Positions 1-64,000 of a stretch of DNA of 64,000 bases are shown here, one piece after another. The stretch covers positions 558,001-622,000 of the forward strand of contig CBFFRP010000363.1 in NCBI GenBank assembly GCA_965644295.1, read 5' to 3'. This DNA comes from Paraphysomonas bandaiensis (Eukaryota > Protista > Chrysophyceae). Positions within the stretch are counted from its first letter, which is position 1, and every line of letters begins with the position of its first letter. The notes under the pieces were generated by a model. That model saw only the letters and a program-made list of their open reading frames with translations, was not told the origin of the DNA and made no database searches. Position numbers and translations under genes: made by a program.

Positions 1-700
1 CTCGTACGCAGTTTCATCTCATTCGCAGTCTCGACAGTATGAAGTGAGTAGAAGGGATTTGATTGGCTGATTTGTTGGGACCGCATCACTTCACTTCATA
101 TTCACACACAGCAACTCCTCAAACATGCACTATGAATGGGTATATAAGACAGATACAGGCACCACTAGATGCTCTCTATGGTCGTGTTGCGGCGGGGATT
201 TATCTATGCTGTGTTCTACATACGACACAGCTGTATAGTGAGGGGAAATCGGACCATACTAAGCTACTATCTAACCACACCTACAACCACGAGCATACCT
301 ATGGAGGCGTAGCAGCATACCCATCACAAATGAAGGTGGCGGTAATGTGATGTGGTGTTATTTGTGCGGTATGGTTCATAGAGTTGATGCTTCCAGAGTA
401 CACTCCACAGATGCATGTCGAGAGTCGTACTGTATACATGCGTATACCACTGTATAGAAAATGAACGCTGTTCTAAAGTAACTGCCGTGTGTATATCAGT
501 ACACTACAACGTAGTACGTTCCTACAGCAGTGCTACGGGCTACAGAGCATCTGATGATACGCAATAATACTGCTATCAACGCACTGCCAATGCAGCAGTG
601 GGCCGGAGCATGCATAGAGTCCGGCATAAGCGACTGTGACAACAACAACTGAACACCTGCTCACTTTGCAGCTACATATTCGCTTATATCAACCTGTAAA

Positions 701-1162
701 ATGACGTCAGATGAAGAACAGGAGGTAGGTGTTAGTGGTGTATTACTCTCGTCCTCAGAACGTGCATCAGGTGCGATGGGAAGACCAGGAAAAAATCAAC
801 GAGTTTGGTAAACTAAATAACAGACTGATTGAATTACGGGCAGATATTAAACAGATCAAAGAAGACATAGAAAAACTAGATGATGCATCATCTGAAGTGA
901 TGATGGCAGCTGAACCAGAATTTATGGTACTGATGGGGGAAGCTTTTGTCGAGTGTGACGAAGACTTTATCACTGATTACTGCGAGAAGAAAACAGAGGT
1001 ATCAGAAAAGAGCATATATATTCCGTTTAATGCGTTGTGAAGATGCTAAATACAAGATTAGAGAGCTTAAATGAGGAAGAATCCTCGATTTTGGCCAGAC
1101 AAAAGGAGTTGAAAACTGAACTCTACTCGCGATTCGGAAGTTCCATCAATTTGGAGACATAA
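701..1162 (+). CDS. PFDN4: Prefoldin subunit 4 (3 exons: 701-724, 771-998, 1043-1162)
   Basis: Spliced product MTSDEEQE-VRWEDQEKINEFGKLN...LMGEAF...LKTELYSRFGSSINLET*; N- and C-terminal motifs typical of PFDN4/Gim3; GT-AG introns of 46 and 44 nt. Confidence 0.93.
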
Positions 1163-2931
1163 GTTGTTTTTTGTCCAATATGAATCTACCGCGCAGATTT
1201 CGTGTGATTTACACTCGAGTAACATAATTATCATAAGGCATCATAATGCTAGTAAATCGTTTTTGCTCTTAGATGTGTGAATAAGACTCGTAGTTATGAA
1301 ATCGAGGATATTGTAGACAAACGTAACAATAAAGCCTTCTAATGTTTACTTTGGTCTAAAGCAGAGCAAATACCTGGTCAAGGGGTTGAAAATCTAGTCA
1401 TTAAATGATTCATATTTTCAGTTTAGGTGCTTGTGGTATTCATAACCCTAACCCATTTTATGGATTTCTATATATCAGGTGATGACGTTATATTACGATA
1501 CCCCTTGGGTACATTTGCTATTGCCACTCCCGGTTGGAGTCAGTATCCTAAATAGTGATGTAAAGATTCTTCTCAAAAACGCATCGCCCTATACGTGTGG
1601 TATGATTTGTTATGCTGTATGATATGGTATACATTGTGCAATTGAAGAATGTTAGTATTGTGCAATACGTGAAACGAACTCATAGAAGAAAGAGTGAATA
1701 TAGTTAAGAAGGAAGTGGGGTTGAATAGACATTCTGTGTTTCTGCAATACATACTATATACTGTTGGCCCAATGACCAATATATTGCATTGTTAAAATAT
1801 AATCTTACATTTATTGCGAGATAATCAAATTAAGACTACATACACCTTAGCAATTTAGACTTTCCTCATACTCAATCTCTCATCCATCGTCAGTATCGTC
1901 GTCATCACCACGTTCTAACTTAATTGAAATATGTATAATGTATACATCTGGTCACAAATGTCGAATGGATTTCAGAAACAACATCATAAAGTGTAGCAGT
2001 ATTAGCTCAGATAAAAGTATTGCAAGTACAGACTGTATGACTCGTTCCCATGTGCTTAGATATATCAACTCTTCGTTTCTTGTTTTTCTGATATTGGGTA
2101 GGCATCAGAATTATATATAGCAATTATCCACAACACTATCAGATGTGTATACTCTTATATTTTTCATGCCCCATAGTAACTAAGTGTTCTACAATTTTCT
2201 CGCTGAACGCTGACGGCCCGCAAATGCCAATGTATTGGCACTCCTTCGTTCGAATATCACGCATGTCGATTGAATTATTTTCTCCGCATGGCCAATGTCA
2301 ACTTTATTGTCGACTTCATCATCAGTACTATGTCCTAACTTAAAACGCAAAGGCAAGCATTTGAGCAACTACACTGCTTTCGTTATCAATATTCTGTATC
2401 AGTGTCATAGAATTAAATACATGTTCTAATTGTCGTCTGTATCATATATAGTGCTATGTTTATGTTACTGCTTCAACCATGTGAGTTCACGATGTTGTGA
2501 TGATGGTGTCTGTTGTGTATGTCTAGATGTCGCTCGTTGTCTTTGATGTTCAGCATATCCGTATGGATATTCACCTCCTCTATTATTGGGGTAAAACGCA
2601 TGATATTATATTGACCTTTCTCCCGCTGTACACCGGTACACCAACACTCTTGCTGTACAAGGTACAAAGCGTATTGATGATGGGGTACACGGAAATCTAT
2701 ATCATCACACACAGTGGTGGTGGTGGTGGTGCTATGCGTATGCTGCACATACAGCTGTGTATACAGCAGGGGAGTGTATAGCACAAGTAGGAATTCCTAC
2801 TCTTATACCTTCCATGGTGTACGTACCATACCGTTTCCTGAGGCATGCGACATATATGCAGCAATAACACGAAGGAGCGCACAACTCGTGAACTACACAT
2901 ATAGTTAGGTGTTCCGCATCACAATTCTCTC

Positions 2932-3848
2932 ATGCTTGGACTGTTTCTCTCTCTTTCGCTCCCTCTAGCCATGGCGGGCTACGATTGGACCACTGGCAAC
3001 CTCTGTCTGTGGCACTCTGAGGCCGCCTACTGTGACCCCAGCAGGTGCAGTACACCACACACACACATTTGCTGTTGTAATCATATCTCGCAGCTATCTA
3101 ACTCGCACATGGAAGGGCGAGCTGTCTGGATTTACTCCTGTCTACTCCATCAACGACACCAAGCACGACACGCAGGGATATGTAGGTTACACCTCCAGTC
3201 AGGAGGCCATATATGTCTCCTTCAGAGGCTCCTCATCTATTCAGAATTGGGCTGATAACCTTGATGTGAGACTGACTACATATCCTAGCTGCAGCAAATG
3301 TGAGGTTCATGAGGGATTTTACCAAGCCGAACAGTCCTGCTTCCCTGGAGTGCTGGACCAGGTTCGGCAACTAAAGGAGAAGTTCCCATCATATACCGTC
3401 ATTGTCACTGGACACAGCCTTGGTTAGTTGCTATGTTATCATTGTGTGTACTACTATGGGATAAATTATGATCATCTATGTAGGAGCTGCGCTGGCTACT
3501 CTCACCGCTACTGATCTGGTAAATAGTGGTATCTCCCCGGTGCGCATGTTTAACTTCGGCTCTCCTCGTGTTGGCAATGACGAGCTATCTGTGTACCTGT
3601 CTGATACTGTTCCGGATCACTCCCGTGTGACACACCACAAGGACATGGTTGTACACATCCCCATGCATGAGCGATTCAGACACATTTCTCATGAATGGTA
3701 CCAGCCCGAGGACGATATAGAGCTTAATGAATGCTCTGGTTATGAGGACTCTACCTGCTCCTATCAGTGGCACAAAACCAATGTAGACGACCATCTTCTA
3801 TACTTGGGTGTTGTCATGGGAGGAGATGGATGTGGGGCCATCCTCTAA
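2932..3848 (+). CDS. Secreted class 3 triacylglycerol lipase (3 exons)
   Basis: Signal peptide; YVSFRGS, VHEGF, VTGHSLG/AA nucleophile elbow split by an intron, FGSPRVGN, D(MV)VH and C-terminal DH(LLY) catalytic residues. Confidence 0.92.
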
Positions 3849-4385
3849 GCTATTGATGTTGTTATTTCTCCGCCGTTTACAGTGCATTATATTCAGTATA
3901 AAAACACTATATTCACGGTTTAGGCATTACGTGGTGTATTGAAGTTATATGCCAAATCGACAATACTGATGCAACGTGTGTATTGGAAATCATCATCACA
4001 GTATTGTTGAAGTGCCCGTAGCTATAAAACCTGCTGGTATGTAAATCATGTGACAAGGATACCAAATTAAAAAGATAAGTTATATCCAGTTTAAAAACCT
4101 GGCATTGCACTAGACCATTCAGATTGGCGGACTAGCATTCCATTCACTTTGTAGTCGTATTCTTTTTGTAATTTTATGAGTGCAAACCGCTCTGCTACAC
4201 ACACACTATACACCGAATAATTGTGTGTGTCTGCAAGGTTAATAGCGTTTCAGTTAATTGTATCTCTAACTTGCTACGTGTAAGCTGCAACTTCTGCAAT
4301 ATATATATTTCAGTGGAGGCTATAGTAAATTATATATTCTCCTAAGATAAACTAGAAAACAACTTATCACATTAATTTAACTTTA

Positions 4386-4737
4386 TGTTAGAATTGGACA
4401 TTTCAATGAAGTTGACTTTGCACTTTGCTCTACACTTTAACCTTAATCTTGCTATGTTGAACACAATGCACTTTCAAGTAAGAAATTAGAATTATTATTC
4501 TGAACACATCACTACATATTCGTGTAACATATGTTGAAACATCTGTTCTCAGCAACATTTGTTTATGATATGTTCATCAGTCAGTTCTATATCTTGTATA
4601 GTCACACATCAGTAACTGAATTTAATTCCTTTGTACCTATAATCACCTGTTACACCCATATGTTGATTTCACTATTGCACACTCTTAACTCACTTCAATT
4701 GCACAATATATATCACACATATTGCAGAACTCAACAC
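4386..4737 (+). repeat. Dispersed repeat family A, copy 1 (about 350 bp, non-coding)
   Basis: Shares cactttcaagtaagaaatta...catctgttctcagcaacat...cacttcaattgcacaatatatatcaca...gcagaactcaaca with 40165-40485 and 58698-59113. Confidence 0.85.
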
Positions 4738-5259
4738 TCCCACTCAATTGGATGTAGTTAACCATACTAAAATTCGTGAAGAACATTGCTATCGGATACG
4801 CAACCACCGAACCTCATAGGACACTGGTGGACGTATGACTCCGCTTGTGTAGCTAGCTCCTAGCTCCCACCATTCATGCACACCTAACTAGTTACGACGA
4901 GCTCTCTTTACCTTGGGTACCTCTGCGATAATTTGTTCAGTAGTCTTAAATTTTCCCCAAGATTTCGCTCCCTCTGTTCAATGAATATTGGACCACATAA
5001 AGCCTTGGTATATATATAGCCATCTGTTGTCGGCTGCTCACATGAATTAATTTCGCTGTATTAAACTGTTCGGGATCCACATGCTCTCTAATCATATGAT
5101 ACTTAAGCTCAATTAACGAGAACTATCGTCTCTAGACACTATATGTTAATACTTCAGCGGAAATAATAAATTAATTAACGGAGTGTTGTGTTTCCTGAGT
5201 TTAGTTATATTTACTAAAAAGGTTAACGATGTCAGTTTTTCAATATCCGAGCACAGCTA

Positions 5260-6702
5260 TTATAAGAATGTCGCTGCTAATGGAAGTCTATTTAGCCCAA
5301 CAGTGACCTGAAAATAAACATAACTCATACCAAACACCTTCGCGACAGATTCATACCTTCAGTACTGGTGCTGGAGCTGTGTACCCATCGCTCTGAATTA
5401 TATCTCGCCTCTCAGGTCCAGATGTCAGTAAATTCGGTAAGTACTGTCTATAGGCTGGCATAAATCGGTCTACAAAATCTCGAACCTAATGGATCAACGA
5501 TATAATAAGGTAAGGCTCAATAAATAACACATAACATCGTTGTTCTCAGTAAAAAACATTGCGCAGCACCTGGTCATCAGTCATTGAGTTAAGTCCCCTG
5601 TCTCTCATAGCTTCCTCTTGCTGCTGGCGCCACTGATAGACGTACTGAAGCTTCTCCGCCTCTATCACTAACCATGCATGAGGCAACATATGGAGGTCTC
5701 TATAACCGGACAAGTATCTGTTCACATCCTAATGCTAAAAGTAAAGAATATGGAAACGAAGTAGATATACATCACCTGTAGATGAGATGTATCATTTCCA
5801 GTGAGCTCACGATCGGCCAGGAAAGTGAAGCCCAACATCCACCCCTCAAGTAATACAATATCAACAGGCTCTGTATTATTATGTGTAAGCACATAGAAAT
5901 AATGAACACAACACTAGCATACCAGTGACAACAGGCCAAGTGTCAGGGGGCGCCCTATCCCCACGGCCCTGTCTTAGAGACTTGTCGTACCTGCTCACAT
6001 ATATACACAAGTTACACACAGTTTCAAACATTCCGATGCGAGGTATATCACACTCCATACATACCTTGGAAGAGGAACCGAAGCAGTACTATCGGGTCCT
6101 CGTTTCAAATTTAGCAGTGCATCCAAAGTCTGCATCGCAAGTGGAATGTCATGACTTCCAGCTAAACCACAAGTCTTAAGTGTTACTTATGTGTAAAAGA
6201 AACGAACTACATACCGTTGCCTCTGTACCGCAGCAGCGGATTGGTTGGATACTCTGCCGCTGTTGCTTCCTGCTTCTCCGCTGTCAAATAGAAGTCGTCC
6301 AGAGATAACACGGCCACCCTCTTGCCTATGATAGAAAATAGACTTTGTAAGTGCGACGTCAGTGTGGTCTTTCCGCAGCCCTGAATACAGAGGGAGTCGC
6401 CTGTTACAGCATCAACAATAAACACCCTGCTGTCTAACCTGCGGGGCGGATATGCCCACCACCAGAGGACGCTCCACAGGGCTGAGCTTCTCTTCCGCAT
6501 GTCGAATGTAGGTAAACACAGGCATATAGTAGTCGTGTACCCTCCTCTGAGTTATAGTGCTGTCACTCCCACGCTCACATGACAGCTGCTCACAGATACA
6601 GGCCGACACGCGGTCGTACTCCTCCTGCTGCAGCGTTATGCCACGACCACTCAATGCGCTCTGCAGTACACCTCTTGTCATTGAAGCAGGCATTCGTCTC
6701 AT
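5260..6702 (-). CDS. GLYK: D-glycerate 3-kinase (GLYK/Tda10-type P-loop kinase), multi-exon; start approximate
   Basis: GISAPQ/GCGKTT P-loop across an intron, SLDDFYLT, LLRYRGN, YDKSLRQGRGDR, LLEGWMLGF, YQWRQQQE, FVDRFMPAY read on the minus strand. Confidence 0.88.
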
Positions 6703-7147
6703 GGATGTGAGTGAGGCTGTCAATCAACACTCTGATCCTTCGCTGGAAGAACCTCCTTACTGCAAGTACAAATACAGCAGTGCATCAGTACATCAGTACA
6801 TCAGTATATCAGTACATCAGTTTTTACAACAGTACAACTACTCCAGTTCGCTGTACCCCGCTGTACCACTGTACCACTCTGTACCTATACATAGCAGACT
6901 GCAGCAGTACATCACAATATTCCAAAAAAAGTGCACCCAAGCGCTCCAATAGAGTGGAGTGCAGTGGTTGTACTGGAGTATACCGTACTCTATAGTGCTG
7001 TACACAGGTACACGCTGTTGTATGATATGTGTGCAGTGTGCTATAGGCATTAGGCTGTTGGATAGAAGAGATAGAGGGCTGTACAGACAATCCCTTCGCC
7101 TCCTTGTGTCTCTTATCATTGAAAGAGTCAAAAGACCAGACTGCTCC

Positions 7148-8752
7148 ATGCGGATGAGTGTGAGAGTGGTGATGATGATGGCGTGTATGAGTGTGATGTC
7201 CTCTCGAGAACCGCTCGCAGGCCCCCACACAGACAGAGACAGAAGCAGAGACTCTGAGCCGAATCCCATGAGTCAACAACTGCCTGATTGCCGTCAGTCG
7301 TATGAGAGGGTGGTAAAGAAGACCCCTAAGAGGGCTATGGCGTGTCCGATGTTTCGTGATGAGGAGGGCTTCCTCGCTGAGTGGATAGCATACCATCAGA
7401 TGCACGGCTTCGACCACATCATACTGTTTGATCACGGCAGCACAGACAACTACAGGGAGGAGGTCCAGCCGTGGATTGACTCAGGTGAGTGTGCTGGTTC
7501 ATCGTATGGTTGTGAGGCTTGATATTATGAAAAAGGGTTTGCAACTGTCATAACGAGTTCGAATTGGAGTTATGTACTTGGAGACACCCCTACCCCTGTA
7601 CCAGCTGGAGACGGGCGCAGACTCAGTGCATTCAAGAAAATGATGTATCTCAAAGTATGATCTCATAACCTTTCAGAGTATATATGTAGTCGTAATGCGT
7701 CGCGTCATCCCCTGTGGGTGTAGGTGAGGCTGGAGAACTATTGCAAAGCTGAGGCAGTCAGAATGGGGTATGACTTCTTTGTATCGCTTGATTTAGACGA
7801 GTACTTGGTGCCGCTTAGTAGTGATTTAACTGCAGTAGATGAACTCGAGAAATTCTTTACCTCCACTCAACGGAATATACTCCCCTTGAAAAAGTTCAAC
7901 TACCAGTCTACACCGCACTTACTAGAACCTGTAAATCTACTCACTATTGAAGCCTACCATGTATGTGTCTGTTGCTTCAAAATCGAAGTATATATTTCTC
8001 TATTTCTTTACCTAAATGATGTGTCTGAAGAATCGAATGAGCCGTCCAAATGCTATGACTTACTTCAAGTCGGTGTCAGACAAGGTGGCCTTCAATTTGA
8101 AAGGAGCTAATTTCACTGACAACACTCAAAAGTTTATTGCAGAGTAAGATCCATTTTGCTGCCTTTGTTTTGTGACTTGTCACAGGTGCTGTAATTTCCA
8201 TGGATGTCCACACAAACCACGGAACGGCTTCTGTGGCGCCAACGCTCAGGAGCTACACAAGATATTTCGGCGGGGTGGACCCTGGTACGAAGGTGTCGTT
8301 ATCAATCACTACGGGCGTAGCCTTGAAAAGTATGGGCTAAAGGCGAAGACGTGGGAAACAGCCACTGGAGAAGACGCTAAGGGGTATAATGTAGAGAACT
8401 TTTTGGACAGAAATGTGGGTAGGCATCTCGATAGGAGAGCGCTAAAGTACGGATGCCAGCTGCGAGAGATTCTGGCGACATATGGTGCGTACATGAAAAG
8501 GAAGTTCTTTACATTTCCGTCTGTTATATGTTGATTGTGTGTAACATGGAGATGCCAGGCTTTAGGCCATTTCTTAGACCCGGAGATAGGTGGATGAGGA
8601 ACGTAGAGTTTGGTCGTCCGATGGTTGACCCTCACAAGGGTAAACGGCTTGGTGTCCCCATAGAGCCTGGGTTTTCAGTGAAGCAAAACTTCAAGGATCA
8701 CTATTTCGGATACTACACTAGTTTACAGGAGTATAAGTTGTCAAAGTCATAG
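7148..8752 (+). CDS. Glycosyltransferase of GT92/DUF23 or GT2-like type, multi-exon; start approximate
   Basis: MFRDEEGFLAEWIAYHQMHGFDHIILFDHGSTDN and the DLDEY DxD motif; hydrophobic N-terminus; exons linked by GT-AG introns. Confidence 0.75.
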
Positions 8753-9554
8753 TATATAAACTATTATTTTGTCTGATGGTTTTAATATTAGGAATATCTG
8801 TCAATTTTGTTGAAAAGAATAAATGATGTTTTCTGCCTGTGGGAAAATTCGATGGTGGAATTTCTTCTGTGGGTTACTAATATAACATAAAATATGTGTG
8901 TACGATATTTGGAATATGCACACGTGTTTTAACAATATGCGCCCCCCGCTAAATTATGCCGGTCATCACCATTACTGTGCTTGTCACTAACAAACCTTTT
9001 TGATGAAAAAATACTTTGGTTGTCTCTTTATAGAATGGTAGTGTAAAGAGTCGTTATGAGAAAATCCTGTAGTGCATTCAAGATCGAAGTTTTTCCTGTA
9101 TTACTGACAAAGTAAATTGTTATGGTATGATGGAAAATAGTGCGGGGATCAGAAGAGTATGTAATATATGTACTACTAATAATGAGAGTGGTATAGACAT
9201 GTGACGTAGTATGTCGTAATATAGAGTAATGAAAGAAGTAATGTGGACTACAAAATAACTGCTGAGTTTAGCATTCCAAATATCATGCTACTTTTGTGAT
9301 CTGTGCACACACAAACAAGTTTAATTAAGTTTCAATGCGCTTTTGAAAGTATACAAACACCATATCCAGCAAAAACTCGGCAAACGAAGTTTAAAAACAT
9401 TGAAGTCACACCTCGAGTACAATGCCAAATCGATTAATTTTAATTTCTTCGGTAATACAAACTATTAAAATCGACAGTACTTGTATACCGCTTCGCTGTT
9501 GCAACTCTCAAATCAGAATGACACAACAATGTCACTCACAAGTAAAAAATACAC

Positions 9555-12500
9555 TCACAAAAATCCTTTTTCGAACAAATCAACAACGATTTCCTCTTTA
9601 TCAACAGAGTCATACTGTGGCTGCGACTCCATATCATGCACAGCAGCAGCTTTGAGGGGGGTATTGGGCACGTTGCCGCTGATATATTTCAATGATGATG
9701 GCTGATGGTCTACCGGAATAGCACTGTTTTGAAATTGAGGATGCGAACAAGTAATACGACTTGACGCTGGCGTAGCTACTGGGGCACATGATAGGCTACT
9801 GCTGGCATGAGGAGATATGCCACAGTCGAGTTGACCCACGCATGGTGCTGTCGCAGCATGACTGAAAGACTGGCACTGCTGCATAGGGGCAGGGTAGTAC
9901 GACTGTGGAGGATACTGACTGTACAGCGTGTCGTAAACAGGCTGGCCAGGGAGTGCACTTGGTGGAGGATAAGAGTACGGTGAGGGGTATGCATAGCACA
10001 TTGACTCAAATATGCTTCCTGGGTGGCTCGGAAAGAAGCCAGGTGTGTGAGGGTGTGAAGTATCATGGGATAACATAGGGCCACTATGGTGTACAGAAGG
10101 CACCGGTTGTGATGAAACACGGTCTACATATCCAGTGGCCCCGCTGGTTGATCTTGATCTCAGCCTCACTATTGGTGCCTGTTCTAAATTCAACTCTGCA
10201 GCCTTGCTTCTCATCAAGTGAAGGGGACCTGTCGGTGCGCTGCTATATCTCGATTGTTGTGCAACAGGAACTTCTGGAGACACGGGGCGTGGGTCTTTAG
10301 TTGGGGGCGCGGGATACGATGACGCGTACGCCTCACAGCGATGGGCACCTGAGGAAAGGGCAGCTAAACGTCTAGGAGATGCTTTTTTGAATCGACCATT
10401 GGTAGAATCAGAAATAGTTTCATCGCCCCTATCTCTAAGTGGCTTGTACTCGAACATTCCAAAGTCACTTTTCTTGCTAGCCTTGTCAGTGGTTTGAGCA
10501 GGTGGACTCCTTCTGCGCCCACGCTTACGACTACTAGGCGTACTGGCCACGTTTGAAGAAAAATAGCTCTTCTCGAGCTGACTCTGCCTCGTAGTCCGCT
10601 TCTTGCCACTTTGCGTAGAAACGACTTCACTGGATGATGGATTTTCAAAACTCGTGGGCGTCGTAAAAGGTTCATTTGATTCAGTGGTTTGTAGTGGCTC
10701 GGATGTTTCACTATTTTCAGCAAAGGATGTGGAATAGTCCAGTCCAACCATGCTATCACATATCAAAGAAACCGTTGCGTTTTTGTCGCTCACGCCATCA
10801 TTACCAAGCGGAACAGTGAAAACTTGACTCTGCAATGATGACGTGAACTTTCTGTACAAAAACAATTTCCCTGTGCCCAACTCATAGCATATGAGGTGAA
10901 AAGTCATGGACTGGAAGTTTTGTTCTACCTCTTGCCTCTGTACAGCCGACATATGGTGTTGTTTATCTTTTAAACTTTGTACTTTAATTGCAAGACATGT
11001 ACTATCCTCTCTACCAGATAGTGAAATATCAGCCGTCACTTTTGAGAGACGAAGCATCTTCCCGAATTGTATAACCTTTTGTGCGTCGCCAGTGGAACAG
11101 CGCAACTCTCTCTGAAGTTCTCGTGCAGTCAACTTCAGTACATCGTTAACGGATGCTAGTCCTGCTTCCACAAACCTTGGTACAATAGCTGGGGCAATAC
11201 CACTGCAAAGTTCAAATAAACTTCTGTCATCTCTCACACTTTCCCACATTTGAAGGTTTAGAGCGCGCTTCAAAAAAACAGAAGATTCCAAAAGTTTGCC
11301 TTTATTTCGCTCTATTGCGTTGTCCTGTAGTGCCGATAACACACGTAGAAACTGCTCCACTAGTTCAGACTGCTCCACCCGGAGTGAAAAATCATTTATA
11401 TGTATCTTATCAACGGCAGTCAAAAGCAGGACATACGCCTTATGCCTTGGCTCTTGCACACGAATCTTCAATGGATATCTCACTCCCCGCATCATATCAT
11501 TGAGAGTTTTCTTTTCATTGCGTCTTACAGGCTTTGACATCTCGCTACATCCACACACTTCTACCACAATCTGATCAATCAATATTAGATCAAATAAATA
11601 AGTGTGTAAAGATTGTCGTAATCAATATTACGTACTAGTTATATAAAAGATACAACACACACTGAGGTGTAGCGACATATCGTAGAGTCGCGTACATTAT
11701 GCATGGTACACGCCGGGTCAAGGTGCATAATTACGCGCATAGTAGAAAGTCTAATCATACTCCGAGTCATGTGATGAGCTTCGGGAAGGGCAAGCACGGT
11801 GTAATCCTGCTGATTAAATTCAACGACTCCGGCAGCCGCCATATCCTCCATCGCACTGAAACACAGTAACATATATAATTTACACTGAATGTGTATTGCA
11901 AGCAATACGATATACATTGTGTCCTTTAATATAAATTACCGAATACAAGTTTGCATGAGCTCATCATCAATCTGGTGTTGGTCTGTGGAAGAATATCCGT
12001 AGCGCTTGGGGTGTGCGTGAACACTATTACACAAGTCTCAATGGATAAGTGAAATAATAACAACATGGTGACCGTATGTAGAAAAACGTATTGCGCAGCC
12101 AAGATATGGCATCACTCGCATCTTGAACAACTGTCTGAGTGATCTCTGCACACAAAGCTGAACATGAAGTTAGACCACTCCAGGTAAATATAAAACAGTA
12201 TTCTATACTAGAACAGCACATGTCTTGTGTCAACAATCATAGCATGCATAATATTATGACCCGCAAACAAACCCAGAAGGAGAGAGCATAATATTACATC
12301 TTTCATAACACGGAATGAAATATACCTTCCACGAATATGCTTTTCAAGGTGGACTCAATAACGTCTAGGGTAAGATCAGAGTAGAATTCTTTGTCCTGGT
12401 TAGATGTCATGATGACAGCCACTCCCTCGGTGTCGAACCCAGGTCTGCCCGCCCGACCAGTCATTTGCAAAAGCATGCTCTTCGACATTTTTTCGTATCC

Positions 12501-14150
12501 TCTACTCCCCCCACGCCACTGGTTTGTGCCTGGTGGTATATTCATACAGGCACACCAACTTGTCGTACTTCAACCAACAGCATCGCACATCACCTTTGAT
12601 TACGACTAGATGTGCTGGCAAGTTGACTCCATGCGCGAGGGTAGATGTGGTACATAGAACACGTATGGTACCTTCAATATAGAAGCGCTCAACAAGCGCA
12701 CGGTCTTCAGAGAGAAGTCCTGTAGAGTATATACCATGACCACCGGTTGAAACGACGGACTTCCGGACTACAATGAAAATCTCATACCTGCATGATGGTA
12801 CCCATGACCCTGTCTAAGGAGATTTCGCAGTTTCGCATCTTCAATTTGATTGACCTCAGGACCCACAGAAGATCCCGTACGTGGAATTGATTTGGACAGC
12901 CGAGTGCTAAGTGTCTCACAGCCATTCTTGCTCGAACAAAATACTATCACTGGTTTACCGTCCCCATACCTAGAAGATAACAAAATATTACGCGACTAGA
13001 GTCAATTGGCATTAACAAACGTTTTTATTACTCCTTCTACTTTGTCATCCAAGCTCTTTTCGAAAAGGAAAGGGTTATTCGCGTTGCCAAATGCTGTGTT
13101 AACGAGTAATGCATGTATGCGAAGGTAAATGAGCTCACATAGAGTACGTAGTGTAAGCGGAACTGGTCGAAAAGAATCGTCAAAGTAGTGAATTCCCTGC
13201 GTTGCATATCATATAGCCCTCTGAAATATCACTTTCAAGGTCATGGAGACTATTACCTCCGGTCTGCAACGGAGCCATTCACCCACATCGGAAACATTGG
13301 GGAGGACTGCGCTGAGAGCTAATACTCTGGTTCTGAAGTCGTGAAGCCCAGCAAGAAGTATTAGTCACACAAAATGGTATCACAGCTGGTACCTTTTTTT
13401 CTGTGCTAAAGCTGGTGCACGTTGAAGGTATATGTCGTTCAGCGAGCGCATGCGTACTACAACAGTCTCTAAAGTCGCCCCTCGTTCGTCGCCCAGGTGG
13501 TGGACCTCGTCCACCAGTCTAAAGGCAGATTAGACGTGTACCCCATGTAAAAGCACTCACAGTAAGTCTATGGAACCTAGAAGAAACACATGGTTCCGCC
13601 AGGATCGTGTCAATGAGTCCCACTTCTCAGGCTACATACCCTTACCTCTCGACACAATAGACAAGCACTTACCGTGGTAATAATAATTGTTGATTTGGCT
13701 ACAAGACGCATGCTATTGTCAATCGTATCGCCAGTAATTTCAATGACTCTGAAAACGGATCAATCCATTAAAAAAAATAGTGTAAAGCGCACTTAGCCCC
13801 AAGAGATCCAAAGGAGCGATTCCATTCCTGCGTTTTTTGCTGGCACAACGCTTTATTCGGAGCGATATAGACACACTTAAAGTCAAAGCTTTGAGTTTTG
13901 CAGTAAAGTCTGATTATGGCCAGCTCGAAAATAACGGTCTTGCCTGATCCTGTGGGGGCGGCTACTGTCAGGTTCTCCTGATGCAGAATGAGTCACAGCC
14001 AATGAGTTGAATGCGTACATCTGTTTTCATGACTTGATCGAACATGGCGCTCTGCATATCGTTGAAGCGATCAAAGCCACTAAACACGCAACGGAACTTC
14101 TCCGGAACCACCTCACCCACCCTATATCCCCCGCACTCTCCAGATTCCAT
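9555..14150 (-). CDS. MER3: Meiotic Ski2-like DEXH DNA helicase MER3/HFM1 with Sec63 domain and low-complexity tail; start approximate
   Basis: FNDMQS Q motif, APTGSGKTVIFELAI, DEVHHLGDERGATLE, RPVPL, FCSSKNGCE, YHHAG, TSTLAHGVNLPAHLVVIK, QMTGRAGRPGFD; single helicase cassette plus Sec63-like region. Confidence 0.85.
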
Positions 14151-14576
14151 GTGAAAGATCGAGATCTATGTAAGGTAACTCTGTTAATGCAAGTGCTCGT
14201 CATACGCTGCATTAATAGAGCTATCTACTGACATGTCACACCATACGAACAGTACAGTACAGTGCAGTGCAGTATACTATACGCCTCACAGCCTCTAAAT
14301 TGAAGTCTAGAAGTCAGAAAACGAAGTGAGAAAAAGAAGTGAGAGGGGCTCACTTCGAAGTGACTGACTGATAGATCTGCGTACATAACCCACAGCAAAC
14401 CATCTTCTTACACGGTAGCTGTAATCTCTGTGATACCTCCGCTCTGCACCTAGATACCTTCTCCAGCTAGCATATCTACAGTATCTATACCTCATGATGA
14501 GGTGTGGTCTGCAGAGTATATTTCGGCAGTATTATGGGCACAGTTCAACACAGCAACCAAAACACTCTGCTGGTTG

Positions 14577-14652
14577 CAGAATACCGGAATACAGAATACC
14601 GGAATGGAGTCACAGTCGCAGCTTCCAAGAATACCATGGAATACCAGGAATG
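14577..14652 (+). repeat. Short degenerate (G)GAATAC tandem repeat
   Basis: gaataccggaatacagaataccggaatgg...gaataccatggaataccaggaatg. Confidence 0.6.
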
Positions 14653-15057
14653 TATTTTGTATTTTCAATTTCAAAAAAGACTGTATAGTTATGCTGCCAC
14701 GCATGACGAGGAGTGGCCGTGTAGGTAGTGTACCAGTGAGGTGTATACAGCCCGCCCGTGTAGAGCGATGGAAGAACTCCAACTGCTGTGGTGTGTTGTG
14801 TTGTGGAATAAGCTCTGCAAGCACACTGCTGCGTACATACATCGAATACGCCAACTATCCATCTCACTGTGCTTCATCGGGTCACATTCGGGAACGAGAC
14901 ATTCGTACCGCAGTGCATTTTCGTGTAGTTGTGTTTATAATTGTCTCTGTTATTGGAGACATATACCTGCAGAGAAGAGGCCTCTCTGTTAACGTCATTG
15001 ACGCACTTTAGTTACGGAATACAGCAGTTGCACTGTTAGAGAACGAGAATATTCGAA

Positions 15058-15462
15058 ATGACAAGCTGTTTTTGGGGAAACGGTCGTAACTCGGACCCGT
15101 CGTGGATACCGACATCTCAGAATCGCCAGGCGGGACATTACTCGGCGCAATCTGTTCGATACGATGAAGATGACATGTCTATGGAGATGGACGTACAATC
15201 ACAAGCACAACCAGTGAACCACTTTTGTGGGAATTTTATTGGTGGTAGCCAGACCTCACCCGACACCAGCTTCGAATCGGGTTGTGTTTTTGTGCCCTCT
15301 TCTTCTAAAAGGAGAGAGCTTGAATGTGTAGACGAAGGGTCTAAATCAAAGAGACAGAGGACTATGCATGAGAATTGGTCGGATAATATTCACATTTTTC
15401 AGCCTCGAAATGAAATGCACGGATCTTTATTTGTTGGTTGCTCTGTGAAGGGCTCACTGTAG
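15058..15462 (+). CDS. Hypothetical protein, 134 aa, with a possible bipartite NLS
   Basis: ATG-initiated ORF with SKRRELECVDEGSKSKRQR; divergent from MER3; no family recognised. Confidence 0.5.
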   Translation: MTSCFWGNGRNSDPSWIPTSQNRQAGHYSAQSVRYDEDDMSMEMDVQSQAQPVNHFCGNFIGGSQTSPDTSFESGCVFVPSSSKRRELECVDEGSKSKRQRTMHENWSDNIHIFQPRNEMHGSLFVGCSVKGSL

Positions 15463-16146
15463 GGCCGCATTAGGCTCTGCGAGTACCCAAGGTACACTAC
15501 TGCGTCGTCGGTAAGATTCACGCCAGTTATGAAATATCTTTATGGTATACGTTGCAGCAAGTCGTGTGTAGTAATGCTTGTGCTGTAGCAGTGTGTATTT
15601 ATATCTGTTTGCTTGCCTAACTTAATAAATATCTATGATCTATGGTGATATGTGGGCAGAGATCTTGTAGCGTTTAAAACGTTTCATTTTTCAAAGGGAA
15701 CACTAATATACCAATTGTGAAGAAAAAAAGCGTGATAAGAAAATATACTTTGTTTCAACTATCATAGATTGGCAATGCTTTAAAATAGGTGTGTATTCAG
15801 AAGTTAAGATATCTTCATCGTCAGCCACAACCCAAGCTTCAGTAATTTTTCCCTTACTATTTCGTCATGTTTGATGTAGCACATATTATAAGCAAACAAC
15901 AACGAGTAAGCACCGAAATAGTTTCGCTAGCTTTGGCCTTTTTATGACAGGTCTACTTCCACCAAATAACAGCGAGAAAGTCCAGTCACCTTGGACTCAT
16001 TTATTACGTGCGCTAACAGTTTAAAACTACTAGTGTCCACCTTTATATCCTAAACTCAAAAAAGCATTCATCAACTTTAAAATGATTTCGAATATGTCCT
16101 CCACTAGCATTTATAGTCTGAAATAAAAATAGATTCAATGAACGCC

Positions 16147-18235
<2,089 letters not shown>

Positions 18236-18738
18236 GAGAATGCAATTGGCAAGTGTGTGCTGTCAGCAGTTGAATTAACTATTAAGTGACCCCAACACTG
18301 GACGGCAACATCCGGATCGCTCCCCACTCCAAAGTTACGATACAAATCGCACGATTTTTACACGCAAAATTTCAGGAAAAAAAAGCCGTATTGCAGGAGC
18401 AGCAGCTGCAAAAAACTACAAGAGAATACGGCCTTGTATGTACTACATAGAGGAGTGGAGTATAATACCGTATACCGGAAATAATACCAACGCAACGGAC
18501 AACACAAAAAAGACGGTCCGATAACAGAAAAAAAACTCTCATGTTTATGTATGCCACAGAGATATACATACATACATAGACATACATACATATACATTGA
18601 CATATACACACACCACAACACAGAACACTCATCGCTCCTTGATACTCATCTAATTACTAATTACATCCCACCCTGCTGCCGTTGTTGCCCAAGGGAGACT
18701 CCCATGTCATCATAAATGAACTAGCCCAAGTGTTAGTT

Positions 18739-19836
18739 ATGTTGAGGCTGTTATTTGGTTGTTATTTGTTGGTGCTTGCACACTCTATGTGTGACAATGG
18801 CTGTAGCGGACACGGCAGTTGTGATTGTGGACAATGTCAGTGCTATGATAACTGGGGTATTGGTAACTCTCATGAACCCGGAGATTGCTCGGATAGAATA
18901 TGCCCATTCGAGTTGTCTTGGATAGATGTACCCGACATCAATGGTGTCCGGCACAGGTACATGGAATGCGCAGGTAGAGGAATCTGCGATCGAGTGAGTG
19001 GAGAATGTCAATGTTTTGATGGATATGAAGGAAAGGGTTGCCAGAGAACAACATGTCCAAATGACTGCTCAGGTCATGGTCGGTGCCGATATATTGAAGA
19101 CTTCGCTTATGGAGCAGTGGAATTCGACTACCAACACTTCGAGTTCAAACAGGAGTTGTTAAAGTTTTATTACTTTGGTTGGGATGAAAGCAAAGTGAGA
19201 GGTTGTGTTTGTGACCCCGGTTATACTGAATACGATTGCTCGAAGCGTATTTGTCCGCATGGCAACGATGTCATGAGCTATAGAGACGATCTTTCGATTG
19301 CATTGAGATATCAAACTCAACGTATTCGATTCACTGCTAACACAGATAGTGGAGATGATTTGGATGACCTTGAAGGGAAAACGTTTGCCTTGACGTTCAA
19401 GTCTATACTAAATGAGACATTCACAACGCACCCGATATACTTTAACGCCAACGATTTGGATGGAATGCAGATTGCTGTTGAGAATCAACTCAAGAAGCTA
19501 CCCAATGAAGTAATAGAAAGCGTAAATGTAGCGGTATCGAAAGATGGTACGCCTGGTACCGAACTTATTATCACAATTCAGTTCGATGGAGATTATAACC
19601 AAGGCAAGCAGCACCTGATCACAGTGGAGGATTACTATTGCGGCGAAGGATGTTTTCCCCGCATGACAGGCATTGACCTGAAGCCTCTCACGGGTAATGT
19701 CACTGAAACTATCGAAGCGGATTACAACTCCTATGAGTGTGGTAGAAGAGGTAAATGTGACTATGAAACCGGACTCTGTAAGTGTTTTGAGGGCTATACG
19801 GGCGCGAGTTGTAATACACTGACGGCTCTGCGCTGA
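18739..19836 (+). CDS. Tubular mastigoneme protein of the Sig1/Ocm1 family (EGF-like, secreted)
   Basis: Signal peptide then CDNGCSGHG, DCSDRICP, HRYMECAGRGICDR, CQRTTCPNDCSGHG, CSKRICPHGND and terminal ECGRRGKCDYETGLCKCFEGYTG; layout of stramenopile mastigoneme proteins. Confidence 0.85.
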   Translation: MLRLLFGCYLLVLAHSMCDNGCSGHGSCDCGQCQCYDNWGIGNSHEPGDCSDRICPFELSWIDVPDINGVRHRYMECAGRGICDRVSGECQCFDGYEGKGCQRTTCPNDCSGHGRCRYIEDFAYGAVEFDYQHFEFKQELLKFYYFGWDESKVRGCVCDPGYTEYDCSKRICPHGNDVMSYRDDLSIALRYQTQRIRFTANTDSGDDLDDLEGKTFALTFKSILNETFTTHPIYFNANDLDGMQIAVENQLKKLPNEVIESVNVAVSKDGTPGTELIITIQFDGDYNQGKQHLITVEDYYCGEGCFPRMTGIDLKPLTGNVTETIEADYNSYECGRRGKCDYETGLCKCFEGYTGASCNTLTALR

Positions 19837-21272
19837 ACATGGAGAGTATTCCCAGTAGTTGATGTTTATTAAGTATTCTTGTAGTGATATCACCTGATGT
19901 AGTTGTGAAGCAGTAGTCGTGTATTTAATAACATTTATATATTACAATTAATACAAGACACACTGTTGTTGGTGTGTATTCTTCTTTCTCTTTGGTACTA
20001 TGTACTTCAAGCTTCAAGCTACTGTACTCTTCATGTAACGGTTGTAATATATAACCTTAAAAGTACATCTTTTAATTGCTTACAGACAAGTATAACTCAC
20101 AAATACCACTCTCAATTAATTAAAATTGCGATAGCCACTTCTAATCATACATTGCAATTTACCTCATTGACTGGGTCGAATCTATAATTTACAGTTTCAG
20201 ATAATCACGATATAATTCAGAAAGTTTAATTAATCTCATATAATACTCTTTAACTACAGTAGTAAATGTCTTAGTACTTGCAGTAGGCATTTAAGAGTCA
20301 CGACTCATTTAGTCATTTAACATTGCAATTTAAATAGCTAGTGCTTATCTATGATATCTACTATTTAACGCTACGAAAGATGCTTGTGTGTCGTGTGTCA
20401 CCACAAGCACCAAGGCGCAGCCACTTTTGTTCTTGAGTACGCATGGGAGCTCTCTACGGACGTAAAGTCCTTTGGTGTCATTCGTCACCAATGGTGGTAA
20501 TTTAAACCATAAAGTATGACATATAGTTGCTAAGGTTTAAGCAAGACATGCGGTACATGCTATCATATGATGTACAGTGATCTCTGCGCCATGAACTGAA
20601 CACTTGTCTAAACTGCTGAATGATCATGTTCAAAGTCAATCAATATTATATCATGTCGTAAGAGTACGATGTTATTTACAATCAAATGTCGTATTGCGAT
20701 CAGAACACGCTTTCACAGTGTCGAACATGTACACGAAATCACTTTTTTCTTGTTTCTACCTTTTGCTTATGTACTCTTATAATCGAATCTTCTGCACAGA
20801 GTAAAATTTGTGATTTATATTGTAATTATTCTAAATTTTAAATGATATAAACAGTTCCCATGAAACTATGGATCACAGCTAACATTTCTCTCCAGTCGCA
20901 GGGCAACAGCATTCCGAGTTCATAGAATTACGAACTACTAAATAATGGTCAAATTAATAGCACTAAACGATTATTCAATTGACATATCTAACACTTCATT
21001 TCGAATGGTAAGAATAACCCGAAATTTTTTCTCTAGAGAAGTGTTGTCCATACGAAGAAATTGTCAACCAGGTCAGCTTCTACATGCTTTTAGTTACTTC
21101 AATTTATGCTATGGATATATATGTTATCGTAAACATCAGCAAAGCTATATATCACATAAAGCAGCGAGAGAGAGAATACATTGCGTATATCAAGCCGTAT
21201 CGTATAATATATGAGTCGTACTTATTGATTATATCCCAAATTATAACGTGATATACCTCACTCACACTATAA

Positions 21273-24200
21273 CTACTCGACAATACTAATTCCAGCGGTG
21301 GATATGACTCTCTTGATCTGAAATTATCACGTGTAGCGTTATAAAATTCACATTAAACGAAATATTACCCACCTCTTCATCCAACTCTACCCAAGATTCC
21401 TTAAAAAGCGTGCCGTTGATAACCCTGCAGCAGCCATTAGCATATTATAACTAACTACGATACTGTTCACACCTGCGAGCCATGTCTAACTTTGGTTCTT
21501 TATGTAATGGATTGTTGCATAGGTCAATTGTCTTTGCCTAAACAAAAAAGACAAGCGTAAAATAATAGAACTAGAACTAATGTATCAATCTCATTCGTGT
21601 ACAGCAGTACTATAAAAGCGTACCTTCTTTTTAGACTTCTCTGAGCACCACGTCTCGCACCACAGCCATTCCTGTGGCAAAGAGTGAATGGGTACCACAT
21701 GCTGGGCGTAGTTAGGTAGGTCTTGGTCAAGATTTGCCAGACTGTTAGGGTCCTTGGCGAGAGAGTCGTAGACAGCGCGGAGCTTATCGCCGATAGCCTG
21801 TTGACGAAACACCTGGAGATCTACAACATAGAGTGCGCTAATATGGTATGGTTTGCCCCGCAGGTGATCCGCCCTAAACTCCACACATTGCACATTAGAC
21901 ATGAACAACTGATGATAGGTATTGATATCCATATATTTGAACTTGATTACACATGGTATAGTCAGTCACATCAAGAAACGAAAAAAAAGAACATCAATAC
22001 ACGGTCCCAGAAAAAATAATACTAACATACCAGTATCCCTGTCTCCAGAATTGGAAACCTAAAGTCTCTTGTCTCGAGTCGCAGAAAGGGGTATACGCAT
22101 AGGGCTTGCCTTGAAGATCCATATTCCACAATTCTTTCAGGTCTGATCGCACTACCTGGTCGGCATCCACGTAAATGACCTTCTTCACATCAAGAGGAAA
22201 TAGCACATCTAAGAAAAGGATTTTATATCCCCAAATAATGCGTTGCTTCTCTGTCTGTTGCGTGAGCCATTCCGGCCACTTGTAAGTGACATACCCCACA
22301 GTAAACCCATACTCTTTGCACATTGCGTCCACAGTCTGCTTAAACGAAGGAGAGAGGTAGTATTCGAACAGCCAAAACTTCACAGGTGCGCTGGTGCGCT
22401 TGACAACAGAGAGCATCATAATACGGAGGAGACGCTCGTACACCTGTCCCGTTGCCAGAGAAAATACATGAATGGTGCTGTCATCGTCTCCAGAGGTTGT
22501 AACGGCAGCGGATTTCTTTCCAAATATTCCGGAGAACGAGTCCCACATACCTCCAGACTTAGCTTGCGGCTCATCACTCTCGGCGTCATCTAATAATGAC
22601 ATATGCTCCATGCCAGGCTTTTTAGAAACATACAAATGCATCACTGAGTCCGCAAATGAGCGTACAGCTATAGATACACCAAATTCAGAGACAGCTCCAC
22701 TACTGCCATCGATAGTGTAGAGTGCAGCGGCCCGTCCATCGGCAAGGTTCAGCGCAAACAGTCCAGGGTTGGCGTGTAGTTGGAAATAACCAAGATTTTG
22801 CATCACCAGCGTATCAGAAAACTTCGTAACACCATTCTCTCCGCGTGTATTGAGGACTAGTTGCAGGCCATTTGGTGGGGTGGGGTTGGTGTTAATGTTC
22901 TCAAAACACTGGCCGGCGATCAAAAGGTTCTTAATTTTATAAGATACTGCGGTATTTTCACTTCCTGTGATATCACCACACATCCTACTGTCACACTTTA
23001 AGTTGTCAATATCCTGAACAGCACGATATGATTGCACATTCCACGCCTCTGGTGAATCGATGCGAACAGTAAGGGTGTGTTGCTTTGGTAGGTTCTTGAA
23101 CTGGGCAGTAGGAGATGTTGGATTAGACACAAATCGGAAGAAATTTTGCAAAGGAAACTCGGTTATTTCCATTTCTGGAGATAGAATAACAATTTGAGGC
23201 AGCCTGAGTTGGTTTTGAATAAACTGAATCAGAGTCGCTGCCCGCTGTCCGGCCCTGGAAAGAGGATCAAATACAAACACCAGAGAGACATCAGAGTCAC
23301 TGCTATTTTCATCGCTGTCACTAACTTCAGACAGAATGCTCTGAGCTGCTGAAGAGATATCTGCCAGCGGTGGGATCGAAAGCATGTGAGACGGTAAATC
23401 GTCCAAATCGTAACCTCCCGACTCTTTGATAATTTCGAGAACATCCATTCTGCTATATCCTGATGACGTAGCATATCTACCGCAGAAGCCACTCAGTGCA
23501 AGATATTGCTCACCGGTGTAAGGTAATTTAACATCTTCGTTGGTAATGTATTCGTTAGCACGTAAAAGGGCTGCTAGTTTTGCTCCCATTCTTGTTTCCT
23601 CAACACCGGCCAGAAGTGGCAAATCAAGCTCATGTAGTGGACTTTGATCAGACGGCACCACCAAGACACGAGCATTGTACACAATAATGGAATTGTCAGA
23701 ATTCGCACTATCACCCAACGCAGCTAGTGATTCAAATGACGCACTAATGATAGATAACTTTCGTAATATTTCTTTCGTTTCCGCAGAAGAAGTCAGTAGC
23801 TCACCACTGTCACTCAATATTGTACTCACAACTCTTGACACAGAGGGGTTCTTGGGAAATGACAGCTCCATCGCCCGGACACAATCCTCCACGGGATCAG
23901 CGACAATGAATTTTTCAAGCAATAGCTTAAAAGCGCGAGCATCCTGCAGGGTTTGCATTTGCGATGAGGATAAGAATGCGGCCAGAACTGCAAGCATATC
24001 ACTCGAGCTAGTACTTGGTGATGCAGGCAACGTTGGAATAAAGGAAACGCGGTGAGAATACATAAAACTCGAATCTGCAGCGCAGGTTGCATCGCCATCA
24101 GAGGCTTCCTGAATATTCGACAGCAGCCATTCCAATACCGCAACCGCTGACCGCATTCCGTGTACAGTCACAGGAAACCGAACTAACGTAGTGTTGTATA

Positions 24201-26670
24201 TCCCACCATCATGTACCTCTCCACAGACACCAGCATCAACTCCGCCACCATTGTGGAAAAATGGCGTGTCACGAATTAATTTCGAAAACTCAGGTAACGT
24301 GGTATCCATGTAATCAGGAGTTACCTCATCAACCAGAGCGTGAAACCGGGGATATGTGACAGAATTCTCAAGTATAGCATTATATATTGACTTTGTTTTG
24401 TCCGTAATTTTTCCCTTGCGTACCATCTGAGAGAGAATATACTGCTCGCGCCCTAGAAGCTGCATAATTCCGCTTGAAATGTCATATGACGGCCGTACAA
24501 TCCCGTTTAGGGCATACGAGTTGGCTGGTAGTCCTCTATGAGTGCAGTACTGTGTCGAGTTTGCAACAAAATCCGACTGAAGCCTCTTCGATAAAATATC
24601 CTTCGCGTCCTGTGAGTATTTATCCTTCTGAGTCCAGCTCTTTTGTACCTGCGAGACCACGCTAGTATAAATATCAATTGCCTGATCCACAGACAGCAAC
24701 CGGGCTTGTAACGCATCAGGTGATGTGGCAATTGCTGTTGGGTCAACTGCACTTCCGGTAGGAGAAAATAGATCCTCCGCCATTGTTTCTATGTGATTGG
24801 CTAAGGTTGTGAGGAACTTCACTCCCGCATGAGGTCCATACATTTCTTTTATATGAGAGAAGAGCCGACACGCATCTTCACTTCCCGCACTACCATCTGT
24901 TCCCGCAGCAGTATTTTGACAAGCCAGTGCGATACCAATACGTATAGGATACTGCTGTTGATACATTCCCTGCAGTTGAGAGATCATAGATGCTCCAGCG
25001 GCAGATACTGGATCCACCACAGCAACTAGAGTGTAGAGGTTCCGTTGTACGGCATGAAGATTCCAGGCCGGTTGCAGCAGCTGTTTAACTGTTTTTGGCA
25101 ACCGCTTGTACTGTGGGTCTTTCTCTAGGTTATTTAGAAAGGAAATGACATGTTTCCCTCCTTTACTCACATCCACACGAGTAATAGGTGGCATGCCACC
25201 GCGTGTCCGCTGTCCAGAGAGGCCTGCAGCAATACTCAGGAGTTCTCTCTTCACATCACTGTCCACACCCTGGGAGTGTAGGTATCCCAGAGATTTTATC
25301 TCTCGTTGAATGTGTCCGATGAGACTGAAAAGGTTGAAGGTCGAGCCCGCAAGATCCAATCGTATCCCATTTACGAACAAGCTATTCGATGGAATGAGTC
25401 CGGCGACGTTACCATACCACCGCTGCAGCTCTTTCTGTAGAGCAGGTCTAACTCGAGAAGATGACAACGAAGAAGCATGTTTCGGGAAGTTGAGCAGGAT
25501 GTCATTCATGCTGCGCACAGGGTCGGAAGACGAGGTTATAGCGTAGGCAGTCTGAAGACCAAGGTCTAGCATCTTCCACATCTGCATACAAATTCAGCAT
25601 ATTCGCAAAAAAATCGCTCATGCCCATTATGTAATAATTTTAAAACAGAATGTATTCCTTACGTATTCAATGCAATACTGAAAACGGATAGGCACGCGCG
25701 TGGTTGTATTTACCTTCATTTCTGTGCCTCCTTCGTCACTGTTTATTAGTTGTTCACGTAGTATACCGAGCTCTTGAGATAGCTGTGGTTTGCGCTCGTG
25801 CAGCGTTGAGAAAACCAGTCCTGCAACCTCCTCGCCTTCTTCAAAGTTCACCTCACCCGCTCCTTTATCCGCCAGAGAGGCAGCTTCTTCACTGCTGGAA
25901 CTGTCGTCAACATTGCGGTACTCCATGTTCTTTATGTCCAGGTAGACTCCGTAGCCCTGAATACTACGATGGGTAGATATAACGGGCACCCCTGGAAAGG
26001 CTGGCCGGTATATGTAGCGTACAGTCCGTGCCTTGGCAAGCGGCTGAAGGGCAGAATGCAACCCACAGAATGAAGTAGTGCCAGCTATACCATGCAAAAC
26101 ATACACAGGGGCCGAAGATTCTGACACAGTGCCAGTAGTATACTCATAATCCCAAGACGCGAAATGTCCATCATCCTGCTCCAAAGATTCCTCCACAGGG
26201 GTTATACGGGATGGAACACTACAGAGAATATTTCCACCAGGATAGGATACAATATAAGCATTCCCGTGTCCACAAGGAGCGCCATGCCCCTCAGAGATTG
26301 TAGCGAAGAACTGAGTCACAGGGGCAAACATACCAATGCTGTTAGACGCCGACATAATCGCATGCATATTAGCAGGCAAAACATCTGTGGCAATTGATTT
26401 GACTAATTCAGTTATATCGGCTATAAGTGACTCGTTATGAGAGAGCAGCGCCGCTTCAATAACAGATGAACGATCAGCATCACATGAAGCATCCGCATAC
26501 AGCCAGAATACATCTCTGTCGTACTGGTTCAAGAATTCCCCCATCTCAACCACTGGATCCGTCGTGTGGACACTCCATGGGGCCTGTAGATCGACCTGTA
26601 CAGTCCTGCTGCTCACACAGGCAGCTAGTGCCGTTAATAAACACACAGCAAGAGAGAGACTAACACGCAT
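21273..26670 (-). CDS. UGGT: UDP-glucose:glycoprotein glucosyltransferase (GT24)
   Basis: Signal peptide; [97 protein letters not shown]. Confidence 0.96.
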
Positions 26671-28334
26671 TCAGATTACTATCAGACTCACAGCTCAATG
26701 AATGGGTGACTGGTGTTCAATGTGGTGCTGTAGATTATCTGCACACCTCTCCACTGATACTGCTGGACTCTGCTGTACTATACTATACTCCTCGTACACT
26801 ATACGCACTGTACCATACCATACTATACTATACTATACCATACTCTGTGTGATGTTCCATACACGTGACGATGAGGTACAGTGCAATACTATACTATACT
26901 ACGGTATACTCAGCACGGAATACATTGTAGGCCATATTATACATACAGCAGCAGTATCTTCCACATACAGTGCTGCGTGTGTGGCAATTCTAGAAAACAT
27001 CTGCGCCCACTGCTGCAACTCCGGCCCAACTGCTGCACTCCTACTCGAAGGAATGCCTGTAGCTGGTAGTGGAAAAGATGTGCCATAAATATGAAGAAAC
27101 CTCATTGCCTGTACGCTCTGCTGTCGGTCTGAAAGTGAGTAAAGGTGGCAGTAGAGAAAATATTTTCGACATTCAACTTGAGGTACATCCAAGTTACCGT
27201 CAAAAAGAATAGCGAAGACAAGACATTCTAATGGCACAACATGAATACGTTTCTTCTCGATATCTACATCTAGATATCTCCATTCGAACTGCAGACGATC
27301 AAAACTGTGGGTTTACATGCGAACAAGGAGCAGGCATTTGAAGGAGCAACTATAGAGAAGATAAGTCTCACTTAGGAGGTGGCGAAAATGAAGCACTTAC
27401 AATGTAAGATCACTCAAACATATCAACTCACTTCATGGTGCACTGTATACATACCTTTGTACATAAAATACAAGTGAAGCAAAAGTCTAATATTTGATTG
27501 ATGTACTAAAAACGTACACATATTTAGTGTATTTGCCATGACGAAGAATGAACAGTAAGTGATATATGTGATGAAAGGCCGAAATAATATTACTAGTATC
27601 AATTATATGAAAACGATTTCATCGTGGAAAGATATGATGCAACCTTCAAACTTCAAACACATTTTCGAAGCATAAACTTTGGGGATGCAATGACCCGGAA
27701 CGTACGGGAATACACTGACTAAGTGCATGTCCAATCAGTGCAGTTGTATACAGTTATGCTGACAGACTCTTAGCGTATAGTTGTATTAAATATTATATTG
27801 ATAGTTGATACTTTGCATCAGATAAAGTACCTAATATTGATTATGATAGTTTACTGGTTGCTAATAACTCACTACTCTCCGCTACTAATGAAAAGGAATT
27901 CGAAGCGTTCAACACTATAGACGAGCTGTCCACGGTAGAAAGCACATATAATGCATTTCTGCTGTTGCTTTAATACAGTAGAACAATTGTACAAATATGT
28001 ACCATCTACATAAGCAATATTACTTCCTTGTTGTATTATCTTGAAACATCATAGTTTATAATTTATACTATATTTTGAGAAAGAACTTTCGTAATAGGAC
28101 ATATTAATATTCTCAATGCTGAAAGTACCCAGTGATCTATGATAACAATATGTGGTGTCAAATATGACTTCTCTATTGAAACCCACGAAGCACTACTTTT
28201 CGGCACCGTCCAAGTCGGGAAAGGACCTAAGCTAGAGTGAGAAAAGATATTCTGATGATGTGTCGAAATATCAACCTCATAGCGGTTTTCATAGCGCTGA
28301 AACCCTGAAAATATCAGTGAAATATATTGGGTGA

Positions 28335-28781
28335 TCAAACACCATTTAAAAAATTATACAAGCTCAGCCGCTCAATAATATACAATATTTGACCGTTGTC
28401 GAGAAAAGTCTGAGGCTTAAATCCTGCTTTTAAGACCCAGTTATGCATATGTGGAAAACTAGAGCCTGTAGTTATCGAAACATATCGTAGACGCATGGTT
28501 GCCATGGCATGTCTAAGTAATGCCTTAAACACCCCATTTCCCCTCTCTGAGGGCAAAACTCCAGTCAGCCAAATATGTTCTGTGATAACACCATTTCCAA
28601 CATCGCGGTGATAAAGACTAAGAAACCCTTTATCTTTCACAGTGAACACCCTGCCAGAAGAGGCTTCACTCAGTCTGGATTGCCACAACTCTCGACTTCC
28701 ATATTTCTCGCTCACCCCAAACACGAGCGTATTTAATGCTAGGCCTTCTTCAATATCCCCTTCGTCAATGGTCTCATCCAT
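28335..28781 (-). CDS. GNAT-family N-acetyltransferase
   Basis: HIWLTGVLPSERGNGVFKALL acetyl-CoA binding motif A; 148 aa; KAGF near the C-terminus. Confidence 0.7.
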   Translation of the reverse strand: MDETIDEGDIEEGLALNTLVFGVSEKYGSRELWQSRLSEASSGRVFTVKDKGFLSLYHRDVGNGVITEHIWLTGVLPSERGNGVFKALLRHAMATMRLRYVSITTGSSFPHMHNWVLKAGFKPQTFLDNGQILYIIERLSLYNFLNGV

Positions 28782-31117
28782 GTCTAGATGTCACCTCATA
28801 TATCTACATATCGTCTGAGTACTTCAGTACTCAGTGTATAGTCGACGTGCAGTTGCTGTCGACCAGTACACCCTACAACAGTATACGGTACCGGTATACC
28901 AGTCAATGGATACTATGGGATGGCATGACTACAGTGATATCCAGACATGAATAGCTACTTGAGCAGGGTGATTCCTATGAGCTCATTGGTTTTGAGCATT
29001 GACTTGCGTTACCATTTGATTGCGTTGGTTTTAACGCAGTGGAGAGTCAGCTCAGAGTCTGTGCATTTCGGGAGTTCAACTGACAAAGAAACCGCGAATA
29101 TGCCTCGACTGAGATGAGTAAATGCTAGTTAACCACTTCACACAGAGAGAGGGGGAGGAAATGGACGATGATGCCGCTGAGGCATTCTTCCTGAGCGAGA
29201 ATAGTTCCTTATAAGGCGGCCCTAAGTCATCTTTTACAGTCAGTTGGTTTGATCATAGCTCAAAGTTAAGTAGTGTGTTGAACAACCGTTTACTGTATAC
29301 AGCAGTAGGCAGGAGTTCAGGTAGATAGACAGGCTCTTCTAACTCTATCCCTAATCAATATACGTTATAAAATTATTGGCACTCGAAACAAACTGGAATT
29401 ACAACAATATGAATTACGATGGTGTGTTATCTCTTTGCGAGATGAAACTTGCGCAGCTCATATTCCACACGCTGATGTTTCGTGTGGTGGGAAAGTGTAT
29501 GATTTGGGTAAAAATTGTCGTCCTACTGTTGACTCTTTGCGCCTGGCTGGTGAGCACAAGCAAAGAAGTCCAATGGTGAGAGTTGTTAATTGCGCACCAC
29601 TCGTTTCCAAAGTATTTTACATTGAAGCGTTCTCTATTGTGCGTGACTATATTCATATTATGGGAACGGGATACTGTTCAAGGCATCAATTATGATCTTT
29701 TTGAAAACCGATTTGTCATTTCTGCACTGTCTGTCGAGGATATAGTTATCTCGCCATTGGAAAGGATGAGAATGAGTCAAACAAAGGAAAAGAGAAATTG
29801 GTGAAGATGAGGATACGGAAAAAACTAGAGGGTTGCAGTGGTTTTATCCGAAATTTGAAGAGCACTGTCCGAAACATTCTCAAGGATCTTGATGATGATT
29901 GCACAGATATGCTGAATCTTCGAAAAATCTTTGCAAATTTGAGAAGTAGTTGCTGGCGTGTCGAATATGCGAGTTCTGTAATATGGACAAAACATGAACG
30001 AATTTAAATCTTTGTGGGAAAAAAGCCCTTGGTACTGTCAAGGAGTACCGGTTGGATGGAATTATTCCAAGGAAAAATGGTTAGTCGCTATGTGGTTATT
30101 CGTGCTTGAATGCCCTGAAAGAGTGTGAACGTGCGATGATTTCGTTCGAGTTGCTTGTTTCACAACAATGGAATAGAATGGTTTTAATGAAAATGATTTG
30201 TTGATTTGCTATGCCCTGTAATTGTAGTATTATACTTAAAGGTCAGCCGTCAGTTACATTTCGAGGGTCGGCGATGGTGTCAAAGAGCTCTATGTATATA
30301 ATACATATTATGTGTGTGATGATGCTACTTCATGTAATAATTCATTCATACTAAAATTAAGGAATGAAAATACAGAAAATAAATTTGAGGATAAATATAC
30401 CCATACATACTCTATTCTCCCAAAAATTGGAAATGATAGATGTTTTCTTGTTCTCCCTATGTACGGAAACAATAGATGTTACACTGATAAAGAGATGTAC
30501 TTAAGTTTGACCCGGCTTTTTACGAAAAAATTAATCATTACTATATTTACCAAAAGACAAGATCATAATTCTTAGGCGCAAACCTAACCCCAATAGTAAC
30601 TATTTTTCGAAGACTTCTCCGGCTCTAGTGTAAGTGACGTAACCCTAATATTAATGCAGCTTGACTTTTATACAGCAATACAATGATCTTCAAGTGTGCT
30701 ATTTTCTAAAAGGAATACAGCACTATTTCTATATATCACTGCATTGCAACAACTGCAATGCATTTTTATGTGATCATTTCTATGACTATCAAAATACTGG
30801 CTCCAACTGCCCTGTACCCCTTCTGCCGCATTGCTCCACAGTGCCAAATGTTACGGACCTTTCCACTCCTGACCCGTCTGATTCCCAATCCTCTCGTTTT
30901 AATTCAATACGATCACCTCTCATATATCCGCTTGATACGGAGTCCTATCTTGTGCTACCGTTTCGTTCGGGTATAAACATCGTGGTTGTAAAGGACGGTA
31001 TTGTAGCCGGCTCTGTGTTTAACCAAAATCGCGGCTTAGTTAACTTCCATGACGATTGGATCGCCATCATTTCTACTTGGAGTATTTGGGAAACTGCGTG
31101 GTCCTGGCTAATGGTCT

Positions 31118-31485
31118 CTCAACAAAGTCGGACTCGCACCTTTTCGTGGTGTTCTGGGGGATAAGTACCGGAGATTTTTCTCCGAGAAACTACCGTGAGC
31201 CGCATATATAGTCAGCAGACATTCTTCTGCCCACTCATAGCCAAATGCTTGTGTGGTACAAGGGACACAAATAAGTGTCACTTGTGTAGAAGACGTCGTT
31301 GGGCCCTGACGAATAAACAGGCATCTAGGCATGATAACCTGAAGGGTAACCGGAGTATTGGGCTGCCTGCTGAAGTCAAGCATCCGGGCTGGTCACCTTA
31401 CGAACTCAAAAATTCTGGTAGGTATATCAGCAGATATGGTAGGTATATCGAAATTCTGCTTTCTCATTGCGTTTGCTTTGAGTAA
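31118..31485 (+). repeat. Dispersed repeat family B, copy 1
   Basis: Starts ctcaacaaagtcggactcgcaccttttcgtgg; near-identical to 38919 onward and inverted to 32445-32829. Confidence 0.88.
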
Positions 31486-32229
31486 TATGAAGCAAATCTG
31501 GCTGCACCTAATAGTTCTGACTCCTACACTCCAATTGCTAATAATATGACGTTCACTTCTATAACTATTTGTCACATTGCCCCCTTCTCAAATGATGCGG
31601 TTCTGGTGTTTCTTCCGGATGGATATATTGAATGTCTGATTATTAAGAAGCGCAAGCTTGTGCGTTGCCGCGACCAACCTAACAACTCGCGCGACACTAT
31701 GCATAACATGACTCTCATCTAGTTACTATTGCATGCACCGACAAGTGCTCAACTATACAACACGATTTAGTTAGCTACATGGGCATACGACGAGTTGCGT
31801 GTTTAAGCCGGATCATACGCTCCTACCCAATCTACTTGTCCTAACACAAACAACTTGCGGTCGGTGTCTTCGGCATATGTCTCCTGTATATGCGGCAGAT
31901 CTTTAGGGCCCTCTTCAAGGTGGTGTTCACAGCAGCAGGTAGTCTGGAAGGGAGAATAAAGTAGCTCTAGCGCCGGGTCCTCCCACGGTCACGAAGCGGT
32001 CTCACTGGTGCAATTTTGCACACTGACGCATGAAACAGACATCTACCAAAATCTGTTACAAATTCAAGCTGACTCCGATGTCTTCCCTCCATTGTGTGCA
32101 CTCGTCCAGCACATGCATCCACCTTGCACTCTTCTCCCGAGTGACTTACACTAGTAAGAAACCGTGCACCTTCCCCGCTCGGATGAAAACCTACTAAGCA
32201 AGAATAACATAAAAGCACCACAAATGTAC

Positions 32230-32831
32230 CTGACACTGCTTGGAGAACAGTGCCAGAGCCTTGATATAATCTCAATGACCTGGGTCAGGAGAAATCAAGA
32301 CTAGGCAGTAGACGTGTGAGAAGACATAACAGGTCCAATCACATCATTGTCATTGCCATGCATCTATGAGGAAAGTTTGACGCATTACCTCGGTCATTGG
32401 CCACACAGATACCGAATAATGTGAACTCATACTCAGCATCAATCACTCAAAGCAAACGCAGGGAGCAAGCAGAATGTTGATATACCTGACATCTGCTGAC
32501 TTCAGGTTTTTTGAGTTCTTAAGGTGAACATCCCGGATGCTTAACTTCAGCAGGCAGCCCAATACCCCGGTTACCCTTCTGGTGGGCCCTGTCCCGGATG
32601 CCCTTGAGGTGGACCCATTCCCGGATGCCTGTTTATTCGTCAGGGCCCAAAGACGTCTACACAAGTGACACTTATTAGTGTCCCTTGTACCACACAAGCA
32701 TTTGGCTATGAGTGGGCAGAACATATATCTGCTGACTATGTTTGCGGCTCACGTTAGTTTCCCGGAGAAATATCTCCGGTACTTATCCCCCAGAACACCA
32801 CGAAAAGGTGCGAGTCCGACTTTGTTGAGGG
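32230..32831 (-). repeat. Dispersed repeat family B, copy 2 (inverted)
   Basis: Reverse complement matches 38918-39500. Confidence 0.88.
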
Positions 32832-34311
32832 CCGGATGGATATATATATATCCCGGTGGGATAACACTTTAATTGCTACTGCTACTAGAGGACTATTGAC
32901 CTTATTTTTCTACACCTAGAACTGCTTGTATTTTTTTATGTACCAATCCTATTTATATTTTGCTTACATTGCGTCCTTGCGCTTTATAGTTTCGTCAATA
33001 ATTGAGTGGAATTTTTTCTTTTCGGGCAAAACATTCTACTTCTTATTTGCTGCGTAATTTATATTGGTTATAATCATCTGAAACGCAAAAAAAGTACTTG
33101 TTGTATATATTCGTATAATAATGTTCGAATAAGTATTGACTAAAAGTACTAACACAGAAGAAAAAATATATAAAATGTAATATATTATTCCTATATGTAG
33201 AGAATGTAGAATGCAGTTTCATAGCCAAGTACTCAGGTGCTTCAGATGAAGAGTACAGAACTTCTTTGCCCAGAGGATCACCGGGAGATAGCAGTGATTC
33301 TGGCCATCGTTTTGGTAAACGCCATGTTGGCCGATTAGATTGTCATCTTCACCATTTCTCGGAGAGGGATTCAACTCACTCGAGACCTTATGGAGATGGA
33401 GCGACTACAGCATTCAGAAACGGATATAGACCTACTTGAAGACGACGTGCAGGACTTGATCTCTGATTCATCTGTGTTGGACTCTCACAGCCAACAAAAG
33501 ATGTTGATCTTGATCCCTTAGCCCATGCCTCTGAACCTTCTGAAAAAGGTTAACTTGGGTATCCAGGAGTCCAAAGAGGAGCAAGTACAAACTACGGAGC
33601 AGATCCAAAGCCAAAACGGATGCTTCAAAAACTCTGCTGTGGTGGATGGTCTATGTAACGTGAAATTTGCTGCTTTTTGTATGACTCAGTGGTTATGCGA
33701 AAATTTGGTGTGATGACATTTTCTTCGCTAAGACCACATTCTCTCCAAGCAGCCAACTCATACAACAAAAAGGCCTCTTCTTCGCAGCATTCATCTAAGA
33801 AACAGACTTTGTATCTTGTAGTATTATACACTTGAAGGGGTTTACTACTATACTCAGGCTTTTCTACCTCATTTCTGAATTCCGATCACGGGATGGCCTA
33901 GCTTCCTTACAAATCATAGTTATATGTTAAATAACTATATCACGAGTATGCAAATATGCGAATTGGTATATTATTTTGTTGGAAAACCATTGTTTCAAGT
34001 TTCAATGACTCCTCAAATTACGAAACCTTGAAAGATTTTTAGAAGAAAGTTGGTAGAATTCGAAAAAAAGAGTTTTAAATAAACAATTTACTTTCAATAT
34101 TTTCAGTGTTGCTGGTAAAGAAGTTCCCGTTCTCCTTCATCATCACCTGTTTGAGGGCCAAATAGACATAAATATTCATCCTAGCTTAATTGGAACTGTG
34201 CAGTACATGAAAGCAAACCTTTGCTCAACCATTTGCATCAGCCCCACAAAAACTGATATCGATGAGAAACCGATAAAAAATCATACAACCAAATACATAT
34301 CTAAACTAGTC

Positions 34312-36583
34312 TCAATCTATAGATGCAGGAAAAACATGTATGCGATGGTTATCTGTATTAGACACAAACAGCATGCCATCGGCACAACAAACACCTCGGG
34401 GGTTAAGAAACTGATCTCCACCTTGCCCATGTGAGCCGATGGTCCTCACAAATGTACCATCGAAACGAAACACTTCAATACAGTGACTATTGCAGTCGGA
34501 CACATACAGGAATCCTTCGGAACAGCAGATGTCATATGGGCTCAGGCTGTGACGGAATATAGATCGTACGAAAGAACCGTCCCCACAGAACACTTGTACG
34601 CGATGATTGTTCTGGTCTGCGACGAAGAGTAGTTCCCCATTGCTGCAAGCACCTCTAGGATACGAGAGTTTAGTGGGCCCTGATCCCTTTGAGCAGAAAG
34701 TCCTCATCGCTGTTCCGTTGAACTGGAAGGATTGTATGCGGTGGTTATCATCATCGACACAGTATAGAAGGCCATTCAACGCGCACAGACCATGGGGATA
34801 AGAGAACTTACCAGTATCCCTTCCTTTTGACCCTATGCACTTGATAAGGTTGCCCTCAATGTCAAAAGCCTGTACACGATGATTGTCCGAAACGAATATG
34901 ATTCCATCTGCCACGCATATGCCTCTTGGAAAGTTGAACTGGCCAGCTCTCGTTCCGTGAGAGCCGATATGTCGAACATAGGTTCCGTCTGGACGTAGTA
35001 CTTGCACGCGGTGATTGTCATTGTCTGCTACATATAGCAAACCGTCGTAAAAACACAACCCATAGGGACTAGAGACCTGGCCAGGCCCCGATCCATGGGT
35101 GGCAATCACGCATGGTTCAAGAGTGCACTCGACAGAAAGAGGACTCTGAGCAATCGGCTGCCCATCGATTGTAATATGCAAACAATACCGACCTGGTTCA
35201 TTCAATGTGTAACTCAGTCGATACTGGCCCCCGCCTTGTTCTGTAATACTGATAGGAAATCCTTCCACTTCATCTTGGTTGCAGAGAGTGCAATTGATAC
35301 TTAACAAACTGCACTGAAAAGACTGACCTTGGGAACTACGCGTGACCAGGGTGAGGTTGTATTGCGCTCCCACATGGCTCCTGTAGGGGCCGGACTCTAT
35401 CACTGAGCACTGGGCAGGGTCCAAATCTATCACTGACCCGATAACACGCAGGGAAGCTTGTAGGTCAGCAGGCGGAAAGAAAGAAATTTTGCTCGATGGA
35501 ATATCCGTTGTCATAGCGTCTACATCGCTCAGAAGTTTGTGGATATCGCTCATCATCTGCCATTCATTCTCAATCACCCATAACGTCGACTTTGTAGCCA
35601 AAGACTGCTCTATACTGCCAACTACTGACGCCGTCTTCGCGGAGTAGACCGAAAGATGTTCCATGCGGTCAACTAAAGCATTCGCCTTCAACTCACCGAT
35701 ACGCCGCACCTCATCTTTCAAAGCCATCTCACGAGTATGCAAAATATCCCGCAACGTATCAAAATACTGTTCAATCTCCAGCATCGAAGCTTGAAGGATT
35801 CCTCCGGTTTGAGTTGCGCCGGAGCAATAAACCTCACCTCCAGTGAGAGCTTGGTAGGTGTCTGCAAGGCTTTTAGTGGATGATTTAACGGCTTCTGTAC
35901 GGGCCCGCAGCTTCGTCAGGCTCTCCTGTAATCGCCCCACCGCCAAAACGGACTCGTCAGATATCAGGCCAATGTCGTGTCCTTTATGAGAACTAAAGCT
36001 GCAGAGAGTGCAAATGGCCACCCTGTGTTGCTTGCAGAACGCAAGGCACTCTTGTCCATGTTCTGGGCACACCCTGTTGATACAGTCTGCGTTCCACTCA
36101 ATGTGTCGGTGGGAATCTGTAGGTGGTTTACGGTGGCGGATAGCGTAACACTCCTCACATAGAGAACGGAGTTTCGGGCAATCCCGACAGAAAACTTGGG
36201 CAGTTTCTGACTCACATATTTCACACATCGGGGTTTGAGTGGCTGCTGGATTCGGTGGTGGAGGTGGAGGGGGAGGTAGAGAGGGGTCAAATATGGAGGA
36301 GTTGTTGGATGCGTTCTTCCGCCACACTCTCATGCAGCGGATGACCTCCTGATTGTTCTTCGAACCGGAGAATACACACCCGCACTCGGGACAGGTCGAG
36401 GACGGGAATCGTGGCAGACATTGCAAGCTATGAGTCTGTTAGAGGCGATACAGCACAGCAGAGCAGGTGTTACCAGTAGGTGTGGCCGCAGGGAAGACAC
36501 CGGGGCAGACGATCGACCTCGTCATACTCCACCATACAGATGGAGCAGCTGAAGACGCTATCTTCATCGCTACAGCTCTCCAT
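34312..36583 (-). CDS. TRIM-NHL-like E3 ligase: RING, two B-boxes, coiled coil, filamin/Ig, NHL repeats (2 exons)
   Basis: Exon 1 MESCSDEDSVFSCSICMVEY...LPCGHTYC spliced to LQCL...CPEC completes the RING; CEIC..C..C..H and CPEH..FCKQH..CTLC..H B-boxes; YTLNEPGRY..I.IDGQPIAQSP filamin; repeated F..P.G.C...LYVAD..NHRVQV. Confidence 0.9.
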
Positions 36584-36687
36584 CTCGAATACTGTCTCAA
36601 GTTCTGCAGGTCAAAGCTACGAGTGAATAAAATACACACAACGACACCAAACAACAATAGAATCCTATGAACAAAAAACAGCAGTAG

Positions 36688-37317
36688 ATACATACATACA
36701 TACATACATACATACATACATACATACATACATACATACATACATACATACATACATACATACATACATACATACATACATACATACATACATACATACA
36801 TACATACATACATACATACATACATACATACATACATACATACATACATACATACATACATACATACATACATACATACATACATACATACATACATACA
36901 TACATACATACATACATACATACATACATACATACATACATACATACATACATACATACATACATACATACATACATACATACATACATACATACATACA
37001 TACATACATACATACATACATACATACATACATACATACATACGTACATACATACATACATACATACATACATACATACATACATACATACATACATACA
37101 TACATACATACATACATACATACATACATACATACCTACATACATACATACATACATACATACATACATACATACATACATACATACATACATACATACA
37201 TACATACATACATACATACATACATACATACATACATACATACATACATACATACATACATACATACATACATACATACATACATACATACATACATACA
37301 TACATACATACATACAT
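36688..37317 (+). repeat. (CATA)n microsatellite, about 630 bp, about 157 units
   Basis: Near-perfect array with only two variant units (near 37044 and 37136). Confidence 0.99.
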
Positions 37318-37424
37318 CATACATTGTACATAGCACATATATCAGTGCAGTTGGTACTCGTATGTAGTGTATGTTATGTAGGGAGTGTCGATAATTAACT
37401 ATTCTTTATTGTTATCAGATTCCA

Positions 37425-38509
37425 ATGAAAGAGGACGATGACTTCGACGACCCGTCTGTGTCTGACCCCAGCTCAGTGGTTCTTCTTTTGATTGGCTGCT
37501 TGAGCTCTGTGTGCACTCTCTATTGTGTGGTGTGTATGCTGAGGTTCGGTATGAAGTCTCAGCACGCTGAGCTCACTATGTGCCTGCACCTCTCTATGGC
37601 CCTGTGGTCTCTCTCAATGCTGCCCTTCATATACACATCCTCTCATATATGTCAGCTGATGGGGTTCGTGCAGTGGTATTCGCTGTTGCAGCTGGTCATA
37701 TCGTCCACTCTAATGATGTGGTCTGCGAGTGATGTGGTTGAGCAGTCTCAGTATGGTGATTCCAGTCAAATATCAAATAGCCAGCATAAAATAACGAATT
37801 ATTCTCGGTTTTGGCTCTATGTTTTTCCTGCATTGCCTCCTATATTTCCCCTTGTTAGTAATAGTTTTGGGCACTTTTTTTCATGGTGCTCACTTGACTT
37901 GGATGCACAGTATGCCGGAAGTTGTTTCGTTCTTCTTTTTGTGTCGTGTTGGGTGCCTGTTTTTTTTATTCTTTTCAAGTTTCTACTGATCGTGCGGGTG
38001 TTGCGTAATTCTTCATTAGACTTATGTTATAAGGTTATTCTTCGAGGACCAGTGCTCTACGGTTCTGCTACGCTCTTTGTTTTTATTGTTGCCGCTGTAC
38101 TGTGCGTAGTCGCTGGAGCCTATAGTGGGCCTAATGCTACGAAGGAACTTTACTTTGGCCAATATGGCGTTTCGGTGTGCATATATCTACTTGGCATATG
38201 TTATGGAATAATATTCATAGGGGAGTACGAGCACGTTAAGGTATGCCCCAGCACGACTACCTGTTCCTTTCTCTATATGTATTGTGTTCGATGTGGTCAT
38301 GCCACTTCATATAATTGGTGTTACCAGTAAAACATTTTATTTTAGCAAAGGTATTATCAACATTATTTTTAATCCAATGTATACAGGCGTTTGAAATGTA
38401 CGTCAGAGACTTATTTGAGTTCGAGAAGGAGTTTTGCATTAGTGTTGATGTTGCTGACGATACTCTATCCAATCCTTTGAGAGATTCTATTCACATGACA
38501 GATATGTAA
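37425..38509 (+). CDS. GPCR-like multi-TM protein (cAMP-receptor/Git3-like), intron about 38241-38387
   Basis: About 7 hydrophobic segments, CQLMGF before TM3 and WCSL in the second extracellular loop. Confidence 0.7.
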
Positions 38510-38917
38510 ATAAATTTGAATGTGTTGAAATAACTGTAATGCTGATAATAAATTTTATTTTGATTCGACACAGCTGGAATCATGTTTGTTGGTATGTAGA
38601 GGTAGCTGTTGAAATTTTACTATTCATAATTCAAGCATTGAGTGTAAATTACGTTCAGTTAATTGATCCTTTATCATCCTATTATGTCAAACCATGATAT
38701 AATCAAAATTTAAAGCTAGTCTCGCGATAATTTTCATGGAACGAATGTCTGTACTAATACGGGTCATATTAGACTACAGATTTCTAAATCCACATTTATT
38801 CTAAAGTCTGTGCATATTATGTGAGAACGCCATTCAATCCAGCTGGGGTATTGTTTCTACATCGCGCACCACATATGCATGAATGAAATTAAAGGCATAG
38901 CATGTAAAGCTATGTAC

Positions 38918-39695
38918 CCTCAACAAAGTCGGACTCGCACCTTTTCGTGGTGTTCTGGGGGATAAGTACCGGAGATATTTCTCCGAGAAACTACCGTGAG
39001 CCGCATATATAGTCAGCAGATATCCTTCTGCCCACTCATAGCCAAATGCTTGTGTGGTACAAGGGACACAAATAAGTGTCACTTGTGTAGAAGACGTCGT
39101 TGGGCTCTGACGAATAAACAGGCATCCGGGAATGGGTCCACCTCAAGGGTATCCGGGACAGGGCCCATCAGAAGGGTAGCCGGGGTATTGGACTGCCTGC
39201 TGAAGTCAAGCATCCGGGATGTTCACCTTAAGAACTCAAAAACCTGAAGTCCAGATTTCAGGTATATCAACATTCTGCTTGCTCTATGCGTTTGCTTTGA
39301 GTGATTGATGCTGAGTATGAGTTCATTTTATTCGGTATCTGTGTAATACGTCAAACTTTCCTCATGAATGCATGGCAATGGCAGTGATGTGATTAGACCT
39401 GTCAAGTCTTCTCACACGTCTACTGCCTAGTCTTGGTTTCTCATGACCCAGGTCATTGAGATTATATCAAGGCTCTGGCACTGTTCTCCAAGCAGTGTCA
39501 CTTGTGTAGATGTCTTTAACCCTGACGAGTAAACAGGCATCCAAGCATGGGACCGCCTGAAGGGTAACCGGGGTAAAGGACTGCCTGCTGAAGTCAAGCA
39601 TCCGGGCTGCTCACCTTAAGGGTCCAAAATCCTGAAGTCAACAGATTTCAGGTATATCAACATTCTGCTTGCTCTATGTGTTTGCTTTCAGTGAT
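38918..39695 (+). repeat. Dispersed repeat family B, copy 3 with an internal partial duplication (about 39497-39695 repeats 39076-39305)
   Basis: Alignment by eye; the block gtgtcacttgtgtaga...ctgacga...aaacaggcatcc...caggtatatcaacattctgcttgc occurs twice. Confidence 0.88.
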
Positions 39696-40164
39696 AGAGC
39701 TAAAATGGTTGCACCTTGCTGCTTGCGGTGACGCACAAGTGGCTTTCAAAACGTAAATAGTACATATCAGAGATAAGCACTAGTTAGATAAATTGCAATG
39801 CTAAATTGGACCTGTAACTAATATAAAACTTATTAAATGTCTCCAAAAACATGTTCTCTTTACACCTACTACATTACTTATTGCAAATCATATAAAAAAC
39901 ACAACTTAAATCGACATTTTCAAAATTTCACCAGGTTTAGAGCGCTTCTCCAGGTTTGTTCATCACATCAACTTTAAATGAGTCCTGACTCTTTAATGCT
40001 TATTACTAATAATAAGACATTCACTACTTGCTCGTATATCCCCAACGACCGACTTAATATATGCTAAAAAAATTCACGACAATTTCTTCTTTGCTATTGC
40101 AAAATGTTTGCAAACAATCCAACTCGATTTGTCCTTTTCATTCTCTAAATTCGAAATGAATCGG

Positions 40165-40485
40165 GCACTGAAGTTAACTTTGCTCTACATGTAAACGTTA
40201 ACCTTGCTTATTGAACACGATGCACTTTCAAGTAAGAAATTATAATCATTAATCTGAATACTTTACTACATATTCATGTAACACTTGGTAAATCATCTGT
40301 TCTCAGCAACATCTGTTTATCATATGTTCATCAGCCATTTCTATATCTTACATTATAGTCACGCATCAGTAACTGAAATTAATTCCTTTGTTACTGCAAT
40401 CACCCGTTACACCTATGAGTTGACTTCACTACTAACTCACTTCAATTGCACAATATATATCACATCGTATTGCAGAACTCAACAG
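40165..40485 (+). repeat. Dispersed repeat family A, copy 2
   Basis: Direct alignment by eye to 4386-4737. Confidence 0.85.
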
Positions 40486-41109
40486 TCCTGATGATTTGTT
40501 CTGACTTCCTCAATACTGAATTCTGCGGACACTGGCAAATTATGTTATAACTGTTCAACTCTAACTCTAGGACAATATAAATACGAATGTTGAAAACAAC
40601 TTAGAGTGCTCGCCAGCGGTTTGCTGTTCAGCTTTACAAGCACCACTGTTATAAAACTGTTCACCCTAGTTGTAGTTCGTGATAACAAGGGTCAACCACA
40701 TACGGAATGGTTCCAGAAAACTGTTAGGGGATACACACAATGAACAGACCAGACCGTACTAAGTGGCACGGAATATTATGAAGCCTCTAATTTCCTATAA
40801 AGTGTTGGCATTTATTTGTTGGCAAAATTCCAGCTACCAGCAAAATATAAAAATAACTTATTACATATTATACGTGTATTATAATGGCACTTTAAAAGTA
40901 AGCCAGCAATATATATATATAAACATAGACATAATAATCTCAATAAAACGGATGCCCAGTCACTATAAAACATTTAGATATAGTGTATCACACACAAACT
41001 TACAAAAAATATTTTGCACAGCGAACAACTACATGTGCTTGTGTCAAGTTCACCAGCATTGTCGACACTCTGGTTGTGAATACAGAACGGACACTTAAAT
41101 AACATGTGA

Positions 41110-44100
41110 CTAAACATCTGACTTCGGTTGGCATGTCGTGAGCTCAATCGCTGATATTTGTGTGTCTGTGTCAACAACAGCATTATTTCGAACGCAAACT
41201 GCGTCGATGCGACCATGCAGTCCTGTGCTGCTCATTTCACCTTTCGTAACATATTCATACTCTTCTTCACTTGAATATTCGTCATCACTATCTTTCTCTC
41301 TGCGATCAATACGGAACTCACGATCAGGGGCTTTTCCTGGCTGTAATGATTGCGTGGAGCGTTGTGAATTTTTAGCGCTATCGGATTCTTTCTCACTCAC
41401 CAAAACACACCACGAGAAGTATAGCTGGAGAACCAGTACACTCATATTTACGACGATTAGGCTCCATCCAACAGCACTGATCATGTCATGACGCACCAAC
41501 TCATACTCAACAACTAGAGCCCCCAAAAATGTGAACATAATCTGGTATTGACCAGTTTCCCCCATGATAGAGTCTACATCTTCTGTGTAGGGCGAACAAT
41601 AGTTGTAAAGCTTCAAGTATCCTAAGGCAAGTAAAATAGAGAGCACAGCTTGTTCTGATGACCCAGGAGCACAAACACTTAATATAGCGGTTAGTACAAG
41701 ACGACGAGTAGTTTCAATGATTTCGAAATACCAACATTGCGGACGATAGGCTTTCCACAAAAACGATAGTCGCTGAACTTCGGCACTTAATATTGGTCGT
41801 TTTGAAACATCCTCTACAGGTCCCTGCTGCAAAGTCGATGTTTGCATTGGATTCGCAGTTTCTACAGCCGTATCAATAGGTGTGATAATTTTTGTAGTAT
41901 CTCTGGACTGTATCTCATCATTATGAATATACAAGAGCGCAAAGTACAAGCACGGTATGCCCACAGGGTATACCAAAATCATAACCGAAGCATATATGAC
42001 ACCGCCATAGTAGAGACCACTATCACACGATATGCTCATATCCGCAGTTAGAAACACATCCGAACTATTATCGTCCTCATCATTCGGGTCAACATTTGTA
42101 CACAAAAACATTTTAAATATAGTTGTCGTGGCAGAAGGAAGTACTAAATAGGTTAAGTAGAAAAATAGATTCAGGTATTTCTCTTTGGCCAAATTGAACG
42201 CTCGCCTTTTGTCGCCCTTTTTCCTGTTTTTGTTCGACTGTATTTGACGTCGTATCCACATATATTCCACAATAAAACAAAGCCATAGAAGACTGCATAG
42301 TGCAATTGGAGTAAGGGTTGTAATTACGAGGGTATCTATGAAAGAAAACGATGCAGCACAGCTCAGTGGAAGAATTCCCATGATATCCAGGTTAACAAAG
42401 TCCAATGCATTCAAAAATCGATTAAAATTGGATGGAAAGTCAATGGCAAGTACAGTTCCGGCTTCAGTAATTATCTGATATGTCGCTACAGCGATTTTAA
42501 TTCGGCCCATCAACTTCGAGACAGACTTTTGCATACTACTCCAGCAATTGTCATCTGATGTCTCATCGGAACTCGCACGGGGTTGGTCTGATCTACTTGC
42601 ACCACTGACATCTCTAGCTTGTGTTGCTGTCCTGGACTTCAATTTCTGGGTTCTACGACGGAAAAAAATACTAGCCGCAGCTAATCCGAAAGCAATAACG
42701 ACAATCAAAATAAACACAAGCGTCTGTGGAGTTAATAGTGCCACACCTTCACATTTCACGCACTCGTCGTTAGACAAAAAGTATCCGCTCGAGCACACTG
42801 CACACAGTACACCTTCACAGCCTCCTGCACAAAGATCATTGCCTGTTGAGTTGCCACCTCTACAGCTGGACTGCAAGGGACACTCCTGCACCGTAGAATG
42901 CGAGGGATATCGGCGCCAGTACCCCTCTTTCACAACTATCTGAGATGCGAAACAGTCTTCTATACCATCGTGAGAGAGGCACTCAGTGCACTCATCGTAT
43001 GCAACCAGATTATACTGGCCTTTTGGACAAACAACACACTCACCCTCGGACAAGTATTCACCTGCTACACATTCCCTCAATCGGAGAGTAGTTGCCGTGG
43101 AGATGTAATACGGAGCACCAATGTTCTCAGGTATCCCTAATAAATTTCCCAGATGGGCTTCAAATCTAACGGTGAGGTTACCACCAGGAGTGCATCGTAC
43201 TCGCAATGAGTCAAAAAAGGCCATTCCTTCGACGACAGGGACTCCACTTCCGACAACATCTGTACCCTCTAAAAGGGGAATTCCCTCACCACATTGCTCA
43301 CTCCCATCTGCGATAGTAGCCACAACTGAAGTGTCATCATCTACCAGCACAGTTTGGTTGTAGTAGTCTAGCAAATGGTACTCCAGTGCAGGAGTCAAGT
43401 CTTGGTCATATACATTCACCATATAAGTTGTAGGACCGACAAGTGTACAAGCCTGGGTCGCACTACGATTCCCATATTTAGCACTATTTCCTACCCATAG
43501 AACAGAAGGGTTATTAAGTCCCGGGGGTTCTGTTGTCATGTCCGAATCCGCAAGCCAATACACAGTGCCTCCCACTGATGCATAATTACTGTCAAATACA
43601 ATAGAATTTAGCTCTTTCTTATTTCCATCAATCGTAAAGCTCTGGTAGTTTTTCAGAGCCTTAAAGAACAATCCAGATCCTCTGGATGCAGTGTTTCTTA
43701 AAATACGGAGTGAGCTATTTGGTTGAACTTCCCATACTTCACTTTCGATGCTCGCTATCGCACCACCAAATATTTCAGCAGAATTACCCATGAGCACGTT
43801 GTCTCCTTCAAATGTTAGTTTAGTTTCTGAGAGGATCATCAACCCACCACCAGTGGTCATCGCGGAATTGGAAGACACATTCGTGCGCGCCAGTTGCATT
43901 TCGTTGGAGCGCGAAACTTGTATACCACCACCCCTGTCGGCATGATTACCATGCACTAGACAGTCACTCATAAGAACAGAGTTGAATTCATCCAATAGTA
44001 CTCCCCCACCATATCCCGCGGCAGTGTTGTCATTAACTTCGGATAAAGAAATATTAACTTTATTGCTGCTCTCAACCGCTATCCCGGCACCCGTGACCGC

Positions 44101-47100
44101 AAGGTTGTTTACAATACTACACCCTGATACAAGTATCTCGCTGAGTAGTGGGAAATCATTGATGCCATTTTCAGATGATATGAGAACACCACCACCTATT
44201 CCTCCAGCCGTGTTGTTCCGAACAATACAGTTTAGTATAGAGACAGCAATATGAGCCATTCCAATGACTAAACCGCCACCATTCGCAAGAGCTCTATTAC
44301 CCTCCACAACCACCTGATCAGTAGGGCGATTAGGAAAAACACCATTATATGACCACAACAGTTTCGTTTAGTATACGTGCAGTGTAATAAATCTAAAAGT
44401 CATACGTTGATAATATCAGAAGGCAGACAACGGACCTGCTGTAAAGTAGTTCCCGTATTGGTACTTCGTAGATAGACTCCCCCTCCAGGACCACTCAAAG
44501 CCGTGTTGTTTCTAATGTGCGTGTTCACTATAATTCCAAACCTGCTATCACGATTTAGCATAATCCCTGCCCCTGTGAACACATCAACAATGTGCAGATG
44601 AAGTACAATGAGACTATACGTAAATGTGTTCGCGTTATACCTGAGTACCCAACGTTCTCTTCTATAACCGTACGTTTAGTAGGATACGACTCCGGAAACA
44701 CTGGAGTGATAGTAAATGTCGCCTCTATCCGGCTATCTGAGTAGTAAACAGCCACAGATGTAGAAGGAATATGCAATGCAGGATAGTTTATCCCTGGGAT
44801 ATTTGCATCATTGACAATAAAGTACAGCTCATTGTTAGCAATAAAGTATATGCTCTCGCTTGATTTCAATGTTACATCCGCATCAAATAAAACAATGAGC
44901 TCTGTTGAGCCATTTACCTCACCGGGTTCAAAATATATATCATCTCCATTCGTGTGCGTGACAACCACTGATTGATAGAACGCTTCACTGTCCGAAATAA
45001 GTAATTGCGAGCTGGAAGACGCGAAATAAAGTCCAGCACCCCAAGATGATGCCCGGTTTTCTTTAATATCACACCCTGCGATCACTGGACGGACAAGAGT
45101 GAAGGCGGTCAATGCACCACCGTAGCTGGCATAGTTTCCGTCAAAGAGGCACTCCACAATGTGGGAGTCCAAGTTGCCATCATACAAACAAACCCCACCA
45201 CCAGAGTACGCTGAGTTAGAGTAAAACTCACAGAACTTGATAGTTGTGTCCGCACCAGAAAGCCCTACAAATAAAGCGCCACCAACCACATCAGCCGTGC
45301 AGTCAACAAAAGTACAGTTCTCGATAAGCAATGACTCAGTATCGGTCCCACACGCCACACCACCCCCACCAGAAGCTGCAGAACATCGAGATAAGTATGA
45401 CCCTGCAACCACCCCACCAGCAACATTGTCAGCGAAGTAGATTCCTCCTCCAAAGTCACCCGCAGAGCAATTGTATATTTGACAGTCCATTATTTTTGGA
45501 GAGGCACTACTCGCCCCAATGTAAACAGCCCCCCCACTCGAAATCTCAGAGATACAAGAATCAAATATTGTGTTCACGATCGAGACCTCGTCTTGATCAT
45601 TTCCAATATACACTCCTCCACCTTCTGAATATGCAGTGCAACGAATGAAAGTGGAGTCAGATATACGAACACCGAGACTCCCTGAGGAAATATGCACACA
45701 GCCGCCTTGCCCAGAAGCATGGCAGTCGCTCATTGTCACGTTTAACAAAGACATCCCATCGTTATCAGCCTGGAAACCCACACATCCTCCATAGGATGAT
45801 ATACCCTCCCCTTCACATGACGTAAACACTGTATTCGAAATGACCATATGCCTGTTGTCATACCCCACGGATAGGCACCCATTGGACATGCCTGCTATCC
45901 CACGATACAAATACGAGTTGTCAATGGTAACATTGTGGTTCGACTGGTATACATACAACATCCCCCCCTTTCCACCTGCATCACATGATCTAAAAAACGT
46001 GCCTGAAATATAGAGTATGTTTCGTGTGCTTACGTAAATGGCTCCCCCATCCTGTCCTGAAGAACAGGACTCAAAATTCACATTATGTACAACAATATCA
46101 TTCTCTTCGTACACAAATACAGCTCCGCCATACTGACCGCATTCACAACGAAAAAATGATGACGTCATAAAAGCGATAGTGCTGTTTAGCATAACCATTA
46201 CGGCACCTCCAGAATCACCAGCTTCACAGCCAAAGAACACACTGTCACTGAAGGTAACATTAGCAACATTGTTGTCTACATATACTCCTCCACCGTCATA
46301 CGTAGCTTGGTTAGTATCGAAGACACAATAGTCACACCTCACTGTCTCTGTATTGTCAGTCAAGTATAGTGCACCCCCTCTATCAGCAAGGTTTGAATCA
46401 AATACTACATGAGAGAGATTCAAAGCACAGTTGCCGTCAAAATATAGAGCACCTCCAAAAGGCGCTTCAAACCCCCGCAAAGTCATATTCGACAACTCTA
46501 ATCGTGGCACAGAAATTAATTCAGAGGAAGATATGCTATGTTCTTCCGTATATGAGTAAGCTATAAATCGCAGATAAGGTTCCGCAACGGCTGTCTCAGA
46601 ATATGCGCCCACAATAGCCGAGCACGAAGTTGATGAGTAACAACCTACACGAAGACAAAGCTCTGAACAACCCTCCGTTGACACGCCGTATACTATCTCC
46701 GATACAACCCCACAGTAGTCATCATTGAACGCCACTTCAGTACCATTCTCGAACAATGAAAATACTGTATCTCCACTGGCAGAGGTTTGTGTATCTCCCG
46801 ACTGGTCACACGAAGTGAATTTAAATACCTCCCCATAGCAGCCTGTTAAGCATGCTTCAGCGTAATTAGTAGTTCCAAAGTCTGTGTCATCTAACACCCC
46901 TGTATCAAGCGGAAACTCCCCTCTAACTGGTTGTGAAGATAAACTTACAAAGCCTTCCCTTGTAACAACAGCACCATTCCCTGTGACAACGATATTGCAG
47001 TGGGGCTCAAGAGTGAGGTCGCCATACTCCGCGCTAAGCGATATATTCTCACTAACGGGAAGTCTTATAGTGCACTCGCCGGTCCCACACGCTTCCAGAC

Positions 47101-47254
47101 ACGACTCCCAGGCGGAGCGCAGGTTGCAGTGACCTGTGTTCGGGGAGCAGAGAGAGGAGTCTGGAGGGGAGTCCACAGAACTATCAACTATGAACTCCAC
47201 TGCACCACACACCACTAATGCTAAAGCTATCGACCAAACACGCAACATATGCAT
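41110..47254 (-). CDS. Large cell-surface protein: polymorphic-membrane-protein-like beta-helix repeats, Cys-rich GCC2/GCC3-like region, C-terminal multi-TM domain (exons about 47254-44641, 44572-44436, 44313-41110)
   Basis: Signal peptide; CNLRSA; many GGA(I/V)Y and FxxN repeats; C..CPKGQY; GYWR; LCAVCSSGY; LSFLWKAYRPQCWYFEIIETTRRLVLT TM module. Confidence 0.85.
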
Positions 47255-47554
47255 CAGGGACTCACAGCGAATCTCAGTACTTTAACATCACATGTACTGC
47301 TCACCTCTCTATAACTGCACTGTATCTACACGGTATCTATCTTACGGTACATTATCACAGCACACAGCACCAGAGAGCAGTGCATCGTATCATCCATATG
47401 GTGATGGGATGATTTCTTATGAACTGAGCGGATTATTCCATAGGCATTCCATCGCCCATACACTCCTGCAGTATATATAATACTACTACAGTGATTGAAT
47501 TTTATACATATCTACTACGTATTTTACGGCCTGTTCCGTAAAAGTCTGGCACTC

Positions 47555-47565
47555 CAGCCGAGTGG
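47555..47565 (+). promoter_or_regulatory. A-box-like Pol III element in the leader of the permuted tRNA
   Basis: CAGCCGAGTGG versus consensus TRGCNNAGYGG (one mismatch), 31 nt upstream of B box GGTTCGAATCC at 47597-47607. Confidence 0.6.
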
Positions 47566-47582
47566 GCAGATCAGTGGGAGTG

Positions 47583-47662
47583 AGCTGAAGATTCCGGGTT
47601 CGAATCCCGGGTAGGGTTTTCGTGTGCCCTGCTGGCCCAATGGATACGGCGTCAGCCTCCTA
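47583..47662 (+). tRNA. trnR-CCU: Circularly permuted tRNA-Arg(CCU): 3' half 47583-47618, linker 47619-47625, 5' half 47626-47662
   Basis: Rejoined halves give a full cloverleaf: acceptor GCCCUGC/GUAGGGU, D arm GCC..AAUGGAUA..GGC with A20, anticodon stem UCAGC/GCUGA with loop CU-CCU-AA, T arm CCGGG-UUCGAAU-CCCGG; flanks form a BHB motif at 37/38. Confidence 0.9.
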
Positions 47663-47670
47663 TCTAGCTA

Positions 47671-47679
47671 TTTTTTTTT
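47671..47679 (+). terminator. RNA polymerase III terminator (T9)
   Basis: Oligo-T run 8 nt after the end of the tRNA 5' half. Confidence 0.8.
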
Positions 47680-49079
47680 GCACTCTTTGCGTATACTGCT
47701 GTATACACTGATGCCTACCACAGTGATACTGCCTCTTGTTAAAGGGGAGTGTCTGAAGGTATACAGTACCATGCGAGGATAGAACTCTTTTCTTTTGGTG
47801 TCACTGTTAGGGCATCCCTTACAGATTAAGTGACATTAGTAACAGGCGGCGATTTTTGAAGCCACTTATTTCATCTCCTCCCTGAGTTGAAACTGTTCAT
47901 CAGAGTGAACTTCAGAGTCCATATTGCCAATGACAAAGTCTAGTTCAACAGACTTACGGTCGCGTAATTGATACCAAACTATAGAGTTGCTGTTTTTAAG
48001 TAAAGGTACCAGCAGTATGAAAGTATGAAACAGTTGATGAAACGTATAGCAATGAATGTTACTGAAGTGTCACTGAATCTTCAAAAGCCAGTTTTCTGGT
48101 GACATTTTGAGGTACAAAAACGCTGTCAGCAACATCTCACTGAAAATAGTACTGAAAAAATGTTACTAAGTCTATTAGTAATACCCTTATGTGGCTGCAA
48201 CATGACTGGACACATTGTAAACACGAGAGATTCACGAGTCTAACAAACACTGACCACCCATCTTTGAATGTTCTGAAAATGTGTGTATCCAGTATGAACA
48301 AAAAAGAGTAAGCAGATGTCAGGTTTATTGATATCCTGCTCATTCATGCCTTTGCTGTTGCATGATCGGTCCAAATATAAGTTCGCCACATTCATTTTTT
48401 GTATTCGATGACCAATGAGATGTCTTTAACCTTCGTTCTGGATATGTGGTAAAGACAGGGTGATCTGGTCTATTTTGTTTTAAGGAGTGCCCCTCATCAA
48501 GTGGCTGAAGAAATGTTTACTCAGAATTAGGAAGTCTAAAAATGTTGCCAATGGAGTTGTTTCACACATCTGGTTCTAGGCTTATGTTGTTTTCGTGGTC
48601 CTAGAAATGAATTGTGTGGAACAGCCTATTCGTTTTCTACATCGCTATATATATCAGTGTTTACATTTATCATTGACAAAAAGAATGAATTTGTTCCACG
48701 AACAAAAACCCTTCTTAGCAAAGAGAGCAGAGCTCCGTAAACCCACATCTACCCTTCTTTTGACCTGATGAGCAGAAGAGATTGTTTTTCTAGATAAAAA
48801 TCAATTTGATGTCTACATACTGTAATTTTCATATTAAAGGGAGGAATCTGCACTCTAGTACCGAAGTGTTTAGGATAATTCGATTAAAAGTGTTCAAGGT
48901 AGATTCATATATTACGTATTATCTGTCTGAATAATTCTTGTTTTAAAGAAATTGTCAAGTAGTTCAGTAGTATAATGTATAATGATTGCCATAATTCAAT
49001 TTACAGTACTGTAAGCTGTAAGTAGATTAATAAGATATAAGATACGTATCTTTGTTGATCGCGGAAGTACTAAAATAAG

Positions 49080-50688
49080 ATAAGGTTTTTTTGCGGCCCG
49101 CCAGGGCCCTCGGCCCTCTAAAATTAATTTTTTTCAGTTTTTGCCTCCTGAAGATTTTGATTTGTTATATTATTTCAGTTATTGTCTTTTAAAGATTTCG
49201 AGTTTTGAAAAAAGAAATGTGATTGGTTTTTAATTTCGACTTTTTGAAAACTTAATACAAATTCATTAATAATTTTGTCATCAAGCAGGCGATTAATAAT
49301 GCATGATTCTAATTCAGAAGAATCAGGGAGAAAAGATAGTTGTAATAGCGATGATCTCCCTACAACTTTTCAGTGGGAAGGTTTCAGATACACTATCAAG
49401 CAGAGGAAGAGGCTTCAAGATGGTTCGGTATAATATATTCTCTATCAGTAAGCCACTGATCCATATATTTAGGAAATTTGAAGGGTTATTATCGGTGCTC
49501 AAAACACCGGAAAGGAAGAACATGTGGCTGTCCAGCTAAATTGACAATTCTTGTTCACGAGGAAGCAGAAGAATCTGATGAAAAACTGATAATTTCAAAG
49601 GGGAAAGAGGAGCACAAATGTGGTGCCACCACCTTTATATTGCCTTCAGATTCACCAACATCTGATGATAATTCCAAGGAGAGGTCGTCGTTTTGTAAAG
49701 GTGTATATGACGCAAGTGGTGAAATGAAACAACTTTGTGAAGCAATGGCGTTGAAAGATGTTTCGAAGTCCTCCATTGCGATTGCAAATGAAGATGCGGA
49801 AACAACGCGAGCGAAATATAAGCAGCTCGGTGAGAGAATTGATATTTTTTTTCTTTTTGCTGTTTTCACTTCATTTTCTTTTGCTTATTTCGGTAGGAAT
49901 GCCATATAGATATCTCGAAACGTCGAAACTCAAAGCTTTGGTGTATCAGTGTAGACGTTTAGAGTTCAATGATTGGGAAGGAATTATATCGTCGTATCCG
50001 CTTGTGAACTGTGCTGATGACAAGAATACGTCGAACTTCGAAACAAAATTCTCAGGGGTCATGCATCCCGGCCGAAACATCTGCCATTCCAGCAATTCAC
50101 ATTGCCAGAGGACTACGCTGCATTTGAAATGGACAGGTCAGTCCAAAGGACTAAGTTTGCGCAGCTCAACCAATACAAGTTTTTGATTGGGAAGAGCCAC
50201 TATGATCCTGAGGATGGGTGCATGTACGAGGTGGTGAGAGTTGGATTTTACGAGGGGTCCATCGTTGGCTATCGCGAGCAGTGCAAACTGCAGAATGGAT
50301 ATGTTGTCGATGTACCCACTGATGATTGTATTTCAATTGAGGAGATAGTGAAATACACTGGATGTGGCAAGGAGTCTACAGTGACAGCCGAAGACTGTGC
50401 TTTCACCGAGGAGATTGAGACATGCTGTATTGCCGCCGGCAGGGCTCAGACCGGCGCCAAACGCCGGTATAGGGCCGGTGGGGCCGGCTCCGAAAAATGT
50501 TTTGGTATAAAGTTGCTCTTGCTTAAGATATTAATAACTCTTGCTAAATTTGACCCTTTGCTTTGTGCGTTATTGTTGCTTGTGGTTGTAGTGTGTGTTG
50601 TGTGTGTTTTTAATTAAGAATTATTGTTATTATTGTTAGTTGTAGTAGAGGGCCAAATGCGGGCCGAGGGCCAAAATTAAATTTTTCC
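49080..50688 (+). mobile_element. Decayed Mutator-like (MULE) DNA transposon
   Basis: Inverted subterminal motifs (ggccctcggccc/gggccgagggcc, ggccctcta/tagagggcc); 9-bp direct repeat TAAAATAAG at 49071-49079 and 50689-50697; internal YYRCSKHRKGRTCGCPAKL...EHKC WRKY/FLYWCH-like zinc finger; no DDE core seen. Confidence 0.6.
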
Positions 50689-50773
50689 TAAAATAAGCAT
50701 GTGTAATGTCAGTTGACAACCCACTGGGACCCAAGGACAGAAAAATTATTGCTTTTTCTTTTTATTAACAAGC

Positions 50774-51984
50774 TTAGGGTGACGGCGTGTCAGGATGAAA
50801 TTCAAGCTTGTGAGTGTGATCATCTTCCAGAGAAGACGCTTCGATAAGGCCCTTTACCTCGGGTATGTAGTGCATAAGCATATTTTCTACACCATTCCGC
50901 AAGGTAATTGAGCTCGACGGGCACCCCACACAAGACCCGGCCAGACGAACCGTTACCATACCTAGGAGCATACATCCACGTCAGTCATACCAGGTTTCAA
51001 TCATAAAGTGATGCACACCTGTCTCTTCATCGAACCCCTCAAATATTATGTCTCCTCCATCTTCCTGAACGGAGGGTCGCACCTTAGTTTCCATTAGCTC
51101 TTTTATAAGAGCAACCACCTAAAAACATTTGTGATTAATCTATACAAAATATACATCACAGTAGCGGAAGATGCACGACGTCACTTATGTGATATATGAA
51201 AACAGCACTAACCTCACTATCATCATCCAGTATCTCTGTGTCCGATGCCTGTGGCTGATCGACAACCACTGGGTCGCCACTTGCATAGTGCTCCATAATT
51301 ACCTCGAACAGTAACGTTGGCAATACTTTCCATGTGTCCTCCTTTGTCTTAGTGATAGCAATGAAATCTCGCCCAAGAAAAACATTTTTTACTCCATTTG
51401 TTTCAAATATTCGCTTCACCAACGGAGATCGGCGAATATTTTTGATGTCAGACGCATCGAAATTCTGACACATAGTCGTCACTAATTTATCACATCTACA
51501 TATATACTTACCATTCCAGTTCCATACTCTTCTGGTAAAACGATTTCTCCAGGAATGAACTTCCAACACTACGGCATTGTGATATCAGACCAACTCGACA
51601 CCAGCCGAAACAAAAGTACAAGCTATACTCTAACAGACACATCACACGGTACATATAGAAACACCCATATAACATATACAACTGATACACGCACATAAGC
51701 TCCACAACAAGACTCGCATACTATACATTTAAGCATCACGAAAGCCAAAATCATATACACATAAAATAACACATAACAAATAGACATATATAACTTACAC
51801 AAGCTCAGTACATATATATGAACTCAGCACATAGCTAAGAGGCATACACATCATATGGACACATGGACACAGGCGCTTATCACATTACCTCAGGGTTGGG
51901 GGTTTTCTCTGTCTGAATATACAGAGACCTGCTGGAGACAACGCGCTGTCTACAAAGCAAACGGAATCCCTGTCTAGCGAGCAT
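50774..51984 (-). CDS. NFU1: Mitochondrial Fe-S cluster carrier NFU1, multi-exon
   Basis: Presequence then [82 protein letters not shown]. Confidence 0.95.
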
Positions 51985-52406
51985 TATAAAATCGAGTCAG
52001 CAGTGAGTCCTAGCGAAAGGGTGAATGATTTGGTGAGGTTGTTATTAGTGACCTGAACATCTAGACATGCACTTTCTGTGCACTGCGGTGGACGTACTGT
52101 ACGGTGTGGAGTATGGTATAGCAGTACAACAGTACGGAGTACGTGAGTTGTAGTACTCGAATTATGTATGTTCTTTTTTTCGCACTGTAGTACATCCCTA
52201 CAGTGTATTCTATTGGTTGTGTGTATCCCGCTGTATACTCATAATATACGCCCTGTACATGTAGCCGTTGGGTTTGGCCATCTCTCATCTGCTGTCACCA
52301 ATGAGTGTGCATGTCTGTCTGTCCATCGTATGCCAGTGCATATAATCTAGAGACATTAACAAGAAACAGACACATAGGTAAGTCATCCCTAGATAGTGCA
52401 TAGACC

Positions 52407-55400
52407 ATGGACGTTGACCGCCCCTTTGTTCTGGAGCTGGAAATAGACGATGAGATATCATTCAAGCCAGCATCAAAGAAGATCCGTGCATTACAGACTC
52501 TCGATTCTAATGCTCTACACTCTCCAGATAGACAACGACGTAATGGCAAACAAGAGCTCACTACTCCCACAAAAATGGCCGTAACTGATGTGGAGACGCC
52601 CCCAACCTGCAAAATTTCTCGGGAAAATAGGAGCCTCAGCAGTGAAACAACCCCAAGCCAAAGACTTGATGCGGATATAAACCCAGCTCCAACAGTTTCA
52701 ATTTCTAAAACAACAGCTAAACCAAAGGCTACCCCTTCGAGATTTTTGGCTAGCGCATACAAGAAGGCGATGCGTTTAGTCTCCACTCCATCTAGAAAAG
52801 ACTCTGTTAAAAACCAATGTTCCAGCCATTCCACCACACACCGGGATGAGGAGAATGCACTAACTGCTCAAGCACCCACTATTTCTATTGATGAGAGTAC
52901 GGCTTTAAAGGATACTAAAGCTGAGCATGTGTCTGACTACTTTATTAATACCACCTTATTCTCTGAAACCTGCTGTGCTGACATATCAATGTCTAATGTA
53001 AACCCAACAACAGGCCGAAACATTGAGAAGGCTTCACTTTCTAAAGATACTGACAGCACCAACGAAACTAAGCAGAATAATGTCATAACAACAGAAGCAT
53101 TACATTCTAACGTTGAAGTAGCGGTGTATGCATTTCCAGAGCTCGAGGCAATCATACCGAAAGAAAATATCAACGATCCTGTTCCCCGTGAGGATGACTA
53201 CTACAAAGAGGTCGTGGTAATCGAGTCATGTGCTGCAGATAAAATAAACAGTGCAATTACTACTGATATCATTGAGGTCTCAGAGGCTGTTAGTCATGAA
53301 GCTGAGCTGACCAATGAAACAATCACCGATGAGACTGAGAAAGTGAGTACTGTGACTGCTTGTGAAGATGCTGAGTCAATGAATGTGACTGCGGAAGCAG
53401 CACCAGAGGTCGTTGCAACTGAGACTGTTATTGAGGTTTCTGAGGCTGCTAGTCATGAAGCTGAGCTGACCAATGACACAATCACCGTTGAGACTGAGAA
53501 AGTGAATACTGTGACTGCTTGTGAAGATGCTGAGTCAATGAATGTGACTGTGGAAGCAGCACCAGAGGTCGTTGCAACTGAGACTGTTATCGAGGTTTCA
53601 GAGGCTGTTAGTCATGAAGCTGAGCTGACCAATGACAAAATCACCGATGAGACTGAGAAAGTGAATACTGTGACTGCTTGTGAAGATGCTGAGTCAATGA
53701 ATGTGACTGTGGAAGCAGCACCAGAGGTCGTTGCAACTGAGACTGTTATCGAGGTTTCAGAGGCTGTTAGTCATGAAGCTGAGCTGACCAATGACACAAT
53801 CACCGATGAGACTGAGAAAGTGAATACTGTGACTGCTTGTGAAGATGCTGAGTCAATGAATGTGACTGTGGAAGCAGCACCAGAGGTCGTTGCAACTGAG
53901 ACTGTTATTGAGGTTTCTGAGGCTGTTAGTCATGAAGCTGAGCTGACCAATGACACAATCACCGTTGAGACTGAGAAAGTGAGTACTGTGACTGCTTGTG
54001 AAGATGCTGAGTCAATGAATGTGACTGTGGAAGCAGCACCAGAGGTCGTTGCAACTGAGACTGTTATCGAGGTTTCAGAGGCTGTTAGTCATGAAGCTGA
54101 GCTGACCAATGACACAATCACCGATGAGACTGAGAAAGTGAATACTGTGACTGCTTGTGAAGATGCTGAGTCAATGAATGTGACTGTGGAAGCAGCACCA
54201 GAGGTCGTTGCAACTGAGACTGTTATCGAGGTTTCTGAGGCTGCTAGTCATGAAGCTGAGCTGACCAATGACATAATCACCGATGAGACTGAGAAAGTGA
54301 ATACTGTGACTGCTTGTGAAGATGCTGAGTCAATGAATGTGACTGTGGAAGCAGCACCAGAGGTCGTTGCAACTGAGACTGTTATCGAGGTTTCTGAGGC
54401 TGTTAGTCATGAAGCTGAGCTGACCAATGACACAATCACCGATGAGACTGAGAAAGTGAATACTGTGACTGCTTGTGAAGATGCTGAGTCAATGAATGTG
54501 ACTGTGGAAGCAGCACCAGAGGTCGTTGCAACTGAGACTGTTATCGAGGTTTCTGAGGCTGTTAGTCATGAAGCTGAGCTGACCAATGACACAATCACCG
54601 TTGAGACTGAGAAAGTGAATACTGTGACTGCTTGTGAAGATGCTGAGTCAATGAATGTGACTGTGGAAGCAGCACCAGAGGTCGTTGCAACTGAGACTGT
54701 TATCGAGGTTTCTGAGGCTGTTAGTCATGAAGCTGAGCTGACCAATGACACAATCACCGATGAGACTGAGAAAGTGAATACTGTGACTGCTTGTGAAGAT
54801 ACTGAGTCAATGAATGTGACTGTGGAAGCAGCACCAGAGGTCGTTGCAACTGAGACTGTTATCGAGGTTTCAGAGGCTGTTAGTCATGAAGCTGAGCTGA
54901 CCAATGACACAATCACCGTTGAGACTGAGAAAGTGAATACTGTGACTGCTTGTGAAGATGCTGAGTCAATGAATGTGACTGTGGAAGCAGCACCAGAGGT
55001 CGTTGCAACTGAGACTGTTATCGAGGTTTCTGAGGCTGTTAGTCATGAAGCTGAGCTGACCAATGACACAATCACCGTTGAGACTGAGAAAGTGAATACT
55101 GTGACTGCTTGTGAAGATACTGAGTCAATGAATGTGACTGTGGAAGCAGCACCAGAGGTCGTTGCAACTGAGACTGTTATCGAGGTTTCAGAGGCTGTTA
55201 GTCATGAAGCTGAGCTGACCAATGACACAATCACCGTTGAGACTGAGAAAGTGAATACTGTGACTGCTTGTGAAGATGCTGAGTCAATGAATGTGACTGT
55301 GGAAGCAGCACCAGAGGTCGTTGCAACTGAGACTGTTATTGAGGTTTCAGAGGCTGTTAGTCATGAAGCTGAGCTGACCAATGGCATAATCACCGATGAG

Positions 55401-58119
55401 ACTGAGAAAGTGAATACTGTGACTGCTTGTGAAGATGCTGAGTCAATGAATGTGACTGTGGAAGCAGCACCAGAGGTCGTTGCAACTGAGACTGTTATCG
55501 AGGTTTCAGAGGCTGTTAGTCATGAAGCTGAGCTGACCAATGACACAATCACCGTTGAGACTGAGAAAGTGAATACTGTGACTGCTTGTGAAGATGCTGA
55601 GTCAATGAATGTGACTGTGGAAGCAGCACCAGAGGTCGTTGCAACTGAGACTGTTATCGAGGTTTCTGAGGCTGTTAGTCATGAAGCTGAGCTGACCAAT
55701 GACACAATCACCGTTGAGACTGAGAAAGTGAATACTGTGACTGCTTGTGAAGATGCTGAGTCAATGAATGTGACTGCGGAAGCAGCACCAGAGGTCGTTG
55801 CAACTGAGACTGTTATCGAGGTTTCAGAGGCTGTTAGTCATGAAGCTGAGCTGACCAATGACACAATCACCGATGAGACTGAGAAAGTGAATACTGTGAC
55901 TGCTTGTGAAGATACTGAGTCAATGAATGTGACTGTGGAAGCAGCACCAGAGGTCGTTGCAACTGAGACTGTTATCGAGGTTTCAGAGGCTGTTAGTCAT
56001 GAAGCTGAGCTGACCAATGACACAATCACCGTTGAGACTGAGAAAGTGAATACTGTGACTGCTTGTGAAGATGCTGAGTCAATGAATGTGACTGTGGAAG
56101 CAGCACCAGAGGTCGTTGCAACTGAGACTGTTATTGAGGTTTCAGAGGCTGTTAGTCATGAAGCTGAGCTGACCAATGGCATAATCACCGATGAGACTGA
56201 GAAAGTGAATACTGTGACTGCTTGTGAAGATGCTGAGTCAATGAATGTGACTGTGGAAGCAGCACCAGAGGTCGTTGCAACTGAGACTGTTATTGAGGTT
56301 TCAGAGGCTGCTAGTCATGAAGCTGAGCTGACCAATGACACAATCACCGTTGAGACTGAGAAAGTGAATACTGTGACTGCTTGTGAAGATGCTGAGTCAA
56401 TGAATGTGACTGCGGAAGCAGCACCAGAGGTCGTTGCAACTGAGACTGTTATCGAGGTTTCTGAGGCTGTTAGTCATGAAGCTGAGCTGACCAATGACAT
56501 AATCACCGATGAGACTGAGAAAGTGAGTACTGTGACTGCTTGTGAAGATGCTGAGTCAATGAATGTGACTGCGGAAGCAGCACCAGAGGTCGTTGCAACT
56601 GAGACTGTTATTGAGGTTTCAGAGGCTGTTAGTCATGAAGCTGAGCTGACCAATGACACAATCACCGATGAGACTGAGAATGATGTTTATCAAAGTGTTG
56701 CATCTTCTAAACTATGTGACGATTTTAGTTGTTTTGAATCTGTTGGAATTACTAGTTGTGTTCCTGAGATTTCAATGTCTGGATCTGACTGCAGTAATCT
56801 GCGCAGAATATCAGATGGTCTTTCCTGTCATGATGAGTATCTTGAAGCATTACACATGCCAAAATATTCACAAGCAGAAGTTGATGCCCTGAGAGCTGAT
56901 TGGGTGCGAGAGATGGAGAATAATATTGCCCAGATGAATAAAAGCACACATGAAGAAATGGATGATAAGATTTGTACGTTGCAGATGAAATGCGTCTCTC
57001 TTGAAGAAGAGAAAACGTCACTTTTGGCTGAGTTATCAGCGCAACAAGAATCCCATAATGCTTACGTCCAGGTGTCAGAGCTAAAACTTTGCGACTTGAA
57101 TCGTAAGCTTCAGGTATTTCATGAAATTTTATTGTTGGGGTGAAGTAGTAACATTTCTGTTTTTATAGAATGCTGTGAATGAAGTTGTTTCTATGAAAGT
57201 TTCTCATTCTAATGAACTCGACACCGTGAAAGCCTCTTATACAAAGCGTCTCAACGACATGTTTCAATCTCAAGGAGAATCTCTCAATGATATGCGGGTG
57301 AAGCTCTCAAATGAACTGACAGAAAAATATGAAACTCAACTACAAAATGAAAGAGCGGTATCAGAAAAACTAAGGCAAGACCTCAAAAATGCTACTGAAG
57401 TCGCTGCTACACTTCGAGATCAGATAGAGTCTGCTGTAGCTGATGCTAAGCGCAAAGTATATGAAAAAGCTAAAGTGCAGTTCGAGGAAGGCAACAAACG
57501 GTTTCTCATGATCAAAACTCAGTTGACAGATGCAAAAGTTGAGATTGATAGAGCCCATGGAAAAATTGAAATTCTCCAGAAAAACATACGTGATATGACT
57601 TCACAACTAGAAGAATCTCGTAAAAATGAAGACTCTATTCGAGGATCAATGCAAAAAATTGATACGGCACTGAAGAATCTTGTTGAAGCAGGGGGCGTAG
57701 TTTATCCATTGGAAGGTACTAGAGAAGAAAAAATGGCAGCTATTAAGAATACAGTTGATACGAAAGAGAGTCATATTAAAGCTCTTTCTGAAAAAATTGA
57801 GGCATTTCAAAAAGAAGTATCCGATTTAAATCAGACTATTTTGGTTAAAACAAAAAGCTTTGAACAACTACAGCGTGAGAGAGACTCATGTATTGATGAG
57901 TTGTCTGATGCAAAGAAGGCAGCTGCTACTCACATGGAAGCTGTTGAGTCTATGACAGCCGAAAGAGAGGCTCGTACAGTATACATTGCTGACTTACTCA
58001 AAGTCAAAACTGAGTTGGAGAGCGAAATTTTATGCCTAAAGGAAGAGAATGCTCATATCAGCAGAAACGCAGAGGAAGCTGTAGCTCTACTTGAGAAGCA
58101 CTTTCTTTCACAAACATAG
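52407..58119 (+). CDS. Large acidic repeat protein with C-terminal coiled coil, possibly TACC-like (intron 57114-57168)
   Basis: 1578-aa ORF spliced in frame to a 314-aa coiled-coil ORF; KYSQAEVD and terminal KEENAHISRNAEEAVALLEK resemble TACC domain ends; several S/T-P sites in the N-terminus. Confidence 0.7.
53271..56680 (+). repeat. Coding tandem array, 159-bp (53-aa) unit, about 21.4 copies
   Basis: Unit IEVSEAVSHEAELTNDTITDETEKVNTVTACEDAESMNVTVEAAPEVVATETV; period measured 53287 to 53446. Confidence 0.98.
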
Positions 58120-58697
58120 TTGATACTACTATTTGATGTAGTATATATTGCTAAATATTGATTGCTTGATCAGTTTTGATGTTGATCAAGTAAATCGGTG
58201 ATGTAAAAATGGTCATAGGTGTTTTTGATCATATAATAATTTAATGCACTAACTCTGAAATTTCAGGCATATAAAATGTATAAAAGTTAAAAATCATTTA
58301 TACATTTTTTTCTTCTGCGCTTTTTATACTTTCGATTCGGGTATGATATAATGAAATAAACAAAGCGTATTTCTTCGAAACAGGAGCGAATAACAACTAA
58401 CATCTTTAAACTTTAGATGACGGAGATTCCTACTAGTTTTTTCGTGGCAAATCCTGCTGACATCTTCGAAAGAGAGCAAAAGTGGTTGCACCTTGGTGCT
58501 TGCGCACATGCAGCTTTCAAAATACGCTAGTATTTAGTATTTTATCTTTGATATCAATGCATTTTTAGAACTGATACTACTATGTACATATATTGAAAGT
58601 CTTATTATTAGCAGTAGGTTTCAAGAACCAACACCAGATAATTTGTTAGATGAAGTCTAGTCCATCTAGATCGACTTCTATTTGCACCTAACTAGCA

Positions 58698-59113
58698 CTG
58701 TTGAGTTCTGCAATATGATGTGATATATATTGTGCAATTGAAGTGAGTTAATAGTGTGCAGTAGGTGAAGTCAACTCATTGGTGTAACGGGTGATTATAG
58801 TTACAAAGGAATTAAATTCAGTTACTGATAACATTGGTGCAAGTTTATAACGCCTATTGCTAAATAATATGACTTTCAATATAGTTACTGATGTGTGACT
58901 ATGAAAGATATAGAAATGACTGATGAACATATGATAAACAGATGTTGCTGAGAACAGATGTTTTATCAGATGTTACACGAATATGTAGTGAAGTGTTCTG
59001 GTTAATAAATATGATTTCTTACTTGAAAGCCTTGAAAGCGCGTTGTCTTCAACAAAGCAAGGTTAAGCTTTACGTGTAGAGCAAAGTTAACTTCAGTGAA
59101 ATGTCCAATTCTA
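58698..59113 (-). repeat. Dispersed repeat family A, copy 3 (inverted, carries a 53-bp insertion)
   Basis: Reverse complement aligns to copies 1 and 2. Confidence 0.85.
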
Positions 59114-59195
59114 ACAAGCATAAATCCTCATATCCTACTATGTTACGCTACAGAAGCTGCTTGTGCGTCGCCGCAAGCACCAGGGTGTGACTCGT
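59111..59195 (+). repeat. Dispersed repeat family C (other copies about 20320-20460 +, 31652-31680 +, 39700-39810 -, 58477-58520 -, 60930-61017 -)
   Basis: Core tactat.t.acgctacagaagctgcttgtgcgtcgccgcaagcacca.ggtg recurs in both orientations. Confidence 0.8.
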
Positions 59196-60929
59196 ATGTG
59201 AGGGAGAGCTCTCTATGGGCTTGAGTTCTTGGAGTGCAGAAGGGTTGGGTCAGGGGGACGTCCCTTGGGGTAGGGCTTCGCAGGACTTTGTCGTGGAGGA
59301 TTTTGTATCAGTGCGTCAAGTGTTTCTAACCAGAGATACATGGGCGAGGGGAAAAATTCCCGCTCTTCTGGTAGAAACACAGTCCAACAAAAAGTTACAC
59401 CTTTTTAACTCGCTCCAAGCTCAATGTCTCCATTGAGACCGTGGTTGTGTCCCATCAGCGGGTCCGGGCTCAGACTGTTCCCTTCTCTCCAAGCAGGGCA
59501 ACATTTTGAAACACACCACACTGCCGACAAACACCTTGTCTTACCATGTTGTACATGCTCCCCGTTAGATAACGTGGCTTTGCAACCATTCTATTCACTA
59601 ACGCCGTCAGTTAAACTAAGTGCCTGCACCACTGCAGCGCTGTCTGTTCCTATTGGACATCTCCCTTGTAGACGCATCTGTCTCACACACCGTTCTCTAC
59701 GGTTACAACCACTCATCGCATGGCTCGTGCGGGTAGGCACTCGAAAACGGTCCACTTGTTCATTCGCTAACACCCATGTTCTCCATCGGCCCCGCTACCT
59801 TGTAAGACAGGACCATTTCTTGACGACCGCACAAACCAACCCAGCATGGTTAGTCTGTGCGTCTATGCACCAAGCAGAGCACCCCCTCACCCTGTTTGCC
59901 TATCATCCCCACAGCCCACACATCTCATTGGATGGACACAGTATTCCGCATACAGTATACTCGACTACATTCCAATACGGTGCAAATATACTGCAGTACA
60001 CCACACAGCTCACTCCGTCCCATGTACCTGTACTTGTACCTGTATACCTGTACTGTTGGACACATCACCATGTCCATGTACCTGTATACCTGTACTGTTG
60101 GACACATCACCGGCTCTTCTCTCTGTCCAACACACTCATAGCACCGCTGCACTGTCATACACACGCACCTTACACTCTACCTCCTCCTCGAGAACCTCCA
60201 GACAAACCATCTCCCCTCCCTCCGTCTCTGACACCTTGCCGTCATCTTCCTTCCACACACACTCTATGCCTCAGCCTGTACCCCCCTGCACCAACACAGA
60301 CACTAACAAGGGCAGCTGAGGACGTCCGAGTGTCTCCTCCAGACCATCATCATCATCACGATCTTCTCGTGCATAGGGCTATCAGAGTACTCGACCTCAG
60401 TGACTCTTGTTCTGTTGCGCAGTCCCACTCTCCTCAATCAGATGTTGCCTCTTTTGCACCGTCACACTCCCTCTCGACTCCCTGTTGCTGGATGACCCTC
60501 ATATCCCACTCCTGTCCAGCTATACACTCTCTTGCATGTGCTCTCTACCGCTGGCTAAGACAGCAAAAGAGTCGATTTCGACGCTTCTTCACAGTAGGCC
60601 ATAACCTTTTGCAAGACCTTCATCCACATACCTCCGAGCCACTTGGCACAATGCCTAAAGGAAGGCCACCAGATCGCCAATATAAGCAGGGTATAGTACT
60701 GTGTTCCCCTGGTTGCCGTGAGGTACATAAAGCAGTCCCCGATGCAAATTGCACACAATGTATGTGTAGTCTTAAGCGTTCCAGTGTTGTAGTAGTAGAC
60801 TTAGCTCACTGCTTTCACTTGTCATGCTGTACGTTGCACAACGTGTCCCCTACATACACATCTATCATATAGCGCCGCTGAGTCCTAGGACACACGACAA
60901 TGGCGAAACTCGCAATCAACATCAAGAAC

Positions 60930-61017
60930 GGAAGTGGTCGCACCTTGGTGCTTGCGGCGACGCACAAGCAGCTTCTGTAGCGTTAAATAGTAGGATAATG
61001 GAATTTGTGCTGATTAG
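60930..61017 (-). repeat. Repeat family C copy, inverted relative to 59111-59195
   Basis: gtcgcaccttggtgcttgcggcgacgcacaagcagcttctgtagcgttaaatagtaggata is the near-perfect reverse complement of 59131-59190. Confidence 0.85.
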
Positions 61018-61458
61018 TTATGGGTAGAGGTCTAACTAGTATGTCTAGCATTCAACTAGCCACTATATTGGCACAGGTTTTTAACGCCTATTGCTAAATA
61101 AAAAGACTTTCAATAATGGGCGAGGGGATAGATTGGGGCGTCGGCATGTCTTTGAATGGCTCCAGCCGCGAGTTGGCATAGTGGCGTCTCCGCTGATGCA
61201 GGGGTAGTGGAAGAGGAAGGCAACCGGATCTAAAATAAATTCATGGGAAGGTTATAAAAAGTAATATTTTCCAATTTAAAATTTATACGCACTATTGGGC
61301 AGAGCAAATCTAAGACTAAATTGGGGACTATGTTGATAAAAAACGAAAAATCTTTGTCAATATAGACACCTATTTCTATAATATTCAACGGTATCGAAGC
61401 AAAAATATAAATTATGTACAAGTCATCATTACAGCCAATGATACTTGCACACACATTT

Positions 61459-62092
61459 TTAGGTTAGGCTTCCTAGAATTTTAAAGTGATCTTCACTTAA
61501 TTCAATCCCGGCCTCTTCTTCGTACCACTGCAGAACATTGACGCATCCTGACGCAGCAGCAGCTAACGACGGTGTTACACCATTTTCATTGGGAGCGTAT
61601 ATATCTGCCCCCTTCGAAGCTAAATACTCAATGATATCTGGATATCCCCGCTTAGCAGCATGCCAGGACGGCGAGCAGAGTGCATTATCAACGATATGTA
61701 TACTACATCCATGCTCTACCAACAAGTGAAGGGCTTGCCTTCGCGCGTGTAAACAAGCTAGTGCACATGGAGTCAAACCAGAAAAAGTTTGAGCATCGAT
61801 GGTGCACCTACAAATAAACTATGAAACAGTTCGCTATTCGCCTGGAATCATCATACCCGTGACTAATAAGGAGGGATATACATGGACAATGCCCATACTG
61901 GGATACAATATGTAACGGTCTTGAACCATTATCATCAAGAATGAGATCCACATCGCAACCAAGCTCAATAAGTCGTGATATTTTATCTGCTGCCCCCCTT
62001 CTGCAGCACCGAGCCATGACCTCTGGAAAGTTTATTTCTTTCTTCACAGGGGAGAAAGACGGTAGAGCTGCCTTGCCTGGAGATCGGGGCAT
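61459..62092 (-). CDS. Small ankyrin-repeat protein (2 exons)
   Basis: GSRPLHIVSQYGH, GLTPCALAC, SPSWHAAKRGYPDIIEYLASKGADI, GVTPSLAAAASG. Confidence 0.85.
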
Positions 62093-62633
62093 CACAAGAC
62101 GGTTACATTACCATAAACGATGCCAGTCAACGGACAACAAGTCGAGTAATTGTTGATGTCTAGATCACCAGCTACCAGCTACCAGCTACAGTTGCTGGAT
62201 ATATGAATCAATCATCTCTCTATATATGAGAGAGATGATACTGTATAGGTATACGGTATACCATAGCAGTAGTATGGTATGCAGTATGCAGTGATAATAA
62301 GATACTGTACACTGCAGTGATACTACACTGCACTACTTGGATGACTTGCTGCCAATAATTTCCTGTAAACGTATTATGATTGGTTCGGCATAATCTATAT
62401 GCAGCAGTATCTCTGTATACCAAGCAGCTTCAGTGCCGAGAGCGAGTGATCTTGGTGGATATGTTCCATCATACGTGCTCGTGCTCATCCATCCATATGG
62501 TAGGAAATTTCGATGAATTAGAGTTGGAGAAACCATATGAGGAAGTCCACTTTAGGAGTGCAGCAGATGCTTTACTTCAACAGCGACACATTGGAGGAAA
62601 GAACCTCTGCTCACATTTTCTTGTACTGAGATC

Positions 62634-64000
62634 ATGTTTACCCTCCTTTGTTTTATTATATTTTTATGCACAGTTATGTTATCTCGAGGTCACGGGTTCC
62701 TTGCGAGACCTGTTTCCCGAAACGCTGTGGGTATCGAGTCGAATGGTTTCTGCCAATGGGGTGATCGCATACCTTGCACTGGATGTGCTCATTGCTTTAA
62801 TCAACCGGAGATCACTACTGGATGTGGAATTATCCAGAGTAGAACTGGCGTTAGCGTGTACGGAAATGGGGAACTTTCTTATGCGAATACAGGTGGCTCG
62901 CTTATTTCTTCGACTTAGTTTCTAACTTTAATCAGGTGTGAAAACAACTTACATGAGTGGCCAAACTGTTTCCATGGAAGTTATTATCCCTGTTTATCAC
63001 GGGGGACATTTTCAGTTCCGTATACAAGATGTTGGCGATAATAGCGACCCGGATGGCTCCCAATGGCGAAACCTTGAGCCTCTAACTGTTGAGTCCTTTT
63101 ACCCTCAGTGCGACGATGTATCACAGGGTTGCGGTCCAGACCCTTGTCTATCTGAAAAAACTTGTGCTACTATTCCTTTGCGCAAGTATGGCGTACACAA
63201 TGATCATTATATCATTAACGTAACGCTTCCTCATGGACTAGTTTGCAGCCATTGTGTGCTACAGTGGCACTGGTTAACAGGGAATAGCTGCTGGCCAGAC
63301 TGGGTTGCTTGTGAAGGATCTGAGGAATTCTGGAACTGTGCTGATCTAGAGATTCTTCCCTCTGACTACACCCCGCCGCCTACAGCTGGCCCACCTCCGA
63401 CTCCAACACCTGCTTGCTCTACTGAATTGGGTGAAATAACTTGCTCGGGACATGGCATTGTTAAATGTCCTCCAGATGTATGCTGGCGTCCTGTGTGGAA
63501 GTGGCCAAATGACTACTGCGAGTTACGAACCTCACCATGCGCAGGTTGGGAACGAGACCAAGGAGGGTTGTCTTGGGAGCAGTGCTGCGCGTATGGGGGT
63601 CACTGCAAGGGCACAGGGCTATCTAACCCCCACCCGGAATTATGCCAATGTCAATGTTTTGATGGATATACAGGGGAGAATTGCAATATTTGTGCATACG
63701 AGTTTAATACCACTCTAACTGCCCCACCATCCTTTTCTCCAACCCTTCGTCCGACTGTGAGCCCCACTAATCCTCCTTCACCTAGACCATCACCAGACAG
63801 AGATTGTGAAAACCAGTGTTATTCAACTACTCCTTGTAGTGTATGGTACTATAATCTAGTTGACAGCTGGTGTCAAATTGACTGTGCACACTTGACAGAA
63901 CGCTATCCGTCAAGATGTATCACAGGGTGTCGTGATACTTCGTATGATAATACCGTGACTTCTCTACAGGACACTGTTTCCCGCTTGCTCTTTGGAGTGG
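62634..64000 (+). CDS. Lytic polysaccharide monooxygenase (AA15/AA10-like) with P/T linkers and an EGF-like module; runs off the window
   Basis: Signal peptide ending SRG then N-terminal His (HGFLARPVSRN), second His in YHGGHFQF, LPHGLVCSHCVLQWHWLTGNSC, EEFWNCAD; intron near 62893-62936. Confidence 0.85.

Follow-up and report, generated by a model that had tools for sequence, protein, structure and literature searches.

We report a circularly permuted tRNA-Arg(CCU) gene of type II (junction 37/38), in which the 3' half precedes the 5' half and the leader carries an A-box-like motif upstream of the B box. The most far-reaching reading, to which we assign a probability of roughly 0.4, is that such genes form an old family in marine stramenopile-like protists, in which the D-arm segment of an upstream 5' half that otherwise decayed would have been retained as a surrogate A block, so that TFIIIC would still see an A-then-B promoter, while the RNA copy of this segment would be neutralised in a hairpin. 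The window, that is, the whole 64,000-nt stretch of DNA analysed here, is part of contig C363 of a eukaryotic assembly of 62.5 Mb (669 contigs, ~43% G+C).

Architecture of the permuted gene and its leader

The features of the locus, together with the corresponding leader motifs of three metagenomic genes discussed below, are collected in Table 1. The 3' half comprises the 3' strand of the anticodon stem, the variable loop, the T arm, the 3' strand of the acceptor stem and the discriminator, and the 5' half comprises the 5' strand of the acceptor stem, the D arm, the 5' strand of the anticodon stem and the anticodon CCT. The acceptor strands pair across the linker at 7/7 positions, two G-U pairs among them, and the T arm, acceptor stem, D arm and anticodon stem are all present in the MFE fold of the precursor. 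In the same fold, a 3-nt bulge separates the anticodon stem from the leader strand that pairs with the anticodon loop, so that the 37/38 junction is BHB-like; neither a second bulge nor an outer helix is evident in the MFE folds of the two copies of the gene found in this assembly. The run of nine T residues is the expected Pol III terminator, the T-run terminators of normal tRNA genes in this genome ranging from T5 to T11. A further run, T4 at 47617-47620, made up of T72, T73 and two bases of the linker, sits midway along the transcription unit and could give partial Pol III termination; the same mid-gene run is found in the gene on metagenomic contig L063 and is missing from the second copy in the assembly.

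Table 1. Features of the permuted tRNA-Arg(CCU) locus in the window and the leader motifs of three metagenomic genes (positions of the latter refer to their own contigs)
Feature	Sequence	Position	Strand	Basis or remark
TATA-like element	TTTATACATA	47501-47510	+	TTTATAC starts 54 nt before the leader motif
Leader hairpin containing the A-box-like motif		47544-47571	+	MFE folds
A-box-like motif, candidate surrogate A block	CAGCCGAGTGG	47555-47565	+	One mismatch to TRGCNNAGTGG
Second A-box-like string	CAGATCAGTGG	47567-47577	+	8.4 bits; 30 nt before the B box
Leader strand pairing with the anticodon loop	GUGGGAGUG	47574-47582	+	MFE folds, both copies
tRNA 3' half, positions 38-73		47583-47618	+	Direct reading, fold
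B box	GGTTCGAATCC	47597-47607	+	Exact match to GGTTCGANTCC, the single exact one in the window
Intervening linker, 7 nt, closes the acceptor stem		47619-47625	+	Fold
tRNA 5' half, positions 1-37		47626-47662	+	Direct reading, fold
The tRNA's own A box, displaced 3' of the B box	TGGCCCAATGG	47633-47643	+	Direct reading
Short trailer, 8 nt		47663-47670	+	Direct reading
T9 run, expected Pol III terminator		47671-47679	+	Direct reading
Leader motif, L063	TGGCTCAATTG	946-956	-	44 nt before B box start; 10.2 bits; p 0.0026 (shuffled leaders)
Leader motif, L082	TAGCTTAACCG	1479-1489		43 nt before B box start; 7.5 bits; p 0.0072 (shuffled leaders)
Leader motif, L095	TAGCTGAAAGG	967-977		42 nt before B box start; 8.3 bits; p 0.0074 (shuffled leaders)

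Neither ARAGORN nor Rfam at gathering thresholds yielded a match anywhere in the window, and the tRNA halves were inspected separately as well as within the precursor fold. The top permissive Rfam match, to YrlA (bacterial Y RNA-like; 47563-47677, 19.4 bits, E 0.08), was rejected as a non-member, the gathering score of that family being 69; it arises because the tRNA-like module of YrlA has the same permuted order of T arm, acceptor and D arm.

Two adjacent large ORFs related to right-handed beta-helix proteins lie upstream of the gene on the minus strand: that at 41110-44358 matches the Pfam Beta_helix family, and its 899-aa neighbour at 44555-47254 has distant beta-helix relatives only, the best of them with 29% identity. 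For the 1578-aa ORF at 52407-57143 (plus strand), a word-based search returned no relative at E 1e-10, and an assessment of synteny by neighbouring genes found no usable relatives of the window ORFs.

The original prediction held that, with the tRNA's own A box displaced 3' of the B box, the leader supplies a surrogate A box that restores the A-then-B order of a type 2 Pol III promoter. The elements on which this proposal was built were confirmed by direct reading: the displaced A box, the AT-rich string upstream, and the leader motif with its single mismatch and its gap of 31 nt to the B box. Measured from start to start, motif and B box are 42 nt apart, compared with 43-45 nt from A start to B start in the normal class I tRNA genes of this genome. 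The mismatch is a C for T at the equivalent of position 8, a T that is invariant in the 16 real A boxes, taken from nuclear tRNA genes of the genome, from which our A-box weight matrix was constructed. On this matrix, the leader motif scores 8.2 bits and the real A boxes score 10.5-18.2 bits.

The motif as such is not enriched, given that the window contains 22 strings with at most one mismatch to TRGCNNAGTGG, where 21.8 are expected (~1.7e-4 per position and strand). We then considered 8 offsets, 40-47 nt before the start of the B box, a range chosen with the data already in view. At the level of the locus, an equal or better score arises among these offsets with a probability of 0.004 when judged by the genomic background and 0.009 when judged by shuffled leaders. 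Thus, at this single locus, the motif is mildly unlikely by chance, which is suggestive but weak for an after-the-fact observation. The second A-box-like string starts 12 nt 3' of the first motif and, with the base that follows it, matches that motif at 9/12 positions. It overlaps the leader strand complementary to the anticodon loop, and its AGTGGG is partly imposed by this pairing, so that some of the A-box likeness at this locus may be incidental.

A DNA search of the assembly identified one further copy of the gene (contig C357, locus L032, minus strand). Its mature halves are identical to those in the window (3' half 36/36, 5' half 37/37) and its linker differs; given the identity of the mature halves, this copy is presumably functional too. 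The two leaders agree at 22/37 positions, mostly in the blocks CCAGCCG and TGGGAGT, the latter being the strand that pairs with the anticodon loop. In the C357 leader, the A-box-like motif is degraded to CAGCCGGGATG: CCAGCCG is kept, the AGTGG part reads GGATG, and the score falls to -6.2 bits. A genome-wide pattern for permuted tRNA genes found only the two Arg(CCU) copies, so that the conservation across other permuted tRNAs of the genome that had been anticipated could be judged on this single paralog, where it fails. The combination of the D arm with a CCT anticodon likewise occurs in the genome only at these two loci, and the permuted gene appears to be the organism's only source of one arginine tRNA. 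A permuted-gene candidate on contig C256 proved not to be a tRNA. The enoyl-CoA hydratase encoded beside the C357 copy has one close relative, known from a transcriptome only (Paraphysomonas, 82% identical).

The motif in distant lineages

Metagenomes were scanned with a pattern that calls for a B box followed within 18-48 nt by an Arg-type D arm and constrains nothing 5' of the B box. Most of the 120 matches were closely spaced tandem tRNA genes rather than permuted ones and were set aside. Many of the marine contigs among loci L033-L152 carry different tRNA genes 3-45 nt apart, for example, Tyr-Arg, Ser-Arg and Pro-Arg pairs with introns, which probably represent polycistronic arrays from picoeukaryotes or giant viruses. 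Permuted tRNA-Arg(CCU) genes proper, recognised by a T run after the 5' half and the lack of a downstream 3' half, were found on five contigs: L063, L082, L095, and L062 and L123, the last two being variants of one taxon. These contigs are eukaryotic; on L082, for instance, proteins resembling SLX1 and lipin are encoded. A scan of prokaryotic genomes for the permuted Arg(CCU) arrangement gave no match. An exact-protein look-up with the neighbour of the L082 gene returned the same contig only.

A different permuted gene, apparently for tRNA-Arg(ACG) with the junction near 26/27, is present on the minus strand of metagenomic contig L129. It has an apparent 29-nt intron just 5' of the B box (~726-776 of the reverse strand) and resembles the multiply disrupted genes of red algae.

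The mature halves of the metagenomic Arg(CCU) genes are 72-92% identical to those in the window (26-31/36 positions for the 3' half), and the proteins of L082 and L095 are 39-61% identical to those of the window genome. The leaders agree with the window leader at 5-15/37 positions, which is the random level. In L063, L082 and L095, an A-box-like motif is nonetheless found close to the spacing seen in the window (Table 1), and in each of them it has the top A-box score in the whole range of 20-74 nt. The positions common to the four motifs are those of the A-box consensus (R9, G10, C11, A14, R15 and the final G), and the free positions vary. L062/L123 have no A-box-like motif at the canonical distance (p 0.40). 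The Fisher combined p for the four out-of-sample lineages is 5e-5; with 31 offsets rather than 8, a hand estimate gives ~0.002. All good leader motifs, in the window and in the metagenomes, score 7.5-10.2 bits, under the weakest real A box (10.5 bits). The expectation that the leader A box would be conserved in relatives thus held for three of the four distant lineages, at 42-44 nt, and did not hold for L062/L123.

This recurrence bears on the view that a short degenerate consensus was picked post hoc out of a 40-nt leader by pure coincidence. The near-equality of observed and expected counts in the window, the locus-level p of 0.004-0.009 and the second copy without the motif would all be in keeping with coincidence. 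However, the appearance of the motif at the same offset in 3/4 independent lineages, as the best score of the 20-74 nt range in each and with the combined p given above, makes this a very improbable account.

The leader also bears on the origin of the gene. Its length equals that of the 5' half, with 35 nt from the equivalent of 'position 1' to position 38. When the L063 leader is compared with the 5' half of the same gene, 9/12 positions match at 8-19 and 4/7 at 20-26 (13/19 over the D arm); of the acceptor and anticodon parts, nothing is left. The length of the leader and the D-arm match in L063 fit the tandem-duplication model and are also compatible with selective retention of a promoter segment. 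An unusual base in the D stem, within ATACGGC, is common to 4/5 lineages, that of the window included, and so points to a single ancient origin instead of several recent ones.

These similarities raise the possibility that the motif is a non-functional fossil of an upstream 5' half left behind by the tandem duplication, and that the promoter consists of the TATA-like element alone and is independent of TFIIIC, the mode of transcription proposed for the red alga. Tandem duplication is the standard model for the origin of permuted genes (PMC3978253), and the length of the leader and the D-arm similarity in L063 are what such a fossil would leave. Moreover, TATA-like elements are nearly universal 5' of the tRNA genes in this genome (see below), and both C357 and L062/L123 manage without a good motif. 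A neutral relic should, however, have decayed like the rest of the leader, which is down to 5-15/37 common positions in lineages whose proteins are only 39-61% identical. With the leaders otherwise randomised and the lineages this far apart, neutral retention of the motif is unlikely, and the common D-stem base, which points to a single old origin, likewise counts against a fossil, as do the TFIIIC domains described below against a promoter made of the TATA-like element alone. On balance, we regard the fossil as a distinctly unlikely explanation. In L062/L123, the leader is shorter and has a TATA-like run ~40-50 nt 5' of position 38; this gene could represent a naturally occurring TATA-only form.

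A hairpin around the motif

In the MFE folds, the A-box-like motif of the window is contained in a leader hairpin composed of an outer stem GUCUG/CAGAU, an inner stem CACUC/GAGUG and a loop CAGCC. Over 36 nt, its energy is -11.3 kcal/mol, compared with -6.7 kcal/mol for shuffled sequences (p 0.034) and a mean of -2.5 kcal/mol for the 5' regions of normal tRNA genes. Between the window and C357, two inner pairs are substituted on both strands and still pair (C-G to A-U and U-A to C-G), one inner pair is lost, and the outer stem of C357 gains a U-A pair; these pairs were counted by hand, the MAFFT alignment mis-registering the 3' strand of the outer stem. In the hairpins of L063, L082 and L095, G10-C11 lie in the stem and A14-A15 in the loop, as in a shortened D arm, and the most stable register in the window differs from this. 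Whether the strand that pairs with the motif lies upstream or downstream of it depends on the lineage, as if the motif were the fixed part and the hairpin had been built around it. The interpretation of the CAGCC loop as a relic of an anticodon-stem strand, or as a partner of the 3' half, was dropped, since it is absent from the other lineages.

Because the motif always lies within a hairpin, selection at the RNA level is a live rival. The conserved element could be an RNA hairpin derived from the D arm that serves the folding or processing of the permuted precursor, for example, by shielding the true 5' half from the leader or by presenting the junction to the splicing endonuclease; transcription would then be set by the upstream TATA-like element and the B box, and the likeness to an A box would be baggage kept by the stem. 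In the window, C357, L063, L082 and L095, the motif falls within a hairpin of 10-15 bp (p 0.02-0.12 each against shuffles), and L062/L123 lack both the hairpin and the motif. The comparison of the two copies within the genome favours the hairpin over the A box, as far as two leader sequences can tell: the hairpin survives between them while the 3' part of the A box is lost, and all six changed positions of the inner stem fall into three pairs. This compensatory pattern comes from two sequences and is statistically weak (~0.02-0.05 by hand calculation). Furthermore, the need for a hairpin alone predicts no A-box consensus bases, yet the loops of L063, L082 and L095 hold A14 and R15. The scores of the motif are also significant when these leaders are compared with their own shuffled versions, and the register of the motif relative to the stem varies among lineages. 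We know of no processing factor that needs such a hairpin. We consider a purely RNA-level role unlikely, though deserving of serious attention.

Candidate promoter elements and the proposed route of transcription

We collected 58 normal nuclear tRNA genes with their flanks (among loci L003-L030 and L155-L174). Of these, 51 have a heptamer of the TTTATAT type on their 5' side, with a median distance of 47 nt to the start of the A box (IQR 43-59); for the nearest TATA-like heptamer, this distance spans 21-103 nt and is mostly ~39-72 nt. In the C357 copy, the TATA-like TTTATATTA, the stronger TATA of the two permuted copies, starts 53 nt before the degraded motif. This distance and the 54 nt in the window fall within the normal range, so that both permuted copies have a normal TATA-A-B geometry when measured from the leader motif. 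TATA-assisted tRNA gene promoters exist in fission yeast and plants (cited in PMC3978253). The genome studied here resembles them in having a TATA-like element tens of nucleotides 5' of nearly all tRNA genes, and differs in that the distance from the candidate TATA to the gene is quite variable.

Two further features of tRNA genes in the assembly were observed. Five copies of tRNA-Phe(GAA) share a block of ~30 nt directly 5' of the gene, possibly a long common leader; four of these blocks are nearly identical and the fifth has diverged. Contig C669 (L001, L002, L006 and other loci) is AT-rich, carries dense clusters of tRNA genes 5-20 nt apart, and is presumably the mitochondrial genome.

For permuted genes, inverted A and B boxes have been considered unsuitable for TFIIIC, with an upstream TATA-like sequence as the probable promoter, and the box-binding subunits of TFIIIC are reported as not identified in the red alga (Soma 2014 review, PMC3978253). 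That review mentions no A-box-like element in leaders, and a 2026 review (PMC13578239) adds none. The genome studied here departs from the red algal situation in that domains of both box-binding sides were found. When the genome was searched with Pfam profiles, Tau95 (PF09734), on the A-block side of TFIIIC, scored 36.2 bits at a cut-off of 23.7, and B-block_TFIIIC (PF04182) scored 25 bits at a cut-off of 22, a marginal match to a family that also matches in prokaryotic controls. The original prediction had set the leader A box against the TATA-dependent model of red algal genes. This contrast was drawn too sharply: a TATA-like element lies 5' of most normal genes as well as of both permuted copies, so that the TATA-like element and a surrogate A box would act together rather than as alternatives.

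The leader would then be the remnant of a tRNA 5' half, of which the D-arm/A-box segment was kept and acts with the TATA-like element and the B box as promoter. Judging from the sequences compared, we put this at just short of even odds. The locus would present the normal TATA-A-B order to the Pol III machinery. TFIIIC would bind the strong B box and the weak A block of the leader and place TFIIIB over the TATA-like element, and Pol III would start at ~47527-47540 (candidate start). The original prediction placed the start near 47535-47548; the TATA-like element lies ~30 nt upstream of this, a compatible geometry. The leader, 3' half, linker and 5' half would be transcribed up to a stop at the T9 run. 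Maturation would follow the course described for the permuted tRNAs of algae, with leader and trailer removed at the 37/38 junction and the resulting ends ligated; the A-like RNA segment would be folded away in the leader hairpin. TFIIIC binding, the start site and the dependence of expression on the motif are what we infer within this scheme.

The proposed restoration of A-then-B order by a surrogate A box is thus supported in part, by the recurrence of motif and spacing in three of four distant lineages and by the TFIIIC domains encoded in the genome, and it is weakened by the C357 copy and by L062/L123. The degraded motif of the former and the lack of one in the latter imply that the box is not indispensable.

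Compared with an ordinary type 2 Pol III promoter, the locus has, if the leader motif is taken as a candidate A block, the same A-then-B order and a similar spacing (42 versus 43-45 nt), together with an exact B box, a T-run terminator and TFIIIC domains encoded in the genome. It differs in its A block, which belongs to the discarded leader, departs from the consensus at T8 and has a lower score than any real A box, and in that the real A box lies 3' of the B box.

Among eukaryotes, permuted tRNA genes are listed only for red algae, green algae and a nucleomorph, besides those of some archaea (PMC13578239), and a type II Arg(CCT) gene is absent from the published table of permuted genes (PMC3978253). 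With the permuted genes of Cyanidioschyzon merolae, prasinophytes and the Bigelowiella nucleomorph, the present gene shares the leading 3' half, the short linker, the 37/38 junction, the upstream TATA-like element and the downstream T stretch. Unlike these, it appears, judging from the one Paraphysomonas match, to belong to a colourless chrysophyte-like stramenopile, and TFIIIC domains are encoded in its genome. The Cys(GCA) gene of Ostreococcus lucimarinus has an extra 5' half downstream, which has been interpreted as an intermediate (PMC3978253). In line with that case and with the tandem-duplication model, the leader described here equals a 5' half in length and contains a D-arm-like remnant, as if an upstream outer half had decayed. 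In contrast to O. lucimarinus, the remnant lies upstream, its A-box segment is retained across distant lineages, and a promoter role is proposed for it.

Ever since permuted tRNA genes were discovered, it has been asked how they are transcribed, and the TATA answer was drawn mainly from one red alga (PMC3978253). The protist gene contrasts with the situation in that alga in three respects: TFIIIC domains are present, the gene is apparently the sole source of one arginine tRNA, and an A-box-like block recurs at canonical spacing. The case ties the promoter problem to the tandem-duplication origin of permuted genes. If the far-reaching reading given at the outset is true, permuted tRNA genes can rebuild an internal promoter from the very duplication that gave rise to them, and the escape from it that has been assumed since 2007 is not needed.

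What the first reader, a model, noticed from the sequence alone, without database searches (positions are those of the whole stretch)
47576..47679. Circularly permuted tRNA-Arg(CCU) gene with a BHB splice motif in an apparent stramenopile
Seen in sequence: the 3' half (A38-U73, 47583-47618) precedes the 5' half (G1-A37, 47626-47662), with linker TTCGTGT and a T9 terminator. All four arms pair, and the Arg identity base A20 is present. Leader GGAG (47577-47580) pairs with C32-U33-C34-C35 (47657-47660). This 4-bp helix is flanked by two 3-nt bulges, UG^A (47581-83) and UA^U (47661-63), closed by G47576-C47664. That is bulge-helix-bulge geometry, and its cut sites fall exactly at 37/38; the outer helix is only 1 bp. 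Established: permuted tRNAs in Cyanidioschyzon merolae, Ostreococcus/Micromonas, chlorarachniophytes and Thermofilum mature via splicing-endonuclease cleavage, ligation to a circle, then tRNase Z/RNase P removal of the linker. Inference: this lineage has the same circular-intermediate pathway, which I do not know to be described in stramenopiles. AGG codons are used in genes of this window.
Basis: partly seen in the sequence, partly recalled or inferred. Interest (0 to 1): 0.95.

Follow-up and report, generated by a model that had tools for sequence, protein, structure and literature searches.

The report
Permuted tRNA-Arg gene in a chrysophyte
A nuclear tRNA-Arg(CCU) gene of the colourless marine chrysophyte Paraphysomonas is written back to front (3' half, 7-base spacer, 5' half), an arrangement reported so far only from red and green algae, nucleomorphs and one archaeon; it is probably made usable by cutting, circularising and re-opening the RNA, though no RNA data could be obtained to show this.

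Summary
Window 47583-47618 is tRNA positions 38-73, 47619-47625 is a 7-nt linker, and 47626-47662 is positions 1-37. Joined 5'+3' they give a 73-nt tRNA-Arg(CCU) that ARAGORN calls. The native DNA is invisible to ARAGORN and Rfam.

A second permuted copy on another contig has both halves identical (73/73). Its linker (ACTTGT), one bulge base and its flanks differ. That points to selection on the halves, not misassembly. Both copies have a T-run like this genome's ordinary tRNA genes, and copy 2 also has their upstream TATA-like motif.

The minimal precursor's MFE fold is the permuted cloverleaf. It includes a leader helix UGGGAG:CUCCUA and a 3-nt bulge that puts the 3' cut at 37/38. The genome's own tRNA-Tyr intron has the same C32:G(-3) pair and bulge size. 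The second bulge of a strict BHB is not favoured, so this is a relaxed hBH, as in green-algal type II genes.

The genome is Paraphysomonas, a heterotrophic chrysophyte (stramenopile). No conventional tRNA-Arg(CCU) and no other permuted tRNA was found. No RNA evidence was obtainable, because only poly(A)-type contigs exist. The literature I could search reports no stramenopile case. The scan's notes showed no such gene on other DNA.

Verdict: new member of a known kind.

The parts
47471..47512 (+). AT-rich upstream region with TATA-like motifs (GTATATATAATAC 47471-47483; GAATTTTATACATATC 47497-47512). Putative upstream Pol III promoter element.
   Evidence: Ordinary nuclear tRNA genes of this genome (Tyr, Asn, Ile, Lys, Cys, Arg-UCU) carry TTTATAT(T)ATA-type motifs about 25-50 nt upstream. 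Copy 2 has the same TTTATATTATATAATTTT as the tRNA-Tyr genes. AATTTTATA aligns between the two copies. Function is inferred.
47543..47582 (+). 5' leader; its start is uncertain. The conserved block U47575-GGGAG-U47581 pairs with anticodon-loop C32-A37. U47581-G47582 plus A38 form the 3-nt bulge holding the 3' cut site.
   Evidence: UGGGAGU is identical in both copies, while the base next to the cut differs (G vs A) and the sequence upstream diverges. The MFE fold shows the helix and bulge. Weak similarity between the two leaders begins at GTCTGG/GTCTTG (47543), borderline at p about 0.05.
47583..47618 (+). 3' half of tRNA-Arg(CCU): A38, anticodon-stem 3' strand, variable loop AGAUU, T arm, acceptor 3' strand, discriminator U73.
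   Evidence: 36/36 identical in copy 2.
47619..47625 (+). Intervening sequence (linker) TTCGTGT, which closes the acceptor stem as a loop. To be removed by RNase P and tRNase Z.
   Evidence: Copy 2 has ACTTGT, one base shorter. Unpaired in the MFE fold. Within the known range of 1-74 nt (PMC3978253). Caveat: with U72-U73 it makes a T4 run in copy 1.
47626..47662 (+). 5' half of tRNA-Arg(CCU): acceptor 5' strand, D arm (loop AAUGGAUA), anticodon-stem 5' strand, C32 U33 C34 C35 U36 A37.
   Evidence: 37/37 identical in copy 2.
47663..47670 (+). 3' trailer TCTAGCTA. The 5' cut site lies between A37 (47662) and U47663.
   Evidence: UCU is shared by both copies; the rest diverges. The position of the cut is inferred from the tRNA numbering.
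47671..47679 (+). T9 run, Pol III terminator.
   Evidence: Copy 2 has T7. Ordinary tRNA genes here mostly end in T5-T13 runs within a few nt.

Best explanation
This is a functional, circularly permuted nuclear gene for tRNA-Arg(CCU), type II with the junction at 37/38. The organism is the heterotrophic chrysophyte Paraphysomonas. It is one of two such loci and, as far as I could search, the only kind of gene for this anticodon in the assembly.

Proposed mechanism:
1. RNA polymerase III, directed by an upstream TATA-like element, transcribes leader, 3' half, 6-7-nt linker, 5' half and trailer as one RNA, and stops at the T-run.
2. The RNA folds into a tRNA body whose acceptor stem is closed by the linker.
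3. The anticodon stem is extended by a helix between the leader (UGGGAG) and the anticodon loop (CUCCUA). A 3-nt bulge (U-G/A-A38) sits between them. This relaxed hBH is the substrate type of eukaryotic tRNA splicing endonuclease.
4. The endonuclease cuts after A37 and before A38, releasing the leader and trailer.
5. A tRNA ligase joins A37 to A38, giving a circle.
6. RNase P and tRNase Z cut out the linker, and CCA is added.

Shown here: the gene anatomy, its conservation, the fold, the promoter/terminator context, and the presence of intron-containing tRNA-Tyr genes and an endonuclease catalytic domain.

Inferred: transcription, the cuts, the circle, aminoacylation.
For: - The joined halves give a complete tRNA-Arg(cct). 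Only this locus does so among 18,264 rotated tiles, and 0 of 2,000 shuffles do.
- The second locus, G000:C357:223715-223816(-), has both halves 73/73 identical. The linker lying between them differs (TTCGTGT vs ACTTGT) and the flanks are unalignable. Recent duplication or gene conversion would have carried the linker along, so the halves look to be under purifying selection.
- Within the leader-to-trailer segment proximal to the gene, every difference between the copies falls at a position unpaired in the fold: the bulge base, the linker loop and the distal trailer.
- The MFE of the 100-nt precursor is the permuted cloverleaf plus leader helix plus 3-nt bulge, in both copies.
- The same C32:G(-3) pair and 3-nt bulge occur in the 17-nt intron of this genome's tRNA-Tyr(GUA) genes.
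- A tRNA-intron endonuclease catalytic domain is encoded at C51:16424-16609, 30.2 bits.
- Copy 2 has the same upstream TATA-like motif as ordinary tRNA genes, copy 1 has AT-rich TATA-like motifs, and both end in a T-run.
- An independent DNA run of a roughly 1%-divergent strain or allele reproduces each half joined to its own flank. Its indels are in the flanks, and none lies in 47532-47684.
- A pattern for a conventional tRNA-Arg(CCU) found no tRNA. Sister patterns recovered Thr(UGU), Tyr(GUA) and Arg(UCU).
- BLAST of the locus finds only the two permuted copies.
- AGG is 12% of Arg codons.
- The architecture equals the type II genes of Ostreococcus/Micromonas (PMC3978253).
Against: - There is no RNA evidence. 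The three RNA-type runs are poly(A)-like contigs that stop at 47365-47405 and resume at 47818-47838. That neither supports nor refutes expression of a small Pol III RNA.
- The strict BHB is not the favoured fold, and the 5' cut site sits at the end of a helix rather than in a bulge.
- Copy 1 has a T4 run (U72-U73 plus the first two linker bases) that could terminate some Pol III transcripts early.
- No orthologue from another species was found, so conservation rests on two paralogues and one near-identical strain.
- The fold's z-score against shuffles is modest, -1.41; I take this as usual for tRNAs, from general knowledge.
- The tRNA inventory is incomplete. Only 63 of 2,525 candidates were scored, so a divergent conventional tRNA-Arg(CCU), or one with an intron over 30 nt, could have been missed.
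- From general knowledge, tRNA-Arg(UCU) may read AGG by wobble, so the gene need not be essential.
Confidence: 0.78

Rival explanations
1. A functional permuted gene that matures without a circular intermediate. RNase P and tRNase Z remove the linker first. The two halves stay base-paired like a split tRNA, and the endonuclease and ligase then join A37 to A38.
For: The anatomy does not fix the order of steps. Split tRNAs of Nanoarchaeum are joined in this way (cited in PMC3978253).
Against: Where it was examined (C. merolae, green algae), the circular intermediate retaining the intervening sequence was detected (PMC3978253). Nothing here argues for another order.
Confidence: 0.1
2. A non-functional relic: the remains of two neighbouring tRNA genes after a deletion or rearrangement (3' half of one, 5' half of the next), or a pseudogene pair.
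For: Ordinary tRNA genes here often lie in close tandem pairs. No RNA evidence exists. Copy 1's leader resembles the 5' half of tRNA-Arg(UCU) marginally (p = 0.036, uncorrected).
Against: The two loci keep 73/73 identity in the halves while the linker between them and all flanks have diverged. The leader block complementary to the anticodon loop is conserved. Copy 2 keeps the ordinary tRNA promoter motif and both keep a terminator. No other gene for this anticodon was found.
Confidence: 0.05
3. A transcribed tRNA-like non-coding RNA that is not used in translation, such as a Y-RNA-like or regulatory RNA or a tRNA-derived repeat. It would function in its permuted, linear form.
For: Weak Rfam match to YrlA, whose alignment here has the same T arm, acceptor-like stem, D arm order (19.4 bits, E = 0.2, far below the gathering score of 69).
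Against: After joining, the anticodon loop is a perfect 7-nt loop with U33, CCU and A37, and the mature sequence passes a tRNA detector. There are only two copies, so it is not a repeat family. From general knowledge, YrlA is a bacterial family. The leader/trailer geometry fits splicing at exactly 37/38.
Confidence: 0.04
4. An assembly artefact that swapped the two halves of an ordinary gene.
For: Short identical repeats (the two copies) break de Bruijn graphs. The independent DNA contigs stop at 47612 and restart at 47636.
Against: Those break points are exactly 30 nt past the last copy-specific base on either side (47582 and 47666), as expected for k = 31 with two true copies. Each half is contiguous with its own unique flank in the independent run. 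The same order is found at two loci with different linkers.
Confidence: 0.02

Closest known systems
Type II (37/38) permuted tRNA genes of the prasinophytes Ostreococcus and Micromonas, e.g. O. tauri tRNA-Arg(UCU) with an 11-bp intervening sequence (Maruyama et al. 2010, as tabulated in PMC3978253)
   Same: - Order 3' half, short intervening sequence, 5' half.
- Junction at 37/38.
- Relaxed hBH at the junction, the form recognised by eukaryotic splicing endonuclease.
- AT-rich upstream region and a T-run downstream.
- No CCA encoded.
   Different: - The host is a colourless stramenopile, not a green alga.
- Only one isoacceptor (two copies) is permuted, against 3-6 per prasinophyte genome.
- The linker is shorter (6-7 nt against 11-64).
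- Expression is not shown here.
Cyanidioschyzon merolae permuted tRNA genes, including tRNA-Arg(CCU) (Soma et al. 2007; PMC3978253)
   Same: - Same anticodon among the permuted set.
- Upstream TATA-like element.
- A 7-nt intervening sequence occurs there too (Gly-CCC).
- Maturation via a circular RNA was shown experimentally there and is the model used here.
   Different: - C. merolae Arg(CCU) is type IV (junction 59/60) with an extra intron at 14/15.
- C. merolae has junctions at many positions and ectopic introns.
- Here the only junction found is the canonical 37/38, and the one intron family examined (tRNA-Tyr) is canonical.
Nucleomorph tRNA-Ser genes of Bigelowiella natans and other chlorarachniophytes (PMC3978253; PMC4494063)
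   Same: Type II junction, hBH, and very short intervening sequence (5 nt).
   Different: Those lie in a reduced green-algal relict nucleus. This one lies in the host nucleus of an organism whose plastid ancestry is red-algal, by established phylogeny.
Thermofilum pendens permuted tRNA-iMet and tRNA-Tyr (Chan et al. 2011, PMC3218864)
   Same: Permuted order, and a BHB-type junction processed by a splicing endonuclease.
   Different: Archaeal, with the junction at 59/60, CCA encoded, and additional introns.
Canonical 37/38 tRNA introns, e.g. this genome's own tRNA-Tyr(GUA) with a 17-nt intron
   Same: Same cut positions. Same C32:G(-3) anticodon-intron pair, and a 3-nt bulge containing the 3' cut.
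   Different: In the permuted gene the 'intron' is open: its two ends are the leader and the trailer. Ligation therefore circularises the RNA instead of joining two exons of a linear one.

Membership tests
Circularly permuted tRNA gene, type II (junction 37/38) | [quoted passage not shown] | tested here: met
   47583-47618 / 47619-47625 / 47626-47662. Same order at C357 with a 6-nt linker.
Circularly permuted tRNA gene, type II (junction 37/38) | The joined halves form a complete cloverleaf with the conserved eukaryotic tRNA nucleotides. | tested here: met
   ARAGORN calls tRNA-Arg(cct), 73 nt. U8, A14, R15:Y48, G18G19, U33, A37 and U54U55C56 are read in the sequence. One C13/C22 mismatch gives a 3-bp D stem.
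Circularly permuted tRNA gene, type II (junction 37/38) | Leader and trailer form a BHB-type motif (at least the relaxed hBH) that places both cuts at the junction. | tested here: met
   In the MFE of both copies: anticodon stem, then the 3-nt bulge U-G/A-A38, then a 6-7-bp leader:anticodon-loop helix. The cuts fall at 37/38.
Strict archaeal-type bulge-helix-bulge (hBHBh') | Two 3-nt bulges separated by exactly 4 bp and flanked by two outer helices. | tested here: not met
   The second bulge needs G47576 and U47575 left unpaired from U36 and A37, and an outer helix of 1 bp (copy 1). That conformer is 5-7 kcal/mol less stable than the MFE. Copy 2 could add G-C and A-U after a U.U mismatch.
Circularly permuted tRNA gene, type II (junction 37/38) | A single transcription unit: promoter upstream of the 3' half, terminator after the 5' half, none in between. 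| tested here: inconclusive
   TATA-like motifs upstream and T9/T7 downstream, as in ordinary tRNA genes here. Copy 2's linker has no T-run. Copy 1 has a T4 at the 3' half/linker border. Transcription itself is not observed.
Circularly permuted tRNA gene, type II (junction 37/38) | Expression: a circular intermediate retaining the intervening sequence, and a mature aminoacylated tRNA. | not testable with these tools
   Only Logan contigs of poly(A)-type RNA runs are available, and none covers 47406-47817.
Circularly permuted tRNA gene, type II (junction 37/38) | The host has the tRNA splicing machinery. | tested here: met
   At least 3 tRNA-Tyr(GUA) gene copies with a 17-nt intron at 37/38. 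PF01974 catalytic domain at C51:16424-16609, 30.2 bits against a cut-off of 27. The ligase was not searched for.

The most novel reading that the evidence does not exclude
The two permuted loci are the only source of tRNA-Arg(CCU) in a plastid-reduced, phagotrophic stramenopile. The cut-circularise-reopen pathway is then in routine use outside the red and green algal lineages. It arose there independently from an ordinary gene, using nothing but the standard eukaryotic 37/38 splicing machinery. That would imply that permuted tRNA genes are scattered across eukaryotes and are systematically missed by tRNAscan-type annotation.
Probability: 0.55. Interest if true: 0.72.

Novelty: new member of a known kind. 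Interest (0 to 1): 0.66.

Why it matters
- Distribution. Permuted tRNA genes have been taken as a curiosity of early-branching red and green algae, green-derived nucleomorphs and one crenarchaeon. Reviews up to 2026 still list only those (PMC13578239, PMC3978253), plus Auxenochlorella in 2025. A case in the host nucleus of a heterotrophic chrysophyte extends the phenomenon to the SAR supergroup.
- Origin. The case argues for repeated, recent origin from ordinary genes rather than an archaeal or algal heirloom. It also shows that the canonical eukaryotic 37/38 endonuclease system is sufficient.
- Annotation. Standard annotation reports this genome as lacking tRNA-Arg(CCU).
- Testability. Paraphysomonas is culturable, so the prediction (junction reads, a circle with a 6-7-nt linker) can be tested directly.

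Tried and rejected
1. RNA evidence. This is uninformative for a Pol III RNA.

2. Orthologues. A metagenome scan for T arm, 16-45 nt, then Arg D arm returned only three copies of an ordinary tandem tRNA cluster. A viral-contig scan returned nothing. The neighbouring 899-aa ORF has no relative above 28% identity, so synteny could not be used.

3. Other permuted tRNAs. B-box-then-A-box patterns, strict and relaxed, gave no more hits than the reversed-pattern control. Read by eye, only the two Arg(CCU) loci have complementary acceptor strands. Junctions outside the A-B interval (types I, III, IV, V) were not searched.

4. ARAGORN in intron mode on rotated candidates is insensitive. It found copy 1 at a single cut point and missed copy 2.

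5. There is no similarity of either leader to the gene's own 5' half (p about 0.7). Only a marginal match links copy 1's leader to the tRNA-Arg(UCU) 5' half (p = 0.036, four tests). Not supported.

6. 'Surrogate A box in the leader' (s1-436783). By eye, CAGCCGAGTGG in copy 1 fits about 10/11 of the A-box consensus as I recall it, but copy 2 has CAGCCGGGATG (about 7/11). It is not conserved. The upstream TATA-like element is the better candidate promoter.

7. Taxon. The SSU rRNA search failed twice. The Atlas search was uninformative.

8. Leader-trailer pairing in tRNA-Tyr is not better than shuffles, 174/1000.

Full report
**1. The observation**

- 47583-47618: AGCTGAAGATTCCGGGTTCGAATCCCGGGTAGGGTT
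- 47619-47625: TTCGTGT
- 47626-47662: GCCCTGCTGGCCCAATGGATACGGCGTCAGCCTCCTA
- then the trailer TCTAGCTA and nine T (47671-47679)

ARAGORN finds no tRNA anywhere in the native window. Rfam finds nothing at gathering thresholds.

When the second block is placed before the first, ARAGORN calls a 73-nt tRNA-Arg(cct) with all four arms.

As a control I rotated every 80-nt tile of the window, on both strands at step 7, in the same way. That made 18,264 tiles. Only tiles lying over this locus gave a tRNA call. None of 2,000 shuffles of the joined sequence did.

At permissive thresholds the only Rfam match spanning the locus is YrlA (19.4 bits, E = 0.2). Its alignment runs T arm, acceptor-like stem, D arm, the same order as here. 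That is a reflection of the topology, not a family assignment.

**2. A second copy, and what it says**

BLAST of 47560-47680 against the whole assembly (62.6 Mb, 669 contigs) finds exactly two places: the window's own locus and C357:223715-223816 on the minus strand.

That second locus has the same permuted order.
- Both halves are identical, 36/36 and 37/37.
- The linker between them is ACTTGT instead of TTCGTGT.
- The base just 5' of A38 is A instead of G.
- The trailer shares only TCT, TA and the T-run.
- The flanks are otherwise unalignable, apart from an AT-rich upstream motif and a weakly similar leader.

The diverged linker sits between two perfectly conserved blocks. Recent duplication or gene conversion therefore cannot explain the identity. 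The halves appear to be under purifying selection. Within the leader-to-trailer segment proximal to the gene, all differences fall at positions that are unpaired in the proposed fold.

The same BLAST result also shows that no conventional gene of identical sequence exists elsewhere.

**3. Independent DNA, and RNA**

The one read-laying run used 5,901 letters, within the operators' limit.

Runs X1-X3 carry GT..AG joints at 49421/49472 and 49828/49896 that are absent from X13. They are therefore spliced transcript contigs. They end at 47365-47405 and resume at 47818-47838, so the tRNA lies in a gap between two mRNA units. Poly(A)-type contigs cannot speak to a Pol III small RNA.

X13 behaves as DNA of a strain or allele about 1% different.
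- Its contigs run from the upstream gene to 47612 and from 47636 downstream.
- Those break points are exactly 30 nt beyond the copy-specific bases 47582 and 47666. That is what 31-mer graphs give when two true copies share the halves.
- X13 has indels at 47471, 47473, 47531, 47685 and 47756, but none within 47532-47684.

Misassembly is therefore very unlikely. Expression remains unshown.

**4. Fold and junction**

The 100-nt precursor 47571-47670 folds, as its MFE, into the following. Copy 2 does the same.
- the T arm
- a 7-bp acceptor stem closed by the linker as a loop
- the D arm
- the anticodon stem
- a 3-nt bulge (U47581, G47582, A38)
- a helix between the leader and the anticodon loop

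G47580 pairs with C32. This is the anticodon-intron pair three bases before the 3' cut, which eukaryotic splicing endonuclease requires (PMC3978253).

It is disfavoured by about 5-7 kcal/mol, because U47575 and G47576 can pair with A37 and U36. UGGGAG is fully complementary to CUCCUA.

The motif is thus a relaxed hBH with the 5' cut at the end of the helix, not a strict hBHBh'. This is the form described for the type II permuted genes of green algae and the Bigelowiella nucleomorph.

The fold's z-score against shuffles is modest, -1.41; I take this as usual for tRNAs, from general knowledge.

**5. Context in the same genome**

Pattern searches built on the A box, anticodon loop and B box gave these results.
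- They recovered ordinary tRNA-Thr(UGU).
- They recovered at least three tRNA-Tyr(GUA) gene copies with a 17-nt intron at 37/38.
- They recovered four intron-less tRNA-Arg(UCU) genes.
- The same pattern with CCT returned three non-tRNA chance hits against two in the control.

The Tyr intron ends ...GGAU|A. G(-3) lies opposite C32 and there is a 3-nt bulge, the same local geometry as in the permuted gene.

One tRNA-intron endonuclease catalytic domain (PF01974, 30.2 bits) is encoded on C51.

Ordinary nuclear tRNA genes here have a TTTATAT(T)ATA-type motif roughly 25-50 nt upstream. Most end in a T5-T13 run within a few bases of the 3' end. Copy 2 of the permuted gene carries the very motif of the Tyr genes (TTTATATTATATAATTTT), about 63 nt before A38. 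Copy 1 has GAATTTTATACATATC and GTATATATAATAC. Both end in T7-T9. This suggests a start some 30-45 nt before A38; the leader's exact start is not known.

B-box-then-A-box patterns, strict and relaxed, found no further permuted gene. All ten distinct canonical nuclear tRNAs I had in hand satisfy those boxes. That sample is biased to high scorers, and junction types other than those between the boxes were not searched.

**6. Organism**

- The window's UGGT ORF (21994-25587, minus strand) is 100% identical to an MMETSP1103 protein labelled Paraphysomonas, taxid 36769: Chrysophyceae, Stramenopiles. The next-named relatives are ochrophytes and oomycetes.
- The genome encodes several silicon transporters and gave no light-harvesting-protein match. 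This fits a colourless, silica-scaled flagellate.
- Contig C669 is a 61.6-kb, 20-24% GC mitochondrial genome with nad7 and nad9.
- The organism's words occur in marine poly(A) metatranscriptomes.

**7. Comparison with what is known**

According to the 2014 review, 34 permuted genes were known (PMC3978253).
- C. merolae: 11 genes, types I-IV.
- Ostreococcus and Micromonas: 19 genes, nearly all type II.
- B. natans nucleomorph: 2 genes.
- Thermofilum pendens: 2 genes.

Later additions in the library are other chlorarachniophyte nucleomorphs (listed) and Auxenochlorella. A 2026 review of photosynthetic eukaryotes still names only red and green algae and nucleomorphs. PlantRNA 2.0, which annotated two heterokontophytes, reports none there.

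Searches combining 'permuted tRNA' with stramenopile, diatom or chrysophyte found no report. Subscription-only papers are not covered.

The present gene meets the structural definition of a type II permuted gene. It differs in host lineage, in being the only permuted isoacceptor found, and in its short linker (6-7 nt; known range 1-74).

**8. Verdict**

This is a real and almost certainly functional circularly permuted tRNA-Arg(CCU) gene. It is a new member of a known kind and, as far as the accessible literature shows, the first in a stramenopile.

The maturation pathway (endonuclease cuts at 37/38, ligation to a circle, removal of the linker by RNase P and tRNase Z, CCA addition) is inferred by analogy. 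It needs RNA data.

From general knowledge, tRNA-Arg(UCU) may read AGG by wobble, so essentiality is not assured.

Noticed in passing
window 49070-50687: A 1,618-bp stretch of the window is absent from contigs of two RNA-type runs and of the DNA run X13 (joint 49069 to 50688, ends CT..TC, not an intron). It is an insertion/deletion polymorphism between strains or haplotypes, possibly a mobile element. X13's depth inside it is 3-8 times that of the flanks.
   Followed up: no
G000:C669 (L033-L036; L035:4451-5677 and 6643-7740): The 61.6-kb, 20-24% GC mitochondrial contig has a cluster of 12 tRNA genes. It encodes nad7 and nad1 proteins that are identical to NCBI entries MBS42768.1 and MBS42771.1, labelled 'MAG: ... 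[Nocardioides sp.]'. A public bacterial MAG seems to contain a misbinned Paraphysomonas mitochondrial contig.
   Followed up: partly
L064:1584-1610, also L066, L068, L069: All tRNA-Tyr(GUA) gene copies share an unusually long, identical 25-nt 3' trailer (GACCATTAGGTGACGGGCCACTTCC) before the T-run. Leader-trailer pairing is not better than shuffles (174/1000), so its role is unexplained. tRNA-Phe genes likewise share a roughly 29-nt conserved 5' leader.
   Followed up: partly
window 47555-47565: By eye, CAGCCGAGTGG in copy 1's leader fits about 10 of 11 positions of the Pol III A-box consensus as I recall it, 41 nt before the B box. The corresponding stretch of copy 2 (CAGCCGGGATG) fits only about 7 of 11, so a conserved 'surrogate A box' is doubtful.
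   Followed up: partly
window 47617-47620: U72-U73 plus the first two linker bases make a T4 run in copy 1. Copy 2 has only TT. Terminators of ordinary tRNA genes here are mostly T5-T13, so T4 is probably read through, but it could cause partial early termination.
   Followed up: no
window 34312-36426 (-): ORF with a B-box zinc finger, a filamin repeat and NHL repeats. I recall this TRIM-NHL-like architecture mainly from animals, so it is unexpected in a chrysophyte.
   Followed up: no
G000:C348:104740-105963, C406, C398, C150, C298, C149, C405: At least seven loci encode silicon transporters (PF03842), most with two repeats of the half-domain in ORFs of 500-560 aa. No chlorophyll a/b-binding family match was found in the genome. 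This is consistent with a colourless silica-scaled flagellate.
   Followed up: no
window 44555-47254 (-) and 41110-44358 (-): Two adjacent large ORFs. One has a Pfam right-handed beta-helix domain. The other has only distant relatives that carry beta-helix and PMP-repeat domains, with the best relative at 28% identity, many of them bacterial or archaeal. They appear to be fast-evolving surface-protein-like genes next to the tRNA locus.
   Followed up: partly
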